Source: an uncultured Elusimicrobia bacterium
GTDB taxonomy: Bacteria; Elusimicrobiota; Elusimicrobia; UBA1565; UBA9628
Length of the DNA: 54,760 nucleotides
Assembly: GCA_964358065.1 (NCBI GenBank)
Contig: CAYHNV010000002.1
Span: forward strand, 1 to 54,760
Direction: 5' to 3'
In this document: one piece after another, positions 1-54,760 of the stretch
Layout: every line of letters begins with the position of its first letter
How positions within the stretch are numbered: position 1 is the stretch's first letter
Program-made: the position numbers and the translations under genes
Notes under the pieces: model-generated
Database searches by the model: none
Told to the model about the DNA's origin: nothing
The model's input: only the letters and a program-made list of their open reading frames with translations

Positions 1-1226
1 CTGCCGCTTTCCCGGCATTCGCATTCACTCTGCTCTGGTCGGATTTCCGACGGGATGCGGAGTCTCCGGTCGTTCTCGCCTTCCTCGCCACCTTGGCCGG
101 CGGCGTCATCATCGCGCGCGCCGGCGAGCCCGCGGTCCGACTCGCCCTTGGCCTGGGCATCGCGGGGCTCTGGGCCCTGGCCGCGGGCCTGTCGGCCCAC
201 CGTTCCCGCCAGTCCGTCGATGAGCGCGCCTTGCTCCTCGAGCAGATGTCCCTTCAGGATGCCATCCGCGATGACGACCGCGACCTCAAGTACTACCGTT
301 CCTACGAGGAGACCGTTGGTTCCGAGACCCGTCTGCGCCGCGACATGGCCGATGCGGCCAAGACCCTGTCCGGCACGCTTGACGCGGGCGAGGTCCAGGC
401 TCGGCTGGTCGGCATTCTGCATGCGCGTTTCCCCGGTGCGCGCATCGCGGTAGCCTCGGGCGCCGCCGATGATCCGCTCCTGCTGGCGGCCCAGCGTCGC
501 CGCGGTCCGGTCCTGGTCAAAGACGCGCGCACGGAGACCGGCATCGTCCCCGGGGCGCGATTTGCCTCCGGCATGGCCGTTCCCATGCAGGTCATGCGCC
601 ATCCCGCGGGCTTCGTCAAGATCGAGAGCGACAAGCCCGGAGCCTTCGGACCTGACGACGTAAGGGCAGCCGACCTCTTCGCCACGATGGCCGCGCTGAG
701 CCTGGAGAACATCCAGCTCTATGAGAGCGTTCACCGTCTGGCGACCCATGACGCCCTGACCCAACTCCACAGCCACAAGGCTTTCCAGCAGCGCCTCCAG
801 GAAGAGATCCTGCGCTCCGGCCGCAGCCAGAGCCCGCTGTCCATGATCATGTGCGACGTGGACCACTTCAAGAGCTACAACGACCGTTACGGCCATCAGG
901 CCGGCGACCATCTGCTCAAGACCCTGGCCGGGATCCTGGCGTCCTTCGCGCGTCCCGTGGACATGGTGGCGCGTTATGGCGGCGAGGAGTTCACGCTCAT
1001 CCTGCCCAACTACGTCCGTTCGGAGACCGTCCAGCTCGCCGAGCGCATCCGCGCGCGCGTGTCGGATGAGCCTTTCGTCTTTCAGGGGCTGCCGACCCGT
1101 GCCACGATGAGCTTCGGCGTCGCCTCTTTCCCTCAAGACGCCACGACGGCCTCCCAGATCGTGCGCTGCGCAGACGAGCGGATGTACCGTGCCAAGCATG
1201 GCGGACGCAACCAGGTGGTCGGATGA
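1..1226 (+). CDS. GAF-GGDEF diguanylate cyclase, 5'-partial (frame stays open to the window edge)
   Basis: ORF 93..1226 begins at TTG. The same frame has no stop back to nt 3 and encodes hydrophobic helices. A GAF-like central region is followed by a GGDEF domain with DVDHFKSYND and RYGGEEF. An RxxD I-site (RPVD) sits 5 aa before GGEEF. Confidence 0.85.
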   Translation, partial: AAFPAFAFTLLWSDFRRDAESPVVLAFLATLAGGVIIARAGEPAVRLALGLGIAGLWALAAGLSAHRSRQSVDERALLLEQMSLQDAIRDDDRDLKYYRSYEETVGSETRLRRDMADAAKTLSGTLDAGEVQARLVGILHARFPGARIAVASGAADDPLLLAAQRRRGPVLVKDARTETGIVPGARFASGMAVPMQVMRHPAGFVKIESDKPGAFGPDDVRAADLFATMAALSLENIQLYESVHRLATHDALTQLHSHKAFQQRLQEEILRSGRSQSPLSMIMCDVDHFKSYNDRYGHQAGDHLLKTLAGILASFARPVDMVARYGGEEFTLILPNYVRSETVQLAERIRARVSDEPFVFQGLPTRATMSFGVASFPQDATTASQIVRCADERMYRAKHGGRNQVVG

Positions 1227-2509
1227 GCCGAGAGGTCCTTGAGGCGGGATTCATCCTGGCTCCCGCGGCGGCGCTCTGGCTGTCATACCCGCGACGGCCC
1301 AGGGTCGCCGCGGTCGCTTGCGGAGTCGTCCTGGCCGTCGGGGCCGTTCTGGTCGCGCTGGCTCAGGCGGATGCGCGCTCCGGCTCGGCGCTGGCCGTGC
1401 TCGGCGCCCTGCTCTCCACGGTGCTGACCTGGCTCCTGTGCCGTCGTCGCGAGGCGGATCATCGTGCCGCCTTCAGCCGCCTGGAGACGGTCCGCAGCCA
1501 ACGTCTTCAAATCTCGGAGGAACTCTCCCGCCTCAAAAAACGCGGCCTGAGCGCCGAGCGCGAGCACCGCGAGACCCTGGCCGTCTATGGGATGGTCAAG
1601 AGCCTGGCCGAGGCCCTGTCCTGGGACGACGCCCGCCCGCGCATCGAGGCCGCCATCGAACAGTATTTCGGCAACGGCGCGGAATACGCGCTCTATGTGG
1701 CGGGCCTGCGCGACGAGGGGGAAGTCCGTCCCTTGACGCTGCGCGGGCTGAGGGCCTCTCCGGGTTCTTCTTGGACCACACTGAGCCGATTCCTGCAGGA
1801 ACAGGGCGCGGTCCCGACGTCCTCGAAGGTCTTCGAGCGCCCGGAGCGCGCCGTGGGCATGCCGATCCACGAAGGAACCGAGATGTTGGGCTACCTCTAC
1901 GCCCGCGTGCCCGACGGGGCCGCCCCTCAGGAGTGGCTGTCCAAGACCGAGGCCTTCGCTTCGGAGCTCATCGTGGCCTTCAAGCGCGTCAAGCTCTTCC
2001 AGGAGATGGAGCGCCTCTCCGAGATCGACGGCCTGACGGGACTTAAGCGTCGCGGCGCTTTCGACAAGCGCCTGGCCGAGGAGGTCGTGCGCGCAAGGAC
2101 CTTCAAGACCACCTTCGGCCTGATGCTCCTTGACATTGACCATTTCAAGAGCTTGAATGATAAATACGGCCATCCCTTCGGCGACCAGGTCCTTAAGCGC
2201 ATCGGCACGGTGCTGAAGACGACGGTCTACGATACGGACTTCGTGGCCCGCTACGGCGGCGAGGAGTTCGTGGTCCTCCTGCCTCGCGCGGAACCCGAGG
2301 GTGCGCGGCGCAAGGCCGAGGCGATTCGGACCGCCATCGAGGCGGAGGCTTTCTCGGCGGGATTCGAGGCCGTGAAGACGACGGTCTCCATCGGTCTGGC
2401 CTTTTTCCCGCGCGATGCGGCCACGTCGGAAGAGTTGGTCTCGCGGGCGGACGCCGCCATGTACGCGGCCAAGTCGGGCGGGCGCAACCGTGTCGTGGAT
2501 CGCACCTAA
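1223..2509 (+). CDS. membrane-anchored GGDEF diguanylate cyclase
   Basis: ATGA overlap with the upstream stop. N-terminal TM helices, a coiled-coil/GAF-like middle, then DIDHFKSLNDKYGH and RYGGEEFVVLLP. Confidence 0.85.
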   Translation: MSREVLEAGFILAPAAALWLSYPRRPRVAAVACGVVLAVGAVLVALAQADARSGSALAVLGALLSTVLTWLLCRRREADHRAAFSRLETVRSQRLQISEELSRLKKRGLSAEREHRETLAVYGMVKSLAEALSWDDARPRIEAAIEQYFGNGAEYALYVAGLRDEGEVRPLTLRGLRASPGSSWTTLSRFLQEQGAVPTSSKVFERPERAVGMPIHEGTEMLGYLYARVPDGAAPQEWLSKTEAFASELIVAFKRVKLFQEMERLSEIDGLTGLKRRGAFDKRLAEEVVRARTFKTTFGLMLLDIDHFKSLNDKYGHPFGDQVLKRIGTVLKTTVYDTDFVARYGGEEFVVLLPRAEPEGARRKAEAIRTAIEAEAFSAGFEAVKTTVSIGLAFFPRDAATSEELVSRADAAMYAAKSGGRNRVVDRT

Positions 2510-2520
2510 GGAGAAACAAG

Positions 2521-3561
2521 GTGGACGAGACGAACTTGAACGCCGCAGCCGCTCCCGGGCCGGATGCACATGCCGCCAGTCCTCGCCGCATCAAGAGACG
2601 CTTGGTGGTCGGCCTGCTCGTCCTCCACGCCGCGGCCCTGCTGGCCGCCGGGATGCTGGTCCTGCGCGCCAAGAGCGACGCGCCTCGTATCGACGGCAGC
2701 AAGGCGAAGAACCTCCTGGACCTGGCACCCAGGGACTCCGTGGGCTGGGTCTCCATCCGCGGTCCCATCATGTCGTCCGACTCGGGCAAGCTTTGGGAGC
2801 GCGGCTCGGAGCAGTGGGCGCGCCGCATCGAGCAGTTGGCCGAGACCAAGGGGGTCAAGGCCATCGTGCTGGACATCAACTCCCCGGGCGGCTCGGTGGG
2901 TGCTGTGCAGGAGATATACTCCCGCATCCTGCGTGTCAAGAAGGAGCATCCGACGATTAAGTTCGTCGCGCTCTTCGGCGACGTCGCGGCTTCCGGCGGC
3001 TACTACCTCGCCGCCGCGTGCGACAAGATCGTCGCGCATCCAGGCTCGCTCACGGGCTCCATCGGCGTCATCTTCTCGGTCTCCAACATGGAGGGGCTCT
3101 TCGCGAAGGTCGGCTACAAGATGGACCCGATCAAGTCCGGCCGGCACAAGGACATCGGTTCTCCAGCGCGTTCCATGACCGCCGAGGAGCGCCAGATCCT
3201 GCAGGACCTCATCGACGACGCCTACGGCCAGTTCGTCTCGGCGGTCGCCGAGGGGCGCAAGATGACCATCGAAGAGGTCAAGCCTCTGGCCGACGGCCGC
3301 ATTTACTCCGGCAACCAGGCCCTGGCCAACAAGCTGGTCGACCAGCTGGGCGACTCCAAGGACGCGCTGATGCTTGCGGCCAAGATGGGCGGCATCAAGG
3401 ACGAGAAGCCGCGCGTGCGCCGCGACAACGAGAAGTTCAGCGACCTCTTCGAGCTTCTCGAGTCGCGGGCTCGTCTGGTCCTGGGCGTGGGGCCGGTGAG
3501 CCTGCCTCTTCCCAGCGCTCTGTCCGCGCACGGCATGATGTATCTCTGGTCGGGTTGGTGA
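2521..3561 (+). CDS. sppA: signal peptide peptidase SppA (36K type)
   Basis: N-terminal TM helix, INSPGGSVGA, and GDVAASGGYYLAAACDKIVAHPGSLTGSIGV (S49 peptidase signature). Confidence 0.85.
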   Translation: MDETNLNAAAAPGPDAHAASPRRIKRRLVVGLLVLHAAALLAAGMLVLRAKSDAPRIDGSKAKNLLDLAPRDSVGWVSIRGPIMSSDSGKLWERGSEQWARRIEQLAETKGVKAIVLDINSPGGSVGAVQEIYSRILRVKKEHPTIKFVALFGDVAASGGYYLAAACDKIVAHPGSLTGSIGVIFSVSNMEGLFAKVGYKMDPIKSGRHKDIGSPARSMTAEERQILQDLIDDAYGQFVSAVAEGRKMTIEEVKPLADGRIYSGNQALANKLVDQLGDSKDALMLAAKMGGIKDEKPRVRRDNEKFSDLFELLESRARLVLGVGPVSLPLPSALSAHGMMYLWSGW

Positions 3562-3562
3562 C

Positions 3563-4135
3563 ATGGACGTTCTTGAGCTCCTTTACGACTATTTCGAGGA
3601 CCGCGCCCACGCGACGGCCCTCATCCGTCAGCGGCGCCCCTACGCGCTGGGCCTGCTGTGTGCTTTGATCGGGGCGACCAGCCTTTATTTCGCCCAGGCC
3701 CTGGCGGGAAGGCTTGTGCTGATGCCCTTCTCATGGCCCTCGCTGCTGCTGGCCCTCCTGTGGCGGACCTCGTTGATCTTCGCGGCCGCCGCGGTGCTCC
3801 ACTTCCTGTTGGACCTGTCCGGGGCCCGCGGCGACTCGGGTGCGCTCTTCGTCCATCTGGGCCTCTCCGAGCTGGCGTGGATGTCCCTGGTGCCGTGCAT
3901 CTTGATCGCTCAGTCGTTATTCCCGCATTCGCCCTGGCCGGTGCGGCTGGCTTTCGTCGCGGTCGGCTTTTGGTCCTTGGCGCTCAAGGCGCGCGCCTTG
4001 CGCGATGAATATGGCGTGGGCGAGGCCCGCGCTTGGGCGACTTTGGTCTTGCCCGGCCTGGCTTTGGCCTGCCTGGCGGCGCTGTCAACGACCCTGGCGG
4101 TGGCGGCCTTCGTGATCAAGGCATTCTCCTCGTGA
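3563..4135 (+). CDS. polytopic membrane protein (Yip1-like, uncertain)
   Basis: 190 aa with 4-5 predicted hydrophobic helices. Tightly packed between sppA and nnrE. Confidence 0.5.
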   Translation: MDVLELLYDYFEDRAHATALIRQRRPYALGLLCALIGATSLYFAQALAGRLVLMPFSWPSLLLALLWRTSLIFAAAAVLHFLLDLSGARGDSGALFVHLGLSELAWMSLVPCILIAQSLFPHSPWPVRLAFVAVGFWSLALKARALRDEYGVGEARAWATLVLPGLALACLAALSTTLAVAAFVIKAFSS

Positions 4136-4860
4136 GCCCCAAGGAGCCTGTCCCCAGCGTCTGGGATGGGCTGCCCGTCGTGGATTCGGCGCGCATGCGC
4201 GCGCTCGACTTCGACGCGATCGCGCGCTTCTCCATGCCTGCCGCGAAACTGATGGAGAACGCGGGCCGCGCCGTCGCGCGGGAGACCATCGCCTTCCTAG
4301 GGGAGCGCGGCATCCAGCCGGTTCGGGCCAAGGTCGTCGTCTGCTGCGGGCGCGGCGCCAACGGCGGCGACGGCGTGGTCGCGGCACGGCATCTTCGCCA
4401 GGGGGGGGCGGGAGTGCTCGTATTCCTCTGTCCGGCCAAGAAGGACGCGGGCTATCCGGAACTGCTCCGAGGCGTGCTGGCCTCGGCCGCGAAGGCGGGC
4501 GTGGAGGTGCGTCAGGCCGGGCCCGAAGCGGGTCTGGGCGCGGCCCTGGCCGCTTGCGATTTGGTGGTGGACGCTTTGCTCGGCACCGGCTCCAGCGGCA
4601 AGCCCGCGGGCGCCATCCACCACATGATCGCGCAGATCAACAAGGCGAAGAAGCCGGTCGTGGCCGTGGACATCCCCACGGGGCTGCATCCGGACACCGG
4701 CTACCACAGCGGGGCCTATGTGAGCGCCAACATCACCCTGGCTCTGGGTCTGCCAAAGAAGGGGTTGCTGCCCGCGCACGCCAAGCCCTTCGTGGGGACG
4801 CTGAAGGTCCTCGACATCGGCTATCCGGCGGAACTGGTCGCGGAGCTCCTTCCCAAATGA
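4132..4860 (+). CDS. nnrE: NAD(P)H-hydrate epimerase (YjeF N-terminal domain only)
   Basis: GTG at 4132 overlaps the upstream TGA (GTGA). Motifs MENAGRAVA and CGRGANGGDG. No NnrD/carbohydrate-kinase domain is attached. Confidence 0.8.
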   Translation: MSPKEPVPSVWDGLPVVDSARMRALDFDAIARFSMPAAKLMENAGRAVARETIAFLGERGIQPVRAKVVVCCGRGANGGDGVVAARHLRQGGAGVLVFLCPAKKDAGYPELLRGVLASAAKAGVEVRQAGPEAGLGAALAACDLVVDALLGTGSSGKPAGAIHHMIAQINKAKKPVVAVDIPTGLHPDTGYHSGAYVSANITLALGLPKKGLLPAHAKPFVGTLKVLDIGYPAELVAELLPK

Positions 4861-5432
4861 GGCGCGCCGCGCTTGTCGTACTCCTCGTCCTCGCGGCCTG
4901 CGGCCGCCCCCAAGGGCCTTACGCCGTCCTGGAGACCTCCAAGGGCCGTCTGGTGGCACGTCTCTATTCCGACCGCGCTCCCCGAACGATCGCGCATCTC
5001 CGGGCCCTTTCCGATGGGACCAAGCCTTGGAGGGACCCCAAGACCGGCCAGGTCGTCCTGCGGCCCCTTTACGATGGGACCGTCTTCCACCGCGTGGTCC
5101 CCGGCTTCATGATCCAGGGCGGCGACCCCGCCGGCGTCGGCGGCGGCGACCCCGCCGTGCCCATCCAGGATGAGTTCTCTGGCTCCAAGTTCGACCGGCC
5201 GGGCCTGCTGGGCATGGCCAGTTGGGGGCCCGGGACTTCCCAGACCCAGTTTTTCATCACCCTGGGCCCGGCACCGGACCTGGACGGCCAGTACACCCTC
5301 TTCGGGGAATTGGTGGAGGGCCTGGAGGTCGCGCGGGCCATCGGCGCCGTTGCGCGCGACATCGCGAACTACGACCGCCCTCTCGAGCCGCCTGTTCTCA
5401 AAAGCCTGCGGGTCGTTCTGTCTCGCCCCTAA
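4857..5432 (+). CDS. cyclophilin-type peptidyl-prolyl isomerase, lipoprotein
   Basis: ATG at 4857 overlaps the nnrE stop (ATGA). Lipobox-like LVLAAC, then FHRVVPGFMIQGGDP and QFFIT. Confidence 0.85.
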   Translation: MRRAALVVLLVLAACGRPQGPYAVLETSKGRLVARLYSDRAPRTIAHLRALSDGTKPWRDPKTGQVVLRPLYDGTVFHRVVPGFMIQGGDPAGVGGGDPAVPIQDEFSGSKFDRPGLLGMASWGPGTSQTQFFITLGPAPDLDGQYTLFGELVEGLEVARAIGAVARDIANYDRPLEPPVLKSLRVVLSRP

Positions 5433-5454
5433 CGATCAAGGAGAAAGGTCCGCT

Positions 5455-6246
5455 TCAGGTGCGGCCCGTCGCGGCTCGGACTTTCTCGGAGATTGCGGCC
5501 AGGCGTTTTTTAACGCCCGGAGCGCGCTTCTCGAGCAGGGGCAGGACCTTCCGCCGGACCCAGTTCCGCGTGAACTTCGGGTCGCTATTGCTGCGGTCCT
5601 GGCGGGAGCCCAGTCCGTGCACTTCCAGATAGTCCTGGACCTCCTTCCGCGTCAGCGGCAGGAGGGGGCGGATCAGCGAAACGGCCGGCGTGAGCGCGCG
5701 GCGCGGCGACATGCCGCCAAGTCCTTCCAGGCTGGTGCCGCGCAGGAGATGGAGCAGGACCGTCTCCGCCTGGTCGTCGAGTTGGTGGCCCGTGGCGACT
5801 GCTGTAAATCGCCCGCGCCGGGCTCGCGCCGTGAGCAGGCGGTAGCGCTGCTTGCGCCCCGCTTCCTCGAGTCCCAGACCCCGCGCTTTTGCCAAGCCCT
5901 TCACGTCGGCCCGGACGATGGTGACCGCCAGGCCCAGCTTGACACCCAGCTTTGCCACGAAGGCGGCGTCATGGTCGGCCTCGCGGCCGCGCAGGCCATG
6001 GTGGACGTGGAACAGGCGGACCGTCAGGTTTTTCTTGCGGGCTTGGACGCTCAGCCAGTGCGCCAGGCATACGGAGTCCGGCCCTCCTGAGATCGCGGCC
6101 AGGATGCGCCCTCCGTTGGGGAGCAGGGCATGGCGCTTCTCGAAGGCCACCAGCTTCGACCAGGTCCGGGCGGCGAATTCCTTGCGGCGCGGCGGGCGGC
6201 GAGTCCGGCGGATCTTCACGAAGCGATGATACCTCTTCACCTGCAA
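5455..6246 (-). CDS. tilS: tRNA(Ile)-lysidine synthase, short form (PP-loop N-terminal domain only)
   Basis: SGGPDS PP-loop (AISGGPDSVCL), HHGLRG, ATGHQLDDQAET. Only 263 aa, with an Arg/Lys-rich N-terminal extension. Confidence 0.75.
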   Translation of the reverse strand: MQVKRYHRFVKIRRTRRPPRRKEFAARTWSKLVAFEKRHALLPNGGRILAAISGGPDSVCLAHWLSVQARKKNLTVRLFHVHHGLRGREADHDAAFVAKLGVKLGLAVTIVRADVKGLAKARGLGLEEAGRKQRYRLLTARARRGRFTAVATGHQLDDQAETVLLHLLRGTSLEGLGGMSPRRALTPAVSLIRPLLPLTRKEVQDYLEVHGLGSRQDRSNSDPKFTRNWVRRKVLPLLEKRAPGVKKRLAAISEKVRAATGRT

Positions 6247-6269
6247 GAAACTGCTAAACTTTTTTGCTC

Positions 6270-7214
6270 ATGACGAAACTTCCTTGGATCCTTGCGATCC
6301 TTTTGGCGGGATCGTCCCTCTGGAGCGCGGCCGCGGCGGACGCTCCGCGCTCCGAGGAGGCCGTGCGTGAATCAGTGCTGCGCCTGGCCGCCGGAGACGT
6401 GCCCGGCGCGCGGGACCAAGCCCAGGCCGCCGTCGCCGCCGACCCGCGCAATTCAAAGGCCCTCCAGCAGCTGGCGCGGGCGGCCGGCGCCGCGCTCGAC
6501 TTCCCCTCGGCCGACCCGGCCGCTTCCCGCGCGATGGAGATTGAGGGCCTCACGCCCGCCCTGCTCTGTCTGCGTTCCGAGGCGCGCGCGGGGCGCGGCG
6601 ACTTCGCGGGCGCCTTGGCGGACGCGGAGAAGGCCGCCGGGATCAACCCGGGCAGCGCGCGGGCGGTCTTGCGCCGGGCGGTCGCCAAAGAGGGCCTGGG
6701 CCGCCCGTCCGAAGAGGTTCTGGCCGATTATCGTCGCGCGGCCGAACTCGACGGCGCTCACGCCGCTCTGCGTGACGCGGCCTTCTCGCGCCTCTTGCCT
6801 GCGCGGCGTTCCCGCAGCGGGCTGGGCACGCTGTTGGGGGTGCTCGCCGCCTCAGGCGTCATCGGCTGGGCCTGGGCGCGCGCTCACCGCCGGCCCGAGA
6901 TCGATGCGCGCGTGCCCGCGCCGCCTCCAGCCTTGCCGGGGAGCGGTCGGCTGTCCGCGCGCGCGGCTCTGCAGGCGCTGGCGAAAGCGGTCGCCGTCGC
7001 TCCGGGACCGGAGGAGACCCTGGCTCTGGCCTTGGATCTTCATGAGCGCCTGACCGGCCGTCGGCCTCCGGCGGGGACTGGTTTTGCGGGGCTTCCTGCC
7101 GGCATGGACGTCTTTTTCGAGCGGGCCCTTCACTCGGACCCGCAGCGGCGCTTTCGCAACGGCACGGAGCTCCTCGGAGCCTTCCGCAGCATCGTCGACC
7201 CTGCCGTCGACTAA
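6270..7214 (+). CDS. secreted TPR-repeat protein with one TM helix and a cytoplasmic kinase-C-lobe-like tail
   Basis: ATG at 6270 (the track starts at TTG 6264). Signal peptide, TPR-like Ala-rich repeats, TM helix LGTLLGVLAASGVIGWAWA. The tail is HERLTGRRPP...FFERALHSDPQRRFRNGTELLGAF. Confidence 0.6.
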   Translation: MTKLPWILAILLAGSSLWSAAAADAPRSEEAVRESVLRLAAGDVPGARDQAQAAVAADPRNSKALQQLARAAGAALDFPSADPAASRAMEIEGLTPALLCLRSEARAGRGDFAGALADAEKAAGINPGSARAVLRRAVAKEGLGRPSEEVLADYRRAAELDGAHAALRDAAFSRLLPARRSRSGLGTLLGVLAASGVIGWAWARAHRRPEIDARVPAPPPALPGSGRLSARAALQALAKAVAVAPGPEETLALALDLHERLTGRRPPAGTGFAGLPAGMDVFFERALHSDPQRRFRNGTELLGAFRSIVDPAVD

Positions 7215-7215
7215 G

Positions 7216-9486
7216 ATGAAGGCGAAACGCGTCGCGCTGGTTCATGACTGGCTGACCGGCATGCGCGGCGGCGAGAAGGTGCTGGAGGCCGCCCTCGAGC
7301 TGTTCCCTCATGCCGAGATATACACCCTCATCCACCGGGCGGACCGGGTCTCCGCTCTCATCAACTCCCATCGCATCCACGTCTCCTGGCTCAATCGCCT
7401 GCCGGGGGTGTCGCATTATTACCGCTACCTCCTGCCCTTGATGCCGTGGGCGATCGAGAACTTCGATCTGGGCGGCTACGATCTGGTCTTGTCCTTCAAC
7501 CACTGCGTGGCCAAGGGGGTGCGCCTGACGCCGCGGCCCGGGCGGCGTCCCAGCCTGCACATCTGCTATTGCCACACCCCGATGCGGTATGTGTACGACC
7601 AGTTCCAGGATTATTTTGCCGACGGCTCCCGGAGCTGGCTGCGCTTCGCCGCCGGACTTCTGCGGCCCGCCCTGATACGATGGGACAAGAAGAGCAGCCG
7701 GGGGGTGTCCGCTTTCGTGGCCAACAGCGAGAACGTTCGCCAGAGGATCCAGAAAGCCTACGGCCGGGACGCGACCGTCATCTATCCGAGCGTCGACACG
7801 GAGTTCTTTCGGCCGCCCCCGGTCGCGCGCAGCGGCGCGCCCTATTACCTGATCGCCGGCGCGCTGGTCGCCTACAAGCGCGTGGACCTGGCCATCGCGG
7901 CGTGCCGCCGGCTGGGCGTGGCGCTTAAGATCGTCGGGGTGGGAACGGAGGGCGTGCGGCTCAGGAAGCGGAGCGCGGGAGCGCGGGTGGAGTTCCTGGG
8001 CTGGCAGAGCGACGAGGCTTTGCGCGAGCTCTACCAGAACTGCGAGGCATTTCTTTTCCCCGCGGACGAGGATTTCGGCATCACGGCGGCGGAGGCGATG
8101 GCCTGCGGCCGGCCGGTGATCGCCTACAAGAAAGGCGGGGCTTTGGAGACGGTGCGAGAGGGCGTCACCGGGGTCTTCTTCCAGACGCAGACGGCGTCTG
8201 CTTTGGCCGACGCGATCTTGCGGTCCCAAGACATGCGATGGGTCCCCGAGATAATCCGCGCTTATGCCCTGAAGTTCGGCGACAAGCGGTTCAAGGACAG
8301 CTTCTTGAGTTTCGTGCGGGAAGCCTGGGACAGGCACGCCGCGACGCCCGCCAGGATCAAGGTGATGCTGGTTCTTGAATGCGGGTCCCCGCACGGCGTC
8401 GGCCATCAAGTCGCCGCGATCTCCCGCTGCCTCAACCACGAAAGGTTCGACGCGCGGATCGTCTACTCCGTCCGCCCCGGATTTGCGCCGGATGAGTTCG
8501 AGCGCATGACCCGCTTCGCCAGCGCTCACGTCTATATCCCGGGAATGATCCGGACGATCAGCCCGCTGAACGATCTGGCCGCATTCTGGAAGCTTTACCG
8601 GCTGCTGCGCCGAGAGAAGCCGGACGTCGTCCATGCCCATTCCTCGAAAGCCGGCGTTCTGGCGCGCGCGGCCGCCTGGCTGGCGGGCGTGCCCCGCATC
8701 TACTACTCCCCGCACGCCTACAGCTTCCTCCAGACGGACGCCGGTCCGTTCGGCCGGGCGTTCTACTGGTGCATCGAGAAGTCGCTTTCTTGGATTGGGA
8801 ACATCATCGCATGTTCCGAAGGCGAGGCGGTTCTGGCGCGCAAGCTGTCCTGGGGCCGGGAAGTCTTTCAGGTGAGGAATATTTTCGCGCGGGAAGGACC
8901 TTCGCCTCGATCTCCTCGCGCAAAAGACGGCAGAATCGTCGTCGGCACGCTCAGCCGGCTCAGCCCCGGCAAGAATCCGGAGGCGTTCGTCCGAATGGCG
9001 GAAGCCCTCGCAAAAAAACACTCGAACGCGCGTTTCGTCTGGCTCGGCGGCGGTGAGCTGGAAGATGATTTTCGGCGTCTTGTGGCGCGCAGCGGCCTCC
9101 AGGGTAAGCTGGAGATTGTCGGCCACATCCCGCCCGAAAACGTGCTGGAACGGATCGCGGGCCTGGATATTTTCGTGCACTACTCTCTTTGGGAGGGGGG
9201 CGCGCCCATCGCGATCCATGAAGCCATGTTCTGCGCCAAGCCGGTCGTCGCCTCCAACATCGCAGGCAACGTCGATCTTGTGATTGACGGCGTCACGGGC
9301 CTTCTGGCGTCGAACGAGGATGAGTTCCTGCGCCAAACGACTCGTCTTGTCGAATCTGCGGAACTGCGCGATGAGCTCGGCCGCAACGCGAAAGATTTTC
9401 TCCAGCGCGAGGTCGCCGCCGGCAAGTCGCTGGCCGCCCTTGAGCGCCTCTACGCGGCCGCAACCGCTCAGGGCGCGAATCGGTAG
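7216..9486 (+). CDS. fused double GT4 (GT-B) glycosyltransferase
   Basis: ATG at 7216 (MKAKRVALVHDWLTGMRGGEKVLE). First GT4 module ends about aa 375. The second starts at IKVMLVLECGSPHGVG and ends with EGGAPIAIHEAMFCAKPVVAS...GVTGLL (E-x7-E). Confidence 0.8.
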   Translation: MKAKRVALVHDWLTGMRGGEKVLEAALELFPHAEIYTLIHRADRVSALINSHRIHVSWLNRLPGVSHYYRYLLPLMPWAIENFDLGGYDLVLSFNHCVAKGVRLTPRPGRRPSLHICYCHTPMRYVYDQFQDYFADGSRSWLRFAAGLLRPALIRWDKKSSRGVSAFVANSENVRQRIQKAYGRDATVIYPSVDTEFFRPPPVARSGAPYYLIAGALVAYKRVDLAIAACRRLGVALKIVGVGTEGVRLRKRSAGARVEFLGWQSDEALRELYQNCEAFLFPADEDFGITAAEAMACGRPVIAYKKGGALETVREGVTGVFFQTQTASALADAILRSQDMRWVPEIIRAYALKFGDKRFKDSFLSFVREAWDRHAATPARIKVMLVLECGSPHGVGHQVAAISRCLNHERFDARIVYSVRPGFAPDEFERMTRFASAHVYIPGMIRTISPLNDLAAFWKLYRLLRREKPDVVHAHSSKAGVLARAAAWLAGVPRIYYSPHAYSFLQTDAGPFGRAFYWCIEKSLSWIGNIIACSEGEAVLARKLSWGREVFQVRNIFAREGPSPRSPRAKDGRIVVGTLSRLSPGKNPEAFVRMAEALAKKHSNARFVWLGGGELEDDFRRLVARSGLQGKLEIVGHIPPENVLERIAGLDIFVHYSLWEGGAPIAIHEAMFCAKPVVASNIAGNVDLVIDGVTGLLASNEDEFLRQTTRLVESAELRDELGRNAKDFLQREVAAGKSLAALERLYAAATAQGANR

Positions 9487-10166
9487 CGCAATAGGCAGAC
9501 GAGGTACGCGAAGCCGTCCTTCCAGGTGATCTTCTTGCCCTCGGCGTAGGTGCGGCCGGAATATGAGATGGGAACCTCGTAGATGCGCAGATGGCGCCTG
9601 CAGATCTTGGCGGTGAGCTCGGCCTCGATGCCGAAGCGTTCGCTGTTGAGCGTGAGGGCCTTGAGCTTTGAGGCGTCGAAGACCTTGTAGCATGTCCCCA
9701 TATCGGTCAGGTTGATGTTGTACAGGACGTTGGTGATGAGCGTGAAGAACATGTTGGCGAGGGAGTGCCAGAAGAAGAGGACGCGGTGCGGACCACCCAG
9801 GAAGCGGGAACCATAGACCACATCCGCGCGGCCGTCGATGAGGGGGGCCAGCAGTCCGGGGTAGTCGGCGGGGTCGTACTCGAGGTCGGCGTCCTGAATG
9901 ATCACGAGGTCTCCTGTCGCGCGCCCGAGAGCCGTGCGCAGGGCCGCGCCCTTGCCGCGGTTGCGTTCATGCAGGAGCACCGTCGCGCGGCCGTCCAGCC
10001 CCCGCAGGAGCTCGCGCGTGCCGTCGGTCGAGCCGTCATCGACGATGATGATCTGCTTGGCGACGGATAGGGGCACGGCCTCGACGCGGCGCAGGAGCTC
10101 GAGGACTGTGGCCTTCTCATTGTAGACCGGGATCAAGATCGAGAGCGTTCGGGACATGGAGGGCAT
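9468..10166 (-). CDS. GT2 glycosyltransferase (polyprenyl-phosphate sugar transferase-like)
   Basis: Internal start MPSMSRTLSILIPVYNE, then IIIVDDGSTDGT and IIQDADLEYDP. The long N-terminal extension in the track is Arg/Pro-rich junk. Confidence 0.8.
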   Translation of the reverse strand: MPSMSRTLSILIPVYNEKATVLELLRRVEAVPLSVAKQIIIVDDGSTDGTRELLRGLDGRATVLLHERNRGKGAALRTALGRATGDLVIIQDADLEYDPADYPGLLAPLIDGRADVVYGSRFLGGPHRVLFFWHSLANMFFTLITNVLYNINLTDMGTCYKVFDASKLKALTLNSERFGIEAELTAKICRRHLRIYEVPISYSGRTYAEGKKITWKDGFAYLVCLLRYRFAP

Positions 10167-11350
10167 TATAGGATTTCCGCGCGCGGCCGCAGGGACGTCG
10201 TGCCCCAGGCCCAGATCAGCAGGAAGAGGGAGGCGAATTGCTCGTTCTGGAAGGAGGTTTCGGTCAGGCACATGGCCAGAAGGACCGCGACGGCGCCGGC
10301 CGCCCACAGCGCGCGCGCGTCGGCGTCGGCGCGCGCGGCGCGCAGGGCGCGGGAGAGCAGGGTCGCGCACAGCGCGAGCAGGGCGAGGCCGCCGAGCAGG
10401 CCGCGTTCGGCAAGCTGGTGCAGGTAGAGGTTGTGGGCGCTGCTCCAGACGGCCTGCGTCTCGAGGATGCCCGAGTGATGCGCCGCAAAAAGACTTCCGT
10501 AGCCTCCGGGTCCCGCGCCGGTCAGGGGATGGTCTTGGAAGATGCGGCGGGCGACGTCCCAGAGAACCAAGCGAGTTTGCTGGTTGTTGTGCGGGTCGTA
10601 TGGCCTGAAGATCGCGCTCAGCGTCCTCCCGTTGTTGGGCAGGACTTCCCAGGCCGCGGCCACGGAGGCGACCATGATCAGTGCCGGGACCGCCCAGCGA
10701 CGCGCGCGCGGCTCGAGCAGGGCCATCAGGCCGAAGCCGGCCGCGGCGGCGAGAAGGGCCATGCGCGTCTGGCTCATGACCAGGGCCGCGAAGACGAGCG
10801 CGGTGAAGACTTCCGCGGCGCGGCGTCCGGCCTGGGTCGTGGGACGCAGGAGCACGCACAGGCCGCCCAGTACGGCCAGCGCCATCTGCTCGCCGAACAC
10901 GACGGGATGCACGAAGGCGTGAGCGCGGAACGTGCCCCGCGCCGCGCTGCCCTGCGCCGACTGCGTGAGCCCGCAGAGGGCCATCGCCGCAAAGGAGATC
11001 CACAGCGCCGGGCGCAGGGGCGTCATCGGCTCCAGTGCCAGCGCCGCGACGAAGAGGCCCAGCGACCAGAGGCGGTGCCAGTCCTTGAGCGCATCGCGCA
11101 GCGACGCGGCCGGCGCGTCCGACAGCAAGGCCGCGATCAAGCCCGCGGCGGCGTACAGCGCGAGCGCGGCCAGCGCGGGTTCGCTGCGCCATGCGGCGGC
11201 CATGCGCGCGCCGTCGGTCCGCGCGCGCATGAGCAAGGCCGCCGTGAGGAGCGCCAGCGCGACGTTGGAAGCCGCAATCGAGACCGGCAGGGCCAGCGCG
11301 CACAGCGCGAGCGCGGCGGCGACGGGGGAGAGCGTCCAGCGCGGGGTCAT
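10166..11350 (-). CDS. O-antigen ligase/polymerase family (Wzy_C) membrane protein
   Basis: Start MTPRWTL at 11350 (ATGA overlap with the upstream stop). About 10 TM helices, and SAHNLYLHQLAERGLLGG, which is typical of Wzy_C. Confidence 0.7.
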   Translation of the reverse strand: MTPRWTLSPVAAALALCALALPVSIAASNVALALLTAALLMRARTDGARMAAAWRSEPALAALALYAAAGLIAALLSDAPAASLRDALKDWHRLWSLGLFVAALALEPMTPLRPALWISFAAMALCGLTQSAQGSAARGTFRAHAFVHPVVFGEQMALAVLGGLCVLLRPTTQAGRRAAEVFTALVFAALVMSQTRMALLAAAAGFGLMALLEPRARRWAVPALIMVASVAAAWEVLPNNGRTLSAIFRPYDPHNNQQTRLVLWDVARRIFQDHPLTGAGPGGYGSLFAAHHSGILETQAVWSSAHNLYLHQLAERGLLGGLALLALCATLLSRALRAARADADARALWAAGAVAVLLAMCLTETSFQNEQFASLFLLIWAWGTTSLRPRAEIL

Positions 11351-12504
11351 CGCCGCGCGGCCGCCTCGCGTCGGCTGCGGGCGGCATCGACGCAAGCCTT
11401 GAAACGCTCGAACTCGGCCTCCGCGGAGTGCGCGTGGGCGTGCTCCACGCGCCGGCGCCGAAGCTCGGGGGTCTCGGTGCGCGGGAGATCGCGCGCGATG
11501 CGGAGCCAATCCGCGGGCGTCGCGCCGATGTAGATCAGTCCCTCGAGCGCCTGGAGCGAGGGCAGGGGCGTGGCGATCACGGGGCGGCCGGTCGCGAGGC
11601 ACTCGTAGATCTTCGCGGGGATCACGCCCAGCAGGAACGGGGTCAGCCGGTAGGGAAGCAGGAAGCCCTCGTACGGGCCGAGGCTGGCGGCGAGAGCGCC
11701 GCGTTCGACCGAGACGTGCCGGGCGACCGCCGGCGCCAAGGCCGGAGCGTCGCCTTGCGTGAAGCCGCGCACGGTCGTGCGGAAGCCCGCGTCCGCGAGC
11801 GCGTCGACGAAACGGGGGTCGAGGTCCCGGCTCCAGGTCCCGTAGTAGCAGAAGTCGTCCCACGTGCCGCGCGGCGGCGGCAGGCGGAAGAAGTCGGCGG
11901 GCACGCCCTGATGGATCTGCTCGACGCAGGGGTGCTCGGCTCTCTTCTGCCCGTACAGATAGTCCGAATCGCAGACGACCTGGTCGGCCAGCGCGAGCAG
12001 AGCGCGCTCCCACGCGGGGAAATCGGCGGGTGCGTCCGGGTGCGCGCGAAAGTTCGCCGCGCAGTCGTAGACCAGGGCCGCGGGCGAGAAGCTCTTCGCC
12101 AGCTCCAGGGTGGTCGCGGTCGCGACGTAGACGATGCAGGCGCTTGCCGGGCGCAGTCCCGCGGCCTCAAGCCGGCGCTTCAGCGCGGGCAGAAAGAAGC
12201 GCGAGTTCAGGGCGCGGAAGATCCGCCATGTCGGTGGCAGCACGCGCGGAGAGAAGACGCGCAGGCCGGGCGGGATCGCATTGGAGCCGCCGGCCGTCCG
12301 GGGCGACAGCGCGTGCGCCACGCGCGCCCAGAGCCGCGGCAGGTCCTTCCACGAGGGGTTGCGAAAGCCCGTGTTCTCGATGAAGAAGACATCCCGGCCG
12401 TTCGCGGCGAAAGCGGCGGCGAAGATCTGGTGGCGCTGCCAGGCGGCGCTCCAGTCGATGTTGCCGAGGATGACGACCTGTTCTCTTGCCGCGGGAGGAC
12501 TCAC
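11347..12504 (-). CDS. GT-B fold glycosyltransferase
   Basis: GTG at 12504 overlaps the upstream TGA. VVILGNIDWSAAWQRHQ at the N-terminus and IPAKIYECLATGRPVIATP at the C-terminus. Confidence 0.6.
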   Translation of the reverse strand: MSPPAAREQVVILGNIDWSAAWQRHQIFAAAFAANGRDVFFIENTGFRNPSWKDLPRLWARVAHALSPRTAGGSNAIPPGLRVFSPRVLPPTWRIFRALNSRFFLPALKRRLEAAGLRPASACIVYVATATTLELAKSFSPAALVYDCAANFRAHPDAPADFPAWERALLALADQVVCDSDYLYGQKRAEHPCVEQIHQGVPADFFRLPPPRGTWDDFCYYGTWSRDLDPRFVDALADAGFRTTVRGFTQGDAPALAPAVARHVSVERGALAASLGPYEGFLLPYRLTPFLLGVIPAKIYECLATGRPVIATPLPSLQALEGLIYIGATPADWLRIARDLPRTETPELRRRRVEHAHAHSAEAEFERFKACVDAARSRREAAARR

Positions 12505-13394
12505 CGCTGCTTCCACCAGGCGAGGGTGTCGGCCAGGCTGCGCGCCAGCGGGATTCTTGGGGCCCAACCCAGCGCCCGGAGCTTGTGGGTATCGGCGGCG
12601 AGGTCGCGCACCTCGGACGGCCGGCGGCGTGAGGGGGCCACGCGCTCGCTCACGCGCAGGCCGGCCGCGTCGGCCAGTCCGCGCAGAATGGCGCTCATCG
12701 GCGTCGAGCGGCCGCCGCCGACGTTGTAGCACTCGCCCGGACGTCCGCGGCGCATGAGGACTTCGAAGGCGGCGGCGACATCGCGCACGTCGATATAGTC
12801 GCGGCGCGGGCTGAGGTTGCCCACGGAGACTTCGGCTGACTGCAGGCCGGCGGCGATGCGCGCGATCTGGCGCGCGAAGGCGCCCGGCGCGAGGTTCTCC
12901 GGAGTGCCGGGGCCGAGGACGTTGAATATCCGCGCGGCAACGACCGACACGTGGCCGCGTGCGAACGAAAGCGCGGCCAGCGTCTGGGCAAGCTTGCACG
13001 AGCCGTACGGCGTCACGGGCTCCAGCGGCGCGTTCTCGCGCGGGCGGCGCAGGCCCCCGGCCGCGCCGTACTCGGCCGAGGAGCCCGCGATCACGACTCG
13101 GACCGGCGCGCGGCGCGCGGCCAGCGCCTCCAGGAGGTTGACCGTCGCCGTGACGTGCGCGCGCCACATCTCGTTCCAGCCGCGGGCGCGGGTCGTTCCG
13201 GCCAGAAGGTAGACCTCGTCGGGGCGCACGGCGCGCACGGCGGCGCGCGCCTGGGCGGGATCGCTCAGATCGAACGGGCGTATTCCCCGTGACGCGTGGA
13301 GGCTGATCTTAAACGGGCGAGCGTGTTTTTCCAGGCGGGCAATCAGCGGTCCGGCGAGGAAGCCGCGCGCGCCCGCGATCAGGATGCGGCGCAT
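12501..13394 (-). CDS. NAD-dependent sugar epimerase/reductase (extended SDR)
   Basis: ILIAGARGFLAGPL Rossmann motif and YGSCKLAQ (YxxxK). Confidence 0.75.
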   Translation of the reverse strand: MRRILIAGARGFLAGPLIARLEKHARPFKISLHASRGIRPFDLSDPAQARAAVRAVRPDEVYLLAGTTRARGWNEMWRAHVTATVNLLEALAARRAPVRVVIAGSSAEYGAAGGLRRPRENAPLEPVTPYGSCKLAQTLAALSFARGHVSVVAARIFNVLGPGTPENLAPGAFARQIARIAAGLQSAEVSVGNLSPRRDYIDVRDVAAAFEVLMRRGRPGECYNVGGGRSTPMSAILRGLADAAGLRVSERVAPSRRRPSEVRDLAADTHKLRALGWAPRIPLARSLADTLAWWKQR

Positions 13395-13395
13395 G

Positions 13396-14388
13396 TCAGA
13401 CGTTGTAGAGGCCGGCTTTGTAGTCGGCCAGGTGGGCGCGCACGTACTCGGCGGTGCGGGCCAGGCCCTGTTCGAGCGTCACCCGCGGCTTCCAACCGGC
13501 CAGCTTCAGCGCTTTCTTGTTGCCGCAGATCAGGCGCATCACCTCGCTGCGCTCGGGGCGCAGGCGGGCCCGGTCTTCCTCGATCTCGGCGCGGCGGCCG
13601 GTGATCTTCATCAGCAGCCGGGCGGTCTGGCCGATGGTGATGCCTCGGCCGGAGCCGATATTGATCACTTCTCCGATGCACGCCCTGGAGGCGGCGACCG
13701 CCAGGAAACCGTCGACGGTGTCGGCCACGTAGTTGAAGTCGCGCACCGGAGACAGGGAGCCGATCTTGAGCCGCGGCTGCTCCTGTAGGAGCTGGCAGGC
13801 GATGGTCGCAATCACGGCGCGCGCGGACTGGCGCGGGCCGTAGGCGTTGAAGGGTCGGCACACCGCGACCGGCAAGCCGAAGGACCTCTCGAAGCTGAGC
13901 GCCAGCTGGTCGGCGCCGATCTTCGTGGCCGCGTAGGGCGACTGGCCCTGGAGCGGATGCTCTTCGGTGATCGGGATGAAGCGCGCGGTGCCGTAGACCT
14001 CGGAGGTGGACGTCTGCACGAGCTTGCCCACGCGCCAGCGGCGGCAGGCCTCCAGGACGTTGAGCGTTCCTTGGATGTTCGTCGCGACGTAGGAAGCGGG
14101 GGCGGTGTAGGAGTACGGGATCGCGATCAGGGCGGCGAGGTGAAAAACGACTTCGCCGCCCCGGATCAATTCGGTCATGCAGCTCGGGTCGGCGCCGCCC
14201 CCGACGCGGATCTCGACGCGGGACTTCAGCGCGGGATCCAGGTCCTCGAGGAATCCCCAATGCCCGCGCGAGTTGTAGTGCACCAGCGCGCGCACCCTCG
14301 CGCCGTGCCGCGCCAGCTCTTCGGTGAGGTGGCTGCCGATGAAGCCGCCGGCTCCCGTCACGACGACGCGCACATTCTTCCAGTTCAT
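13396..14388 (-). CDS. NDP-sugar 4,6-dehydratase-like extended SDR (LegB-like, uncertain)
   Basis: VVVTGAGGFIGSHL, HYNSRGHWGFLE, STSEVYG, YAATKIGAD (YxxxK). Confidence 0.75.
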   Translation of the reverse strand: MNWKNVRVVVTGAGGFIGSHLTEELARHGARVRALVHYNSRGHWGFLEDLDPALKSRVEIRVGGGADPSCMTELIRGGEVVFHLAALIAIPYSYTAPASYVATNIQGTLNVLEACRRWRVGKLVQTSTSEVYGTARFIPITEEHPLQGQSPYAATKIGADQLALSFERSFGLPVAVCRPFNAYGPRQSARAVIATIACQLLQEQPRLKIGSLSPVRDFNYVADTVDGFLAVAASRACIGEVINIGSGRGITIGQTARLLMKITGRRAEIEEDRARLRPERSEVMRLICGNKKALKLAGWKPRVTLEQGLARTAEYVRAHLADYKAGLYNV

Positions 14389-14406
14389 GTCGCTGATTCT
14401 ACTAAT

Positions 14407-15318
14407 TCAGGCTGAGGACAGCTCGGCCATCATGATTTGGGCCGCGCGACCGAGGTTCTTGACCGACAGCGGCCAAGCGGCGAGCATTCTCCGGACGTAG
14501 GAACGGCGTAGGGCGCGGTCGCTTCCGGGCTCGAGGAGGGCGCCGGCGGCGGAGCGGTAGACGTACGAGATGCGGCGCCGCATGCGCAGACGGTCGATCG
14601 ATCCGGGGTTCGGGCCGAATGCGGAGGTAAAATGGTCCCGCAGCAGGGATTCGAGATTCGAGTGGTGATACTCGACTTTGCGGGAGGCCGAGCCTGGTAT
14701 CACTGTATAAGAACTGAGCGTCCGGTCGAGGAAGCGGAACGGCCCCACCCGTGCCAGGCGCAGCCAGAAGTCGTAGTCCTCGACGGTGTTGAACCGGGGG
14801 TCTTCACGGAAGCCGCCGATCTCAAGAGCTTTGTCGCGACGGAAGGTCGCGGCGGACGGCGAGACGGCGTTGCCGATGAAAAGAAGACGCTCGTACATGT
14901 TAGTGACGGCCGGTCCTTTAAATTCGGTGCGCAGGACGCGCCCGTCCCGGACGACGTCGAGGTGGTGCCCAACGAGGACCGCCTCCGGGTGCGCGTCGAA
15001 CTCAGCGACGGTGAGGGCGAGCTTGTCCGGCGTCCAGAAATCATCATGATCGAGAAGCGCGATCAAGTTGCCCTTGGCAAGGCGCAGGCCGGTATTGCGC
15101 GCGGCGGCGATGCGGCCGTTTGGGCGGCGCATACAGATGCCGGGGACGCCCGTCTTCGACAACCATCCATCAACGATGAGTTTTGTTTCATCAGGAGAGC
15201 CGTCGTCCACGACGACGACCTCGAAATCGCGGTAGGTCTGCGCCGCGACCGAGTCCAGCGTCGCCGCGATGAAGCGGGCGGCGGCGTAAGCCGGGACGAC
15301 CACGGAGACCCGGGGCAT
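14407..15318 (-). CDS. GT2 glycosyltransferase
   Basis: Start MPRVSVVVPAYAAARFI at 15318 (1-nt TAATG overlap with kpsF). YRDFEVVVVDDGSPDET and LLDHDDFW. Confidence 0.8.
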   Translation of the reverse strand: MPRVSVVVPAYAAARFIAATLDSVAAQTYRDFEVVVVDDGSPDETKLIVDGWLSKTGVPGICMRRPNGRIAAARNTGLRLAKGNLIALLDHDDFWTPDKLALTVAEFDAHPEAVLVGHHLDVVRDGRVLRTEFKGPAVTNMYERLLFIGNAVSPSAATFRRDKALEIGGFREDPRFNTVEDYDFWLRLARVGPFRFLDRTLSSYTVIPGSASRKVEYHHSNLESLLRDHFTSAFGPNPGSIDRLRMRRRISYVYRSAAGALLEPGSDRALRRSYVRRMLAAWPLSVKNLGRAAQIMMAELSSA

Positions 15319-16304
15319 TACAGCCCGCGCGCGTGCAGGTCGTGGATGTGAATCATGCCGACCGAGCGTCCGTGGGAGTCCACGACGGGCAGGACATTGA
15401 AGGGATTCTTGCGATCCTCCATGATCTCGACCGCGCGGGCGGCCAGAGAGGTCGGGGCGATCTTTGTCGGCCGGCGATTCATGATGCTCTGGACCGGGAG
15501 CTTGCGGATGTCGAAGCCTTTCCCTAATACCTGGCGGATATCGAAGTCGGTGATGAGCCCGAGGAAGCGGCTGCGGCGGTCGATGACCGATACCGCCCCG
15601 GCGCACATGCGCGTCATCTCAATGAGCATCGACATGGCGGAGACGTCGGAGCGTACGACTGGGTTGTCCGTGCCGCAGCGCATGATATCTGAGACCTTGA
15701 GCGTGAGGCGGCGGCCAAGGCGTCCGCCCGGATGGTTGAGCGCGAAGTGCTCACGGTCGAAGCCGCGGACCTTCATGAGTGCTACGGCCAGCGCGTCGCC
15801 GGCGGCCAGGGCTGCCGTCGTGCTGCAGGTCGGTGCGAGGTTGAGCGGACAGGCCTCGGCCTTCACGGGCGTTTCCAGGACCAGCGCGGCGGCGCGGGCG
15901 AGAGTCGAGCGCGGATTGGCGGTCAGCGCCACGATCTTGACGCCGAGGGCGCGCAGGCGCGGCAGGAGCGCGTTAAGCTCGTCGGACTCCCCCGACTTGC
16001 CCACGGCGATCAGGATGTCGCCCTTTTGGACCAGCCCCATGCCGCCGTGCAGGGCGTCGGTCGGGTCCATGTGAACGGCGGGCGTGCCCGTTGACGAAAG
16101 CGTGGCGGCGATTTTCTGCGCGATGAGGCCGGACTTGCCGACGCCGGTCACGAGGACCTTGCCGCTGCATCGGGAGAGAAGCCGCACCGCCGCGGCGTAG
16201 CGCGCGTCGACGGCTCGGCCCAGGCCCACCAGTGTCGCTGTCTCTAAGCGGAGCACACGGCGGATTTCGCGGATGATCTTGGCGTCACGTCGGGAGGGGG
16301 TCAT
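15318..16304 (-). CDS. kpsF: KpsF/GutQ-family sugar-phosphate isomerase (SIS plus two CBS domains)
   Basis: GKVLVTGVGKSGLIAQKIAATLSSTG (SIS), followed by a C-terminal CBS pair. Confidence 0.8.
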   Translation of the reverse strand: MTPSRRDAKIIREIRRVLRLETATLVGLGRAVDARYAAAVRLLSRCSGKVLVTGVGKSGLIAQKIAATLSSTGTPAVHMDPTDALHGGMGLVQKGDILIAVGKSGESDELNALLPRLRALGVKIVALTANPRSTLARAAALVLETPVKAEACPLNLAPTCSTTAALAAGDALAVALMKVRGFDREHFALNHPGGRLGRRLTLKVSDIMRCGTDNPVVRSDVSAMSMLIEMTRMCAGAVSVIDRRSRFLGLITDFDIRQVLGKGFDIRKLPVQSIMNRRPTKIAPTSLAARAVEIMEDRKNPFNVLPVVDSHGRSVGMIHIHDLHARGL

Positions 16305-16325
16305 GGGTTGTGTTCCATTTTGTCT

Positions 16326-17045
16326 TTAGGAGTGCAGATACCGCTCGCGGCGGCGGGGCGAGGCGAAAATATCCTGGACCGACTCGTAGTCCTCGGGGCG
16401 GCCGATGTCCAGCCATTCCGCCTTGTTGCGGAAGCCGACCACGATCCCGCTCGCGTCTGTGATGCGCCGGATCAGGTCTGGGATGCCCAGCGCTTCGCCG
16501 GACCGGATGTGGCGCAGGACGCGGCGGTCGAAGACGTTGACGCCCATGCTGACGAGGTGGCGGCGTGATGGCTTTTCCGTGTAGGCGCACAGGCGGTCTT
16601 TGTCGTCCAGTTCAATGACGCCGAAGTCAATCTTCGAGAGGCGCTCGCAGACGGCGATGGCGGCGTCGGCCCCGAGATCGCGGTGATAGTCGTAGAGCTT
16701 GCCGAAGTCGAGCGTCGTGAGCAGGTCGCCGTTGATGGTCAGGAAGCGGGGCTGCAGAGCACGGATGAGCTTGAGCGCGCCGGAGGTTCCCAGCGGTTTA
16801 TCCTCGCGCACGTAGCGGATCTTCACGCCCCAGCGGCGGCCGTCGCCGCAGTAGGCCCGGACCAATTCGGCGAGGTGTCCGGTCGAGATGATGATGTCGG
16901 TGAAGCCGAAGTGCTTCAGTTGGCGCAGGACGATTTCGATGATCGGGTAGTCGCCGACGGGGACGAGCGGCTTGGGTAAAGTCGCCGTGTACGGCCGCAG
17001 GCGCGTGCCCTTGCCGCCGGCCAGGATGACGGCTTGTCGTTTCAT
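16326..17045 (-). CDS. sugar-1-phosphate nucleotidyltransferase
   Basis: Start MKRQAVILAGGKGTRLRPYTATLPKPLVPV at 17045 (ATGA overlap). Confidence 0.8.
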   Translation of the reverse strand: MKRQAVILAGGKGTRLRPYTATLPKPLVPVGDYPIIEIVLRQLKHFGFTDIIISTGHLAELVRAYCGDGRRWGVKIRYVREDKPLGTSGALKLIRALQPRFLTINGDLLTTLDFGKLYDYHRDLGADAAIAVCERLSKIDFGVIELDDKDRLCAYTEKPSRRHLVSMGVNVFDRRVLRHIRSGEALGIPDLIRRITDASGIVVGFRNKAEWLDIGRPEDYESVQDIFASPRRRERYLHS

Positions 17046-17950
17046 GCCCCTTCCTCCATATCCGCCTTCATCGCGGCCAGCCCCTCGGCGAGGGTCATGG
17101 CCCGCACGCCGAGCTCCCGCTCCATGCGCGCGACGCGGAAGGTCGTGTTCTTCGGGCGCAGCGCGATGCCCGGAAAGCGAGAGCTGTCGACGCGCTTGAC
17201 GAGCTCCGCGTCCAGTCCGAACACGGCGGCGAGCTTGCGTCCGAACTGCCAGCGGTTCACCGAGTCTCGTCCGGCGAGGTGGAATATCCCCGAGGGGCGC
17301 TTCTTCAGGATGGCCCACAGGGCCTCTCCGCATTGATGGTTGTAGAGCGGGTTCTCGTGCACGTCGTCGACGAGATCCACGGCCTCGCCCTTAAGCAGCT
17401 TCTCGTAGATCCAGGTCGCGGGATTCGGGCGGGTGACCATGCGGTTCCAGCCGTACATCAGGATCGGGCGCACGATCGTCCACTTCTCGAGCGTCTCCTG
17501 CACGAGCCGCTCGCACTCGACCTTCAGTCGCCCATATTTGTTGACCGGCCGGACCGGGTCGGACTCGCGGTAGGGCGGCTTGGTCCCGTCGAAGACGGCG
17601 TTCGTCGAGACGTAGACCAGGTGGATGCCGCGCTGGCGGCAGGCGGCGGTCACGTTGAGCGTGCTGACGATATTGGACTCGAGACTCTCGGCGTAATGGC
17701 GTTCGACGTAGTCGACGCTGGCGATGCCGGCGGCGTGCACGACCGCGTCGAAGCGGTGTCGCGAGAACAGGCGCTCGACGGCGCGCTTGTCTCTCAGGTC
17801 GAGCGCCAGGTGCGTCGCGCGGCCTCTCGGCACCTTATAGTCGCGCAGATGGACGGAGACGATCTTGGTCCCCGCGGGGGCGGTCTCATCCATGCCCTTG
17901 CCGAGCAGGCCGGTGCCGCCGGTGATCAGGATGCTCTGCGGTTTCTTCAT
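17042..17950 (-). CDS. RmlD-like NDP-4-keto-sugar reductase (extended SDR)
   Basis: MKKPQSILITGGTGLLGKG and YGRLKVECE (YxxxK). About 300 aa. Confidence 0.65.
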   Translation of the reverse strand: MKKPQSILITGGTGLLGKGMDETAPAGTKIVSVHLRDYKVPRGRATHLALDLRDKRAVERLFSRHRFDAVVHAAGIASVDYVERHYAESLESNIVSTLNVTAACRQRGIHLVYVSTNAVFDGTKPPYRESDPVRPVNKYGRLKVECERLVQETLEKWTIVRPILMYGWNRMVTRPNPATWIYEKLLKGEAVDLVDDVHENPLYNHQCGEALWAILKKRPSGIFHLAGRDSVNRWQFGRKLAAVFGLDAELVKRVDSSRFPGIALRPKNTTFRVARMERELGVRAMTLAEGLAAMKADMEEGA

Positions 17951-19089
17951 GACAGCCATTCCCCTTCCCACAAGCCCTTGAAGAACTCCTGGACGGGAAG
18001 GAGGACGATCCCGTCTTCCGTTTTCCGGCGCGAACGCTCCAGGCAGACGACCAAAGAGTGTTTGAGTTTGACTTCCTCCCTCAGCGCGCGCAGACCCTTC
18101 AAGTCCCTTTCGGTCACGGAAGCCTTGGCCTTCACCTCGACGGCGACGGCGTCGCCCACCACGAAATCCACTTCGAATTGGGATTGGGAGCGCCAGTAGG
18201 TGAGCGGAACGGTCAGGCGGCGGTAATCCAGGAAAGACCGCAGCTCGAGGAAGACCTGATGTTCCAGGGCCTGCCCGAAAGACGCCGAACCCGGGGAATG
18301 GGACTCGATGTGCTTCAGGACGTTGGCGATGCCCACATCGAAGAGGTAGAACTTGGCCATGGCCACGGGCTTGCGCTTCAGGGTCTTCTGATAGGCCGGC
18401 AGCAGATGCCCCACCAAGGTGTCCACCAAGACTTGATAATGCTCCCGCACCGTCCGGGCCGGAACGCCGGCGTCGTTGGCCACGGCCGTGTAATTGACCT
18501 GTTCCCCGCTGGTCATCCCCGCCACATCCAGGAATCGGGAGAAATTCTCAATGGAACGGATCAGGCCCTCCGCCCGGATCTCTTCGCGCAGATAGGCGCC
18601 CACATAAGCTCTCAGATCCTCCAGAGGTCGTTGAGAATTCAAGATCGACGGCAACCCCCCGCGGTTGAGCCGCTGACTCAGGGGGACTCCAGCCGTCTCG
18701 GCGGAAACCAAGGGGTTCAGCGCGGCCATCCAGGCCCTTCCCCCGAGGAGATTGGCCGCTCCGCGGCGGAGCTTTCGGGCGCTCGAGCCCGTCATCACCA
18801 CCCGCAGCGATGGGTTGCGATCCAGCATCAGCTGGACCTCGTTGAGAAGGATGGGGAGTTTTTGGATCTCATCGATGACCAGGCATGATCTTCGGTCGGG
18901 ATGCCTCTGGCGCAGGCGCTCGGGGTGGGAACTCAACTCGTGAAAGGTCTCCGATTCCAGCAGATCGACGAAGACCGCCTCGGGAAGGGAGGCCCGGAGA
19001 AGAGTGCTTTTCCCGGTCTGCCGGGGGCCTAGCAGGAAAAAGGACTTATGGCTCAGGAGCGCGGGAAGGTCGAGGAGCCGTTTGTACAT
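17947..19089 (-). CDS. AAA+ ATPase with DUF4143 and a PD-(D/E)xK-like C-terminus
   Basis: Walker A GPRQTGKST and Walker B CLVIDEIQ. C-terminal EVDFVV...VAVEVKA. ATGA overlap with the downstream reductase gene. Confidence 0.75.
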   Translation of the reverse strand: MYKRLLDLPALLSHKSFFLLGPRQTGKSTLLRASLPEAVFVDLLESETFHELSSHPERLRQRHPDRRSCLVIDEIQKLPILLNEVQLMLDRNPSLRVVMTGSSARKLRRGAANLLGGRAWMAALNPLVSAETAGVPLSQRLNRGGLPSILNSQRPLEDLRAYVGAYLREEIRAEGLIRSIENFSRFLDVAGMTSGEQVNYTAVANDAGVPARTVREHYQVLVDTLVGHLLPAYQKTLKRKPVAMAKFYLFDVGIANVLKHIESHSPGSASFGQALEHQVFLELRSFLDYRRLTVPLTYWRSQSQFEVDFVVGDAVAVEVKAKASVTERDLKGLRALREEVKLKHSLVVCLERSRRKTEDGIVLLPVQEFFKGLWEGEWLS

Positions 19090-19102
19090 CGCGCATGTAT
19101 TA

Positions 19103-19126
19103 TGCCGAATTCCATCTAATTCGGCA
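19103..19126 (-). promoter_or_regulatory. perfect 9-bp inverted repeat (TGCCGAATT-N6-AATTCGGCA) in an AT-rich 66-bp gap
   Basis: Read directly from the sequence. It lies 30 nt after the GT4 stop (19156) and 14 nt before the ATPase start (19089). No U-tract follows, so its role (operator, RNA hairpin or weak terminator) is unclear. Confidence 0.3.
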
Positions 19127-19155
19127 ATAGAGTCGATATCGTCGTCTCCATTGGA

Positions 19156-20370
19156 TCACCGGTAGACGGCCCGCAGTCCGGCGGTCGTGTGTTCCAGGGA
19201 AAAGAGTTCGTGCTGGCGGCGCCTTGCCGCGTCGCCAAGGCGCTGGGCCAGGCAGCGGTCCTGCCCCAGCGTCACAAGCGCTTCCGCCAGCGCGGGCGCG
19301 GAGGCGGGCGGCACGAGCAGGCCCGTGACCCTGTCTTGGATGGCTTCCGGCACGCCGCCGACTGCGGTCGCCACGATGGGCTTGCCCAGCGCCATGGCCT
19401 CGAGGATGGCGTAAGGCAGGCCCTCGGTCTGGCTGGTCGGATGCGCGAGCACGTCGAAGGCCGCCAGCGCGTCGGCGGAGTCCCCGTCGTGATAGCCGGG
19501 GAAGGAGACCAGCTTCTCGACGCGCAGCGCGCGGGCCAGAGCCTTCAGCTCGCCGGCGGATTCGCCGTCGCCGACCAGCGCCAGGCGCAGGCCGGGGGCG
19601 CGCTTGAGTGCTGCGGGCAGGGCCTCGATCAGGTAGCGGTGTCCCTTGAGGGGATAGAGCGCTCCGAGGCAGCCGACCAGGATGTCGCCGTCGCCGAGCC
19701 ACCGCGCGCGCAGGCGCCGCGCGACGGCGGCGTCGGGCGCGGGCTCTGGGATTCCGGTGTGGACCGTGACGACCCGTGCTGCCGGGAAGCCGCGATGGCG
19801 CAGCAGGGCCTGACGCGCGGCTTCGCAGTTCACGACGAAGACGCCGACGTCCGCGAGCAGTTCCCGCTCCACCGACGGCTCGGGCGCGGGAGCGAAGACC
19901 GGATCATGGACGCTGAGGATGGAGTAGACGCGCCGGGGGATGCCGTGCTCGGCGGCGACCGCCGCCGCCGCGGCGCAGCTCAAAGCGCCCGGGTAGCCGC
20001 CGTTGACGATGTGGATCACGTCGGCCGGGCCGACGGCCTCGAGGGCGGCGCGGATCAGGCCCCGGCTAGGCTCGAAATGACGGCGGGTGACGGGGCGGGC
20101 GGCCCAGCGCGCCGGGGCGGCGGCCGCCAGGCGCGGCAGATGGCGGCCGAGGCGGTCGAAGAAGGGCGAGCGCGGCGCGATCGGCAGGCTGAGCCGCCGC
20201 AGCGGGCGGGCCACTCGCGCCGCCAAGCGTTCGGCGAAGCCCGGATGGTCGTTATGGATCAGGCAGACGTCCCAGTCGGCGGGCGCCGACGCGATCGCGT
20301 CGAACAGGAAGCGCTCGAGGCCTCCGTAGGCGCGGTTCTCGGTGTAGAAGACGAGGCGCTTGGGGCTCAA
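19156..20370 (-). CDS. GT4 glycosyltransferase
   Basis: Probable TTG start at 20370 (TTGA overlap with the upstream stop). EGLPYAILEAMALGKPIVATAVGGVPEAIQDRVTGLL. Confidence 0.75.
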   Translation of the reverse strand: MSPKRLVFYTENRAYGGLERFLFDAIASAPADWDVCLIHNDHPGFAERLAARVARPLRRLSLPIAPRSPFFDRLGRHLPRLAAAAPARWAARPVTRRHFEPSRGLIRAALEAVGPADVIHIVNGGYPGALSCAAAAAVAAEHGIPRRVYSILSVHDPVFAPAPEPSVERELLADVGVFVVNCEAARQALLRHRGFPAARVVTVHTGIPEPAPDAAVARRLRARWLGDGDILVGCLGALYPLKGHRYLIEALPAALKRAPGLRLALVGDGESAGELKALARALRVEKLVSFPGYHDGDSADALAAFDVLAHPTSQTEGLPYAILEAMALGKPIVATAVGGVPEAIQDRVTGLLVPPASAPALAEALVTLGQDRCLAQRLGDAARRRQHELFSLEHTTAGLRAVYR

Positions 20371-21221
20371 GGCGCTTTCTCCAAGTGGGCGATCAGGGTG
20401 TCGCACTTGCCTGCCGCCGCCAGCGAGGCCGCGTAGGCCGCGGTCAGGGCCGGGGTATCGAGGAACGACCAGGCCTGGTGTCCGCCGGGCAGGCCGCAGC
20501 TCAGCCAGTACAGGTGGTTGGAAAGGGGGTAGCGCTGGAACTGCTGGATGTCGATCACGCGCAGGCCGGCCGACAGGGCCAGGCGGCGCAGGGTCTCGGG
20601 GTTGAACAGGAACAGATGCTGGCTCCAGTATGTGAAGCGCTGGAAGGCGTCGTTGTCGTAGAGGGTCACGAGGGCGTCCTCGGAGCTCGGGACCTCGATG
20701 ATGAGGCGGCCCTTCTCGCCCAGGCGCGCGGCCAGGTCCTTGAGCATCGCGCGCGGGTCGGGCAGATGCTCGAGCACGTGGAAGGCGGTGATCAGATCGT
20801 AGCCCTTCCCGGCGTCCTCCAGGCGGGCATGGAGGGTGAGCTTGTCGCCCCAATGCTCCCGGACGCGCTTCTCGGGCTCGACCCCCGCGGCCTCGGCGGC
20901 GACCGTTTGGGCCTTCCGCAGGAATCCGGCGGCCCCGCAGCCGAAGTCCAGCGTTTTCCGGCCGGCCAGCAGGGTCTTGACCATGTCGAAACGGCGTTGG
21001 TCGTCCGTCTCGGTCTCCCGCAGCCACGATCCCATCAACGGCGCCTCCTGCCCGTGCATGCCGGAGCCCTCGTAATGACCGGACGAGACATGCGCGTGGG
21101 AGCTGAGTGTGACCAGGCCGCAGCCGGAGCACTCGAGGACCTTGAGGCTGGGATCGTCGCGCACGGCGCCTTTGCGGGCGGAGAAGTCGGACTGGCCGCA
21201 GAGGTAGCAGGTCATCTTCAT
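20367..21221 (-). CDS. class I SAM-dependent methyltransferase with an N-terminal Zn-ribbon
   Basis: CYLCG...CSGCG cysteine pairs and the LDFGCGAAGFL SAM motif. C-terminal QRYPLSNHLYWL. Confidence 0.8.
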   Translation of the reverse strand: MKMTCYLCGQSDFSARKGAVRDDPSLKVLECSGCGLVTLSSHAHVSSGHYEGSGMHGQEAPLMGSWLRETETDDQRRFDMVKTLLAGRKTLDFGCGAAGFLRKAQTVAAEAAGVEPEKRVREHWGDKLTLHARLEDAGKGYDLITAFHVLEHLPDPRAMLKDLAARLGEKGRLIIEVPSSEDALVTLYDNDAFQRFTYWSQHLFLFNPETLRRLALSAGLRVIDIQQFQRYPLSNHLYWLSCGLPGGHQAWSFLDTPALTAAYAASLAAAGKCDTLIAHLEKAP

Positions 21222-21241
21222 TGATTATATATAGTTATCCG

Positions 21242-22000
21242 ATGTCCTCCTCGCAGCCTCTGACGGATCCGGAGTTCTGGGACCGTTTTTGGGGGAACGT
21301 CCGTCTGCCAGCGTTTCCGGACGCCTCTCGGCGCTACGAGCGCTGCTTCCTGGAGATCTTTGAGCGTTTCTTTAAGCCCGATCCAGGCCTCCGGGTTTTT
21401 GAAGCCGGCTGTGCTCCCGGTGCTTGGCTTTCCTATTTCAGCCGCCATTTCGGTTATCAGGCTTACGGCTGTGACACGTCGCCGCGTGGGGTCGAACTGA
21501 CGCGGGAGAATTTCCGCCTTTGCGGCATCGCCGGCACGGTGGTCCAGACGGAATTTCTGGATGTTCCCGGCGAGGGCACCTTCGATGTGGTCTTGTCGCT
21601 GGGCTTCATCGAGCATTTCGCCGATCCGGGCCCCGTGCTGGACAAGCATGTGCGCCTGCTTAAGCCGGGGGGAGTTCTGGTGCTTGAGGTCCCGAACCTG
21701 GTTGGTCTCAACGCCTGGCTGGTTACCCCAGAATTGCTCGCGGTGCATAATCAGACGGTCATGAATAGGCTCTTTTTCGAGGACTTCGGGAGAAGTCGGG
21801 GGCTGGAAACACTCTTCCTGGGCTATATCGGCGGCTTCGAGCCGGACAACTTGGGGCCGCCGCGCCCGGCGCTGCTGCGCCGTGTCGTGCTGAAGGCGCT
21901 TCGAATCCTGCGGGCTCTTCCAGGCACGGGCAAGCTTAATTCCGTTCTCTTCAGCGGCTTCCTGATCGGTCTCTACCGTAAGCCGCGCGAAGTGCGCTGA
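21242..22000 (+). CDS. class I SAM-dependent methyltransferase
   Basis: ATG at 21242 (the track starts at TTG 21221). VFEAGCAPGAWL and LKPGGVLVLE. Confidence 0.7.
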   Translation: MSSSQPLTDPEFWDRFWGNVRLPAFPDASRRYERCFLEIFERFFKPDPGLRVFEAGCAPGAWLSYFSRHFGYQAYGCDTSPRGVELTRENFRLCGIAGTVVQTEFLDVPGEGTFDVVLSLGFIEHFADPGPVLDKHVRLLKPGGVLVLEVPNLVGLNAWLVTPELLAVHNQTVMNRLFFEDFGRSRGLETLFLGYIGGFEPDNLGPPRPALLRRVVLKALRILRALPGTGKLNSVLFSGFLIGLYRKPREVR

Positions 22001-23736
22001 AGCGTCTCTTCGACGAAAGCCCGGACAGCCGGCAGGCTGGGATCGAGGCCGCGGCCGTGGCGCGACAGGTATTCGGCGCGTGCCGCCTCCTCGCCGCAGG
22101 GGAGCTCCCCCGTGATCCAGAGCTCGAGAAGGGCGATGAAGGCATCATCATCCGCCGCGCAGGCGGCGGCGCGGCGAAGCGCGGGCTCGCCTTCCGGCGC
22201 GACATGAAATGGATCGCCGATATGGCAGGCAAGTTTGGCACCTTTGGCCATGGCCTGCAGCAGGCCGGTGCAGGGGTAATCCATGATGATGCCCTCATAG
22301 CCTGAAAAATAGCGGTCGGGATCGAGAGGAGACTGGTCGAAGCTCACGTTCTTGATTCCGCAGTTGGCGATGAATTCAGACAAAGGTTCATACAAGCACC
22401 AATTGTATTGGGCCGGATGCTGGCGCAGGACGAGGGTTGATTCAGGACGCCGCGCGAAAAGTTTGAGAACGCGGCGGTGGCGGCGGAACATGGCCGTATG
22501 ATCGGTCAGCGGATAGGAAAGGTTTCCGTCGGCGAACAAGGGGTTGCCGGGATTGAGGAGCAGAACATACAGGAACCGGCTTTTTTGCGGGCAAGCGGGC
22601 CGCAACTCGTCGAGCAAGGTGCTGCCCATTCGATAGACGCGGCCATCCGCGCGCAGACCGGAGAGGAAGGCGGCGTCGTCGGAGCCGTAAGCCAGATTAT
22701 GGCTGGCGGGGACGGTTTCAGCCGCGGCTGTCAGCCCGAAATGCTGCATGTAGCCGCCGTGCTGGTAGAAGACCGTAGGTAATGCCTGCGCCTTTAGAAA
22801 GTAATTGACCAAGTATTCCTCGGGCGAACCGCAGAACGTGCTGAGCGCGCCGCGCAGGTCATGGCGTTTGACCAGGTCTGGTATGTGTTCGGATAGGTGC
22901 CGACGCAGGAGCGCGTAGCGCGCGAAGCACTCCAGCGCGATCGCAAGAAGATGCGGCAGAGTCAGCGGCAGCGTCTGTTGGAATTCCTCTTCCAGCGCGG
23001 AACGAAAGCGCGCGGCGGTTTCGTCGTCGGCGGGGGCGCCTCCCAGCACCAGAGCCTCGGCGGCCAGTTCCGCAGCCGTGAACGAGGAGAACTGCGATTT
23101 TAGGAAAGGCCGTAACGGCGCCCAATCGTAGGCGAAGGCGGTCACCAGTCCCGGTTTTACGCCGCGCGGGGCCAAGCGCGCCAGCTTGCGTAAAAGACCG
23201 GCCGGAGTCAGACGCTTGAGGCGATTGACGAGCCGAGGCAGGAGTTCGGACCGGCGTCGTATGAGGGTGTGTCTCTTCGCCGGCACGACCCAGAAATAAA
23301 GAGCGGCGCGGTTGTAGATGTGATCATTCCAGGAGACGGCGGCGCGGGTGTGATGGGGCAGGTCGCTAAAAATATGGACATCGGCCTGCTCGAGCGAGCG
23401 CCGGCGCAGCTCCTCGGCGAGAGCGTAGTCGGCGAGCATCTTGAGTGGCGCCAGCAGGCCCAACCAGCTCTCGCGCTCGGCCCCGAATAGGTCGCGGAAC
23501 ACATGCTCCAGGCGAGTGAAGTTCTCCAGGCCGGAGGCGCGGAATTCGGCGGCATCGACGAGGGCGTCGTTATTCTTGAAAGGGATGTCGGCCTGCTCCA
23601 GCAGCCAGGCGGCCAGCGGGGTGACGGCGTAGACCTCGTCCCAAGGCCGGGCGCGGAGCGCTTCGATCAGGCCGTCTTCGACGACGGGGCGGCGGAGATC
23701 GACGACTGCGATCCGGCCCCTCAGCGTCTCTACCAA
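21973..23736 (-). CDS. hypothetical 587-aa protein, possible KpsC/KpsS-type (Capsule_synth-like) or sialyltransferase-like ulosonic-acid transferase
   Basis: No classical motif at the N-terminus. The C-terminal half has FLYVLLLNPGNPLFADG...LVLRQHPAQ...GIIMDYPCTGLLQAMAKGAKL, which resembles the Q-x-D...K-x-HP...nS-x-x-x-EAl pattern of HP-motif transferases. Confidence 0.35.
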   Translation of the reverse strand: MVETLRGRIAVVDLRRPVVEDGLIEALRARPWDEVYAVTPLAAWLLEQADIPFKNNDALVDAAEFRASGLENFTRLEHVFRDLFGAERESWLGLLAPLKMLADYALAEELRRRSLEQADVHIFSDLPHHTRAAVSWNDHIYNRAALYFWVVPAKRHTLIRRRSELLPRLVNRLKRLTPAGLLRKLARLAPRGVKPGLVTAFAYDWAPLRPFLKSQFSSFTAAELAAEALVLGGAPADDETAARFRSALEEEFQQTLPLTLPHLLAIALECFARYALLRRHLSEHIPDLVKRHDLRGALSTFCGSPEEYLVNYFLKAQALPTVFYQHGGYMQHFGLTAAAETVPASHNLAYGSDDAAFLSGLRADGRVYRMGSTLLDELRPACPQKSRFLYVLLLNPGNPLFADGNLSYPLTDHTAMFRRHRRVLKLFARRPESTLVLRQHPAQYNWCLYEPLSEFIANCGIKNVSFDQSPLDPDRYFSGYEGIIMDYPCTGLLQAMAKGAKLACHIGDPFHVAPEGEPALRRAAACAADDDAFIALLELWITGELPCGEEAARAEYLSRHGRGLDPSLPAVRAFVEETLQRTSRGLR

Positions 23737-24566
23737 GTCGTTCGACCGCCGTCGATGACGACGTTGGTCCCCGTCATGTAGGAGGATGCGTCGGATACCA
23801 TGAATTGGACGGCGCCCTTGTACTCGTCTTTGCGTGCCATGCGCCCGATGGGGATCAGCGACGAAAGCCGCGCGACGAAGTCCTCATTCTGGTTGTGGCG
23901 TACTCCGCCCGGCGACAGGGTGTTGACGCGCACGCCGTCCTGCGCCCAATAGGTGGCGAGGTAGCGGGTCAGGCCCACGAGCCCGCTCTTGACGACGGAG
24001 TAGCTGACGGGTTTGACGGGCTGGTCGCGCTCGGCAAGGCCGGGCCGGCGATAGAGGCGCTGGTCGGGCGCGATCACCGCCAGATCGGACGCGATATTGA
24101 GGATGACGCCACGTCCGCGCCGAGCCATCTCGGCACCCAGCACGCGGCTGCACAGGAAGGCGCCCGTCAAGCCGACGGCCAGGTCCTTTTCCCATTGCGC
24201 GACGGGAAAGGCCTCGAGCCGCGACCAGTGGCCGCCGCCCTTAGCCGACGGGCCGACTTTTGGGTCGTTGGCGGCGTTGTTAATCAGGATGTCCACGCGG
24301 CCGAAGCGCTTGAGGACGGTCTTAAGAAGATCTTTGACGCATGCCTCGTCGGTGATGTTGCAGCCGACTCCCAGGGCCTGGGTTTTGAAGCGCTTCGCCA
24401 AAGAGGCCGCAGCTTTGGTCGCCTTGGCCGCGTCGATGTCGGCGAGGACGGGACGGCCTCCGGCCTCGGCCACGGCCTCGGCGTGCATGAGGCCGAGCAG
24501 GCCGGCACCGCCGGTGATGACGGCGACGCGGCCATTGAGCCTGAATCGGGACAAGGGTTTCGTCAT
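23730..24566 (-). CDS. short-chain dehydrogenase/reductase
   Basis: VAVITGGAGLLG, NNAA, YSVVKSG (YxxxK). Confidence 0.8.
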   Translation of the reverse strand: MTKPLSRFRLNGRVAVITGGAGLLGLMHAEAVAEAGGRPVLADIDAAKATKAAASLAKRFKTQALGVGCNITDEACVKDLLKTVLKRFGRVDILINNAANDPKVGPSAKGGGHWSRLEAFPVAQWEKDLAVGLTGAFLCSRVLGAEMARRGRGVILNIASDLAVIAPDQRLYRRPGLAERDQPVKPVSYSVVKSGLVGLTRYLATYWAQDGVRVNTLSPGGVRHNQNEDFVARLSSLIPIGRMARKDEYKGAVQFMVSDASSYMTGTNVVIDGGRTTW

Positions 24567-25339
24567 GAGAGGCTCCTGGTCTGTCCGCCGTCGACGACGA
24601 GCGCGGCTCCGGTGATGAAGGCGGCGCGGCTCGAGGCGAGGAAGGCGACGGCGTCGGCAATCTCCTTGGGAGAGCCGAAGCGCGCCATCGGCACTTTGGC
24701 GCGGATGTGTCCGGTCACCTTGGCGCTGTCTTCCTTGCGCTTAATGTCCCACGTGCCGCCGGGGAAATCGATATTGCCCGGTACGACGGCGTTGACTCGG
24801 ATGGAGTCCTTCGCCAGGTCGCGGGACAGAGCCTTCATCCACGCGTGCAGGGCGGCCTTGGCCGATGAGTAGGCGACCGGCGCGCCAAGATCCTCGAGGC
24901 CGGCGATTGAGCCCACGATGACGATGGCGCCGCCCTGGCGCTTGAGCGCGGGAGCCGCGTGGCGTACGGCGCAGATGGGCGCGCGCAGGTTCTGGCTCAA
25001 CGCCAGGTCCCAGTCCGCGTCGGTGGGGAGGGAGCCGCCGGGGATGCTGCCCGTTCCAACATTGATCGCGGTGATGTCCAGACGCCCCCAGCGCTTCAGT
25101 ATGCCGACGACGGCCGCGGCGGACTGATTGTCCACGGAGAGATCGGCGGCGTAGGCGGCGATTCGATCGGTCCCGAACTCTTTTCCCAGGCATGCGACGC
25201 TTTCGGCCAGTGGCCCGGTCGAGCGCGCGGTCAGGGCGACACGGCAGCCTTCAGCGGCCAGACCGCGCGCGATCGCGAGCCCGATGCCGCGGGATGCGCC
25301 GGCCACCCATGCGACCTTATCCTTGAGCCCTAGATCCAT
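24563..25339 (-). CDS. short-chain dehydrogenase/reductase (FabG-like)
   Basis: AWVAGASRGIGLAIA and YSSAKAAL. ATGA overlap with the downstream SDR. Confidence 0.8.
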   Translation of the reverse strand: MDLGLKDKVAWVAGASRGIGLAIARGLAAEGCRVALTARSTGPLAESVACLGKEFGTDRIAAYAADLSVDNQSAAAVVGILKRWGRLDITAINVGTGSIPGGSLPTDADWDLALSQNLRAPICAVRHAAPALKRQGGAIVIVGSIAGLEDLGAPVAYSSAKAALHAWMKALSRDLAKDSIRVNAVVPGNIDFPGGTWDIKRKEDSAKVTGHIRAKVPMARFGSPKEIADAVAFLASSRAAFITGAALVVDGGQTRSLS

Positions 25340-26183
25340 GTTCCGCCTCCAGACGTCCGATCAAGCCCCGCGCGTATGCCGTGTTCTTCTTGATCCACGC
25401 GACCTCGTCGCCTTCCGTCCCGCGCGCGATTTGGAGGACGAAGTGCCCTTTGTAGGCGCACGCGCGAAGTTCGGCGAATGTCGCGGCGAAATCGGCGCTG
25501 CCGGTGCCCAGCGGGACTGTGCCGCCGCCGCGTACGCGGTCCTTGATGTGGACGCAGGAAATCCAGCGGCCGACGGCCGCGAACTCGTCTTTCGCTCCGT
25601 AGCCCAGCGATGCTGAGTTCCCGATGTCGTGGTTGGCACCGACGGAGTCATGCCCGATTCTCTCGAGTAGGTCGCGGAAAGCGGCGGGTTCCAGCGAAGT
25701 TTCCAAGCACAGCTTGAGCCCGGCGCGGACGGCGAGTGGAGCGGCTTGGCGAAAGACGGAGACGACGGTTTCGAAGGCCGCGGCCGTGCCGATGGCGGAG
25801 GCGTCCACGAAGGGGATGTCCATGTGTTCCAAGCCCGCCGCGCCGGCGGCGGCGATCATTTGTTTCAGTGCGGTTTCGCGGGCGCGCTGTTCCGCGGCTG
25901 GGGCCGAATGGAGGGGGCGGGGAATGAACAAGTCGGCGCAGGCCGAGCGCACCTTCACGCCGGTACGGCGGGAGAGTCCGGCAATCTCAATACGGCCGGC
26001 GTCCGTCATCAGCGGGTTGCTCTCCCAGTCAGGGTCGTCGATAATCCATTCGATGCGTTGAAGCCCGCACTCGGCCGCACGCGCGAACTCTTCGCGCCAC
26101 TGGGTGGCGGGGAAGGACTGGAAGAGGCCGCCTTCCCGCGGCGACAAGCGGCCCTGCATGGTCGCCAGTTCGTGCCGGTTCAT
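25317..26183 (-). CDS. sugar-phosphate isomerase/epimerase (xylose-isomerase-like TIM barrel)
   Basis: Start MNRHELATMQGRLSP at 26183 (ATGA overlap). IEWIID...LETS...HDIGN...HIKD resembles the metal-ligand pattern of the AP_endonuc_2 family. Confidence 0.65.
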   Translation of the reverse strand: MNRHELATMQGRLSPREGGLFQSFPATQWREEFARAAECGLQRIEWIIDDPDWESNPLMTDAGRIEIAGLSRRTGVKVRSACADLFIPRPLHSAPAAEQRARETALKQMIAAAGAAGLEHMDIPFVDASAIGTAAAFETVVSVFRQAAPLAVRAGLKLCLETSLEPAAFRDLLERIGHDSVGANHDIGNSASLGYGAKDEFAAVGRWISCVHIKDRVRGGGTVPLGTGSADFAATFAELRACAYKGHFVLQIARGTEGDEVAWIKKNTAYARGLIGRLEAEHGSRAQG

Positions 26184-26644
26184 TTGGCGACCATCTCCAC
26201 GAGTTCGATGATGGTGCCGTCCGGGTCGTGCGCGTAGGCGACCTTCGTCCTGCCGTCGGGCGAGAGGATGGGGAGATTGTTGACCCTGAGGCCGCATCGC
26301 GTGATTTCCATACACAGCGCCGAGACGTTTGGTACGGTGAACGCCACGTGCGACGCACCCACGTCGTTGGAGCGCCGTTGCTTGGGCGCGGAGCGGGGAT
26401 GGGAGAGGTACTGCAGAAGTTCAACCAGGCCGCCGCCGGGAGCTTTGAGCTTCACCCACTTGATGCGCGCGCCCCTGAGCCCGACCACGGTGTCGATGTA
26501 GGGCCCGCTTTCCGTCATGGTTCGCCAGGGCTTGAGGCCAAGTAGATCGCGGTAGAATCCGAGAGAACGCGCCAAATCCGTCACGACGATGCCGGTGTGG
26601 CGCAACGCCGTGACTCCTAGCGCCTGACGGCGGTTGCGAGACAT
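26180..26644 (-). CDS. VOC/glyoxalase-family protein
   Basis: LRHTGIVVTDLARSLGFYRDLLGL and HVAFTV...DPDGTIIELVE. The start could instead be GTG at 26614. Confidence 0.75.
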   Translation of the reverse strand: MSRNRRQALGVTALRHTGIVVTDLARSLGFYRDLLGLKPWRTMTESGPYIDTVVGLRGARIKWVKLKAPGGGLVELLQYLSHPRSAPKQRRSNDVGASHVAFTVPNVSALCMEITRCGLRVNNLPILSPDGRTKVAYAHDPDGTIIELVEMVAK

Positions 26645-28008
26645 TCGGCCAGGGCCTCCTCGACGACATCGATGCCTTCCATCAGGGCGCTCTCGGAGAT
26701 GGTGAGGGGCGGCCCCATCTTAATGGAGCCCACGCCTGTGCGGATGAGCAGCAGTCCTTTGTTGACGGCCGCCTCCGTGACGCGGTCGCCCAGGTTCACG
26801 TCCAATTCTCCCGGCTTGTCGCCGGCTAAAAGCAGACCCCATAGCAGGCCGTGGCCGAAGACGTGGGCGACCGCAGCAGGGAAGCGCTTCTGGATGCGTT
26901 CTAGCCGCGCACGGACTTGCGGCTCGAGCCCGGCTGCGCGTTCGGGGAGGCGCTCGTCATGCAGGACTTCGAGCGTGGCGGCACCGGCCGCGGCGCATAG
27001 AGGATTTCCCGAGTGCGTGCTGTTGAGCGAGGGGTCTAAGTTGAGTATTTCCGCGCGGGAGAGCACGGCCGAGAGGGGCACGCCCGAGCTGATGCCTTTG
27101 CCGCAGCAGATGATATCGGCCTTGACCCCGAAGTGTTCGTGCGCGAACATTTTTCCGGTGCGCCCGAAACCGGACTGGACTTCGTCGAAGCACAGCAGGG
27201 CCTGGTGCTTGTCAGCCCAACGGCGCACGGCCGACACGTAATCCTTCGGGTAGAAAAGCGCGGCCCAGCCCTGGTAGGGTTCCATCAGGAAACCCGCGAT
27301 GTCGTTGGCCTGAATGTCGGAGGTCAGCAGGACCTTCATGTCTTGCTCGAAACGTTCCGCGCCTGATGACTTTCCGTTGGCGTCCCAGGGATACGGGAAC
27401 GGGAGGTGGTGGATGTTTGGGTCGAGCGTACCGATCCAGGCCTTGGCTTCGGCGCGACCGGCCATGGTCTGGGCGCCGAGCGTCTTGCCGTGGAAGGAGT
27501 TGGTCCAGCAGATCATCTTGAGCTTCGTGCTGGAGATCGTTCGGCCGCGTAGGCGGCACAGCTTGAGCGCGCACTCGGTGGTTTCCGCGCCCGTCGAGAG
27601 CAGTAAAGCCTTCTCAATCCCGGGCGGAGCGGCTTCAACGAGCAGGCGGACCAGCTTGGCGCGCACGGCGGTGGGAAAATAGTAGCTGTGGACCAACTTG
27701 CCGTCGATCATGTCGCGCATCGCTTTAAGGACATGCGGATGCGAGTGGCCGGTGTTGGTCACGAAAATACCGGAGGTGAAGTCGATCCAGCGGTTGCCCC
27801 ACGCGTCGAAGACAGAGTGGCCCTCCGCGCGGTCCCACACCACGGGCAGTTGGTCCCAGGTCATGGAGGCGGGCTCGTATTTGGAGAGCTCCTTAAGGAT
27901 GGGCAGCGCCTGCGGCGGCGGCTGCGGGGTCACGATGCGGCGGTGGCGCGTCTCGACGCGCGGCACCGAAACGGGAGTGAGGCGCGCGGGGGGGGGATTG
28001 TCGGCCAT
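26617..28008 (-). CDS. class-III (Aminotran_3) PLP-dependent aminotransferase
   Basis: Start MADNPPP at 28008 (TAATG overlap). NTGHSHPHV, FDEVQSGFGRTGKMFA, and the PLP Lys in CCGKGISSG. Confidence 0.85.
   Translation of the reverse strand: MADNPPPARLTPVSVPRVETRHRRIVTPQPPPQALPILKELSKYEPASMTWDQLPVVWDRAEGHSVFDAWGNRWIDFTSGIFVTNTGHSHPHVLKAMRDMIDGKLVHSYYFPTAVRAKLVRLLVEAAPPGIEKALLLSTGAETTECALKLCRLRGRTISSTKLKMICWTNSFHGKTLGAQTMAGRAEAKAWIGTLDPNIHHLPFPYPWDANGKSSGAERFEQDMKVLLTSDIQANDIAGFLMEPYQGWAALFYPKDYVSAVRRWADKHQALLCFDEVQSGFGRTGKMFAHEHFGVKADIICCGKGISSGVPLSAVLSRAEILNLDPSLNSTHSGNPLCAAAGAATLEVLHDERLPERAAGLEPQVRARLERIQKRFPAAVAHVFGHGLLWGLLLAGDKPGELDVNLGDRVTEAAVNKGLLLIRTGVGSIKMGPPLTISESALMEGIDVVEEALAECLATAVRR
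27988..27996 (-). repeat. homopolymeric C9 (G9 on the + strand) in codons 5-7 of the aminotransferase gene
   Basis: Counted directly: ggcgcgcGGGGGGGGGattg. It encodes the PPP of MADNPPPARL. It is the longest homopolymer I found in the window. Confidence 0.9.
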
Positions 28009-28673
28009 TAGTCCAGGCTCCCATGGCGTTCGATGAGTCTCAGCATGATCGCTTCGACTGCCCAAAATTGCGTCACGTTATCGATCTCATAGTTGGCATG
28101 ATCGGGGATGACCATCGTCTCGCGCTTGGCGCCGTACCAGTGCCCTTCAGCGAGATGCGGAGTTTTATGGACATACACATTGCCGTCGTCGTAAAACCAG
28201 CCCTTCATTTTTTGACGGGGGACATTATCCATGGTGCCCCACTCGTACTGGTAAGTCATGAAGCCTGTGGCGAGCGTGTCGACGCCAGTTGCGAAGAAGC
28301 GCTCGATTGCCGAGTCGATGATGCCGCCGATGCGGATGGGGGAGGTCGGTTGAAGGAGGACCAAGGCCTCGGGCTTCTCCTGGCGGACGATGTGCTGGAG
28401 CACGGCGACCGTGGTGGCGCCGTCGTCGGCCAATTCTTTCGGGCGCCACAGCACCTCGGCACCGGCTTTCGTGGACACTGCGGCGATCTCGGCGTCCTCG
28501 GTGGAAACGACGAACCGGTCCAGTCGCCTGGAACGCAGGGCCGCCTCGATGGACCAGACGATCAGCGGCTTGCCGGCGATCGTCTTCAGATTTTTACGCG
28601 GGATACCTTTTGAGCCGCCGCGCGCGGGGATGACTCCGAGAATCATGAGACCCTCACTTTTTTGCCGTCCCAA
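28008..28673 (-). CDS. acylneuraminate (NeuA/SpsF-type) cytidylyltransferase family protein
   Basis: GVIPARGGSKGIPRKNLK...GKPLI. The start is either 28673 or, more likely, MILGVIP at 28646. Confidence 0.8.
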   Translation of the reverse strand: MGRQKSEGLMILGVIPARGGSKGIPRKNLKTIAGKPLIVWSIEAALRSRRLDRFVVSTEDAEIAAVSTKAGAEVLWRPKELADDGATTVAVLQHIVRQEKPEALVLLQPTSPIRIGGIIDSAIERFFATGVDTLATGFMTYQYEWGTMDNVPRQKMKGWFYDDGNVYVHKTPHLAEGHWYGAKRETMVIPDHANYEIDNVTQFWAVEAIMLRLIERHGSLD

Positions 28674-29361
28674 GCAGCATCTGTTCTTTGGAGAAGCGGA
28701 TCCAGGTGTTGACCGAGTCGGGCCAAGGCGCGCGGTCCCAGGGGCGATAAGGCAGCGGGATGAGGGCCGTGAGCCAAGCCAGAGGCTTGAGGATCGGCCA
28801 AGCCCAGAGGGCGGGGAGTTGATGTAAGTAATCTACCGATACATCGCGAAAACCTGCCAAAGTCATCGCGTCCGAGAGCGCGTTGGCGCCGAAAGGCTTG
28901 ATGTGTCCTAGATCCTCAAAGAATATTTTTTGTGTGTGCCGCCAGCTGGGAGTCATCAGCACGACCGTGCCGCCGGGCTTGAGCACGCGCAGGCATTCCG
29001 CGATCATGGCTTCCGGCCGATGCAGATGCTCGACGACCGATTTGGAGAAGACGTAATCGAAGCTGGCGTCGGGAAACGGGAACGCCTGCCAATCAAGGTT
29101 GAGGGTCTTGATCTCGCAGTCGGCGGCGAAGCCGGCGGAGCTGGCGGCGGAATCGACGCCGACGCCGGAAAATCCCAGCCGCACGAATTCCTGCAGGTAC
29201 TCGCCCCGGCCGCACCCGACGTCGAGCAGACGCCCAGGCCGCCCATAGACGGTCTCCGCCAGGCGTCGGGTCAGCCTGGCCGGGTAGATCGTCTTGGGAA
29301 GGCGGCCCAAGGCATAGGTGACTTGGAGATAGTCGGGTTTTCCGGGGGTGTCTGCCTTCAT
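28654..29361 (-). CDS. class I SAM-dependent methyltransferase
   Basis: LLDVGCGRGEYL and LKPGGTVVLMTP. ATGA overlap with the upstream HAD gene stop. Confidence 0.8.
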   Translation of the reverse strand: MKADTPGKPDYLQVTYALGRLPKTIYPARLTRRLAETVYGRPGRLLDVGCGRGEYLQEFVRLGFSGVGVDSAASSAGFAADCEIKTLNLDWQAFPFPDASFDYVFSKSVVEHLHRPEAMIAECLRVLKPGGTVVLMTPSWRHTQKIFFEDLGHIKPFGANALSDAMTLAGFRDVSVDYLHQLPALWAWPILKPLAWLTALIPLPYRPWDRAPWPDSVNTWIRFSKEQMLLGTAKK

Positions 29362-29663
29362 GGCGTTGCGAGCCAGTCCTTGATGTTGACGGCCTTGTCA
29401 TCGATGTAGAGGTCGGCGGTCGGCTTGCCGAAGTACAGTTCGTGGTAGCGTACGCCCCAGTCCCGCATCTGACGCTCGGTCGTCGCGCGCCAGTCGATGC
29501 CCGTCGTCGAGCCTCGGGCCGTGTAAAGCAGTACCCGGTGCTTGGCTTCGAAGAGCGTGTTGACGCGGGCGATGGTCGCCGGCACCGGCAGGGCGCTCTC
29601 GTAGTCGCCCTCCGTGTTGGTGCATAGAGTCCCGTCGATGTCGAAACAGTAAACCACGCTCAA
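29358..29663 (-). CDS. capless (C0) HAD-superfamily phosphatase, about 100 aa
   Basis: TTG at 29663 (TTGA overlap with the neuB-like stop) or GTG at 29657. All four HAD motifs are present: FDIDGTL, LYTAR, GKP, YIDDK. Confidence 0.65.
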   Translation of the reverse strand: MSVVYCFDIDGTLCTNTEGDYESALPVPATIARVNTLFEAKHRVLLYTARGSTTGIDWRATTERQMRDWGVRYHELYFGKPTADLYIDDKAVNIKDWLATP

Positions 29664-30613
29664 GGATTCTTGGGCTGCCAGTAGTAGCGGAGCTTCTTGG
29701 CGTTGGCCGTTTCGACGGGGCTGACCCGCTTGACACCGTCGCCCAAGGTTGCGTTGAGGGATCGCAGGTCGCGCAGCAGATATTCCAGGCCACGCGGTTC
29801 CAGGGAGGCGGACTGGTCGCTGCCGTACATGGAGCGGTTGAGCGTGATGTGGCGCTCGACGGACGTAGCGCCCAGCATGACCGCGATCAGAGGGCCGAGC
29901 AGGCCAACTTCGTGGCCCGAGTAGCCGATCGGGCACTTATAGCGCTCACGCAAGGTCTGGATACACAGGATGTTCAACTCCTCGTCCTTGGCCGGGTAGA
30001 CGGAGAGGCAGTGCATCAAGGTGAACGGGCACTTATGCTTCTTGAAGATCTCGACGGCTGCATCGATCTGGGCGAAGTCGCTCATTCCGGTGGAGATGTA
30101 GGTGTGGCGGCCTTCCTTGGCCACTTCTTCAATGAGCGGGATGTGAGTCAGCATCGGGGAAGCGATCTTGTTGAACGGGAGGTCATACTGCTGCAGGAAC
30201 TTCTGGGCGTCAACGTCCCATGCCGAAGCTGACCACTGGATGCCCAGTTGCTTGCAGTAGCGGGCGATTTCGTCGAACTGCTTCTTACCGAATTCCAGGC
30301 CCTCCTTCTGGTGTCGCGTCGTCGTGCCCCAAGGGCTTTCACGCGGAGTGTCCAGGACTTCCTTGGTGTAGACCTTGTCGAGGGTGCGCTTCTGGAACTT
30401 GACGGCGTCGCAGCCGGTCTTGTGGGCCACGTCGATCAGTTGCTTAGCGATCTCCATGTCTCCGTTGTGGTTGATGCCGATTTCGGCGATTATGAAGACG
30501 TGGCCGGGAATCTGAATCGGACCGCGAATCTCCAAGCCCTTGGGCGCGGAGGCGACACTATTGTTAGTCTGGCTCATCGGATTCTCCTTGGATTTCATGT
30601 TATCGTCCATCAC
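29660..30613 (-). CDS. NeuB-family PEP-condensing sugar-acid synthase lacking the C-terminal SAF domain
   Basis: FIIAEIGINHNGDMEIAKQLIDVAHKTGCDAVKFQKR and GYSGHE. The protein ends about 40 aa after the barrel (..LGDGVKRVSPVETANAKKLRYYWQPKNP). The start is ambiguous (30613, 30598 or 30577). Confidence 0.8.
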   Translation of the reverse strand: MMDDNMKSKENPMSQTNNSVASAPKGLEIRGPIQIPGHVFIIAEIGINHNGDMEIAKQLIDVAHKTGCDAVKFQKRTLDKVYTKEVLDTPRESPWGTTTRHQKEGLEFGKKQFDEIARYCKQLGIQWSASAWDVDAQKFLQQYDLPFNKIASPMLTHIPLIEEVAKEGRHTYISTGMSDFAQIDAAVEIFKKHKCPFTLMHCLSVYPAKDEELNILCIQTLRERYKCPIGYSGHEVGLLGPLIAVMLGATSVERHITLNRSMYGSDQSASLEPRGLEYLLRDLRSLNATLGDGVKRVSPVETANAKKLRYYWQPKNP

Positions 30614-32348
30614 GCAAGGTCGCCATCGCTTTGTCCGATGGGGTCAATGGCTTGGACTGGCGCTCCTGGACGATTCTGCGCAGAGACTTGTAGTCGATCG
30701 GGGGCGGGGCCGGGCGAAGTCTGCCCCGCAGGTGTTCCGCCAGATGGCTGACGAACGTGCGCCATGGAAGACGGGCCGATTCCTGCTTAAGAAGCCAAAG
30801 CCAGATGATAAGGCCGCCGATCGGGTAGCAATAGGCCGAGATGATGTGATATTTGAGGTTGCGTTGGAGATTGAAGTAGCCGCCCTTGGCGTACTCGTTG
30901 CGGCGGAAGAGGTCGCGCAGCGGCGGTCGCGGGAGGTTGTTCACCTTTCGATAGTGATGCGTGACGTCAAGTATGATTTGCCGCCGCCAGGATTGGACGG
31001 CCAGGTAATCGGAGTTGGTAAAATTCAAGAACTTGGTCTCGTCGCTGGCGTTGATGTCGGAGATGTCGAGCAGATAGCGTTCCTCGTCGAGCAAAGTCTT
31101 GCCGATGAGCCCTTTGAGACGGGCGTACTCGTACACGGGCGTTCCCGGCAGGGCCTGGATGTAATTGATGCTCATCCGGTTGATGGGCGACTCGTCGAGA
31201 TGTTCCGTGCTGCGCTTCAGGAACTCAATCGTGTCGCGGATCGTCTTCTCGGTCTCGCCGGGCATGCCCAGTATCATCTGGTAGATCGTGTAGAGGCCTG
31301 CATCCTTGGTCCAGCGGACGGCGTTGTCGTTGTCGCTCTGCGTCGCCTTCTTCTCCATCATCTCGAGGATCTCGGCGCTGCCCGTCTCCATACCGTAATA
31401 GACGGCCACGCAGCCCGAATCCTTGAGCCGCCGCAGGATATCAGGATTGACCGTGCGCACGCGCACGCCGCCGACCTGGTAGAGCACGTCCTCGGCCTTC
31501 ATTGCCTCCGTGAACTCAAGGAGATGGCGCCGGTCGGAGCCGAAGTTCTCATCGGAGATCTGGAGGAAGCCGACGCTGTAGTTCTCTTTCAGATAGCGGA
31601 CCATCTTGATGAAATTGGGGATGTTGAAGGCGCGGAAGCCCTTGTTCCAGCGGTGGCAGAAGGTGCAGCGCGCCACGCAGCCCTTCGTCGTGATCAGCGT
31701 CGCCATCTTCTTGCCTTTTCGGTGCGCTTGTTGGCTGCGGGGATCGGCTGCGAAATCGGGGCGAGTCATCGGATCGTTGACGAAGTTCCCGATGAGGGAG
31801 TGCTTCTCAAGGATCAAATAGTCGGGCTCGAAAAGCTCGTCGGCCGCGATGGGTGCCTCGTGGCCGGTAAAAACCATCTCGCCCGAGGCGTCGAGGTAGG
31901 TGATGCCGGGGATCGACAGCAGGGTGGCTTCGTCCTTTGTGCGGCCGGGATGGGTCTTGAAATAGTTCATCAGGTTGCGGACGACGACATCTCCTTCCCC
32001 GATGACGCAGTAGTCGATTCCGACGAGGCGGTGCAGGATCTCGGCCGAGGCCGCCAGGTTTCCGCCGACGATGATGCGGGCGCCAGGGGCGACGCGCTGG
32101 ATCATGAGGACCAGCTTCTTCGTGTAGGCGTAGGCCGTAGAGACGACGGCGGAGATGCCGACGATGTCAGGTTGGGATTCGGCGAAGAATCGCTCGACAT
32201 CTTCGGGGCTCGGGCGCAGGCCGTCGATGTCGTAGAAGGTAGGGTCCCACCCGTCCTTGCGGAGGCTCTGGATGATAGCCATCGAGCCGAAGGGGGGGTA
32301 GTCGGTGGGAGTCGGGCGGATCGGTGTCGTGCAGATGACGATCTTCAT
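30600..32348 (-). CDS. B12-binding-domain radical SAM protein with a C-terminal hydrophobic extension
   Basis: N-terminal cobalamin-binding-like domain (DIVGISAVVSTAY..IIVGG). CxxxCxxC in TTKGCVARCTFCHRW. C-terminal helix YHIISAYCYPIGGLIIWLWLL. Confidence 0.8.
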   Translation of the reverse strand: MKIVICTTPIRPTPTDYPPFGSMAIIQSLRKDGWDPTFYDIDGLRPSPEDVERFFAESQPDIVGISAVVSTAYAYTKKLVLMIQRVAPGARIIVGGNLAASAEILHRLVGIDYCVIGEGDVVVRNLMNYFKTHPGRTKDEATLLSIPGITYLDASGEMVFTGHEAPIAADELFEPDYLILEKHSLIGNFVNDPMTRPDFAADPRSQQAHRKGKKMATLITTKGCVARCTFCHRWNKGFRAFNIPNFIKMVRYLKENYSVGFLQISDENFGSDRRHLLEFTEAMKAEDVLYQVGGVRVRTVNPDILRRLKDSGCVAVYYGMETGSAEILEMMEKKATQSDNDNAVRWTKDAGLYTIYQMILGMPGETEKTIRDTIEFLKRSTEHLDESPINRMSINYIQALPGTPVYEYARLKGLIGKTLLDEERYLLDISDINASDETKFLNFTNSDYLAVQSWRRQIILDVTHHYRKVNNLPRPPLRDLFRRNEYAKGGYFNLQRNLKYHIISAYCYPIGGLIIWLWLLKQESARLPWRTFVSHLAEHLRGRLRPAPPPIDYKSLRRIVQERQSKPLTPSDKAMATLRDGR

Positions 32349-32620
32349 CGGGGGCGGTGTGCTCCGGTCGCGGACTCAATGACCGCCCAAAGCGTGTCGG
32401 CGCGGCCGGCGCGCACCAAGGATTCTCGGTAGGCCAGGTCCACTGCCGGGGTGAAGACGTCCTTGTAGAAGCCCATGCCGCCCGGCTTGCCTGTCTCAAG
32501 CCAGCGCAGGTGATTGGAAAGATCGTAGCGCTGTATCCCGGTGACTTCGGCCTTGGCGCCGGCGACCAGCGCCGTCCGCGTCAGGAAGCATGCCGTTTGG
32601 GTGGGAACCTTTTTCAGCAA
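32345..32620 (-). pseudogene. 5'-truncated remnant of a class-I methyltransferase (paralog of 20367..21221)
   Basis: Begins at TTG. IQRYDLSNHLRWLETGKPGG...DLAYRESLVRAGRADTLWAVIE aligns by eye with FQRYPLSNHLYWLSCGLPGG...TAAYAASLAAAGKCDTLIAHLE. There is no SAM-binding Rossmann part. Confidence 0.6.
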
Positions 32621-32678
32621 GCCGGTATTATACCACTGTCGAGGGCAAGCCCTGGGGTCGCTGTCGCGGTCATTACGT

Positions 32679-34334
32679 TCACTTGTGCGCGCCCAGCCAC
32701 CCGAAGCCGACGGTCTCCGGCGGGCTGAAGAAGGAATGGGGCCGGGAGCGCTCGAGGATCAGGACGTGCTCGTCATTGCGAATAATTTTGTGGGTACGTT
32801 CCTTGCGAACCAAGGTCTCCGTGATCTTCGCGATCATCGCCGCCGTCACGGGCGCGTTGCGCTTAATGTCTCGCGGGGAGATCATTAGGTCCGCGCGCAG
32901 GTCCTTCGCGGCGTCGGGCTCGAACGGGAAAACCGCGTCAGCGGCATCTTTCTGGATGAGCAGGTAATCCGTCAGATCGAAATAGTCGGGGAACTGCCAG
33001 ATATCCGTGCGGTTCAAGAAAAACCCGGGAATCTGATTATTGGTCAGATACGACAGGCTTTTGTCCGAGGGGAGGGCCAAGGCGGCGGCGATGACGGCCC
33101 GATTGGAGTGTTTCCCGCCGGCCAGGCCGCGCTCCAAGGTGTCGGCCTTCGCCTTCTGGCCGGCGAGTCGATAGATCGGAAGTCTCAGGCTGTTGGGGAG
33201 ATGCCCGGCCAACGCGCGCAGGGAGACGGCAAAAAAGAGGAGGCATGATCCGGCGATGGCATAGGTTCGCCGGTGGCCGGACATCTTCGCCTCCGAGTTC
33301 GGTCCGCCGATCGTCCGGAGTAGAGCGAGATAAACGAAGGAGAAGACCGGCAGCAGGTGATGGGCGCCGCCGACGACGAAGGACTCTCCCCAATGGGGCA
33401 GGGCTGGGAGAAGGGCCAGGCCCGCGATTTTAAGCGTTTGCTTCTTGTTTGGTCGACCGAAGAGGAAGGCACCGAGGAGAAAAGCGGGGAGGAGCGTGAG
33501 CGCGGGCAGCAAGGATTTTAGGTTTTCAAGCAGGAGGGCCAGATTCATGTGGAAAATTTCCTTGACGAGATGCATGGTCGTGGAGTCTTCCATGAGCCGG
33601 AGATGAATGCGGGAAGCCGGCTGCATCCAGAAGAGTGTCAGCGCGGTGTAGGGGATTGCCACGCAGGCGCCAAGCCACGCGAAAGACTTTCTTCCGGGCT
33701 CGAGCAGGAGGATGTAGGCCAAGAAGGCGATGGCGACCATGGCGGAATCCTCGGAGACCAAGCACAGCGCCGCGATGGCGAGGAGAAATAAATTCAGCTT
33801 CTTCGTCAGGAGGCAGTAATAGACAGCCAGAATCACGGGTCCCGCAAACAGCAGAAATTGGGCCATCTGTGCCATGATCGGCAAAAGGCCGCCGATCGCG
33901 AGCACGCTGAGCGCGAAGGCGATTTTGGGTCCGGAATCATCCGGGGAAAGCCGGCGCAGAATGAGGTGCGTAAAGAAGGCGCCGCCGATCAAGTTCCACG
34001 CGAAGATCAGCCCGTAAAGGCAGGCGGGAGTCGGATGAAACGCCCACAGATAAGCGAAAAGATACGGCAGCCAGTTCACGTGGATGACGTTTGCGTGGAT
34101 GAACGCATCCGGGTTGTGCGTGAAGCCCACCGAAACGCCTGCCAGGTCCGTGGCGTAGATGGAGCTTTGGAAGGGGCGTTCGTGGAGAAAGTTATAGAAG
34201 AGCTGGAGCGGCCACATGAATCCAAAGCCCGAGAAATTCGACAGTGTGGACTCGAGATTGAAGAAGAACGAGCCGTAGAAAAAAGACCCGATGAGCGCAC
34301 AGGCGGACGCGAACGCGGGGATGAATCGTCTCAT
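32679..34334 (-). CDS. large polytopic membrane protein, GT-C-like (DUF2079-like, uncertain) with a C-terminal soluble domain
   Basis: More than 10 hydrophobic helices over about 400 aa, then a hydrophilic tail of about 150 aa. HVNWLPYLFAYLWAFHPTP resembles the DUF2079 pattern. Confidence 0.5.
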   Translation of the reverse strand: MRRFIPAFASACALIGSFFYGSFFFNLESTLSNFSGFGFMWPLQLFYNFLHERPFQSSIYATDLAGVSVGFTHNPDAFIHANVIHVNWLPYLFAYLWAFHPTPACLYGLIFAWNLIGGAFFTHLILRRLSPDDSGPKIAFALSVLAIGGLLPIMAQMAQFLLFAGPVILAVYYCLLTKKLNLFLLAIAALCLVSEDSAMVAIAFLAYILLLEPGRKSFAWLGACVAIPYTALTLFWMQPASRIHLRLMEDSTTMHLVKEIFHMNLALLLENLKSLLPALTLLPAFLLGAFLFGRPNKKQTLKIAGLALLPALPHWGESFVVGGAHHLLPVFSFVYLALLRTIGGPNSEAKMSGHRRTYAIAGSCLLFFAVSLRALAGHLPNSLRLPIYRLAGQKAKADTLERGLAGGKHSNRAVIAAALALPSDKSLSYLTNNQIPGFFLNRTDIWQFPDYFDLTDYLLIQKDAADAVFPFEPDAAKDLRADLMISPRDIKRNAPVTAAMIAKITETLVRKERTHKIIRNDEHVLILERSRPHSFFSPPETVGFGWLGAHK

Positions 34335-34358
34335 TCGTCGATTATAGCCTTTGACCGG

Positions 34359-35534
34359 TCAGGTGAAGTTCCTCTTCCACCGTAGGAAAGGCGTTTCAAC
34401 GAAATGGAAGGAGAGCGCCGCGACGGCGGTCGTCGCGGCGAGCAGGACCGTGTCGCCCGCCAGCGCCCGGAGCAAGGCTGCGCCGCCGTTGACGGTCTCC
34501 TTTCGGAAGCAGCCTTCCGTGATCTGCCAGATCGGGAATGTGAATACATAAAGGCCGTAAGAGATCCGTCCAAGGTACGTCATGACCGGCGAGGCGAACA
34601 TCCCGCTCCCGCCGGAGATCCCCGCCAGGGCCACCTGAAGGATCATCGCGGCGGCGGCCAGCGAGACGATCGGGAAACCGATGACGTACATCTCCGGGCG
34701 TCCGGAGCGGCAGACGCATGCGCTGATGAGGATCGCGGTACCGGTGAGCCATCTCGCGGCCGGGGCGCTCAAGGCCGTTCGGACGTGGGCCGCGACGCCC
34801 GCCGGCGCGCCGTAGATCGGGTCCGAGGCGAACGCATCGGGGTGGCGCAGGTTGAGGTAGATGAGGCCGGCATAGAGTCCCAGCCCGAACTGCCCGATGC
34901 GCCAGACGGGGAAATCATACGCGCCTTCCCGGAAGAGGAGGAACGACAGCGGCAGCGCGATGCAGGGAAGCACGAGAAGCCGCAGGGCCGCGGCGCCCGA
35001 GAAGAACCGCAGTCTCCGCCGGTAGGCACCGAAGAGGAACAGCGGGAATGCGAGATAGAACTGCTCTTCGATCGCGAGGCTCCATGTGTGGGCGAAATAG
35101 AATGGCTGCGTGTCCGGGGAGAGGAATCGCGCGAGCGTCCTGGGTATGTTCGTCGTGTAGGTCGCGGCGTAGGCGATGTCGCGCAGCAGGCTGGAGCGCA
35201 GCTCCGGCTGGAACACACAGCGCGGGACGAGGAACAGGGCGAGCCCGAGCATCAAGGCCGGGATCAGCCCCAGGGCCCGCCGGACGTAGAAATTGCGGTA
35301 CTCGATCCGTCCGGTCGCCTTGATCTCGAGGATCAGGATGCTGGAGATGAGGAACCCGGAGAGGACGAAGAAGACGTCCACCCCGATGAACCCGCCGATG
35401 AAGAATCCGGTCTTCCGGTACAACAGCGTCGCGGTGTGGCTGTGCTGCCATATCACCAGCAGCACCGCAAGGGCCCTCAAGCCGTCGAGGGCGGGGTTGT
35501 GCTGGAATCTCAGCGTTGCTCCTGTCGCGCTCAT
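34359..35534 (-). CDS. acyltransferase_3 family O-acyltransferase
   Basis: Start MSATGATLRFQHNPALDGLRALAVLLVIWQHS at 35534 (ATGA overlap). About 10 TM helices. Confidence 0.8.
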   Translation of the reverse strand: MSATGATLRFQHNPALDGLRALAVLLVIWQHSHTATLLYRKTGFFIGGFIGVDVFFVLSGFLISSILILEIKATGRIEYRNFYVRRALGLIPALMLGLALFLVPRCVFQPELRSSLLRDIAYAATYTTNIPRTLARFLSPDTQPFYFAHTWSLAIEEQFYLAFPLFLFGAYRRRLRFFSGAAALRLLVLPCIALPLSFLLFREGAYDFPVWRIGQFGLGLYAGLIYLNLRHPDAFASDPIYGAPAGVAAHVRTALSAPAARWLTGTAILISACVCRSGRPEMYVIGFPIVSLAAAAMILQVALAGISGGSGMFASPVMTYLGRISYGLYVFTFPIWQITEGCFRKETVNGGAALLRALAGDTVLLAATTAVAALSFHFVETPFLRWKRNFT

Positions 35535-37231
35535 CCCTTCGGAGCCATCGCGTGCTCCGTCGTCTCGACCTTCTCGAACGCCGCGAGGTCGTGGGAGATC
35601 GCGATGACCAGCGTGTCGCGGCTCAAGGCCGAGATCGTTTCGACGAGTGTCTGCTTGGCCACGTCGTCCAGGCCATTGGTAACTTCGTCGAGGACGAGGC
35701 AGTCGGCGCGTTGGGCCAAAGTCGCGGCGATCGCCAGTCGTCGGCGCTCTCCGCCCGACAGCGAACGCCCCGCCTCGGCCACCTCGGCGTCCAGGCCGCC
35801 GAGCGCCTTGACGAAGGCCGCCGCCCCCGCCGAGTCGAGGCAACGCCAGAGCTCTTCTTCGGAGAGCTTGTTCCAGGGGTCGAGGTTGCGGCGCACGGTC
35901 CCGCGGAAGAGGAAGACGTCCTGCGTGACGTAGCCGATCTTCGCGCGGAATTTCCCGGCGTCATAGCGGCGTCCGGAGACGCCGATGAAGTGGATTTTGC
36001 CCGCGCTCGGCTCGTAGAGTCCCGAGATGAGGTTGGCTAAGGTCGTTTTCCCGCCGCCGGACTCTCCGGTGATGAGGAAAATGCGGCCGGAGGCGATCGA
36101 GAACGTATTCTCCCGGATGATCTTCTCCTTGTGAAAGGCGTAGCTGACGCGGTCGAGTTCAATTCCAACGAGCGTTTCGCCCAGAAATTCGCGCGGCGGC
36201 TGCTCGGCAATCATGCAGATCCTGCGTACCGGCGCGACGCAGCCGGAGAAGCTGGTGAGATTGCCGAAGGATCCGACCAACGTGCTGAGCTGCGAGATGG
36301 CGCGATAGCCCAGGATGCCGACGCTGCCCAGAACCGAGATCTGCGTTGCGATGCTTTGTCCCTGCCAGGTGGTCCAGATTGAGAACGCGACCAGCAGGAT
36401 CGGCAGGAGCAGGGGGCTGAAGGCGTTGATCAATCCGGTCATGGTGGCCACCTTGATTTCCGTGCGCGTGCAGTCTTCCTGGCTGAGCGACGCGGCTTCA
36501 AGGTGGGGGGCGAGATCGCCGAAGGCTTTGATCTGGAACAGTCCGGAAAGTCGTTCCGTGACGTCGCCGGCAAAGCGCTGGCGCCCCTGGGCGAAGAAAC
36601 CGGAAAGGGCGGCGTGTTTCAAATAGAGAAGTCTCAGGAGGAGACCGGCTGGAAGCGTGAGCGCGAGCATGATCAGGCTCAGCTTCGGGTTGACCATGAT
36701 GGCCATTAAGGCCAGGAACATGAAAGTGATCAGGGCGTAGAGCGTCCGCGCTCCCATGATGAAGTAATTGGAGAAGATCGAGGCTTCCTCCGTGACCGCG
36801 CCGACCCATTGGCCGACGTTGCCCTGGCGCAGGAACTCCCAGCGGCCGTGCATGACGCTGGCCAGGCAGTGCTCCTGGAGTGTCCGGCGGATGACGGCCT
36901 GCGCCGTGCCCTCCAGGCTTAGAATGGCCGCGGTCAGCGCCGCTTTGATGATGAACAAGACGCTGACCACGAGCAGTTGTGAACTGCTGTCAGCCATCAG
37001 GCGGGCGGGCAGCCAGCCCAGGAAATCGGCGCCCGTACTGCCGGGAGGCTGGAACCCGGCGCGGGCTGAGAAAACGTGGACGAGCAGGAGCCAGGCCATG
37101 CCGTCGGTGGCCGCGTTGAGCGGAGTCAGCAGGTAATAGCCTGACAGGAGGGCGGTCAGCCGCGGAGTCATCAGCTGCGCCTTACGCACCACCTCCCACG
37201 TCATGGTCCAGCGTGACAGTGTTCGTTCCAC
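35531..37231 (-). CDS. ABC exporter, fused TMD-NBD (MsbA/PglK-type)
   Basis: Six N-terminal TM helices. Walker A GESGGGKTT, signature LSGGERRRLAIA, Walker B CLVLDEVTNGLD. The start is GTG 37231 or ATG 37204. Confidence 0.85.
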   Translation of the reverse strand: MERTLSRWTMTWEVVRKAQLMTPRLTALLSGYYLLTPLNAATDGMAWLLLVHVFSARAGFQPPGSTGADFLGWLPARLMADSSSQLLVVSVLFIIKAALTAAILSLEGTAQAVIRRTLQEHCLASVMHGRWEFLRQGNVGQWVGAVTEEASIFSNYFIMGARTLYALITFMFLALMAIMVNPKLSLIMLALTLPAGLLLRLLYLKHAALSGFFAQGRQRFAGDVTERLSGLFQIKAFGDLAPHLEAASLSQEDCTRTEIKVATMTGLINAFSPLLLPILLVAFSIWTTWQGQSIATQISVLGSVGILGYRAISQLSTLVGSFGNLTSFSGCVAPVRRICMIAEQPPREFLGETLVGIELDRVSYAFHKEKIIRENTFSIASGRIFLITGESGGGKTTLANLISGLYEPSAGKIHFIGVSGRRYDAGKFRAKIGYVTQDVFLFRGTVRRNLDPWNKLSEEELWRCLDSAGAAAFVKALGGLDAEVAEAGRSLSGGERRRLAIAATLAQRADCLVLDEVTNGLDDVAKQTLVETISALSRDTLVIAISHDLAAFEKVETTEHAMAPKG

Positions 37232-37256
37232 GTGTCAGGCTATTGTATCATGATGC

Positions 37257-38237
37257 ATGGCCGAGGCGAGGGTGGCGGCGGATTGCGCCGTTTGCGGAGG
37301 CAGCCGCGCGGAACTCGTATTCCGGGCGCAGGATTCCGACGGCCTTTCCTCGGAGCCGTTCGGTATCGTCCGCTGTGCCGTATGCGGCATGGTCTACGTC
37401 AGCCCGCGCCCCGGCGGCGCGGATCTGGGCCGCTACTACGTCCGCGGCTACTACGACAAGCCGGGAGAGGATTCCGGGGGCGCGGGGCGCCGGCTGGGCC
37501 GGCTCTTCATGGCGGAGCGCGTCGCGAAGGCGGCCTGTGGGCTCCCCGCCGGGCGGGTCCTGGACATCGGCTGCGGCGAGGGGACGTTCCTGGCCGCGAT
37601 GTCCCGGCGCGGCTGGGACTGCTGGGGCGTGGAGGTGTCGGCCGAGGGGGCCGCGCGCGCGTCCGCGCGCCCGGGCCTGACTGTCCTGGCCAAGCCGCTC
37701 GAGGAGTGCGGCCTTGAGCCCGAGAGCTTCGACCTCATCACGCTGTGGCATTCGATCGAGCACGTGCCGGACCCTGCGGCGCTTCTGCGCCAGGTCGCAG
37801 CACTCATCAAGGACGACGGACGAGTTTTTCTGGCGTTTCCGAACGCCGCGAGCTGGGATTTAAGGCTCTTCGGCGCGCGCTGGTTCCACCTGGACCCGCC
37901 GCGGCATCTTCATTATTTTTCGCCGGAAACGATGAGCCGCGTTCTCAAGGAGTGCGGGCTCCGCGCGGTTCGTGTCAGCCATTTCTCGCTCGAGTACAAT
38001 CCGTTCGGTTTCGTGCAGAGCGTGCTGAACTTCGTGACGAGCCGGTTCAATTTTCTCTATCGGAAGCTGAAGGGTACGCTGCCGCTGGACGAAGCCGAAT
38101 CGGCGGGCGACCGCACCGTCACGATCGTTCTACTTCCGTTCCTGACGCTGCTGGCCGTTCCCTATTCGTTCCTGGCGGCTTTATGCGGGTCTTCGGGCTG
38201 CATCGACGTTCTCGCCGAAAAAGATGTCGCGCGCTGA
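37257..38237 (+). CDS. class I SAM-dependent methyltransferase with an N-terminal Zn-ribbon
   Basis: CAVCGG...CAVCG and VLDIGCGEGTFL. The C-terminal part is hydrophobic. Confidence 0.8.
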   Translation: MAEARVAADCAVCGGSRAELVFRAQDSDGLSSEPFGIVRCAVCGMVYVSPRPGGADLGRYYVRGYYDKPGEDSGGAGRRLGRLFMAERVAKAACGLPAGRVLDIGCGEGTFLAAMSRRGWDCWGVEVSAEGAARASARPGLTVLAKPLEECGLEPESFDLITLWHSIEHVPDPAALLRQVAALIKDDGRVFLAFPNAASWDLRLFGARWFHLDPPRHLHYFSPETMSRVLKECGLRAVRVSHFSLEYNPFGFVQSVLNFVTSRFNFLYRKLKGTLPLDEAESAGDRTVTIVLLPFLTLLAVPYSFLAALCGSSGCIDVLAEKDVAR

Positions 38238-38240
38238 GGT

Positions 38241-39155
38241 CTAGTCGAGGTGCGAGCGTTCGGGATCAAGGAAGAATACCGGTCGGCCGGTGACATTCTT
38301 GTAGGTGCGCGCGAGATAGAGCGAGAGCATTGGCAGGGCCAGCAGCAGGAAAAGAAACCCCATCACGCCGGCCAGGGCCCCGGCCTCGACCAGTGACATA
38401 CTCAGCGCGGCGGACAGCAACAGGTACGCGCCCCCGAAAGCGGCCGATAAATAAAAAATAAGGCGCAGGGGGAAGGTTGATGAGGCCAGAAAGCCGCCGA
38501 TGGCAAACTTCGCCATGCTGAAGAAGTTGTAGTGTGAGGTTCCGCGCAGGCGCGGCTGCCGGGCGTAGGGCACGCCTTCCATGCGCAGACCGACGTAGGC
38601 GAGCTCGGCGCGCAGGAATGGGAATGTCGTCTTGTTGGCCAGGATGTAGTCGCGCACCGGTCGGGTGAACATCCCGAACTCCGCCATCCACAGCTTGATG
38701 GGCCCATCGGCGATATGCCGGTTGACCCAGTAGAACAGCCAGCGGAAGAAGATCAGGTGGGGCGGCTCGGGGCGCTCGCTGCGGATGCCGTAAACGGTCT
38801 GCGCGCCGTTCGCGACGGCGGCGTGGAATTTCGCAAGCAGTTCCGGCGGGTCTTCGCCGTCGACGTCGATGATTGCGTAGAGGTCGGCGTCCGCGCTGGA
38901 GAGACCGGCGACGAGGGCGCAGTGATAGCCGAAGTTGCGCGACAGCGTGGCAACGCGCACGCGCGGGTCCTTCTTGCGGAGTGCCAGGATCTTTTCGAGC
39001 GTGTCGTCGGTGCTCGCGTCGTTGACGAAAAGGAGCGCCCAGTCGAGTGGAAGAGCGTCGAGCGTCTTCTTTGCGGATTCATAGAACGGCTCGACGTTGA
39101 CCGACTCGTTGTGGCAGGGCACGACGACAGCGAGCTTCTTTCGCGCGGTCACCAA
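38241..39155 (-). CDS. GT2 polyprenyl-phosphate glycosyltransferase (GtrB/ArnC-like)
   Basis: LAVVVPCHNE, LFVNDASTDDT, IIDVDGEDPP. Two C-terminal TM helices. Confidence 0.75.
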   Translation of the reverse strand: MVTARKKLAVVVPCHNESVNVEPFYESAKKTLDALPLDWALLFVNDASTDDTLEKILALRKKDPRVRVATLSRNFGYHCALVAGLSSADADLYAIIDVDGEDPPELLAKFHAAVANGAQTVYGIRSERPEPPHLIFFRWLFYWVNRHIADGPIKLWMAEFGMFTRPVRDYILANKTTFPFLRAELAYVGLRMEGVPYARQPRLRGTSHYNFFSMAKFAIGGFLASSTFPLRLIFYLSAAFGGAYLLLSAALSMSLVEAGALAGVMGFLFLLLALPMLSLYLARTYKNVTGRPVFFLDPERSHLD

Positions 39156-40105
39156 ACGACCTTGTTCTTGAAGTGGCGCACGATCTTCGGGATCTCGGCC
39201 TCGAAGCGGCGGCGGTTCTTCCAGCCGAGGGCGCGCAGGGCCGAGTCGTCGACGCCGTAGCGCACGTCCTCTCCCTGGCGCACGTAGGCGAGCTTCACAT
39301 GGGATTCGAGCGGCGTCGCGCGGCCGAAGTAGGCCTTCAGCACGAGCCGGACCACGTCCTTGTTGGCGTGCTCGCTGTTGCCCGAGATGTTGTAGACCGC
39401 GCCGAGCGTGCCCTTCTCGATGACCTTGATCAGCGCGTCGGCGGTGTCTTCGACATGGAGCCAGTTGCGGCGGCAGGTCCCGTCGCCGTGCAGGGGGATC
39501 TTCTTGCCGAGGACGAGGTGCTTGACGGCCTTGGGGATCAGCTTCTCGGGGTACTGGCCGATGCCGTAGTTATTGGTCGGACGTGCGATAATGAAGGGCA
39601 CGCCGTGCGTGCGGTGCCATGCCATTATCAGCATGTCGGCGGAGGCCTTCGATGCGGAGTAGGGATTGGAGGGCCTGAGCGCGTCCGTCGGCTTGTGCAC
39701 GCCGTCCTTGAGGTCGCCGTACACCTCGTCGGTCGAGAGCTGGAGAAGCGTCGGCATCTCGTAATGGCGCTTGGCGCGGATTAGTTCAAGCAGGTTCTGC
39801 ACGCCGAGGATGTTGGAATGCAGGAAGCGCGATGCGTCGACGATCGAGTTGTCCACATGCGTCTCGGCCGCGAAGTTGACCACGAAGTCCACGTCGTAGA
39901 GATGATCGAGCGTGGCGATGTCGGCCTCGCGGAACTCAAAAGTCTTCCAGCGGCGGAACTCTTTGAGCAACTCGGGGCACGCGGCGTAGGTCTTGCTGTC
40001 GATGCCCCACACGCGCCAGCCGCGCTTGAGTGCGGCGCGGGTGAAGTGCGAGCCGATGAAGCCGAGGCAGCCGGTCGCGCAGATTGTCTTGATCGGGGTC
40101 TTCAT
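39149..40105 (-). CDS. dTDP-glucose 4,6-dehydratase-like extended SDR
   Basis: ATGCLGFIGSHF, STDEVYGD, YSASKASADML. Confidence 0.75.
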   Translation of the reverse strand: MKTPIKTICATGCLGFIGSHFTRAALKRGWRVWGIDSKTYAACPELLKEFRRWKTFEFREADIATLDHLYDVDFVVNFAAETHVDNSIVDASRFLHSNILGVQNLLELIRAKRHYEMPTLLQLSTDEVYGDLKDGVHKPTDALRPSNPYSASKASADMLIMAWHRTHGVPFIIARPTNNYGIGQYPEKLIPKAVKHLVLGKKIPLHGDGTCRRNWLHVEDTADALIKVIEKGTLGAVYNISGNSEHANKDVVRLVLKAYFGRATPLESHVKLAYVRQGEDVRYGVDDSALRALGWKNRRRFEAEIPKIVRHFKNKVVW

Positions 40106-40106
40106 G

Positions 40107-41381
40107 TCAGTTGGCCGAAACGATCCGGGCCTCCGGGACGGGGAGCAGGAACTGGCCTGCGTACCCGGCGGCTTGGCAGCGCTGGCGTATCTCCTTCTCG
40201 AAATTCCAGGCGAGCAGCAGCAGACAATCGACTTTCGCCGACTTGAGAGACTCGATGCCGACGATCTCCATACGCGCGCCCGGCGTCAGGTAGCCCCACT
40301 TCTTAGGGTTGTCATCGATCGCGCGCGGCACGGACTGCGCATCGAGGCCGAAGAAATTCATCAGGGTGTTGCCCTTGGCGCTCGCGCCGTAGGCCCAGAC
40401 CGTCTTGTCCTGCGCGTTCAGCGCCTTGACGAGGCCGCGCAGGCGCTCACGGTTGTCGAGCACGCGCTTGGCGAAGGCGTCGTAAGCCCGCGGGTCCTTG
40501 ATGCCGAAATCCTCTTCCTTGCGCAGGGCTTCGGCCAGGCGCGCGGTGGGTTTACGCTCGCCGGCGCGCGCGACATAGGAGCGGATCGTGCCGCCGTGGA
40601 TGTCGGGGAAGTGCTCGATGTCGTAGAGCGCGAGGCCGGAGTTCTTCATCAGGGCCGCTAGCGGTGTCAGGCCGATGTAGGATACGTGCTCATGGTAGGC
40701 GGTGTCGAACTCGCTTTTCTCGATGAAGTCAACGAGGTATGGGCACTCGATCGCAAAGATTCCGCCGGGCGCGAGGCACGCGGCGACGCCGCGCGCGAAG
40801 TCGACAAGGTCGTCGGCGTGCGCGAAGACATTGGCCGCCGTGATCACCTTCGGGCGGCCCGCCTCCCGGGCGAGGCGCTCGGCGATGGGAACCGACCAAT
40901 AGTCGCACCAGGTCGTGAGCCCCTTTGCGTTCGCTTCTTTGGCGAGGTTCTCAGCGGGGTCGATTCCGAGCGGCTTGAGGCCGACCGCTTGGAACGCGGC
41001 GAGCAAGGTCCCGTCGTTGGAAGCGATATCGAGGGCGAGGTCGCCGGGCTTAGCTCCCGCGGCCTTCGCGACGGTCGCGGCGAACTCGGCGAAGTGTTCG
41101 CGGATCGTGGCCGTCGTCGCGCTGACATAGAGATAGTGCCGGAACATCCGGTCGGGGTGGACGACCTTGGTTAGTTGGGAGAGGCCGCAGTCCCGGCAAA
41201 GCTGAAGGCACAACTCCTCGGTGAATTCCGGCTCGGCGAGCGTCTTCTTGTCGAGGTAGGCGTTCGCCAGCGGCGTGCGCCCCAGGTCGAGGTATCGGTG
41301 CAGACAACCCGAGCCGCACATGCGGCAGGCGTTCACGTCGCGTGAAGCGAGGGCGTCGGGCATCAGGCTATTATACGACAT
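40107..41381 (-). CDS. NDP-hexose C-methyltransferase (TylC3-like, with Zn-ribbon and C-MT C-terminal domain)
   Basis: CRMCGSGCLHRYLDLGRTPLANAY, LDIASNDGT, VWAYGASAKGNT. The start is 41381 or 41363. Confidence 0.75.
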   Translation of the reverse strand: MSYNSLMPDALASRDVNACRMCGSGCLHRYLDLGRTPLANAYLDKKTLAEPEFTEELCLQLCRDCGLSQLTKVVHPDRMFRHYLYVSATTATIREHFAEFAATVAKAAGAKPGDLALDIASNDGTLLAAFQAVGLKPLGIDPAENLAKEANAKGLTTWCDYWSVPIAERLAREAGRPKVITAANVFAHADDLVDFARGVAACLAPGGIFAIECPYLVDFIEKSEFDTAYHEHVSYIGLTPLAALMKNSGLALYDIEHFPDIHGGTIRSYVARAGERKPTARLAEALRKEEDFGIKDPRAYDAFAKRVLDNRERLRGLVKALNAQDKTVWAYGASAKGNTLMNFFGLDAQSVPRAIDDNPKKWGYLTPGARMEIVGIESLKSAKVDCLLLLAWNFEKEIRQRCQAAGYAGQFLLPVPEARIVSAN

Positions 41382-41411
41382 GCGGCGGGGAGTGCTACAA
41401 TTTTCAGCTTG

Positions 41412-43070
41412 ATGACACACTCTTGCGCCGTGCGCCCCTCATGGACGATCCGTCTTCTGGCGGCGGCCCTCCTTCTGGGCGGGCTGCGCGACCCCCGCCT
41501 GGCCGCGCTCGGCGAGGCGGCGGTCTTCGCGCTGGTCTGGCTCGAGCGTCCGCCGCTGGGCCCGGCCGGGCCGTGGCTGCCGTGGCTGGGCTGGGCCTTC
41601 CTGTCGGCGCTGCTGAGCCCGCAGCCTTTGGCGGCGCTCCCGTTCCTGGCGCGGTGGTCCGCGGTCCTGGCGTTCGCCTCCGTCGCCGCGGTCTGGGGGA
41701 AAAGGGAGCGCGAGAACTGGCTCAAGACGGTCCTGGCGGCGACCGTGGTCCTGGCGGCGGCCGCGCTTTGGACGGGAGCCCCGCTTGGATTTCGCGCGGG
41801 CATGACGGGATTGATCCCGCCGTACTACAACTACACGACCTTCGCGGTGGCGGCGGGCGCGGCGGCGGGCGCGGTCTGGGCCCTCCATCCCGCAACGACG
41901 CGTCCGGGGCTTCGTCTGGCGGGTCTGGGCGTGGCGGTCCTCGGCGCGGCGTGCCTGGTCTTGGCGCACGCACGCGGGGCGACCCTCGGCTTGATTTTTG
42001 CCGCGATCGTCTGGGCGGCTCGGCGCTGGGGGGCGAAGGCGGGCTTGGCCGCGCTCTTCGCGGCGGGCCTGGCCGCCGGCGCCTTCCAAGCGCGGCTGGT
42101 CCCGGACTCCTGGCGCGCAGCGGTCCTTCGTCACGGCGGCCGCTACAAAGAGGGCCGGCTGGGGATCTGGCGTCGCGCGACGGAGATGGCCGACGGCAAG
42201 AAGTGGCTCGGCGAGGGACCTGGAAATTTCGGCGCGGCATTCCGCCTTCATCCGGTCGAGGCGTTCGGGGGCGCTGCGCGCTGGGGGCTGGACACCGACT
42301 ACGCGCACTCGGAAGCGCTTCAGGCGGCGGCCGAGACGGGTTGGGCGGGACTGGCGCTTTGGCTGATCGGCCTGGGCGCGTCGCTCTGTGTTCTGTTGGG
42401 CCGGGCGCGCGATGAGCCGGCGCGCGAGGCGGCGGCGATCGCGCTTGCGGCCATGGCGGTTCATCTTGCGGTCGACAACATGTTGCAGCTTCCCGGCCTG
42501 GCCTTCCTGTTCTTCTCGGCGGCGGCCGTGGCGGGCGCGGGTTCCTGCGTCGGGCCGCGTTGGCCGCGGGCGGTCGTCGCCGCGGGCGCTTTGCTGGCGC
42601 TGGGGGCCTGGATCCCGCGCGCGCTGGCGGACGGCGATCCGGCCCGCGCGGCGGCGTTGTTTCCCCGGCAATCCCATGCGCGGGAGGATTTGGCGTACCG
42701 GGCCATGGCCGCGGGAAGGCTGGCCGAGTCCGACGCCCACTGGGCTCAGGCCGAACGCCTGGCCCCTTACGACGCCGTTTATCCGTGGCGCCGGGCTCAG
42801 ATCGCGGCGGCGCAGGGTCGGTGGGACGCGGTGGAAAGCCTGTCCGCCCGCGCGGCTGTTCTCGAGCCCGGCTTTCTGAACGATCGCGTCCTGCGCGCCG
42901 AGGCCCTGGATCGTCTCGGGCGTTCCGCGCAGGCGCGCGAGGAGCTCGGGGCGGTTCTGCGCGCGTCCAGCGAACGCGGGGAGGTTCCCGCCAGTCCCGG
43001 TTACGAGAAGGCGGTGTGGGACTTCGACCGCGGGGAGTACGACCGGGTCTCCGTCCTCGTCGGCAGATAG
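41412..43070 (+). CDS. Wzy_C (O-antigen ligase / O-oligosaccharyltransferase-like) membrane protein fused to C-terminal TPR repeats
   Basis: ATG at 41412. About 10 TM helices and TDYAHSEALQAAAETGWAGLALWL. C-terminal TPR-like AxxAxxxxP repeats. Confidence 0.7.
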   Translation: MTHSCAVRPSWTIRLLAAALLLGGLRDPRLAALGEAAVFALVWLERPPLGPAGPWLPWLGWAFLSALLSPQPLAALPFLARWSAVLAFASVAAVWGKRERENWLKTVLAATVVLAAAALWTGAPLGFRAGMTGLIPPYYNYTTFAVAAGAAAGAVWALHPATTRPGLRLAGLGVAVLGAACLVLAHARGATLGLIFAAIVWAARRWGAKAGLAALFAAGLAAGAFQARLVPDSWRAAVLRHGGRYKEGRLGIWRRATEMADGKKWLGEGPGNFGAAFRLHPVEAFGGAARWGLDTDYAHSEALQAAAETGWAGLALWLIGLGASLCVLLGRARDEPAREAAAIALAAMAVHLAVDNMLQLPGLAFLFFSAAAVAGAGSCVGPRWPRAVVAAGALLALGAWIPRALADGDPARAAALFPRQSHAREDLAYRAMAAGRLAESDAHWAQAERLAPYDAVYPWRRAQIAAAQGRWDAVESLSARAAVLEPGFLNDRVLRAEALDRLGRSAQAREELGAVLRASSERGEVPASPGYEKAVWDFDRGEYDRVSVLVGR

Positions 43071-43074
43071 TATA

Positions 43075-44286
43075 ATGGGGCCGATGGAGATCCGCGATTT
43101 TCTGGTGGTGGGCGGCGGGGTCGTCGGGCTGTCGCTCGCGCGGGAGCTCAAGCGCCGCCGGCCCGAGGCGTCGGTCGTCCTGCTGGACAAGGAAGACGGC
43201 CCCGCCCGGCACGCGAGCGGGCGTAACAGCGGGGTCCTGCACGCGGGCTTCTACTACACGGCCGACAGCCTGAAGGCGCGATTTACGCGCGCGGGCAACC
43301 TGGCCTGGACCGAGTACTGCCGACAGCGTGGTTTGCCCCTGCGCGCCTGCGGCAAGCTGGTGGTGGCGTCATGTCCGGAGGACCTTTCGGTCTTGGACGA
43401 ACTCCTCAAGCGCGGGCGTGCCAACGGGGTGCCGGTCGAGATGGTCGACGAGAAGGCGGCGCGCGCGATCGAGCCGCGGGCCAAGACGTTCGGGCGCGCG
43501 CTGTTCTCCCCATCCACCTCGGTCGTCGATCCCGCGGCCTGCATGGCCGCCTTGGCGAAGGATGCCGCGAGCGAGGGAGTGGACATCCGTTGGGGCACGG
43601 CTTATGTGGGCCGTACGGGACGGCGCGTCATGACTTCTCGCGGCGAGATTTCGGCAGGTTTCGTGGTCAATGCGGCGGGGCTCTATGCCGACCGGGTGGC
43701 GCGAGACTTCGGCTTCTCGCAGCGTTACCGCATCCTGCCCTTCAAGGGGCTCTATCTCTACTCCGATGAGCCCATGGGGGCCTTTCGAGCTCACATCTAT
43801 CCGGTGCCCGATATCCGCAACCCGTTTCTGGGGGTCCACTTGACGGTGACGGTGGACGGGCATGTGAAGATCGGACCAACCGCGATTCCCGCGTTATGGC
43901 GGGAGAATTACGGGGGACTGGACGGCTTCTCCGCCTTGGAGATGGCCGAGATCGCCTTGCGCCAGGCGGGGCTTCTGCTTGGCGCGGGCTTCGACTTCCG
44001 GCGCCTGGCCTGGGAGGCAATCCGGAAGAACTCGCGCCGGGTGATGACGGGTCTGGCGGCGATCCTTGCCGATGGGGTGAAGGAGTCGGATTATCGCCGC
44101 TGGGGCAAGCCCGGCATCCGCGCCCAGCTCGTCGACATTAAGACGCGCAAGCTGGTCATGGACTTCCTGCTGGAGGGCGACGCCGATTGCCTGCATGTGC
44201 TCAATGCGGTCTCGCCGGGGTTCACCTGCGCGATGCCCTTCGCGGCGCACGTCGTCGACCGGATCGAGGCCGATCTGGTCGACTGA
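43075..44286 (+). CDS. lhgO: FAD-dependent L-2-hydroxyglutarate oxidase-like oxidoreductase
   Basis: FLVVGGGVVGLSLA and HASGRNSGVLHAGFYY. Confidence 0.7.
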   Translation: MGPMEIRDFLVVGGGVVGLSLARELKRRRPEASVVLLDKEDGPARHASGRNSGVLHAGFYYTADSLKARFTRAGNLAWTEYCRQRGLPLRACGKLVVASCPEDLSVLDELLKRGRANGVPVEMVDEKAARAIEPRAKTFGRALFSPSTSVVDPAACMAALAKDAASEGVDIRWGTAYVGRTGRRVMTSRGEISAGFVVNAAGLYADRVARDFGFSQRYRILPFKGLYLYSDEPMGAFRAHIYPVPDIRNPFLGVHLTVTVDGHVKIGPTAIPALWRENYGGLDGFSALEMAEIALRQAGLLLGAGFDFRRLAWEAIRKNSRRVMTGLAAILADGVKESDYRRWGKPGIRAQLVDIKTRKLVMDFLLEGDADCLHVLNAVSPGFTCAMPFAAHVVDRIEADLVD

Positions 44287-44301
44287 GAGGCGGGTGGGCC
44301 T

Positions 44302-44997
44302 TTAGGGAATGAGCCGGGCCGTCTTGATCGAGTCCAGCTTGGGGAAGGTCTTGGCGTAGGCGTTGCCCTCCATCTGGAAGCGGCCCTGATCGACGGTCGA
44401 GTCGCCGTAGCCATTGTAGAGTTCCGGGATGACCGCCGCGCCTTCGACGACCTTGCCGAAGGCCGAGAAGCCCTGGCCGTCGAGGAAGGAGTTGTCGCCG
44501 ATGCTGAAGAAGATCTGCGTCGTGCGGGTGTTCGGGCCGCCCATGGCGAAGCAGACGGTGCCGGGCTTGTTGGGCAGGACGGGCTTGTCGTCCGGGATGG
44601 CGGCCCCGCGCCACCTCGCGCTCACGTTCGGGTCGCCATGGATGCCGACCTGGGCCATGAAGCCATTGATGACGCGGAAGAAGGCGACGTCATCGTAGTA
44701 GCCGATCTTGACCAGGTTGTAGAAGCGGTCGGCCCCGTTCGGGGACCAGTCCCGATGGACCTCGACGACCATGTCGCCCTTGGTGGTGACGAACTTCGCT
44801 TTGAACACGTCCGGCGCCTTCTCCACGGCCTTCTCGGGCGAGAGGAGGGCGGGATTGGCCATCGCGGTCCGGACGGCGGCCACGGCCGACGCGGAGGTCG
44901 GGACTTCCGAGGACGCGGCCGGGGCGGACTTCTTGTCGCACGCGGCGGCGCCGAGGACGGCGAGGACGGCGAGGGAGGTGAAAAGGCGGTTGATCAT
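44302..44997 (-). CDS. cyclophilin-type peptidyl-prolyl isomerase, lipoprotein
   Basis: Lipobox LGAAAC, then FFRVINGFMAQVG, and TTQIFFSIGDN. Confidence 0.85.
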   Translation of the reverse strand: MINRLFTSLAVLAVLGAAACDKKSAPAASSEVPTSASAVAAVRTAMANPALLSPEKAVEKAPDVFKAKFVTTKGDMVVEVHRDWSPNGADRFYNLVKIGYYDDVAFFRVINGFMAQVGIHGDPNVSARWRGAAIPDDKPVLPNKPGTVCFAMGGPNTRTTQIFFSIGDNSFLDGQGFSAFGKVVEGAAVIPELYNGYGDSTVDQGRFQMEGNAYAKTFPKLDSIKTARLIP

Positions 44998-45037
44998 GGC
45001 GGGAGTCTAACAGATTGCCCGCGCGCCGGGGAAGGGG

Positions 45038-45066
45038 TTGACAGAGCTAAATAGGTCCGCTACACT
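45038..45066 (+). promoter_or_regulatory. sigma70-like promoter candidate, TTGACA-17 nt-TACACT
   Basis: Read directly from the sequence. It lies 44 nt upstream of the kinase ATG (45110), in a 112-bp divergent intergenic region. Confidence 0.45.
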
Positions 45067-45109
45067 GAGCCGCGTCTGAGCATAATGACAAGCGCCGTGC
45101 TATTTAATA

Positions 45110-47830
45110 ATGAAGAATAAAAAAGGGCTCGTGGTCGACGCGGTGGTGGGGTTCGCGCTGACCCTGCTCGTCGCCGGCAGCTACCTGACCGGCGAGTCCT
45201 TCCTGGCGGGCATCGAGTTTAAGGCCTACGACCTGCGTTCCAAGCTTCGGCAGACCCTCAAGTCACCAGAAGAGATCGTGCTTGTCGCCATCGATGACGA
45301 GTCGATCGCCCAGTTGGGCCGCTGGCCCTGGCCGCGTACGCGCCTGGCCGCGGTTGTCGACCGGATCGCGGCGGCCGGGCCCAAGACGATCGGGCTCAAC
45401 GTGCTCTTCTCCGAGCCCGAGCAGAGTTCCGGCCTCATCGAGGTTAAGCGCCTTGAAGACAAATACAGGGAACTGCTGGCCGGTCGGAAGGTCTCGCAGA
45501 GGGGGGTTGATTTCTCGCTCGAGTTCGCGTCCTCCACGATTGCTCTTGACTCGGATTCCAAGCTGCTCGCCTCGATGCAGTCTGCGGGCAGCGTCGTGCT
45601 GCCCCTCTTCTTCACGGCGAACACGACCCGTGCCAAGGTTGCGGCGGCGCCGAGCGAGGTTTCCAGCGCCGCCGTGCACCATCCGGTCCCCGCCGACGCC
45701 TACGTCATCGTCCAGGAGAAGATGATCCCGCCGCTGTCGTCCTTCGCGGGGGCGGTCGCGGGCCTGGGCCACTCGAACCTTTTTACGGAGAGCGACGGTG
45801 TCTTCCGTCGCGACGCTCCGCTGGTGCAGTACGACGGCGTGCTCTATCCTTCTTACGCCCTGCGCCTGGTGATGGCCTATCAGGGCCTTTCGCCGGCGGA
45901 AGTGAAGTTCGTCCCCGGCGTGGAGCTCTCGGCGGGCCGCCTGCGCATCCCGCTCGATGGCGACAGCATGATGGCCGTGACCTTCCTGGGGCCGCCGGGC
46001 GACACGATCAAGCGCGCTTCCTTCCGGGACGTCCTCGCCGGGTCCGTCTCTCCCGACTTCTTCAAGGAGAAGATCGTCCTGATCGGGCCGACCGCTCTCG
46101 GCGTGGGGAGCAACTCCATGACTCCCGTGGCGGGGGACTTCCCCGCCGTGGAGGTCGTGGCGCATACGGTGGAGAATATGCTCCACCAGCACTTCCTCAC
46201 GCGTCCGGCTTGGGCGCAGAAGCTGGAATGGGGGATGATCGCGGTTCTGGGCTTGTTCATCATGATCGTGCTGCCGCGCCTGCGGGCTTTTGGGGGGTTG
46301 GTCGTCAGCCTGATGCTGGGCGTTGCGGTGCTCGGCGCCGGCACCTACTTCTTCGCGGTCGGGCAGTGGATCAAGATCGGCTATCCGTTGGTTCTGCTTG
46401 TCGTCGGCTATCTGGTGGTCGTTTCCATGAGCTTCCTGGTCGCGGAGAAGGGCAAGGAACTCGTGGAGGCGTCCCAGATCGAGACGAATAAGATGCTGGG
46501 CCTGTCCTTTCAGGGCCAGGGCATGCTCGACCTGGCTTTCGAGAAGTTCCGGCTCTGCCCGCTCGACGATAATCTGAAGGATACGCTCTATAACCTGGCC
46601 CTGGACTTCGAGCGCAAGCGTCAGTTCTCCAAGGCCGCGGCCGTTTTCGACCACATCGCCGCCAAGGACCCGAAATACAAAGACATCGCCGCGAAGACGA
46701 AGATGCTCAAGGCGGCGGCCGACGGTGCAGTGTTCGGCGGCGTGGGCGGCGGCAAGAAGGACGGCACGGTGATGATTGCGGGCGGTTCGACGAAGCCGAC
46801 GCTGGGCCGCTACGAGATTGAGAAAGAGCTGGGCCGGGGAGCCATGGGGGTGGTTTACCTTGGCCGTGATCCCAAGATCAATCGCATGGTCGCCATCAAG
46901 ACCATGATGCTGGAGGACGGCAACGACGGCACCGTCAAGGACGTTAAGGAGCGCTTCTTTCGCGAGGCCGAGTCCGCCGGCACCTTGAACCACCCCAACA
47001 TCGTGCGCATCTTCGACGCGGGTGAGGAGAACGAGGTCGCCTACATCGCCATGGAACTTTTGGATGGTCACGACCTGGTCAGGTACGGGACCAGGGAGGG
47101 CCTGCTTCCGCTCACGAAGACGCTCGATTATGTGGCCACCGTCGCCGACGCCCTCGACTATGCCCATGCGCAAGGCGTCGTCCACCGCGACATCAAGCCG
47201 GCCAATATCATGCTTCTCAAGGACGGTTCGATCCGCGTGGCCGACTTCGGCATCGCGCGCATCACGGCCTCATCCAAAACCGCGACCGGCACCGTGATGG
47301 GCACGCCGTCCTATATGAGCCCCGAGCAGGTGGCGGGCAAGAAGGGGGACGGCCGCTCCGATCTCTTCTCCCTCTCAGTGGCCCTTTTCGAGCTGATCTC
47401 GGGAGAGAAGCCCTTCAAAGGCGGGGAGGGTCTCGGCACTCTTCTCTTCCAGATCGCCAATGACCCCCACCCGGCCATCACGACGGTCAAGGCGGGCCTG
47501 CCGGCGTCTCTGAAGGAGGTCTTGGATAAGGGGCTGGCTAAGAATCCCGATTTGCGCTTCCAGCGCGGCTCTGAGATGGGCGCCGCCCTGCGCGCGGTCC
47601 TGGCCGAGCTTAAGGGCGGCGTTGCTGCCCCCATCGCAGCACCCGCGCCGAAGCCGGAGAAGACCGTTTCCATCGGTCCTGAGATGACCATCCCCGGGCT
47701 CAACGACCCGCCGACGCTGAGCATCGAGCAGCCACAGCATGCCGGGGTCGGCCCCGCGGTGAACGTGCCGCCGCCGCAGAGTCCCGATGCCACGTTGCGT
47801 CTCGACCCACGCCCGAAGGAGCCGTTGTGA
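45110..47830 (+). CDS. CHASE2-sensor Ser/Thr protein kinase
   Basis: N-terminal TM helix plus a CHASE2-like extracytoplasmic domain (DDESIAQLGRWPWPR) and 3 TM helices. Kinase motifs are LGRGAMGVVY, VAIK, HRDIKPANIML, DFGIAR, GTPSYMSPE. The tail is Pro-rich. Confidence 0.85.
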   Translation: MKNKKGLVVDAVVGFALTLLVAGSYLTGESFLAGIEFKAYDLRSKLRQTLKSPEEIVLVAIDDESIAQLGRWPWPRTRLAAVVDRIAAAGPKTIGLNVLFSEPEQSSGLIEVKRLEDKYRELLAGRKVSQRGVDFSLEFASSTIALDSDSKLLASMQSAGSVVLPLFFTANTTRAKVAAAPSEVSSAAVHHPVPADAYVIVQEKMIPPLSSFAGAVAGLGHSNLFTESDGVFRRDAPLVQYDGVLYPSYALRLVMAYQGLSPAEVKFVPGVELSAGRLRIPLDGDSMMAVTFLGPPGDTIKRASFRDVLAGSVSPDFFKEKIVLIGPTALGVGSNSMTPVAGDFPAVEVVAHTVENMLHQHFLTRPAWAQKLEWGMIAVLGLFIMIVLPRLRAFGGLVVSLMLGVAVLGAGTYFFAVGQWIKIGYPLVLLVVGYLVVVSMSFLVAEKGKELVEASQIETNKMLGLSFQGQGMLDLAFEKFRLCPLDDNLKDTLYNLALDFERKRQFSKAAAVFDHIAAKDPKYKDIAAKTKMLKAAADGAVFGGVGGGKKDGTVMIAGGSTKPTLGRYEIEKELGRGAMGVVYLGRDPKINRMVAIKTMMLEDGNDGTVKDVKERFFREAESAGTLNHPNIVRIFDAGEENEVAYIAMELLDGHDLVRYGTREGLLPLTKTLDYVATVADALDYAHAQGVVHRDIKPANIMLLKDGSIRVADFGIARITASSKTATGTVMGTPSYMSPEQVAGKKGDGRSDLFSLSVALFELISGEKPFKGGEGLGTLLFQIANDPHPAITTVKAGLPASLKEVLDKGLAKNPDLRFQRGSEMGAALRAVLAELKGGVAAPIAAPAPKPEKTVSIGPEMTIPGLNDPPTLSIEQPQHAGVGPAVNVPPPQSPDATLRLDPRPKEPL

Positions 47831-48669
47831 GGACTCAGGAAGGCATCGAGGTGATCGGCGCGACGGATCCGGGCTGCGTGCGCAAGAACAACGAGGACGA
47901 TTTCGCGGTGGACGCGGAGCTCGGCCTGCTCGTGGTGGCGGATGGCATGGGCGGCCATAACTCCGGCGAGGTCGCCAGCGGCCTGGCGACCAACACGATC
48001 CTGGACTTCGCCCGCAAGATGCTGGGCGGGCGCAAGAGCCTGGTCCCCGCGGGCGGTTCGCCGGAACTCACGGCGCGCGCTCGCCAGCTGGAGTACTTCA
48101 TCAAGACCGCCAACATCTTGATCTACGAGAAAGGCCGCGCCTTTCCGAAGGACGCGGGGATGGGGACCACGGTGGTCGCGGTCCTGCTCGACGCCAAGTC
48201 CATGACGGTCGCCCATGTCGGCGACAGCCGCCTTTATCTTTGGCGTGGAGGGGAGCTTACACAGCTCACGGCCGACCATTCCCTGGTCGGAGAAATGGTC
48301 CGTCGCGGGCAGATGTCTCTGGGGGAGGCGGCGCGCTCTCCTCAACAGAACATCCTGACGCGCGCGCTGGGGGCCGAGGGTGATGTCGGGGTGGACGTGG
48401 CCGAGCATCCGCTCCTGCCGGGCGACCTGATCCTGCTGGCCACCGACGGCCTCTCGAAGATGCTCGATGACGCCGAGGTCGCGCGCACGATCGCCTCCGA
48501 GAGCCAGCTTCGCAAGCTGGTCGATGCTCTCATCAGCAAGGCGCGCGCAGCCGGAGGGGCGGATAATATCACCGTCGTCGTCGCCCGAATATCCGCGGGC
48601 TCGTCGGGCGGAGTCAAGAGCTTCGTTTCGCGCCTGCTTGGGCGGAGGGGACTCGTGAGGAGAACGTGA
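47827..48669 (+). CDS. PP2C-family Ser/Thr phosphatase
   Basis: GTGA overlap with the kinase stop. VADGMGGHNSGEVAS, LLATDGLS, GGADNITVVV. Confidence 0.85.
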   Translation: MRTQEGIEVIGATDPGCVRKNNEDDFAVDAELGLLVVADGMGGHNSGEVASGLATNTILDFARKMLGGRKSLVPAGGSPELTARARQLEYFIKTANILIYEKGRAFPKDAGMGTTVVAVLLDAKSMTVAHVGDSRLYLWRGGELTQLTADHSLVGEMVRRGQMSLGEAARSPQQNILTRALGAEGDVGVDVAEHPLLPGDLILLATDGLSKMLDDAEVARTIASESQLRKLVDALISKARAAGGADNITVVVARISAGSSGGVKSFVSRLLGRRGLVRRT

Positions 48670-49385
48670 TGCCGAAGCTTTTGCTGAAGTTCAATGCCGC
48701 GGTGATCAAGGAGATTGCTTTCGACAAGGATTCCATCAGCGTCGGCCGAAAGCCCGACAACGACATCCCCATCGATAACCCGGCAGTCTCCGGACACCAC
48801 TGCAGGATCTCCCGTCAGGGCGGGACCTATTTCGTCGAAGACCTGGAATCCACCAACGGCACTTTCGTCAATGAGAAGCGCATCAAGAAGTCTGGGCTGC
48901 ACCACAATGATGTGGTCGGCATCGCCAAGCACTCCTTGGTCTTCGTGTCGGACGCCCCGCGGCCGGTCGCCGTCCCGGCGCCGGAGCCGTCAAGCGACGC
49001 GACGATGATGCTTGCTCCGCAGAAGCAGGCCGAACTGCTCGCGGCCTCGGCCGATTGCGCCAAGCAGGTCGGCCAAGCCGGCTGGCTGCGCGTGCTGACC
49101 GGCGTCATCGCCGCTTCCGAGTACGAGTTGAAGGGAATGTCCACCTACATCGGCAAGTCCGACCGGGTCCAGATCCCGATCAAGGGCTCGGGTCTCTTCG
49201 GTTCGGCCCCCGAGGTGGCCGCCTCCGTGCATCGCAAGCCGGAAGGCTTCGTGTTGGTGGCCGTGACCGACGGCTATCCCCTTCTTAACGGCAAAAAGGT
49301 CTCCGGTCCCAGCCTGCTCAATAATGGAGACCTCATCGAGTGCGGTTCGACGACCTTCCAGTTTGAACTCCGCGATTCAGCCTGA
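48666..49385 (+). CDS. FHA-domain protein (canonical N-terminal FHA plus degenerate C-terminal FHA-like half)
   Basis: ISVGRKPDNDIPI..VSGHHCRI..STNGTFVNEKRI. The second half is TYIGKSDRVQIPI...LLNGKKV...GDLIECGSTTFQFE. Confidence 0.8.
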   Translation: MMPKLLLKFNAAVIKEIAFDKDSISVGRKPDNDIPIDNPAVSGHHCRISRQGGTYFVEDLESTNGTFVNEKRIKKSGLHHNDVVGIAKHSLVFVSDAPRPVAVPAPEPSSDATMMLAPQKQAELLAASADCAKQVGQAGWLRVLTGVIAASEYELKGMSTYIGKSDRVQIPIKGSGLFGSAPEVAASVHRKPEGFVLVAVTDGYPLLNGKKVSGPSLLNNGDLIECGSTTFQFELRDSA

Positions 49386-49416
49386 CGCGGCCTCCCGATT
49401 GTTTGACCTAAATCAA

Positions 49417-49446
49417 TTGTATCCGGATGGCCTGCGGGGGTAGAAT
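49417..49446 (+). promoter_or_regulatory. weak promoter candidate, TTGTAT-18 nt-TAGAAT, immediately upstream of korA
   Basis: Read directly from the sequence. The -10 element ends 6 nt before the korA ATG (49453), which would imply a near-leaderless transcript. Confidence 0.3.
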
Positions 49447-49452
49447 AGGCGG

Positions 49453-51327
49453 ATGAGCGACACCTCGACCAAGCCCAAGCGGACCTCATCGACGCCGATC
49501 GAAGAGATTGAATCCGCCGTCATCCGTTTCGCCGGAGACTCCGGCGACGGCATCCAGCTGACGGGCTCCCAGTTCACCACGACCACCGCCTTTGCGGGCA
49601 ACGACCTGGCCACATTCCCCGACTATCCCGCCGAGATCCGCGCCCCCATCGGCACGGTCGCGGGCGTGTCCGGCTTCCAGATTCAGTTCTCTTCGCGCGA
49701 GGTCCTCACCCCCGGAGACGCGCCGGACGTCTTGGTGGCGATGAACCCGGCCGCGCTCAAGGCCAACGGCAAGGACGTCAAGAAGGGCGGCATCCTGATC
49801 GTCAATCAGGACGCTTTCACTGCGATGAATCTCAAGAAGGCGGGCTACGAGATGAACCCTCTTGAGGACGGCTCCCTCTCCGCCTGGCGAGTGATCCCCA
49901 TCGAGCTCACCCGCTTGACCCGCAACGCGGTGGAAGGCCTGGGCCTGACGGCCGTGCAGGGCGAGCGCTGCAAGAACTTCTTTGCGCTGGGCGTGATGTA
50001 CTGGCTCTATGACCGGTCGCTGGAGGCCACGTCGCGCTGGATCGAGGGCAAGTTCAAGAAGAACCCCGTCTTCGTCGAGGCCAACAAGAAGGCTCTCCAG
50101 GCGGGCAACGTCTATGCGGAGACGGCCGAGCTCTTCGGCCAGCACTATCGCGTGTGCAAGGCCCCGATCAAGCCGGGCCTGTACCGCAACATCACGGGAA
50201 ACGAGGCGGCCGCACTCGGCTTCGTCGCGGCGTCCTCCGTCTCGGGCCTGACGCTGTGGTATGGGTCCTATCCCATCACGCCCGCCTCGGACGTCCTTCA
50301 TGAGCTCTCCAAGTGCAAGAGTTTCGGGGTCAAGACCTTCCAGGCCGAGGATGAGATCGCGGCCATCGGCGCCTCCATCGGGGCGTCCTTCGCGGGGATG
50401 CTCGCGGTGACGGGCACCTCGGGCCCCGGCGTGGCCTTGAAGACCGAGGCCATCGGCCTGGCGGTCATGACCGAACTGCCCCTGGTCATCCTCAACGTCC
50501 AACGCGGCGGCCCTTCGACGGGCCTGCCGACCAAGACCGAGCAGGCGGACCTCCTGCAGGCGCTCTACGGGCGCAACGGCGACTGCCCCGTCCCCGTGCT
50601 GGCGGCCGCCACGCCCGGAGACTGCTTTGCCATGGCCTACGAGGCCTGCCGCCTGGCCGTCAAGTACATGACGCCGGTCATGCTGCTGACCGACGGCTAC
50701 CTGGCCAACGGCTCCGAGCCCTGGCTGGTCCCCGACGCGGCCAAGCTGGCGAAGTTCGGCAAGCCCGCCCTGCTCCCACTGTCGGAGTACAAGCCCTACA
50801 AGCGCGACCCGCAGACCATGGCCCGCCCGTGGGCGACGCCGGGCACGAAGGGCTATGAGCATCGCCTGGGAGGATTAGAGAAGCAGGACGTGACGGGGAC
50901 CGTTTCCTATGATGGAGAGAATCACGACCGCATGGTCCGCCTGCGCGCCGAGAAGGTCGAGAAGATGGCGCAGGACATTCCTCCCACCGAGGTCCTGGGT
51001 TCCCCCAGGGGCAAGGTCCTTCTCGTCGGTTGGGGCGGCACCTACGGTTCCATCACCGCCGCCGTCCAGAATCTGCGGAAGCGCGGTGAAAAGGTTTCCG
51101 CCGTGCATCTGCGTCACCTGAACCCTCTTCCGCCGGACCTGGGTGCGATCCTGGCGGGTTTCGACCATGTCCTGGTCCCGGAGCTGAACATGGGCCAGTT
51201 GATCAAGGTCCTGCGGGCAAAGTACCTTGTCCCGGCGACCGGCTTCAACAAGATCAAGGGCCAGTCGTTTAAAGTCTTCGAGATCGAGGAGGCCGTGGAC
51301 GCACTCCTGAAGGGGGGGAAGAACTGA
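49453..51327 (+). CDS. korA: 2-oxoglutarate/2-oxoacid:ferredoxin oxidoreductase subunit alpha (fused gamma-alpha type)
   Basis: IRFAGDSGDGIQLTG (gamma-like domain), then YPITPASD. 624 aa. Confidence 0.8.
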   Translation: MSDTSTKPKRTSSTPIEEIESAVIRFAGDSGDGIQLTGSQFTTTTAFAGNDLATFPDYPAEIRAPIGTVAGVSGFQIQFSSREVLTPGDAPDVLVAMNPAALKANGKDVKKGGILIVNQDAFTAMNLKKAGYEMNPLEDGSLSAWRVIPIELTRLTRNAVEGLGLTAVQGERCKNFFALGVMYWLYDRSLEATSRWIEGKFKKNPVFVEANKKALQAGNVYAETAELFGQHYRVCKAPIKPGLYRNITGNEAAALGFVAASSVSGLTLWYGSYPITPASDVLHELSKCKSFGVKTFQAEDEIAAIGASIGASFAGMLAVTGTSGPGVALKTEAIGLAVMTELPLVILNVQRGGPSTGLPTKTEQADLLQALYGRNGDCPVPVLAAATPGDCFAMAYEACRLAVKYMTPVMLLTDGYLANGSEPWLVPDAAKLAKFGKPALLPLSEYKPYKRDPQTMARPWATPGTKGYEHRLGGLEKQDVTGTVSYDGENHDRMVRLRAEKVEKMAQDIPPTEVLGSPRGKVLLVGWGGTYGSITAAVQNLRKRGEKVSAVHLRHLNPLPPDLGAILAGFDHVLVPELNMGQLIKVLRAKYLVPATGFNKIKGQSFKVFEIEEAVDALLKGGKN

Positions 51328-51328
51328 C

Positions 51329-52363
51329 ATGGACCACGCACACGACGAACTCGAGACGCTCCCCGGTTCAGGCCCCATGCTGCAGGCCAAGGACTTCAAG
51401 TCGGACCAGATGGTCCGTTGGTGTCCCGGCTGCGGCGACTTCGCCATCCTCTCCGCGGTCCAGAAGATCATGCCGGCCTTGGCCGTCCCAAAGGAGAAGA
51501 TCGTCTTCGTGTCCGGCATCGGCTGCTCCTCGCGCTTCCCCTACTACATGAACACCTTCGGCTTCCACTCCATCCACGGCCGGGCGCTGACGGTGGCGAT
51601 CGGGGTCAAGTGCTCCAAGCCCGACCTGCAGGTCTGGGTCGTGACAGGAGATGGGGACTGCCTCTCCATCGGCGGCAACCATCTTCTCCACACATTGCGG
51701 CGCAACGCGGACCTCAAGATCCTCCTGTTCAATAACCGCATTTACGGCCTGACCAAAGGCCAGTACTCGCCGACCTCGGAGCTGGGCAAGAAGACGAAGT
51801 CCTCGCCGATGGGCACCATTGAAACGCCGCTCAACCCGATCGCGGTGGCCCTGGCCGCCGAAGCCGGCTTCGTGGCCCGCGTCGTGGACACGGACCTCTC
51901 CTTCATGGGTGAGGTGCTCAGTCGTGCCGCCAAGCACAAGGGCTCGGCCTTCATCGAGATCCTCCAGAACTGCGTCGTCTTCAACGACGGTGCCTGGGAT
52001 TCCATAGCGGCCAAGGAGGTGCGCGATGACACGATGGTGCGCGTGGTGCACGGCAAGCCGTTGATCTTCGGCAAGAACAAGGAGAAGGGCATTCGCCTCA
52101 GGGGCCTTGAGCCTGAGGTCGTGACCTTCGACCCGGCGAATCCTCCCAAAGACCTTCTTGTCCACGATGAGAAAGCCCCGTCTGCCACGCTGGCGGGCTT
52201 CCTGTCCCGCATGGGAGAGCCGGTCGCTCAAGGGATATTCCGGGCCGTGGAGCGTCCGACCCTGCATGAGCTCATGGATGGGCAGATCGAGCAGGCCAGA
52301 GCCGTGCCCGCTGACCTGCAGAAACTGCTTAAGGGTCCCGAGACCTGGACCGTTGCGGCCTGA
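51329..52363 (+). CDS. korB: 2-oxoglutarate/2-oxoacid:ferredoxin oxidoreductase subunit beta (TPP-binding)
   Basis: WCPGCGDFAIL and GDGDCLSIGGNH. Confidence 0.8.
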   Translation: MDHAHDELETLPGSGPMLQAKDFKSDQMVRWCPGCGDFAILSAVQKIMPALAVPKEKIVFVSGIGCSSRFPYYMNTFGFHSIHGRALTVAIGVKCSKPDLQVWVVTGDGDCLSIGGNHLLHTLRRNADLKILLFNNRIYGLTKGQYSPTSELGKKTKSSPMGTIETPLNPIAVALAAEAGFVARVVDTDLSFMGEVLSRAAKHKGSAFIEILQNCVVFNDGAWDSIAAKEVRDDTMVRVVHGKPLIFGKNKEKGIRLRGLEPEVVTFDPANPPKDLLVHDEKAPSATLAGFLSRMGEPVAQGIFRAVERPTLHELMDGQIEQARAVPADLQKLLKGPETWTVAA

Positions 52364-52379
52364 CATTAAAAGGAAAGAA

Positions 52380-53591
52380 ATGAAACTTCTCGAGCATGAA
52401 GCCAAGGACATCCTGAAGGTTCGGGGCGTGCCGGTGCCGCCCAACGGCGGCGTCATCAAGACGACCGCACAACTCAGCGCCGCTCTTAAGCGCGCGGGCA
52501 AGGCCCCCTGGGTTCTCAAGGCCCAGGTCCTGGCCGGCGGACGCGGCAAGGCCGGCGGCATCAAGCTTGCCAAGACCTCGAAGGAGGCCAAGGCATTGGC
52601 CAAAGCCATGATCGGCATGGACCTGGTCACCCACCAGACCCACGGTCAGGTCCTCAAGGTCAAGGAGCTGCTCATCGAGGGCGGCGTCAAGATCGAGCGC
52701 GAGCTCTACTTCTCGGTGGTCATGGACCGCAAGGCCGCGGCCCCGACCATCATCGCCTCGGCCCAGGGGGGCATGGAGATCGAGTCGTTGGCCGTCGAAC
52801 ACCCCGAGGCCATCATCCGCCTGCCGGTTGACCCGAACATCGGCCTGCGCGATTTTGCGGCACGCCGCCTGGCCTTCATCCTGAACGTCCCGACGGACCG
52901 CGTCGGCGAGTTCTGCCGCGTGACCAAGGCCCTGGTCAAGTCCTTCATCGACCTCGACTGCACGATGTTGGAGATCAACCCTCTCATCATCACGCCCACG
53001 GGCGTGATGGCCCTTGACGCCAAGGTCAGCATCGATGACAGCGCCCTCTTCCGCCACCCCGAGCTGGCTAAGACGACCGACCACGAGGCCTCGGTGTTGG
53101 AGCTGGAGGCCAAGAAGGCCGACATCTCCTACATCGGCCTTGACGGGACCATCGGCTGCATGGTCAACGGCGCGGGCCTTGCCATGGGCACGATGGATAC
53201 CATCGCGCTTGCCGGAGGCAGTCCGGCTAATTTCCTCGATGTGGGCGGCGGGGCTGACGAGGAGCGCGTGACGCACGCGCTCAGGATTATCCTGAAGGAC
53301 ACGAAGGTGAAGGCGATCCTCATCAATATCTTCGGTGGGATCGTGAAGTGCGACATGATCGCTTCCGGCGTCGTGGCTGCGCTCAAGAAGATCAAGCTCA
53401 AGGTCCCTCTCGTGGTGCGTCTGCAGGGCACCAACGTCGAGAAGGGCCAGGAGATACTCGCCGCGTCCGGGATTCCCATCATCCAGGCGGATGACCTTTG
53501 GACGGCGGCCCAGAAGGCCGTGGAGGCCGCGACCGAGCGATATCGCGAGGAAGTGCCGCCTCCACACGCCGTTAGGAAGCGGCCGAAATAA
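52380..53591 (+). CDS. sucC: succinate--CoA ligase subunit beta
   Basis: ATG at 52380, preceded by [22 protein letters not shown] and [14 protein letters not shown]. Confidence 0.9.
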
Positions 53592-53592
53592 C

Positions 53593-54489
53593 ATGTCCAT
53601 CATTCTCGACAAAGATTCAAAGATTCTCGTCCAGGGCTTCACCGGTTCGCAGGGCAGCTTCCACGCCAAGCAGTGCATGGACTACGGCTCCCAGATCGTC
53701 GCCGGCGTGACTCCCGGCCGCGGCGGACAGACCCATCTCGACCGGCCCGTGTTCAATACGGTCCACGACGCGGTGCGCAACACGGGCGCCTTCGTCTCGC
53801 TCATCTTCGTGCCCGCACCCTTTGCCGCCGACTCGATCATGGAGGCCGTGGACGCCGGCTGCGCGACCATCATCTGCATTACCGAGGGCATCCCGGTTAT
53901 GGACATGGCCAAGGTCAAGCGCTACATCCAGCAGCAGGAACGCTTCGGGCGCGAAGTGACGCTGATCGGGCCGAACTGTCCCGGCGTCATCACCCCCGGC
54001 CAGTGCAAGGCCGGCATCATGCCCGCCTTCATCCATAAGCCGGGGACCATCGGCGTGGTCTCCCGTTCCGGCACGCTGACCTATGAGGCCGTCGACCAAC
54101 TCACCAAGCACGGCCTAGGCCAGTCCACCGTCGTCGGCATCGGCGGCGACCCCATCGCCGGTTCAAGCTTTTCCGACATCTTGGCCAAGTTCGAGGAGGA
54201 TGACGGCACTGATGCCGTGGTCATGATCGGCGAGATCGGCGGTTCGGCGGAAGAGGATGCGGCCCGATTCTTTAAGGAAAAGATGTCCAAACCCGTCTTC
54301 GGCTTCATCGCCGGCAAGGCTGCCCCGGAGGGCCGCCGCATGGGCCACGCGGGCGCCATCGTCGAGGGCGGCAGCGGCACCCATGCCTCCAAGATCAAGG
54401 CCATGCGCGAGGCCGGCATCACCGTCGTGGAGAATCTTTCCGAGATCGGCGAGACCGTCGCCAAGTCCCGCCGCCCGTTGACGGCCTAA
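53593..54489 (+). CDS. sucD: succinate--CoA ligase subunit alpha
   Basis: ATG at 53593, 1 nt after the suc[25 protein letters not shown], and MGHAGAIV (the phospho-His). Confidence 0.9.
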
Positions 54490-54494
54490 AACCC

Positions 54495-54760
54495 CTATTG
54501 GCCCAGGCCTTTCAGGTACGGCTGGACCTGGGGGTTGTCGGAGCCCGGCGGCAAGTCCTTGGGCGTGTCCCGATCCCCGCCCTTGAAACCGCTGAAGGCG
54601 CGCGAGGGCTGGAGTTTGGGGGAGGCGAAGGTCTTCTTGGTCTTCTTGCCCGAGGTCTTGGACTTCGGGGCGTGCTTGGGGGTCACGATGGCGGCGCTTT
54701 CCGATTTAACGGGTGAGGATTTCTTGGCGCCGAAATCTTTGTTCGTCTTGATGAAGTCGA
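54495..54760 (-). CDS. 3' end of a gene running off the window; Lys/Pro-rich C-terminal tail, function unknown
   Basis: The track ORF 54495..54686 starts at GTG. I read the same frame with no stop to nt 54760 (..DFIKTNKDFGAKKSSPVKSESAAIVTPKH..). Confidence 0.35.
   Translation of the reverse strand, partial: DFIKTNKDFGAKKSSPVKSESAAIVTPKHAPKSKTSGKKTKKTFASPKLQPSRAFSGFKGGDRDTPKDLPPGSDNPQVQPYLKGLGQ

Follow-up and report, generated by a model that had tools for sequence, protein, structure and literature searches.

What does the block of ten genes at positions 23730-32348 of the window (the whole 54,760-nucleotide stretch analysed here, from an uncultured Elusimicrobia bacterium) produce? It is probable, though short of secure, that these genes form a self-contained operon, open to horizontal exchange, whose product is a CMP-activated 3-deoxy-2-ulosonic (sialic-acid-like) sugar decorating the surface glycan of the surrounding locus. 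Route and enzyme set are likely previously uncharacterised.

The ten genes are all on the minus strand, co-directional and translationally coupled, in the order B12-binding radical-SAM protein (rSAM), NeuB-family synthase, HAD phosphatase, methyltransferase (MT), CTP_transf_3 CMP-sugar synthetase, class-III aminotransferase (AT3), VOC protein, TIM barrel, SDR2 and SDR1. Six junctions abut or overlap (NeuB/HAD, HAD/MT, CTP/AT3, VOC/TIM, SDR2/SDR1 and TIM/SDR2, the last by 23 nt). MT and CTP_transf_3 are separated by 7 nt, AT3 and VOC overlap by 28 nt or lie 11 nt apart depending on the start chosen, and the 22-nt gap between rSAM and NeuB carries an AAGGAG Shine-Dalgarno sequence. The domain identities and operon coupling observed with Pfam and junction inspection agree with the original prediction of ten coupled, co-directional genes, with two exceptions: NeuB lacks the SAF domain (Pfam), and coupling does not stop at 23730 but continues into a 587-aa gene (21973-23736, minus strand), the start of which overlaps the SDR1 stop. 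Around the block are glycosyltransferases, two Wzy_C proteins, an ABC exporter, an acyltransferase and NDP-sugar enzymes. The block is a real, tightly packed operon within a surface-polysaccharide locus.

No cassette protein meets the cut-off of the named NCBIfam equivalogs (NeuB_NnaB, PseI, PseF, KdsB), and thus superfamily membership is what each inferred activity rests on. The SAF-less synthase (29660-30577, 305 aa; NeuB 233.6 bits, Pfam) scores under both the NeuB_NnaB and PseI cut-offs (NCBIfam). Its catalytic motifs, which align with those of solved NeuB/PseI structures, are invariant across alignment A2, and members of its clade are 57-70% identical across Bacteria and Archaea. Its predicted reaction is the condensation of PEP with an aldose, most probably in phosphorylated form. 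The CTP_transf_3 protein (28008-28646, 212 aa; 82.8 bits, Pfam) has PseF as its best NCBIfam match (118 bits, cut-off 205.7) and NeuA CMP-Neu5Ac synthetases as its nearest solved relatives, and is the commonest partner of the NeuB clade. In 95 loci of this clade, neighbours include SDRs (51), CTP_transf_3 (49, plus 12 in a second cluster), TIM barrels (36), KdsC/KDN-9-P-type phosphatases (32), GmhA-like proteins (29), AT3 (19), VOC proteins (17) and class-IV aminotransferases (AT4, 14). The miniature capless HAD phosphatase (29358-29663, about 100 aa) carries DIDGT, GKP and DD motifs; it has no Pfam match at 0.01, and only weak matches to TIGR01689 (22.7 bits) and HAD_PNKP. Among NeuB-clade loci, 16 carry only a KdsC/KDN-9-P-type phosphatase and 10 only a small HAD, with none carrying both, and the miniature HAD shares the fused position of the KdsC type, N-terminal to a GmhA-like domain. 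The two phosphatase types are interchangeable, as are two aminotransferase solutions, AT4 replacing AT3 in other NeuB-clade loci. From these motifs and substitution patterns, the miniature HAD is predicted to dephosphorylate an ulosonate phosphate.

Most of the remaining genes would tailor the sugar. SDR1 (23730-24566, 278 aa; adh_short_C2 146 bits, Pfam) resembles gluconate-5-dehydrogenase and PtmA (NF006070 and NF006619, about 156 bits, under the cut-offs), with a cross-phylum identity of 50-63%. SDR2 (24563-25339, 258 aa; adh_short_C2 174.8 bits, Pfam), a classical short-chain dehydrogenase/reductase with a Y-x3-K motif, is co-conserved with SDR1 and the TIM barrel. The latter, a xylose-isomerase-like protein (25317-26183, 288 aa; AP_endonuc_2 85.6 bits, Pfam) with weak likeness to L-ribulose-5-P 3-epimerase, is inferred from sequence to be a sugar(-phosphate) epimerase, isomerase or eliminase. 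AT3 (26617-28008, 463 aa; Aminotran_3 289.6 bits, Pfam) is GABA-AT-like, carries the GKG lysine, and has GabT and racemases as PDB relatives; it is inferred to transfer an amino group to a keto or aldehyde intermediate. The VOC/glyoxalase-fold protein (26180-26644, 154 aa; Glyoxalase 43 bits, Pfam) is present with AT3 in 8/8 NeuB-clade loci and with AT4 in 0/10, making it an obligate AT3 partner; it is assigned an epimerase or isomerase role by inference. The class-I SAM methyltransferase (28654-29361, 235 aa; Methyltransf_23 and Methyltransf_11, Pfam) has an intact LLDVGCGRG motif. Most related loci that have AT3 and VOC have this gene too, and it is inferred to methylate the sugar on N or O. 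The rSAM (30600-32348, 582 aa; B12-binding 72.9 and Radical_SAM 82.1 bits, Pfam) carries the motif CVARCTFC at residues 224-231 and meets no NCBIfam cut-off. Its AF2 model (pLDDT 85.8) is closest in fold to TsrM, MgmA, AprD4, OxsB and CysS. It is probably a tailoring C-methylase, with a dehydratase or oxidant role not excluded.

Positions 23732-32584 share 82.6% DNA identity over 8.9 kb with L002, another Elusimicrobia contig, while the flanks differ. The L002 homology starts at 32584, and a methyltransferase gene holds one of the breakpoints: an 80-aa, 5'-truncated class-I methyltransferase remnant (32357-32596, minus strand) is 80% identical (tblastn) to residues 284-363 of the 365-aa methyltransferase preceding rSAM in L002. 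On its upstream side the cassette recombined at this remnant, whose stop codon overlaps the rSAM start (ATGA). The block is thus a mobile, horizontally exchangeable unit. The block is also syntenic in the close relatives L166 and L011. L166 has the same ten genes, with an AGE-family GlcNAc 2-epimerase just upstream; L011 has them too, except that its methyltransferase matches only weakly and its rSAM is more distant. MAGs of Chlamydiae (L083) and Aminicenantia (L041) keep a near-identical gene order, and much the same set is shuffled in a Rhodospirillaceae MAG. Among cultured organisms, Methanolobus sp. WCC1 carries the cassette about 5 kb from AglB, and a variant on an Azospirillum thermophilum plasmid adjoins a legionaminic-type cluster. 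The cassette is not rare but a common environmental one, and versions of it are spread widely among uncultured bacteria and archaea, along with a few cultured ones. Co-conservation, interchangeability of parts and gene fusions in related loci (CTP-KdsC, KdsC-GmhA, miniHAD-GmhA, CTP-SDR) are direct observations.

The enzymes of the Neu5Ac, legionaminic and pseudaminic routes were originally said to be missing from the window, and indeed no DegT, NeuC/LegG (Epimerase_2) or N-acetyltransferase was found in it (Pfam on all major ORFs; tblastn). The claim that the cassette families are foreign to known pathways survives only in part, since SDR1 is distantly PtmA-like. Co-conservation of the predicted set holds for the unit in L002, L166 and L011. 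It does not hold for rSAM as a core member, which is absent from 45/45 metagenome loci seeded on the NeuB clade. Loci of the B12-rSAM family do carry CTP_transf_3 (34/69) and NeuB (30/69); B12-rSAM is accessory to the cassette, not core, yet its family is generally tied to nonulosonic-acid loci. With NCBIfam equivalog cut-offs unmet and no publication found linking a NeuB synthase with such an enzyme set, the prediction that no characterised locus has the same genes stands. The proposed route to an undescribed aminated, methylated acid sugar is likewise supported by gene co-conservation and the lack of a characterised counterpart, with the product itself inferred.

In the route proposed here, the TIM-barrel epimerase/isomerase would supply an aldose phosphate, possibly with a KpsF-like isomerase or a housekeeping GmhA. 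GmhA, KdsC, TK and TAL were not found in the window. A KpsF/GutQ-family sugar-phosphate isomerase (15318-16304, minus strand; TIGR00393 280.8 bits, cut-off 203.7; SIS and CBS domains) is encoded in the same co-directional glycan locus, and is proposed as a possible but unproven supplier because the window is without the GmhA-like isomerase of relatives. The SAF-less NeuB would then condense the aldose phosphate with PEP to an ulosonate-phosphate, from which the miniature HAD would remove the terminal phosphate. SDR1 and SDR2 may oxidise or reduce a hydroxyl via a keto intermediate, which VOC would rearrange and AT3 aminate. Methyl groups would come from the class-I methyltransferase and B12-rSAM, the latter probably acting on carbon, before CTP_transf_3 makes the CMP-sugar. 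Substrate, step order, amine position, methylation type and final structure are all inferred. Transfer of the CMP-sugar may fall to the adjacent 587-aa GT-B-like protein, which lay outside the predicted coordinates. It has no match in Pfam or NCBIfam, shows weak similarity (about 1e-7) to the LIC12162-type proteins in L083 and L081, and has homologues adjoining rSAM in L001 and L166. It is a candidate transferase only; the top Foldseek matches of its AF2 model (pLDDT 76) are UDP-GlcNAc 2-epimerases and GT-B glycosyltransferases, and it is as 2-epimerase-like as transferase-like.

Two alternatives alter parts of this route. B12-rSAM may be no methylase but an AprD4-like radical dehydratase, with an SDR finishing the reaction, or an anaerobic alcohol oxidant that feeds the aminotransferase in place of an rSAM-SPASM. 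AprD4 ranks among its closest neighbours in both structure and sequence, the two SDRs could serve as reductases, and a 265-295-aa rSAM-SPASM, the small protein before NeuB in anaerobes, takes its place directly upstream of NeuB-CTP-AT3 in Methanolobus and Thermodesulfovibrio. However, its best scores are with BchE and B12-dependent methylases (PhpK-type, ApyD, MgmA) rather than AprD4 (46.7 bits), and B12-rSAM and rSAM-SPASM often share loci, so they are not simple substitutes; we regard this as a real but minority possibility. A little less likely still is a higher-carbon (C10) ulosonic acid, formed by NeuB from PEP and heptose 7-phosphate or by C-methylation of the backbone by B12-rSAM, whose fold is like that of cobalamin-dependent C-methylases. 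The NeuB clade often has a GmhA-like isomerase beside it, in some cases as a fusion, whereas no heptose kinase cluster ranks among its common neighbours, and the Methanolobus cassette is preceded by transketolase, transaldolase and GmhA-like genes. Mass spectrometry has revealed CMP-linked C10 ulosonic acids in Magnetospirillum gryphiswaldense and a related unlabelled species in Methanococcus, with genes unassigned in both (bioRxiv 10.64898/2026.04.20.719630; PMC8157484), and several rSAM-bearing loci are from Rhodospirillaceae MAGs. However, the Magnetospirillum species resemble di-N-acetyl Leg/Pse-type sugars, not cassette products, the window lacks the GmhA-like gene, and GmhA-like proteins fall just under GmhA cut-offs and might have a different ketose phosphate as substrate.

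Two others divide or dismiss the pathway. To our knowledge, class-III and class-IV aminotransferases are not sugar-pathway enzymes, which counts against the preferred reading, and they could use a substrate other than a sugar. As their normal substrates are keto acids or terminal aldehydes, and as no sugar-type (DegT) aminotransferase is present, the product of the module might be no glycan sugar but a small metabolite, CMP-activated or amino-acid-like, formed for instance by 2-keto transamination of the NeuB product. This is very improbable: the CMP-transferase requires an intact 2-keto (anomeric) function, the block is embedded among glycan-assembly genes, and a flippase, oligosaccharyltransferase (AglB) or LIC12162-type transferases are near the cassette in other genomes. 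It is also improbable, if less extremely so, that the core makes CMP-KDN or another known deaminated ulosonic acid (e.g. Kdo) by the known phosphorylated route, the other genes belonging to separate sugar pathways of the glycan locus. The core fits the 9-phosphate logic of Bacteroides and animals, the KDN-9-P phosphatase model is the best match of the KdsC-type phosphatases in related loci (about 165 bits, cut-off 180), minimal loci with only GmhA-like, phosphatase, NeuB and CTP genes exist, and environmental microbes often yield KDN (PMC8157484). However, translational coupling ties the tailoring genes to the core, with which they move as one DNA block, their order is kept across phyla, a CTP-SDR fusion is found, and in many loci the aminotransferase genes are flanked by CTP and the TIM barrel. 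Against the preferred reading, a single operon for a tailored CMP-ulosonic acid, the two hallmarks of the phosphorylated route in relatives, a GmhA-like isomerase and a KdsC-type phosphatase, are missing from the window, and the AGE-family enzyme of L166 would supply a non-phosphorylated sugar. The core of that reading has a precedent that the original prediction did not mention: a synthase, an HAD phosphatase and a CMP-transferase also make up the phosphorylated route through KDN-9-P or, in animals, Neu5Ac-9-P.

The ten minus-strand genes at 23730-32348 were originally predicted to form a route to an undescribed aminated and C- or O-methylated, CMP-activated keto-deoxy acid sugar, and the domains assigned to them were all recovered with Pfam, except in one protein recognised mainly by its motifs. 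The Pfam matches comprise two SDRs (SDR1, 23730-24566; SDR2, 24563-25339), an AP_endonuc_2 (xylose-isomerase-like) TIM barrel, a Glyoxalase/VOC protein, a class-III aminotransferase (AT3), CTP_transf_3, a class-I methyltransferase, NeuB (29660-30577) and a protein with B12-binding and Radical_SAM domains (B12-rSAM, 30600-32348). The exception is a capless HAD protein of ~100 aa (mini-HAD, 29358-29663), in which the catalytic motifs DIDGT, GKP and DD are present, but which has no Pfam match at 0.01 and only a weak match to TIGR01689 'capsule biosynthesis phosphatase' (22.7 bits, cut-off 162). By their start and stop positions, six of the nine junctions in the cassette are abutting or overlapping and the remaining three are within about 30 nt; the sole clear gap, 22 nt upstream of NeuB, contains an AAGGAG ribosome-binding site. 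The coupled array runs past the ten genes first delimited, because a further gene, for a 587-aa protein (21973-23736), overlaps SDR1 at its end. At the other edge, the stop codon of a C-terminal methyltransferase remnant of 80 aa (32357-32596, minus strand) overlaps the B12-rSAM start codon.

NeuB belongs to its family by the presence of PF03102 (233.6 bits, cut-off 22.1) and of conserved metal- and PEP-binding residues; the motifs EIGxNHNG, KFQK, SGHE and ERH are invariant across the clade alignment and were aligned to NeuB and PseI structures. However, the C-terminal SAF (antifreeze-like) domain of characterised NeuB, PseI and LegI enzymes, which had been among the profiles expected here, is absent. 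Only PF03102 was found, and the protein stops about 20 residues past the barrel, as do proteins throughout its clade. Scores are below the cut-offs of both NeuB_NnaB TIGR03569 (243.8, cut-off 399.65) and PseI TIGR03586 (187.3, cut-off 340.25). SAF-less relatives with 57-70% identity are found in Chloroflexi, Thermodesulfovibrio, Chlamydiae, Pacearchaeota and Methanolobus, and the clade has at least as many metagenome members as the pattern scan listed. SAF-less 'environmental' NeuB proteins were already known from a large phylogenetic survey, with no product assigned (PMC8208679). CTP_transf_3 of the window (PF02348, 82.8 bits, cut-off 22.6) is under the cut-offs of PseF (118, cut-off 205.7) and of the KdsB models (57 bits or less), and its closest solved relatives are NeuA enzymes.

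The cassette is conserved as a unit. Window positions 23732-32584 match another Elusimicrobia contig (L002) with 82.6% DNA identity, and the sequences to either side of this block differ between the two. At the upstream end the match breaks off within a methyltransferase gene, which is intact in L002 and 80% identical to the remnant in the window; the remnant marks the point of recombination that bounds the cassette. All ten genes recur in unchanged order, together with the downstream 58x-aa gene, in the closest long relative, L166, a metagenome contig of 93 kb. Where the window has the methyltransferase remnant, L166 carries an AGE-family N-acylglucosamine (GlcNAc) 2-epimerase coupled to the rSAM start (8839-9999). 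Gene order is nearly unchanged in other phyla as well. In a Chlamydiae MAG (L083) it is B12-rSAM, NeuB, CTP_transf_3, a 103-aa HAD, a class-IV aminotransferase (AT4), TIM barrel, SDR, SDR and a LIC12162-type protein; an Aminicenantia MAG (L041) has the same order, and shuffled orders are seen in Rhodospirillaceae, Nitrospirae, Hyphomicrobiales and Nitrosomonadaceae MAGs. The possibility that the genes are not co-conserved in relatives, which would have undone the original prediction, is therefore refuted, and the module is real, with a range from Elusimicrobia to methanogens.

A variant cassette is present in the cultured Azospirillum thermophilum CFH 70021, on plasmid NZ_CP029359.1 (107870-136751), interrupted by an IS21 element and beside a complete legionaminic-type cluster. 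Its SAF-less NeuB, SDR1, SDR2 and TIM barrel are 58%, 62%, 52% and 47% identical to those of the window, respectively, and it further has a CTP_transf_3/phosphatase fusion, a second CTP_transf_3 gene and a distant 495-aa B12-rSAM. Two phytanoyl-CoA-dioxygenase-family genes and a TylF-type O-methyltransferase are also found in this locus. As variants are carried by the cultured A. thermophilum CFH 70021 and Methanolobus sp. WCC1, the nature of the product is directly testable.

The downstream 587-aa protein has no Pfam or NCBIfam match and has relatives only in Elusimicrobia. It is weakly similar (BLASTP about 1e-7) to LIC12162-type proteins found beside the cassette in other loci; membership of the LIC12162 family (TIGR04331) was not accepted on weak BLASTP alone without an NCBIfam match. 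The predicted fold is GT-B, with UDP-GlcNAc 2-epimerases and GT-B glycosyltransferases as top matches. The protein is described as GT-B-like and possibly LIC12162-related. It is taken as the candidate for the transferase of the CMP-sugar, and an epimerase-like role is not excluded.

To define the partners of the SAF-less NeuB clade, ORFs around 95 members were clustered de novo. SDRs are found in 51/95 loci and CTP_transf_3 in 49 (plus 12 in a second cluster), followed by the TIM barrel (36), a ~165-aa HAD (32), a ~195-aa SIS protein (29), AT3 (19), VOC (17), AT4 (14) and the ~100-aa HAD (12). The ~165-aa HAD is above the KdsC subfamily cut-off and has the KDN-9-phosphate phosphatase as its nearest NCBIfam model (about 165 bits, cut-off 180), while the SIS protein is just under the NCBIfam GmhA cut-offs. 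The KdsC-type and miniature phosphatases are mutually exclusive (both, 0 loci; KdsC-type alone, 16; mini-HAD alone, 10), and each is found fused N-terminally to a GmhA-like domain. VOC accompanies AT3 in 8/8 loci and AT4 in 0/10. Among the related loci L081-L165, AT3 and VOC are usually joined by the methyltransferase, and AT4 stands in their place without a VOC neighbour, which suggests that AT3 plus VOC and AT4 are two non-homologous solutions to the same amination step. Fusions of CTP_transf_3 with KdsC, KdsC with GmhA-like, mini-HAD with GmhA-like and CTP_transf_3 with SDR are seen (L088, L031, L127, L093, L101, L094, L111). Together, exclusivity, pairing and fusions join the synthase with the isomerase, phosphatase, CMP-transferase and SDR in a single pathway, and support a route through phosphorylated intermediates. 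Such a route calls for a dedicated HAD phosphatase that acts on the synthase product. The mini-HAD of the window has DxDxT, K and DD intact but scores low on TIGR01689; as the putative ulosonate-phosphate phosphatase it has only indirect support, from its exclusivity with the KdsC/KDN-9-P type and from its occurrence in their place in the GmhA-like fusion.

The gene order in Methanolobus and Thermodesulfovibrio begins with a small rSAM-SPASM and continues with NeuB, CTP_transf_3, AT3, VOC and methyltransferase. Immediately before the NeuB cassette of Methanolobus sp. WCC1 stand transketolase halves, transaldolase/FSA, a GmhA-like isomerase and the small rSAM-SPASM (L081, 6154-9963), with the oligosaccharyltransferase AglB about 5 kb away from the group. 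This arrangement may point to a sugar derived from sedoheptulose in an archaeal N-glycan.

B12-rSAM meets the criterion for class B cobalamin-dependent radical-SAM enzymes, with both domains (PF02310, 72.9 bits; PF04055, 82.1 bits) and a CX3CX2C motif at residues 224-231, and reaches no curated family cut-off. Its model (pLDDT 85.8) has TsrM, MgmA, AprD4, OxsB and CysS as nearest folds, and a conserved helical C-terminal extension of ~110 residues includes a hydrophobic segment. The placing of this enzyme within the module stands only in part: its gene lies immediately before that of the SAF-less NeuB in the window, L002, L166 and L083, but it is not core, being found in 0 of 45 metagenome loci that were collected with the NeuB clade as seed. 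Around 69 genome loci seeded on the rSAM itself, neighbours include CTP_transf_3 (34/69), a NeuB homologue of any clade (30), NAD-dependent epimerase/dehydratase (26), DegT aminotransferase (20), rSAM-SPASM (19), a PtmE-like CBS-nucleotidyltransferase (11) and a NeuC/LegG-type epimerase (10). An uncharacterised ~590-aa family without a Pfam match accompanies it in 20 of these loci (e.g. L002, 981-2774; L009, 11805-13523). No close homologues of the window rSAM were found on plasmids at 1e-30. We conclude that B12-rSAM has an accessory role in the tailoring of ulosonic acids, and that it belongs to an uncharacterised family that appears dedicated to ulosonic-acid loci. No description of this association was found; an apparent link of NeuB, radical SAM and B12 in hopanoid papers was discarded, the match being to the author name 'Neubauer'.

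The window is a long array of minus-strand genes with a G+C content of 58-73%, and the cassette sits within a glycan-assembly region of about 35 kb. This region contains GT2 and GT4 glycosyltransferases, two Wzy_C proteins, an ABC exporter, acyltransferase_3, several methyltransferases including an NDP-sugar C-methyltransferase, NDP-sugar epimerases/dehydratases, an RmlD-like reductase and a KpsF/GutQ-family isomerase above its curated cut-off. The last adjoins a nucleotidyltransferase with a ~100-aa N-terminal ORF extension (15318-17333, minus strand). The presence of the NDP-hexose C-methyltransferase (Methyltransf_13/14 plus zinc-binding domain; 40107-41420, minus strand) indicates that the locus probably also makes a branched-chain, C-methylated deoxysugar. 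One Wzy_C protein is among long overlapping ORFs on both strands at 10166-13167, where G+C is 72-73%, and the second is at 41409-43070. An AAA_14/DUF4143 ATPase gene amid the sugar genes (17947-19089, minus strand) looks like an unrelated insertion. The locus is flanked by two tandem GGDEF diguanylate cyclases (93-2509, plus strand) and by a signalling cluster of CHASE2-Ser/Thr kinase, PP2C phosphatase and FHA protein (45110-49385, plus strand). The absence of canonical legionaminic, pseudaminic and Neu5Ac enzymes was borne out: no DegT-type aminotransferase, N-acetyltransferase, NeuC/LegG or PseG was found among scanned window ORFs, and tblastn of the window with DegT and Epimerase_2 queries from related loci was empty. 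GmhA-like, KdsC-type, transketolase and transaldolase genes were not found in the window either, nor were riboswitches (e.g. cobalamin, SAM), other RNA families or tRNAs as integration sites, and promoter and terminator counts were no better than in shuffled sequence.

The original interpretation is thus supported, with caveats, by a co-conserved unit, the lack of canonical enzymes and an uncharacterised tailoring set. The best-supported reading of the parts, their linkage and their interchangeability, which are observed, is the following pathway, in which substrate, step order and regiochemistry are inferred. NeuB would convert an aldose or aldose phosphate and PEP to an ulosonate phosphate, from which mini-HAD would remove the phosphate; the SDRs, TIM barrel, VOC and AT3 may carry out keto-intermediate chemistry to install an amine, the class-I methyltransferase and B12-rSAM would methylate, CTP_transf_3 would activate with CMP, and the product would be transferred to a glycan. 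C-methylation is the most likely chemistry of B12-rSAM, although methyl transfer is inferred, and sequence and fold cannot separate a methylase from AprD4-like or OxsB-like enzymes; a dehydratase or oxidant remains a live alternative. A synthase analogous to that of Kdo-8-P, using arabinose-5-P and PEP, was considered because of the KpsF-type isomerase in the locus, and was rejected as the CMP-transferase is NeuA/PseF-like and not KdsB-like; it is retained solely within the rival explanation that the product is a known deaminated acid.

Sialic-acid-like sugars cap many microbial surfaces and shape phage, immune and cell-cell recognition. No more than three or four routes to them have been characterised, yet surveys keep finding ulosonic acids to which no genes are assigned. 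These include CMP-linked C10 ulosonic acids in mass-spectrometric surveys, with no genes assigned (PMC8157484; bioRxiv 10.64898/2026.04.20.719630). That the SAF-less NeuB cassette and/or the B12-rSAM family of ulosonic loci is their missing genetic basis is conceivable but improbable on present evidence. Ten carbons would arise from heptose 7-phosphate plus PEP or from radical C-methylation of the backbone, possible routes that the GmhA-like partner and B12-rSAM, respectively, offer; if so, the cassette builds a ten-carbon sialic-acid-like sugar so far seen only by mass spectrometry. The cassette is in any case a concrete candidate for such a route, both conserved and modular, in which two types of phosphatase and two solutions for the aminotransferase are interchangeable and radical-SAM enzymes are optional.

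Among known systems, the legionaminic, pseudaminic and bacterial Neu5Ac pathways (LegB/C/H/G/I/F, PseB/C/H/G/I/F, NeuC/B/A) share the end logic of PEP condensation by a NeuB homologue and then CMP activation. SDR1 bears a distant resemblance to PtmA from the legionaminic locus of Campylobacter, and the B12-rSAM family often adjoins canonical clusters of these types. However, the window lacks their set of NDP-sugar 4,6-dehydratase, DegT aminotransferase, N-acetyltransferase and hydrolysing 2-epimerase, and amination is assigned to AT3 plus VOC, or to AT4 in relatives. PtmF as a SIS/GmhA-type partner of PtmA was also considered; this analogy was dropped, as PtmF is a 326-aa oxidoreductase in the Plesiomonas table and a Gfo/Idh/MocA-type domain is encoded at the corresponding place in Azospirillum.

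The cassette core most resembles the KDN-9-P and animal Neu5Ac-9-P route (Bacteroides thetaiotaomicron KDN-9-P synthase, KDN-9-P phosphatase and CMP-KDN synthetase; human NANS/NANP/CMAS), with a NeuB-family synthase, then a capless HAD phosphatase and CTP_transf_3 in common, and the phosphatases of related loci score best against the KDN-9-P phosphatase model. It differs in that the synthase has no SAF domain and is under all curated cut-offs, the phosphatase is a ~100-aa miniature, a GmhA-like isomerase often partners cassette relatives, and the core is coupled to six further genes (TIM barrel, two SDRs, AT3, VOC and methyltransferase) plus B12-rSAM. The latter shares an N-terminal B12-binding Rossmann domain and CX3CX2C radical-SAM barrel with the class B enzymes for sugars or small molecules GenK, Fom3, TsrM, MgmA, CysS, AprD4 and OxsB, but is at most about 19% identical to these and has the ~110-residue C-terminal extension. 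In Shewanella, Kdo8N is tailored by the KdnB oxidase, an iron alcohol dehydrogenase, and the KdnA aminotransferase. The shared idea is post-assembly amination of an ulosonic acid via hydroxyl oxidation and then transamination, although the cassette would use an SDR and class III/VOC, and the Shewanella aminotransferase is of another type. The literature search for a characterised locus with the same gene set returned no counterpart of the tailoring set; the cassette, with tailoring that has no precedent found, is a variant within ulosonic-acid biosynthesis, the core logic of which is already known.

Follow-up and report, generated by a model that had tools for sequence, protein, structure and literature searches.

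A SAF-less NeuB-family synthase and a capless mini-HAD phosphatase share an operon that suggests a phosphorylated-sugar route to a CMP-ulosonic acid

The analyzed window is a 54,760-nucleotide stretch of a contig from an uncultured Elusimicrobia bacterium. On its minus strand it carries an operon in which a NeuB-family PEP-condensing synthase, a small HAD phosphatase, and a CTP_transf_3 cytidylyltransferase are encoded together, an arrangement that is conserved in related loci. The synthase gene (positions 29660..30577) specifies 305 amino acids from an ATG start and has a match to Pfam NeuB; the protein is referred to below as P0001. Immediately upstream lies a gene for a B12-binding radical SAM enzyme (30600..32348; Pfam B12-binding and Radical_SAM). 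The synthase gene is followed by the phosphatase gene (P0002, 29358..29663), a SAM-dependent methyltransferase (28654..29361; Pfam Methyltransf_23/11/25), the CMP-ulosonate-type cytidylyltransferase (28008..28673, with a likely ATG start at 28646; PF02348), and a class III (omega-type) aminotransferase (26617..28008, in an ORF extending to 28065; Aminotran_3, E = 4.7e-86). Further downstream are an ORF for a 154-aa VOC/glyoxalase-fold protein (26180..26644), assigned by its position in the operon, a xylose-isomerase-like TIM barrel of the AP_endonuc_2 family (25317..26183; PF01261), and two short-chain dehydrogenases/reductases (SDRs; 24563..25339 and 23730..24566), both adh_short_C2 proteins that are conserved in the module. 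All of these genes lie on the minus strand.

A Pfam scan of P0001 matched NeuB at residues 47-283 and no other domain. The match to the barrel is full-length (PF03102, model positions 1-241; 233.6 bits against a cut-off of 22.1). TIGR03569 aligned over model positions 1-274 of 329 and, with 243.8 bits, did not reach its curated cut-off of 399.65; because this alignment stops at position 274, the SAF part is missing from the protein. The PseI model TIGR03586 was likewise below its cut-off (187.3 versus 340.25 bits). There was no PF08666 (SAF) match anywhere in the window, and the single SAF match in the genome is located on a different contig. The absence of the SAF domain, proposed in a first-pass annotation of this DNA, was therefore confirmed, although the tail that follows the barrel, put there at about 40 residues, measured 22 residues beyond the Pfam NeuB domain.

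A short NeuB gene could be a truncated or decaying gene, or the result of an assembly frameshift, in which case the overlap with the next gene would be accidental. Apart from the gene length itself, nothing pointed in this direction. A frameshift hiding an intact SAF domain was looked for and not found, since the next gene begins at the stop codon of the synthase and the sole SAF match is on another contig. A database search with the short NeuB matched more than 8000 clusters, the best 120 of which are 274-328 aa long and contain the NeuB domain only, and more than 140 family members from other genomes all end 0-15 residues past a common point. Between phyla the SAF-less relatives are 60-92% identical, their catalytic residues and tail motif do not vary, and one SAF-less member has already been crystallized. 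The number of similar clusters, the common end point, and the location of the SAF match elsewhere in the genome rule out a truncation or frameshift, to which we assign practically no probability. The loss of the SAF domain is thus not a peculiarity of this gene but defines a very large family that is represented by structure 6NCS and is known from the literature, where about 30% of bacterial NeuBs were reported to lack SAF (PMC8208679).

The metal and PEP ligands are retained in P0001. Residues E32, K60, Q62, K137, S140, H222, H243, and D254, which are invariant among 133 family members, align to E25, K53, Q55, K129, S132, H215, H236, and D247 of Neisseria NeuB. Met142 aligns to Glu134 of the Neisseria enzyme, and methionine is the commonest residue at this position across the SAF-less family (51-75%). 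In Neisseria NeuB, an arginine contributed by the SAF domain, Arg314, is reported to be essential. Structures of the R314A and R314K mutants are present in the PDB. Since P0001 lacks the SAF domain, it has no equivalent of this residue. What the SAF-less family does have is an invariant C-terminal E-x5-K-L-R tail and a family-specific loop with additional invariant basic residues (K63, R64, R79, and K91), and we suggest that the KLR tail and the basic residues may close the pocket or bind a phosphate, replacing the SAF arginine. HAD-linked and other SAF-less synthases were also compared for discriminating residues, defined as those present in at least 80% of one set and no more than 25% of the second. 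None were found, so that nothing in the synthase sequence points specifically to a phosphate pocket. In a tree of the synthases, built with FastTree only and from a sample partly chosen by HAD, the clustering corresponded to 16 changes compared with 49 in shuffles, which is no more than suggestive. The AF2 model of P0001 had a pLDDT of 87, and its best solved match was 6NCS, a protein of 290 aa that is itself SAF-less.

The neighboring P0002 is predicted to be a HAD superfamily phosphatase of the capless C0 type. It comprises 101 aa when translated from a TTG codon and 99 aa from a GTG at 29657. As initially described, it is a minimal HAD protein with all four catalytic motifs (motif I, DIDGT; motif II, T48; motif III, K80; motif IV, D88-D89); residues D8, D10, T48, K80, D88, and D89 are invariant across the mini-HAD family, and the AF2 model of the 101-aa form (pLDDT 90.9) consists of the core fold only, without a cap insert. 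The synthase stop had been described as overlapping the phosphatase start in a TTGA sequence. The TTG that overlaps the TGA is a possible start, but the GTG two codons downstream suits the homologues better, as it yields the M-x-Y-C-F-D N-terminus found in these proteins, and corresponds to the recorded 99-aa form (P0122). The junction is tightly packed in both cases, with a 4-nt overlap from the TTG or a 2-nt gap from the GTG, and the HAD stop codon overlaps the ATG of the next gene (ATGA). The nearest solved relative of P0002 is AfhF of phage HY126 (9IQW; 30% identity). With TIGR01689 (EcbF/BcbF) the protein scored 22.6 bits against a cut-off of 162, which makes it related to this family but places it outside, and it did not match the KdsC/YrbI models TIGR01670 and NF058599 at E <= 0.1. 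The mini-HAD occurs in at least 552 species-level genomes.

To place these genes in a genomic context, two samples were used, 80 loci chosen by SAF-less NeuB alone and 80 genomes chosen by mini-HAD alone. The class III aminotransferase of the window, which scores below every NCBIfam cut-off, has counterparts in 15/80 NeuB-picked and 20/80 HAD-picked loci. For the AP_endonuc_2 barrel, weakly similar to L-ribulose-5-phosphate 3-epimerase with NCBIfam scores far under the cut-off, these numbers are 25/80 and 45/80. The slot following the aminotransferase is occupied in 25 related loci by a cluster of ORFs that Pfam confirms as Glyoxalase (representative L012:8852-9307). The B12 radical SAM enzyme is below all NCBIfam cut-offs as well; it shows 79% identity to its counterpart in the closest operon (L089), and weakly similar radical SAM genes were found in 5-7 loci per set of 80. 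The cytidylyltransferase is both PseF-like and KdsB-like, under the curated cut-offs.

As for the mini-HAD itself, a NeuB gene was present within 8 kb in 70 of the 80 HAD-picked genomes, directly upstream in 24 and with only a cytidylyltransferase gene between the two in 18. Fusions of the mini-HAD to a SAF-less NeuB (P0328) and to a cytidylyltransferase (L155:7275-8288) were also found. A search for longer mini-HAD proteins matched 1289 sequences, in which a methyltransferase is the commonest fusion partner (~350 aa), others being class IV and class III aminotransferases, AP_endonuc_2, and SIS proteins. With so many different partners, the fusions indicate membership of a pathway and not a particular step. 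Among the 80 SAF-less NeuB loci, 55 contain a KdsC/YrbI-type HAD and 7 a mini-HAD (62/80 in total), and none contain both; the remaining 18 have no HAD within 6 kb. The KdsC-type HAD in these loci is either a stand-alone protein or fused to a cytidylyltransferase or to a GmhA-like isomerase, and the two HAD types were found together in only 1 of 76 mini-HAD loci. GmhA-like isomerase genes were present in 36/80 SAF-less NeuB loci and 21/76 mini-HAD loci. As a control from the same phylum, we inspected 40 loci with a SAF-containing NeuB. None carried either HAD, compared with 8/14 SAF-less loci of that phylum (Fisher p = 3e-6). In a locus from Solirubrobacterales (L139), the mini-HAD gene lies where KdsC would be expected, beside a KdsA-type gene (DAHP_synth_1) and genes of the KdsB-like and KpsF/KdsD-like kinds, and tblastn revealed no KdsC-type HAD within 8 kb in this locus.

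That the mini-HAD and the SAF-less NeuB travel together across hundreds of genomes suggests a route via a phosphorylated sugar. We consider it likely that the synthase and the HAD protein catalyze steps two and three of a CMP-ulosonic-acid pathway with a phosphorylated intermediate. Such an intermediate had been suggested from the gene pair, and as an inference it now has strong comparative backing from synteny, the fusions, the mutual exclusion with KdsC-type HADs, and the HAD-free SAF-containing controls. It also agrees with the intact catalytic residues of both proteins and with further sugar-phosphate functions in these loci, namely the GmhA-like isomerases and the barrel that weakly resembles L-ribulose-5-P 3-epimerase. 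We infer the following order of events. The SAF-less NeuB enzyme would condense PEP with an aldose carrying a terminal phosphate to give a 3-deoxy-2-ulosonate omega-phosphate, the 100-aa capless HAD would remove the phosphate, and the CTP_transf_3 enzyme, encoded two genes downstream, would make the CMP-sugar. The remaining enzymes of the operon (the two SDRs, the barrel, the VOC protein, the aminotransferase, the methyltransferase, and the radical SAM enzyme) might then tailor the sugar, aminating and methylating the acid for use in a surface glycan. Candidates for the phosphosugar are mannose-6-P or heptose-7-P, and arabinose-5-P seems less likely. The operon contains no isomerase or kinase that could supply it; GmhA-like genes are located on other contigs. 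This gap, the 18 SAF-less loci with no HAD nearby, and Met142 in place of Glu134 weigh against the proposal. A literature search yielded no published assay of the SAF-less NeuB or the mini-HAD family, and no paper in which SAF-less NeuB enzymes are treated together with phosphatases.

KpsF (15318-16304), which makes a sugar phosphate, had been pointed out in the same locus, and one could envision an alternative Kdo-8-P route in which it supplies arabinose-5-P for condensation with PEP by the NeuB-like enzyme. KpsF is encoded in the same 55-kb glycan region, and KpsF-like genes adjoin the mini-HAD in 6 of the 80 HAD-selected loci. However, those mini-HADs accompany a KdsA-type and not a NeuB-type synthase, the window gene is 13 kb away with unrelated genes in between, and the 80 related NeuB loci had no KpsF homologue at a distance of up to 6 kb from the synthase. 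Moreover, KpsF is the only arabinose-5-phosphate isomerase of the genome, and canonical KdsA, KdsB, and KdsC are encoded on other contigs, so that a housekeeping role explains its presence. KpsF was therefore dropped as an unsupported feeder enzyme, and a Kdo-8-P route of this kind is highly unlikely.

The HAD protein might also act before the synthase and release the aldose, after which the NeuB-like enzyme would use an unphosphorylated sugar, as bacterial NeuB, LegI, and PseI do. Neither gene order nor fusions fix the order of the steps, and several fusion partners of the HAD (SIS proteins, AP_endonuc_2, and aminotransferases) might be enzymes of early steps. Against this, sister loci have a KdsC/YrbI-type HAD in place of the mini-HAD, and to our knowledge the characterized enzymes of that type act after condensation, on Kdo-8-P and Kdn-9-P. 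In addition, the mini-HAD of L139 occupies the KdsC slot beside a KdsA-type synthase, a user of arabinose-5-P, and no HAD was present in the loci of SAF-containing NeuBs, enzymes that work on free sugars, which makes dephosphorylation prior to condensation unlikely. Finally, the HAD could be a sugar-1,omega-bisphosphate phosphatase of the AfhF/GmhB type that works in an NDP-sugar branch of its own and is only adjacent to the synthase. AfhF, the closest characterized homologue, is of that type, and GmhA-like genes are common in related loci, but the operon showed no anomeric kinase and its nucleotidyltransferase belongs to the CMP-ulosonate type. A single shared pathway is also favored by the fusion of the HAD to NeuB and by its mutual exclusion with HADs of the KdsC type. 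We give this possibility very little weight, and a phosphatase acting on the product of the synthase remains the preferred reading.

SAF loss as such was known, and what is new here is the linkage of the mini-HAD to NeuB. The rule that emerges from the genomes is that a HAD phosphatase usually adjoins a SAF-less NeuB and not a SAF-containing NeuB, which suggests that SAF-less NeuB genes make phosphorylated ulosonates. A probable function, as a stand-in for KdsC, would also follow for a 100-aa "hypothetical protein" that is widespread. The underlying logic, in which a phosphosugar is condensed and then dephosphorylated, is known, and would here be run by two other enzyme families. The label "N-acetylneuraminate synthase," given to SAF-less NeuBs in thousands of genomes (environmental, gut, and archaeal), implies a free-sugar route to sialic acid. 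If the proposal is true, a large share of the genes predicted for microbial "sialic acids" would need a new annotation, and a group of acidic surface sugars that are as yet unknown could be studied. A more speculative extension, with a small chance of being correct, is that the whole SAF-less clade (about one-third of bacterial NeuB homologues) consists of ulosonate-phosphate synthases, with SAF loss marking the switch from free sugar to phosphosugar, and that some members, linked or fused to GmhA-like heptose-7-phosphate isomerases, condense PEP with a heptose phosphate to form a ten-carbon ulosonic acid, with the window operon making such a long-chain acid in aminated and methylated form. 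A ten-carbon acid of this type would belong to a class of sugars that has not been described so far. The animal Neu5Ac-9-P synthase retains a SAF-like domain, thus the use of a phosphosugar does not require SAF loss.

When compared with known systems, P0001 shares the TIM barrel and the metal and PEP ligands with Neisseria meningitidis NeuB (1XUU/1XUZ), other SAF-containing NeuBs, LegI, and PseI. It differs from the Neisseria enzyme in the absence of SAF, in having Met for Glu134, and in its basic loop and short E-x5-KLR tail, and SAF-containing NeuB loci differ from window-type loci in that they carry no HAD (40 loci, same phylum). The closest solved structure is the SAF-less Leptospira borgpetersenii "sialic acid synthetase" 6NCS, to which P0001 is 34% identical over the structural alignment, and for which our literature search yielded no paper or assay. 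P0002 has the minimal capless HAD fold in common with AfhF, the EcbF/BcbF "capsule biosynthesis phosphatase" group (TIGR01689), the VC protein 1XPJ, and BT0820 (2OBB). AfhF is a Mg-dependent D-arabinose-1,5-bisphosphate phosphatase that removes the terminal phosphate of a sugar just before nucleotide activation (PMC13326640), which fits the place proposed for P0002 in the pathway. Its substrate is a sugar bisphosphate and no ulosonate, which is a point against the proposed role of P0002. AfhF acts on arabinofuranose-1,5-bisphosphate for UDP-arabinose, whereas the mini-HAD travels with ulosonate synthases. The Kdo-8-phosphate pathway (KdsD/KpsF, KdsA, KdsC, and KdsB) shows the same four-step logic, and in some Solirubrobacterales the mini-HAD is located where KdsC would be expected in a KdsA-KdsD-KdsB operon; however, the window synthase belongs to the NeuB family and not to DAHP_synth_1, and the genome has a separate canonical Kdo set. 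A CMP-Kdn route via Kdn-9-phosphate has been described in Bacteroides thetaiotaomicron, with BT1714 as synthase, BT1713 as phosphatase, and a CMP-Kdn synthetase, and a synthase is also known from Prymnesium parvum (PMC6200933). In that route, PEP is first joined to a sugar phosphate, the terminal phosphate is then taken off by a capless HAD, and a CTP_transf_3 enzyme forms the CMP-sugar. The window operon resembles this route in its neighboring genes for a NeuB-family synthase, here presumed to use PEP and a sugar phosphate, a capless HAD, and a CTP_transf_3 enzyme, and differs from it in that its phosphatase is not of the KdsC type and in its additional genes for redox steps, amination, and methylation and for a radical SAM enzyme.

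The synthase (29660-30577) and the mini-HAD (29358-29663) lie in a run of closely packed minus-strand genes. In the direction of transcription, this run comprises a B12-binding radical SAM enzyme (30600-32348), the pair itself, a SAM methyltransferase (28654-29361) whose ATG overlaps the mini-HAD stop codon, a CTP_transf_3 cytidylyltransferase (28008-28673), a class III aminotransferase (26617-28008), a VOC protein (26180-26644), a xylose-isomerase-like TIM barrel (25317-26183) and two SDRs (24563-25339 and 23730-24566). The downstream end is occupied by an orphan 587-aa protein (21973-23736), which matched nothing in Pfam or NCBIfam and had no tblastn relative among 160 related loci. The nearest operon, on an Elusimicrobia MAG contig (L089), shares eight genes at 79-92% protein identity. 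Of note, in 33 related loci a class IV aminotransferase of the IlvE or D-amino-acid type takes the place of the missing class III enzyme (e.g., L036:7583-8590 and L090:9943-10944), and the amination step seems to be kept across related loci with an exchangeable type of aminotransferase. Elsewhere in the window, an AAA_14/DUF4143 ATPase gene (17947-19089) amid sugar-nucleotide and glycosyltransferase genes looks foreign to the pathway.

The first-pass annotation had noted that the synthase lacks the SAF domain, and this was confirmed. The protein is 305 aa long from its ATG, its sole Pfam match is NeuB (residues 47-283), and the NeuB equivalog model aligned only over positions 1-274 of 329 (243.8 bits versus a cut-off of 399.65). 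It is the single NeuB gene in the genome. An artefactual loss was ruled out by the shared end point in more than 140 genomic relatives, in which the frame closes 0-15 residues past that of the window protein, and by the location of the genome's one SAF match on a different contig. Neither SAF loss nor the mini-HAD is unique to the window, and both are widespread. A protein search with the synthase gave at least 8000 candidates, the best 120 of which are 274-328 aa long, consist of the NeuB domain alone, and come from Elusimicrobia, Chloroflexi, Chlamydiae, Nitrospirota-type bacteria, methanogens and DPANN archaea. Since about 30% of 13,941 bacterial NeuB sequences have been reported to lack SAF, and were termed 'environmental' (PMC8208679), and the nearest solved structure, a 290-aa Leptospira protein (6NCS), is likewise SAF-less, the loss marks a large known clade, as yet uncharacterised, and is not a quirk of the window gene. 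In one related locus (L100), the SAF-less NeuB ORF is ~561 aa, its frame continuing ~250 residues further, either through a missed stop or perhaps because NeuB is fused there to a cytidylyltransferase. On a contig of another genome (G049:C42:11085-13746; L247), a SAF-less and a full-length SAF-containing NeuB lie ~900 bp apart, thus both types can coexist within one locus.

Judged from its sequence, the synthase looks active, and the residues matching the Neisseria NeuB ligands (E32, K60, Q62, K137, S140, H222, H243 and D254) are invariant. Unlike the Neisseria enzyme, which has Glu134 where the window synthase has Met142, the SAF-less family has its own segment with invariant K63, R64, R79 and K91, and a short tail in which E289 and L296-R297 are invariant and K295 occurs in at least 90%. 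Because Arg314, contributed by the SAF domain of the partner subunit, is essential in Neisseria NeuB, the tail arginine is a candidate stand-in for it. Structures of the R314A and R314K mutants of Neisseria NeuB are present in the PDB.

The mini-HAD was confirmed as a minimal HAD, with all four catalytic motifs present and invariant across the family, and its AF2 model (pLDDT 90.9) contains the core fold only. It was initially read as starting in a TTGA overlap with the synthase stop codon. This TTG is a possible start, giving 101 aa, but a GTG two codons on, giving 99 aa, fits better with homologue N-termini and with the recorded 99-aa form.

Linkage was determined in three samples of loci. 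Among 80 genomes selected by the mini-HAD alone (at least 552 relatives, counted among the 598 stretches listed), 70 have a NeuB homologue within 8 kb, directly upstream in 24 and with one cytidylyltransferase gene between in 18. When the SAF-less synthase was the sole criterion for selecting 80 genomes, a mini-HAD was present in only 7 and a KdsC/YrbI-type HAD in 55 within 6 kb. The KdsC/YrbI-type HAD is encoded by its own gene beside the synthase, is part of a cytidylyltransferase fusion (L056, L068) or is joined to a GmhA-like isomerase (L022 and its relatives); no HAD was seen nearby in 18. Both HAD kinds together occurred in none of these 80 loci, and in only 1 of 76 mini-HAD loci. As a control within the window's own phylum, 40 loci with a SAF-containing NeuB were examined and neither HAD was found in any, versus 8 of 14 SAF-less loci of the same phylum (Fisher p = 3e-6, which is overstated as related genomes are not independent). 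The contrast of 0 versus 57-78% between SAF-containing and SAF-less loci remains clear, and this family-wide rule, tying SAF loss to a neighbouring HAD phosphatase, is the useful outcome, along with the probable mini-HAD function given below. No residue separates HAD-linked from the remaining SAF-less synthases.

The mini-HAD is an integral member of the module because of its fusions to pathway enzymes. Its commonest partner is a methyltransferase, and it is also fused to class IV aminotransferases, to a class III aminotransferase plus cytidylyltransferase (~815-830 aa), to AP_endonuc_2 and SIS proteins, and, as the N-terminal part, to a SAF-less NeuB (P0328). In an Ignavibacteriaceae locus (L155:7275-9787), Pfam identified a 337-aa cytidylyltransferase-mini-HAD fusion (7275-8288), followed by a 495-aa NeuB, also without SAF, with a C-terminal cupin or lyxose-isomerase-like domain, and neighboured by GFO/IDH/MocA oxidoreductases, a DegT aminotransferase and a formyltransferase. 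By tblastn only, this gene order with a ~500-aa NeuB recurs in L152, L156-L160, L164, L165 and L168, from Bacteroidota, Opitutales and an archaeal MAG. These fusions show pathway membership and not step order, and the main rival explanation is that the HAD works upstream of the synthase step. This is disfavoured, since the mini-HAD and KdsC-type HADs are mutually exclusive, and since the mini-HAD is found in a KdsA-type operon of Solirubrobacterales (L139:7932-12843; likewise L140, L148 and L150). There, joined to a region that weakly resembles class IV aminotransferases, it precedes KdsB-like, KpsF/KdsD-like and KdsA-type genes, and in L139 no KdsC-type HAD was detected by tblastn within 8 kb. 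The mini-HAD thus occupies the slot expected for KdsC, an independent pointer to its step.

Linkage, fusions, HAD exclusion and the SAF-containing control together make the earlier phosphate-route reading of the pair largely right, except for its appeal to KpsF (15318-16304). No other arabinose-5-phosphate isomerase was found in the genome, which is 90% complete and carries KdsA and KdsB on contig 3 and KdsC on contig 93, and KpsF therefore gives no argument for an arabinose-5-phosphate substrate. A KpsF homologue accompanies the synthase in 0 of 80 related loci, and the window copy is probably a housekeeping Kdo enzyme located in a glycan region. In 36 of 80 and 21 of 76 loci there is a GmhA-like (sedoheptulose-7-phosphate isomerase-like) gene that scores just below the equivalog cut-off, which makes a heptose phosphate a possible substrate there; the window operon has none, and the genome carries GmhA-like genes elsewhere. 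A 352-aa fusion of a KdsC-type HAD to a GmhA-like SIS_2 isomerase (L022:6821-7879; Pfam and NCBIfam), directly adjoining a SAF-less NeuB, hints at the same substrate. Similar 350-362-aa ORFs were found by tblastn only in L024, L030, L031, L034, L037, L014 and L015, mostly Lachnospiraceae, and several such loci encode a TPP enzyme and an FkbM methyltransferase as well.

On sequence grounds, the simplest account of synthase, mini-HAD and cytidylyltransferase, and a probable one, is a three-step phosphate route. The NeuB-like enzyme would condense an aldose phosphate with PEP to an ulosonate phosphate, the mini-HAD would dephosphorylate this to the free acid, and the cytidylyltransferase would form the CMP-sugar, with the other operon genes providing amination, methylation and redox tailoring. 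The previously unannotated mini-HAD family hereby gains a probable function. Its closest characterised relative, AfhF of phage HY126 (9IQW, 30% identity), is a Mg-dependent phosphatase that takes the terminal phosphate off arabinofuranose-1,5-bisphosphate just before nucleotide activation, and the Kdo-8-P and Kdn-9-P routes (for the latter type, see PMC6200933) follow the same condense-then-dephosphorylate logic as proposed here for the window pair.

Follow-up and report, generated by a model that had tools for sequence, protein, structure and literature searches.

Among the class B radical SAM enzymes, GenK and GenD1 of gentamicin biosynthesis are C-methyltransferases that act on sugar carbons, while Fom3 of the fosfomycin pathway is a methyltransferase acting on a CMP-linked small molecule, the product of a cytidylyltransferase encoded nearby. 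AprD4 of apramycin biosynthesis is another class B-like enzyme, in this case a sugar diol dehydratase, which is reported neither to use cobalamin nor to methylate. Nonulosonic acids (NulOs) decorate flagella, S-layers, capsules and LPS and shape phage and immune recognition, and their tailoring consists, to our knowledge, of N-acylation, O-acetylation, O-methylation and epimerisation.

Most of the characterised class B enzymes are methyltransferases, with BchE, HpnJ and OxsB being among the class B-like enzymes that are not (PMC12931638). Sialic and ulosonic acids are absent from this 2026 review. A literature search found no paper linking radical SAM enzymes with nonulosonic, legionaminic or pseudaminic acid or with NeuB, and the NulO cluster papers retrieved make no mention of a radical SAM enzyme. 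A search of the literature on polysaccharide C-methylation likewise found nothing relevant. Here we describe a radical SAM gene located beside a NeuB-like gene in a stretch of 54,760 nucleotides from an uncultured Elusimicrobia bacterium, referred to as the window.

The radical SAM protein and its family

The gene and the recognisable parts of its product are as follows:

30600-32348, minus strand: B12-binding radical SAM gene, 582 aa and intact, as judged from the list of open reading frames, its Pfam domains and full-length homologues with 51-81% identity
31974-32309, minus strand: Rossmann-like cobalamin-binding domain, residues 14-125 (PF02310, 72.9 bits, cut-off 32.1)
31218-31694, minus strand: radical SAM core, residues 219-377 (PF04055, 82.1 bits, cut-off 29.5)
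31656-31679, minus strand: CxxxCxxC motif for the [4Fe-4S] cluster, CVARCTFC (C224, C228 and C231, from the translation)
30603-31217, minus strand: helical C-terminal region specific to the family, residues 378-582 (without Pfam match, conserved across the family)
30771-30857, minus strand: hydrophobic helix-kink-helix, residues 498-526, broken at Pro509 (AlphaFold, hydropathy and alignment)
30603-30626, minus strand: C-terminal end motif MATLRDGR (family consensus M.PLR.GR-COOH, from the alignment)

The order of a B12-binding-like domain followed by a CxxxCxxC radical SAM core, as read from the translation in a first-pass annotation, is borne out by the Pfam scores. The three cysteines are invariant in 26 aligned homologues, as are the motifs SAVVST, GGN and GEG of the cobalamin-binding domain among the aligned homologues, and precomputed domain assignments place PF02310 on all of the 120 homologues listed (the best 120 of 1,629 matches). 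An AlphaFold model of the full-length protein (pLDDT 86.2, pTM 0.86) was matched by Foldseek to MgmA, TsrM, AprD4, OxsB, CysS and TokK with E-values from 6e-17 to 1e-11, with identity to the solved class B structures being only 14-19%. With its B12-binding domain, its CxxxCxxC core and this similarity in three dimensions, the protein is of the class B type. Its use of cobalamin and its transfer of a methyl group are predicted only, there being no diagnostic sequence motif for either.

The family returned 1,629 matches at E<=1e-10, the best 120 of which are full length with 100% query coverage. It has more than 1,000 proteins and nearly all are from uncultured bacteria, the exceptions being those of Paramagnetospirillum magneticum, P. 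caucaseum and Magnetospirillum sp. ME-1. The NCBIfam curated models of class B enzymes used for comparison were BchE, PhpK, ApyD, Sden_1168, ladderane, HpnJ, MgmA, BzaD, KedN5, AprD4, HpnR and TsrM-type. The protein does not reach a curated cut-off of any NCBIfam model, with all 28 model matches falling far below. The best of these is BchE (120.3 bits, cut-off 481). The P-methylase models PhpK and Sden_1168, which are related to Fom3, score 90-95 bits (cut-offs 575-600), and the AprD4 model matches the radical SAM core only (residues 183-415, 46.7 bits, cut-off 500). No orthology to a characterised B12-binding radical SAM family acting outside glycans, a finding that would have spoken against a role in glycan synthesis, was found among these curated models. 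Within class B, the gene falls in a large subfamily that is itself uncharacterised and distant from all those that are characterised.

Sequence matches in the PDB are weak, with AprD4 (6fd2) giving a phmmer E-value of 9e-10. By structure, the best matches are MgmA/QCMT (9ccb, E-value 6e-17) and TsrM (6wte, E-value 4e-16), which share the two-domain core but differ in their substrates, protein glutamine and free tryptophan respectively, as well as in the C-terminal region, for which the family's version, modelled alone, has no PDB match. AprD4, which acts on a sugar, is matched with an E-value of 2e-15 and a TM-score of 0.65-0.67 normalised to AprD4. GenK and GenD1 resemble the protein only by architecture (B12-binding domain and CxxxCxxC core) and by analogy of substrate type (a carbohydrate), and are proposed as a model for the radical SAM methylation of an unactivated sp3 sugar carbon. 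However, their substrates are aminoglycoside pseudo-oligosaccharides, they belong to actinomycete antibiotic clusters without a link to NeuB or CMP-sugar genes, and the C-terminal region ending in PLRxGR was found only in the present family in a phmmer search of 1.84 billion representatives.

The C-terminal region

The first-pass annotation had described a tail of about 120 aa extending the enzyme. This is in fact part of a region of some 200 aa (residues 378-582) that is conserved family-wide, and as it is conserved at full length in every close homologue (best 120), it is to be regarded as a domain of the family rather than an extension. The family tail ends in a near-universal PLRxGR, with R579, G581 and R582 invariant among the aligned homologues and an [LMF]RxGR ending that most members still have at identities as low as 36%. 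When residues 440-582 served as phmmer query on the 1.84 billion representatives, only the C-terminal ends of family members were retrieved, and Foldseek found no significant PDB match to an isolated model of residues 385-582.

The same annotation had pointed to a clear hydrophobic helix within the tail. The string concerned, YHIISAYCYPIGGLIIWLWLL, is indeed present at residues 500-520, and the best 19-mer of the protein (502-520) has a Kyte-Doolittle (KD) value of 1.81, which is the highest among the non-membrane enzymes of the cassette, one soluble short-chain dehydrogenase (SDR) of the window having 1.78 and its true membrane proteins 2.08-2.62. Its crude insertion energy of +1.3 kcal/mol is borderline. 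A single helix is not what AlphaFold models, however, as the stretch forms two helices (498-506 and 508-526) split at Pro509, a residue that is almost invariant among homologues. Position 511 is Gly in the protein of the window but Arg in 111 of the 120 homologues (93%). Only 22 of the 120 reach a KD of 1.6 (family median 1.27), none has a negative crude insertion energy, and the conservation of the tail covers specific residues (Y, P, R, W) beyond mere hydrophobicity. When the C-terminal region is folded alone, the helix pair and two adjoining amphipathic helices are modelled with confidence (pLDDT 87-93, approximately 90), which fits a helical bundle.

Judged from hydropathy, family conservation and the model of the isolated C-terminal region, there is no uninterrupted apolar segment of about 19-21 residues with hydrophobicity conserved in homologues, as a transmembrane anchor would have. 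The conserved Arg and Pro interrupt the stretch in most family members, and the idea of a membrane helix placing the enzyme on a lipid-linked glycan is therefore not upheld. The enzyme is probably not membrane-anchored, being soluble or at most peripherally associated with the membrane.

The sugar-acid cassette

The surroundings of the radical SAM gene form a glycan island, and its position between a methyltransferase remnant and a NeuB-like gene is as first annotated. Downstream of the radical SAM gene the cassette members follow one another in the order listed, the first line being the upstream neighbour:

32345-32620, minus strand: methyltransferase remnant, a 91-aa ORF corresponding to the last ~80 aa of a ~300-aa Zn-ribbon and class I methyltransferase
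29660-30613, minus strand: NeuB-family sugar-acid synthase, directly downstream of the radical SAM gene (PF03102, 233 bits, without SAF domain)
29358-29657, minus strand: small HAD-like protein with DIDGT motif (matched weakly by the EcbF/BcbF family of capsule phosphatases)
28654-29361, minus strand: class I SAM methyltransferase (Pfam Methyltransf_23/11; best NCBIfam match the DVU_1556 family, below cut-off)
28008-28673, minus strand: CMP-sugar-acid-type cytidylyltransferase (PF02348, 82.7 bits; best NCBIfam match PseF, 117.7 bits, cut-off 205.7)
26617-28065, minus strand: class III aminotransferase (PF00202, 289 bits; no equivalog)
26180-26644, minus strand: VOC/glyoxalase-fold protein (weak glyoxalase I and VOC matches)
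25317-26315, minus strand: xylose-isomerase-like TIM barrel (AP_endonuc_2), a putative sugar or sugar-phosphate isomerase or epimerase, from domain matches
23730-25339, minus strand: two short-chain dehydrogenases (24563-25339 and 23730-24566)
21973-23736, minus strand: 587-aa protein closing the cassette (matched by neither Pfam nor NCBIfam)

The TGA of the remnant overlaps the ATG of the radical SAM gene (ATGA). A full-length version of the remnant lies directly upstream of the radical SAM gene in the closest relative (L009, E-value 4e-39), and a full-length paralogue is found within the window at 20367-21221. The likely true start of the NeuB-family gene is an ATG at 30577 preceded by AAGGAG, which leaves a gap of about 22 nt after the radical SAM gene. 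A scan for promoters and terminators gave results at chance level.

Several members of the cassette recur elsewhere in the family. The small HAD-like protein, a putative sugar-acid phosphate phosphatase, is conserved in five other loci (L001, L009, L016, L018, L072), while the class III aminotransferase is kept with the cassette in six (L001, L009, L018, L029, L049, L079). A glyoxalase gene occupies the position equivalent to that of the VOC gene in L001 and L002, orthologues of the 587-aa protein are present in L001 (E-value 1e-301) and L008, and in P. magneticum the counterpart of the TIM barrel forms a fusion with NeuB (L088, 17299-19545).

The operon of the radical SAM gene has both the NeuB-family PEP-condensing synthase and the CMP-sugar-acid synthetase that mark an ulosonic acid cluster, and in having these two adjoin the radical SAM gene, here and at most homologous loci, it resembles the canonical NulO pathways (NeuBAC, Pse, Leg). 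It differs from them in that the synthase falls below the NeuB and PseI equivalog cut-offs and the cytidylyltransferase below that of PseF, and in lacking the canonical Neu/Leg/Pse precursor enzymes, as DegT (aminotransferase) and Epimerase_2 (UDP-GlcNAc 2-epimerase) queries were without match in the window. In their place are the class III aminotransferase, the TIM-barrel isomerase-like protein and the SDRs. The cassette is thus a non-canonical sugar-acid cassette.

Genomic neighbourhood across the family

Iterated HMM searches over a range of 10 kb were applied to 59 non-redundant loci of at least 14 kb. A NeuB synthase lies within 10 kb of the family gene in 36 of these 59 loci and a CMP-sugar-type cytidylyltransferase (CTP_transf_3) in 44, these frequencies being raw counts. 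In a 57-locus set, one or the other is present in 47 (about 80%), both in 29 and neither in 10. Within this set, the same strand as the family gene is used by NeuB in 31 of 34 loci and by CTP_transf_3 in 40 of 42. The cytidylyltransferase is within 3 kb in 26 of its 44 loci, above the expectation for even spacing. Unbiased ORF clustering also put NeuB/CTP_transf_3 first among the neighbour clusters, with 59 of 83 loci, other frequent neighbours being NAD-dependent epimerase/dehydratase (45 of 83) and DegT (32 of 83).

The association spans many phyla and all major clades of the family tree. Both genes adjoin the family gene in the annotated loci L001, L004, L006 and L007, and in several loci NeuB and the cytidylyltransferase flank the family gene or lie immediately next to it. 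No single gene always adjoins the family gene, and within 300 bp a class I methyltransferase is found most often (9/59 loci). A triad like that of GenK, GenQ and GenB1 (radical SAM enzyme, dehydrogenase and aminotransferase) was considered as a general rule and rejected, as only 10/59 loci have the two partners inside 3 kb. As roughly 80% of the well-covered loci have NeuB or the cytidylyltransferase, nearly always on the strand of the family gene, the functional tie of the family to sugar-acid genes that had been proposed from the window is well supported.

In two cultured bacteria, Magnetospirillum sp. ME-1 and P. magneticum, the family gene is located inside NulO clusters, an observation with a bearing on the ten-carbon ulosonic acids discussed below.

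Predicted function and alternative explanations

With the family adjoining genes for sialic-acid-like sugars in many phyla, the enzyme probably modifies such a sugar. We hold with moderate confidence that it is a soluble or peripheral class-B-type enzyme of an uncharacterised subfamily that takes part in making 2-keto-3-deoxy sugar acids activated by CMP, whether nonulosonic acids or ulosonic acids related to them. By class B precedent, we infer that it would methylate the sugar acid or a precursor. In the proposed mechanism, SAM would be reductively cleaved at the [4Fe-4S] cluster to give a 5′-deoxyadenosyl radical, which would take a hydrogen atom from an unactivated carbon, either in the sugar acid, in its precursor or in its N-acyl group, and methylcobalamin would then supply the methyl group as in GenK, GenD1 and Fom3. 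The helical C-terminal region would form a cap over the active site and determine which substrate is accepted. The CMP-linked sugar may itself be the substrate, recalling Fom3, to which the pairing of radical SAM enzyme and cytidylyltransferase in 44/59 loci is likened by description, with the difference that the substrate of Fom3 is a phosphonate and that predicted here a sugar acid.

The enzyme could act in the same pathway with another chemistry, as a radical enzyme that does not methylate the sugar acid or its precursor but serves as a diol dehydratase or deoxygenase (like AprD4 with its reductase AprD3), an epimerase, an oxidase or a catalyst of carbon-skeleton rearrangement, with a neighbouring SDR finishing the reaction. 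The cassette has two SDR genes, AprD4 has an aminoglycoside sugar as its substrate and ranks with the best matches by phmmer and Foldseek, its structural match being as good as those of the methylases, and BchE, HpnJ and OxsB provide class B-like precedents for activity other than methylation (PMC12931638). We nevertheless regard this as unlikely, as the N-terminal B12-binding domain is clearly recognised and kept in all of the best 120 homologues, the AprD4 model covers the core only and scores well below the BchE and PhpK-type models, and methyltransferases are the majority of characterised class B enzymes. Less probable again is an indirect link to NeuB, with the enzyme modifying some other surface-glycan component, such as an NDP-hexose or a non-sugar substituent, and NeuB being near merely because it is common in large glycan islands. 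The absence of a fixed adjacent partner would agree with this, as would the frequency of epimerase/dehydratase and DegT genes and loci such as L003, which has neither NeuB nor cytidylyltransferase within 10 kb, yet is a polysaccharide cluster rich in NDP-sugar genes. Against it, NeuB/CTP_transf_3 is the single commonest neighbour cluster and is enriched close by, on the same strand and in all clades, with several loci placing the family gene between or beside the two.

It is very improbable that the hydrophobic C-terminal helix anchors the enzyme for action on a polyprenol-linked glycan or a lipid. The 19-mer 502-520 does resemble the weakest helices of the true membrane proteins of the window, and genes for an ABC exporter, an acyltransferase-3 and a DUF2079 membrane protein are located directly upstream. 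Action on lipids is also known for some class B enzymes, among them HpnP and HpnR (PMC12931638) and the GDGT ring synthases (bioRxiv 10.1101/2025.10.20.683597). These points are outweighed by the features of the tail given above, namely the conserved Arg511 and Pro509, the low hydrophobicity of the family as a whole, the kinked helix pair in place of a single 21-residue helix, the helices confidently modelled in the isolated region, which fit a bundle, and the conservation of Y, P, R and W. A soluble or peripheral enzyme that would methylate a CMP-activated sugar acid or its precursor is the preferred reading.

Ten-carbon ulosonic acids and significance

Ulosonic acids of higher carbon number (C10) have been detected in M. 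gryphiswaldense by mass spectrometry, with their biosynthesis unexplained (PMC8157484; bioRxiv 10.64898/2026.04.20.719630). That the present family is the missing enzyme, adding a carbon to the backbone of CMP-activated nonulosonic acids, is a speculative and rather improbable proposal. In profile searches seeded with alphaproteobacterial members, proteins of P. magneticum, P. caucaseum and Magnetospirillum sp. ME-1 were found, and no M. gryphiswaldense protein is named among the best 120 matches. Unnamed NCBI hits, looked up by cluster, led only to metagenome-assembled genomes.

For radical SAM enzymology, the family is a large class B subfamily, as yet uncharacterised, for which a new class of substrate is predicted and which has a distinctive C-terminal region. 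If the proposed function is true, a widespread and dedicated cobalamin-dependent radical enzyme would add C-H functionalisation, probably C-methylation, to the tailoring of NulOs, and the family would offer a candidate gene for the ten-carbon ulosonic acids. Part of the diversity of cell-surface glycans would then be tied to the availability of cobalamin.

The radical SAM protein and its class

The open reading frame at 30600-32348 (minus strand) encodes a protein of 582 aa, possessing a B12-binding domain (residues 14-125, 72.9 bits) and a Radical_SAM domain (residues 219-377, 82.1 bits) in Pfam, in agreement with the cobalamin-binding-like N-terminus and CxxxCxxC core described in the first-pass annotation. 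Residues 378-582 gave no Pfam match. The cluster motif is CVARCTFC, with C224, C228, and C231 invariant in an alignment of 26 family members. An AlphaFold model built from 26 homologues was confident (pLDDT 86.2, pTM 0.86) and Foldseek related it to MgmA (9ccb), TsrM, AprD4, OxsB, CysS, and TokK (E-values 6e-17 to 1e-11), with an identity of 14-19% to these solved structures of class B radical SAM enzymes and AprD4. No NCBIfam model met its curated cut-off, the top one being BchE (120 bits against a cut-off of 481), and no clear orthology to a characterised non-glycan B12-dependent radical SAM family was thus found. Together with the structural kinship, this indicates a predicted class-B-type enzyme lying outside every characterised subfamily.

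Gene surroundings in the window

The gene belongs to a glycan island whose genes lie on the minus strand, between about 43.2 and 9.5 kb. Besides glycosyltransferases and NDP-sugar epimerases/dehydratases, the island codes for a TylC3-like C-methyltransferase and an acyltransferase-3, for an ABC exporter, and for a DUF2079 membrane protein. The NeuB-like neighbour noted earlier is indeed a NeuB-family sugar-acid synthase directly downstream, its probable start lying ~22 nt past the radical SAM stop codon after AAGGAG. None of the ten genes downstream reached a curated equivalog, and promoter and terminator scans gave results at chance level.

Genes downstream of the radical SAM gene, in order
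1st: NeuB-family synthase without SAF domain
2nd: small HAD-like protein
3rd: class I methyltransferase
4th: CTP_transf_3 cytidylyltransferase (CMP-sugar type), nearest to PseF
5th: class III aminotransferase
6th: VOC-fold protein
7th: xylose-isomerase-like TIM barrel
8th and 9th: two SDRs
10th: 21973-23736, minus strand, 587-aa protein, function not assigned

Upstream, a 91-aa ORF (32345-32620), whose stop overlaps the radical SAM start codon (ATGA), corresponds to the final ~80 residues of a Zn-ribbon methyltransferase of roughly 300 aa. It had been called a methyltransferase remnant, and it matches the C-terminal part of a gene that is intact directly upstream of the radical SAM gene in the closest relative (L009, E-value 4e-39); a full-length paralogue is also present in the island (20367-21221, phmmer E-value 6e-15). 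As the intact gene holds this position in L009, the DUF2079 gene was probably brought beside the remnant through deletion or rearrangement. The G+C content of 0.58-0.60 over the radical SAM/NeuB cassette (28000-34000), against 0.63-0.74 in most other parts of the window, hints at horizontal acquisition.

The island's C-methyltransferase (40107-41420, minus strand) is a classical TylC3-like NDP-hexose enzyme with a Methyltransf_13 Zn-binding domain and a Methyltransf_14 C-terminal domain, and so the glycan may also bear a C-methyl branch from non-radical chemistry. An AAA_14/DUF4143 ATPase gene, unlike a gene of glycan biosynthesis, lies mid-island (17947-19089, minus strand). Four large minus-strand ORFs have no Pfam match, namely 6859-9693 (944 aa), 11347-13167 (606 aa), 21973-23736 (587 aa), and 41439-43190 (583 aa); the 587-aa and 583-aa proteins lack an NCBIfam match also, and the former is kept alongside the cassette in two homologous loci (L001 and L008). 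On the plus strand, two GGDEF diguanylate cyclases in tandem and a Ser/Thr protein kinase with a CHASE2 sensor flank the island (93-2509 and 45110-47830).

Distribution of the family and its gene neighbourhoods

A search of 5.8 billion proteins returned 1,629 matches (E≤1e-10), the best 120 of which are 51-81% identical with full-length coverage including the tail; annotations of the listed homologues are generic ("radical SAM", "BchE", "YgiQ"). Scanning species-representative genomes gave 80 loci, every one from a MAG or single-cell genome, in Elusimicrobia (closest, 81%), Nitrospira, Nitrospina, Omnitrophota, Planctomycetes, Acidobacteria, Bacteroidota, Pelagibacteraceae, and several proteobacterial classes. 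Profile searches with alphaproteobacterial seeds added the cultured carriers Paramagnetospirillum magneticum, P. caucaseum, and Magnetospirillum sp. ME-1. In a neighbour-joining tree, phylogeny tracks taxonomy with cluster types interleaved.

Among annotated loci, NeuB and CTP_transf_3 adjoin the gene in relatives with identities of 79%, 64%, and 54%, while one Elusimicrobia locus (63%) has a polysaccharide cluster in which both are absent. When all ORFs of 83 loci were grouped without prior labels, the commonest neighbour cluster was NeuB/CTP_transf_3 (59 loci), followed by NAD-dependent epimerase/dehydratase (45), DegT (32), SDR (27), a ~600-aa LIC12162-family protein (23), and class I methyltransferase (22). 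Iterated HMM searches of 59 non-redundant loci of at least 14 kb detected NeuB in 36 and CTP_transf_3 in 44, the cytidylyltransferase lying within 3 kb of the radical SAM gene in 26 of these 44. In an earlier set of 57 loci, 47 (82%) had one or the other and 29 had both; NeuB shared the strand of the radical SAM gene in 31/34 loci and CTP_transf_3 did so in 40/42. The association recurs in all major clades of the tree, and the proposed tie of the family to sugar acids is therefore well supported.

Gene order in Magnetospirillum sp. ME-1 is DegT, radical SAM, Fe-ADH, NeuB, methyltransferase, and cytidylyltransferase. In P. magneticum (L088), the radical SAM gene has Leg/Pse-type genes on one side and, on the other, a second set holding a NeuB-AP_endonuc_2 barrel fusion (17299-19545; 748 aa with CBS, NeuB, SAF, and AP_endonuc_2 domains); by this Rosetta-stone link the TIM barrel, a separate gene in the window's cassette, appears tied to the NeuB pathway. 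The LIC12162-family protein, absent within the window, accompanies the radical SAM gene in 20/59 well-covered loci (e.g., L004 11807-13621, L025 5377-7197, L090 4418-6163) and might catalyse transfer of the modified sugar.

About 20 loci hold, next to the family member, another B12-binding radical SAM paralogue that is more distantly related (e.g., L049 8415-9989, L029 11934-13367, L031 6345-8513), and a SPASM-type radical SAM gene is also found in some (L003, L004, L088). A GenK/GenQ/GenB1-like triad was considered as a general rule and rejected; it occurs in some loci, with both partners within 3 kb in only 10/59.

The C-terminal region

The first-pass annotation described a C-terminal extension with a hydrophobic helix and proposed, as one option for the substrate, a lipid-linked glycan at the membrane. 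The unmatched tail exists; however, it is a region conserved family-wide (378-582) and not an add-on, its landmarks being GGYFNLQR, a hydrophobic helix pair, SLR, and a terminal M.PLR.GR. This end motif (residues 575-582, window 30603-30626) is near-universal across loci L001-L091, and most members retain it even at identities as low as 36%; R579, G581, and R582 are invariant in 26 aligned members. Such conservation of a free C-terminal end suggests a possible plug or ligand-binding role. When residues 440-582 served as a phmmer query against 1.84 billion representatives, 20 proteins matched, each the C-terminal end of a family member or fragment, and a model of residues 385-582 alone had no significant PDB match. 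When the region was folded alone, helices 448-470, 498-526, and 529-542 kept a pLDDT of 87-93, which fits a predicted helical bundle; we interpret the region as a helical cap domain specific to the family.

The hydrophobic stretch is likewise present (19-mer 502-520, Kyte-Doolittle 1.81, crude Hessa sum +1.3 kcal/mol), but in the AlphaFold model a break at Pro509 separates helix 498-506 from helix 508-526. Within the window, membrane proteins score 2.08-2.62 and a soluble SDR 1.78. Residue 511 (about 30816-30818), in the middle of the helix pair, is Arg in 111 of the best 120 homologues, and the stretch resembles a transmembrane helix in the window protein because Gly replaces it there, as in five others. 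A hydropathy of 1.6 is reached in only 22/120 members and the crude insertion energy is negative in none, while conservation extends beyond hydrophobicity to particular residues (Y, P, R, W, L). Given these features, the Pro509 break, and the bundle-like fold, a true membrane span is unlikely, with peripheral association at most. Judged by sequence, better candidates for a membrane anchor are a class I methyltransferase (37257-38237, plus strand) and a family 2 glycosyltransferase (38241-39155, minus strand), with strongly hydrophobic C-terminal segments (Kyte-Doolittle 2.14 and 2.34, respectively).

Proposed function

The account with most support is a radical enzyme of CMP-sugar-acid biosynthesis, the pathway being assigned from context statistics and the chemistry by analogy with the superfamily. 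A 5′-deoxyadenosyl radical would take hydrogen from an unactivated carbon, located in the sugar acid, in its precursor, or in its N-acyl group; methyl transfer from methylcobalamin would follow, as in GenK, GenD1, and Fom3. Fom3 acts on a cytidylylated substrate, a precedent for action on a CMP-linked sugar. Methylation is thus plausible by analogy; its main rival is a non-methylating AprD4-type reaction, which would be finished by an SDR.

No paper joining radical SAM to nonulosonic, legionaminic, or pseudaminic acid or to NeuB was found in the literature searches, nor anything relevant on polysaccharide C-methylation, and sialic or ulosonic acids go unmentioned in a review from 2026 on B12-dependent radical SAM enzymes (PMC12931638). 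Magnetospirillum gryphiswaldense is reported to have ulosonic acids with a ten-carbon marker, for which no biosynthetic route is offered (PMC8157484; bioRxiv 10.64898/2026.04.20.719630). A backbone C-methylase would fit these, but as a lead only, since no M. gryphiswaldense member was named among the matches listed in the profile searches with alphaproteobacterial seeds. Overall, the first-pass observation holds for the most part, and about half of its interpretation does. Within this large subfamily, which is uncharacterised and of biological interest, the window gene is an ordinary member.
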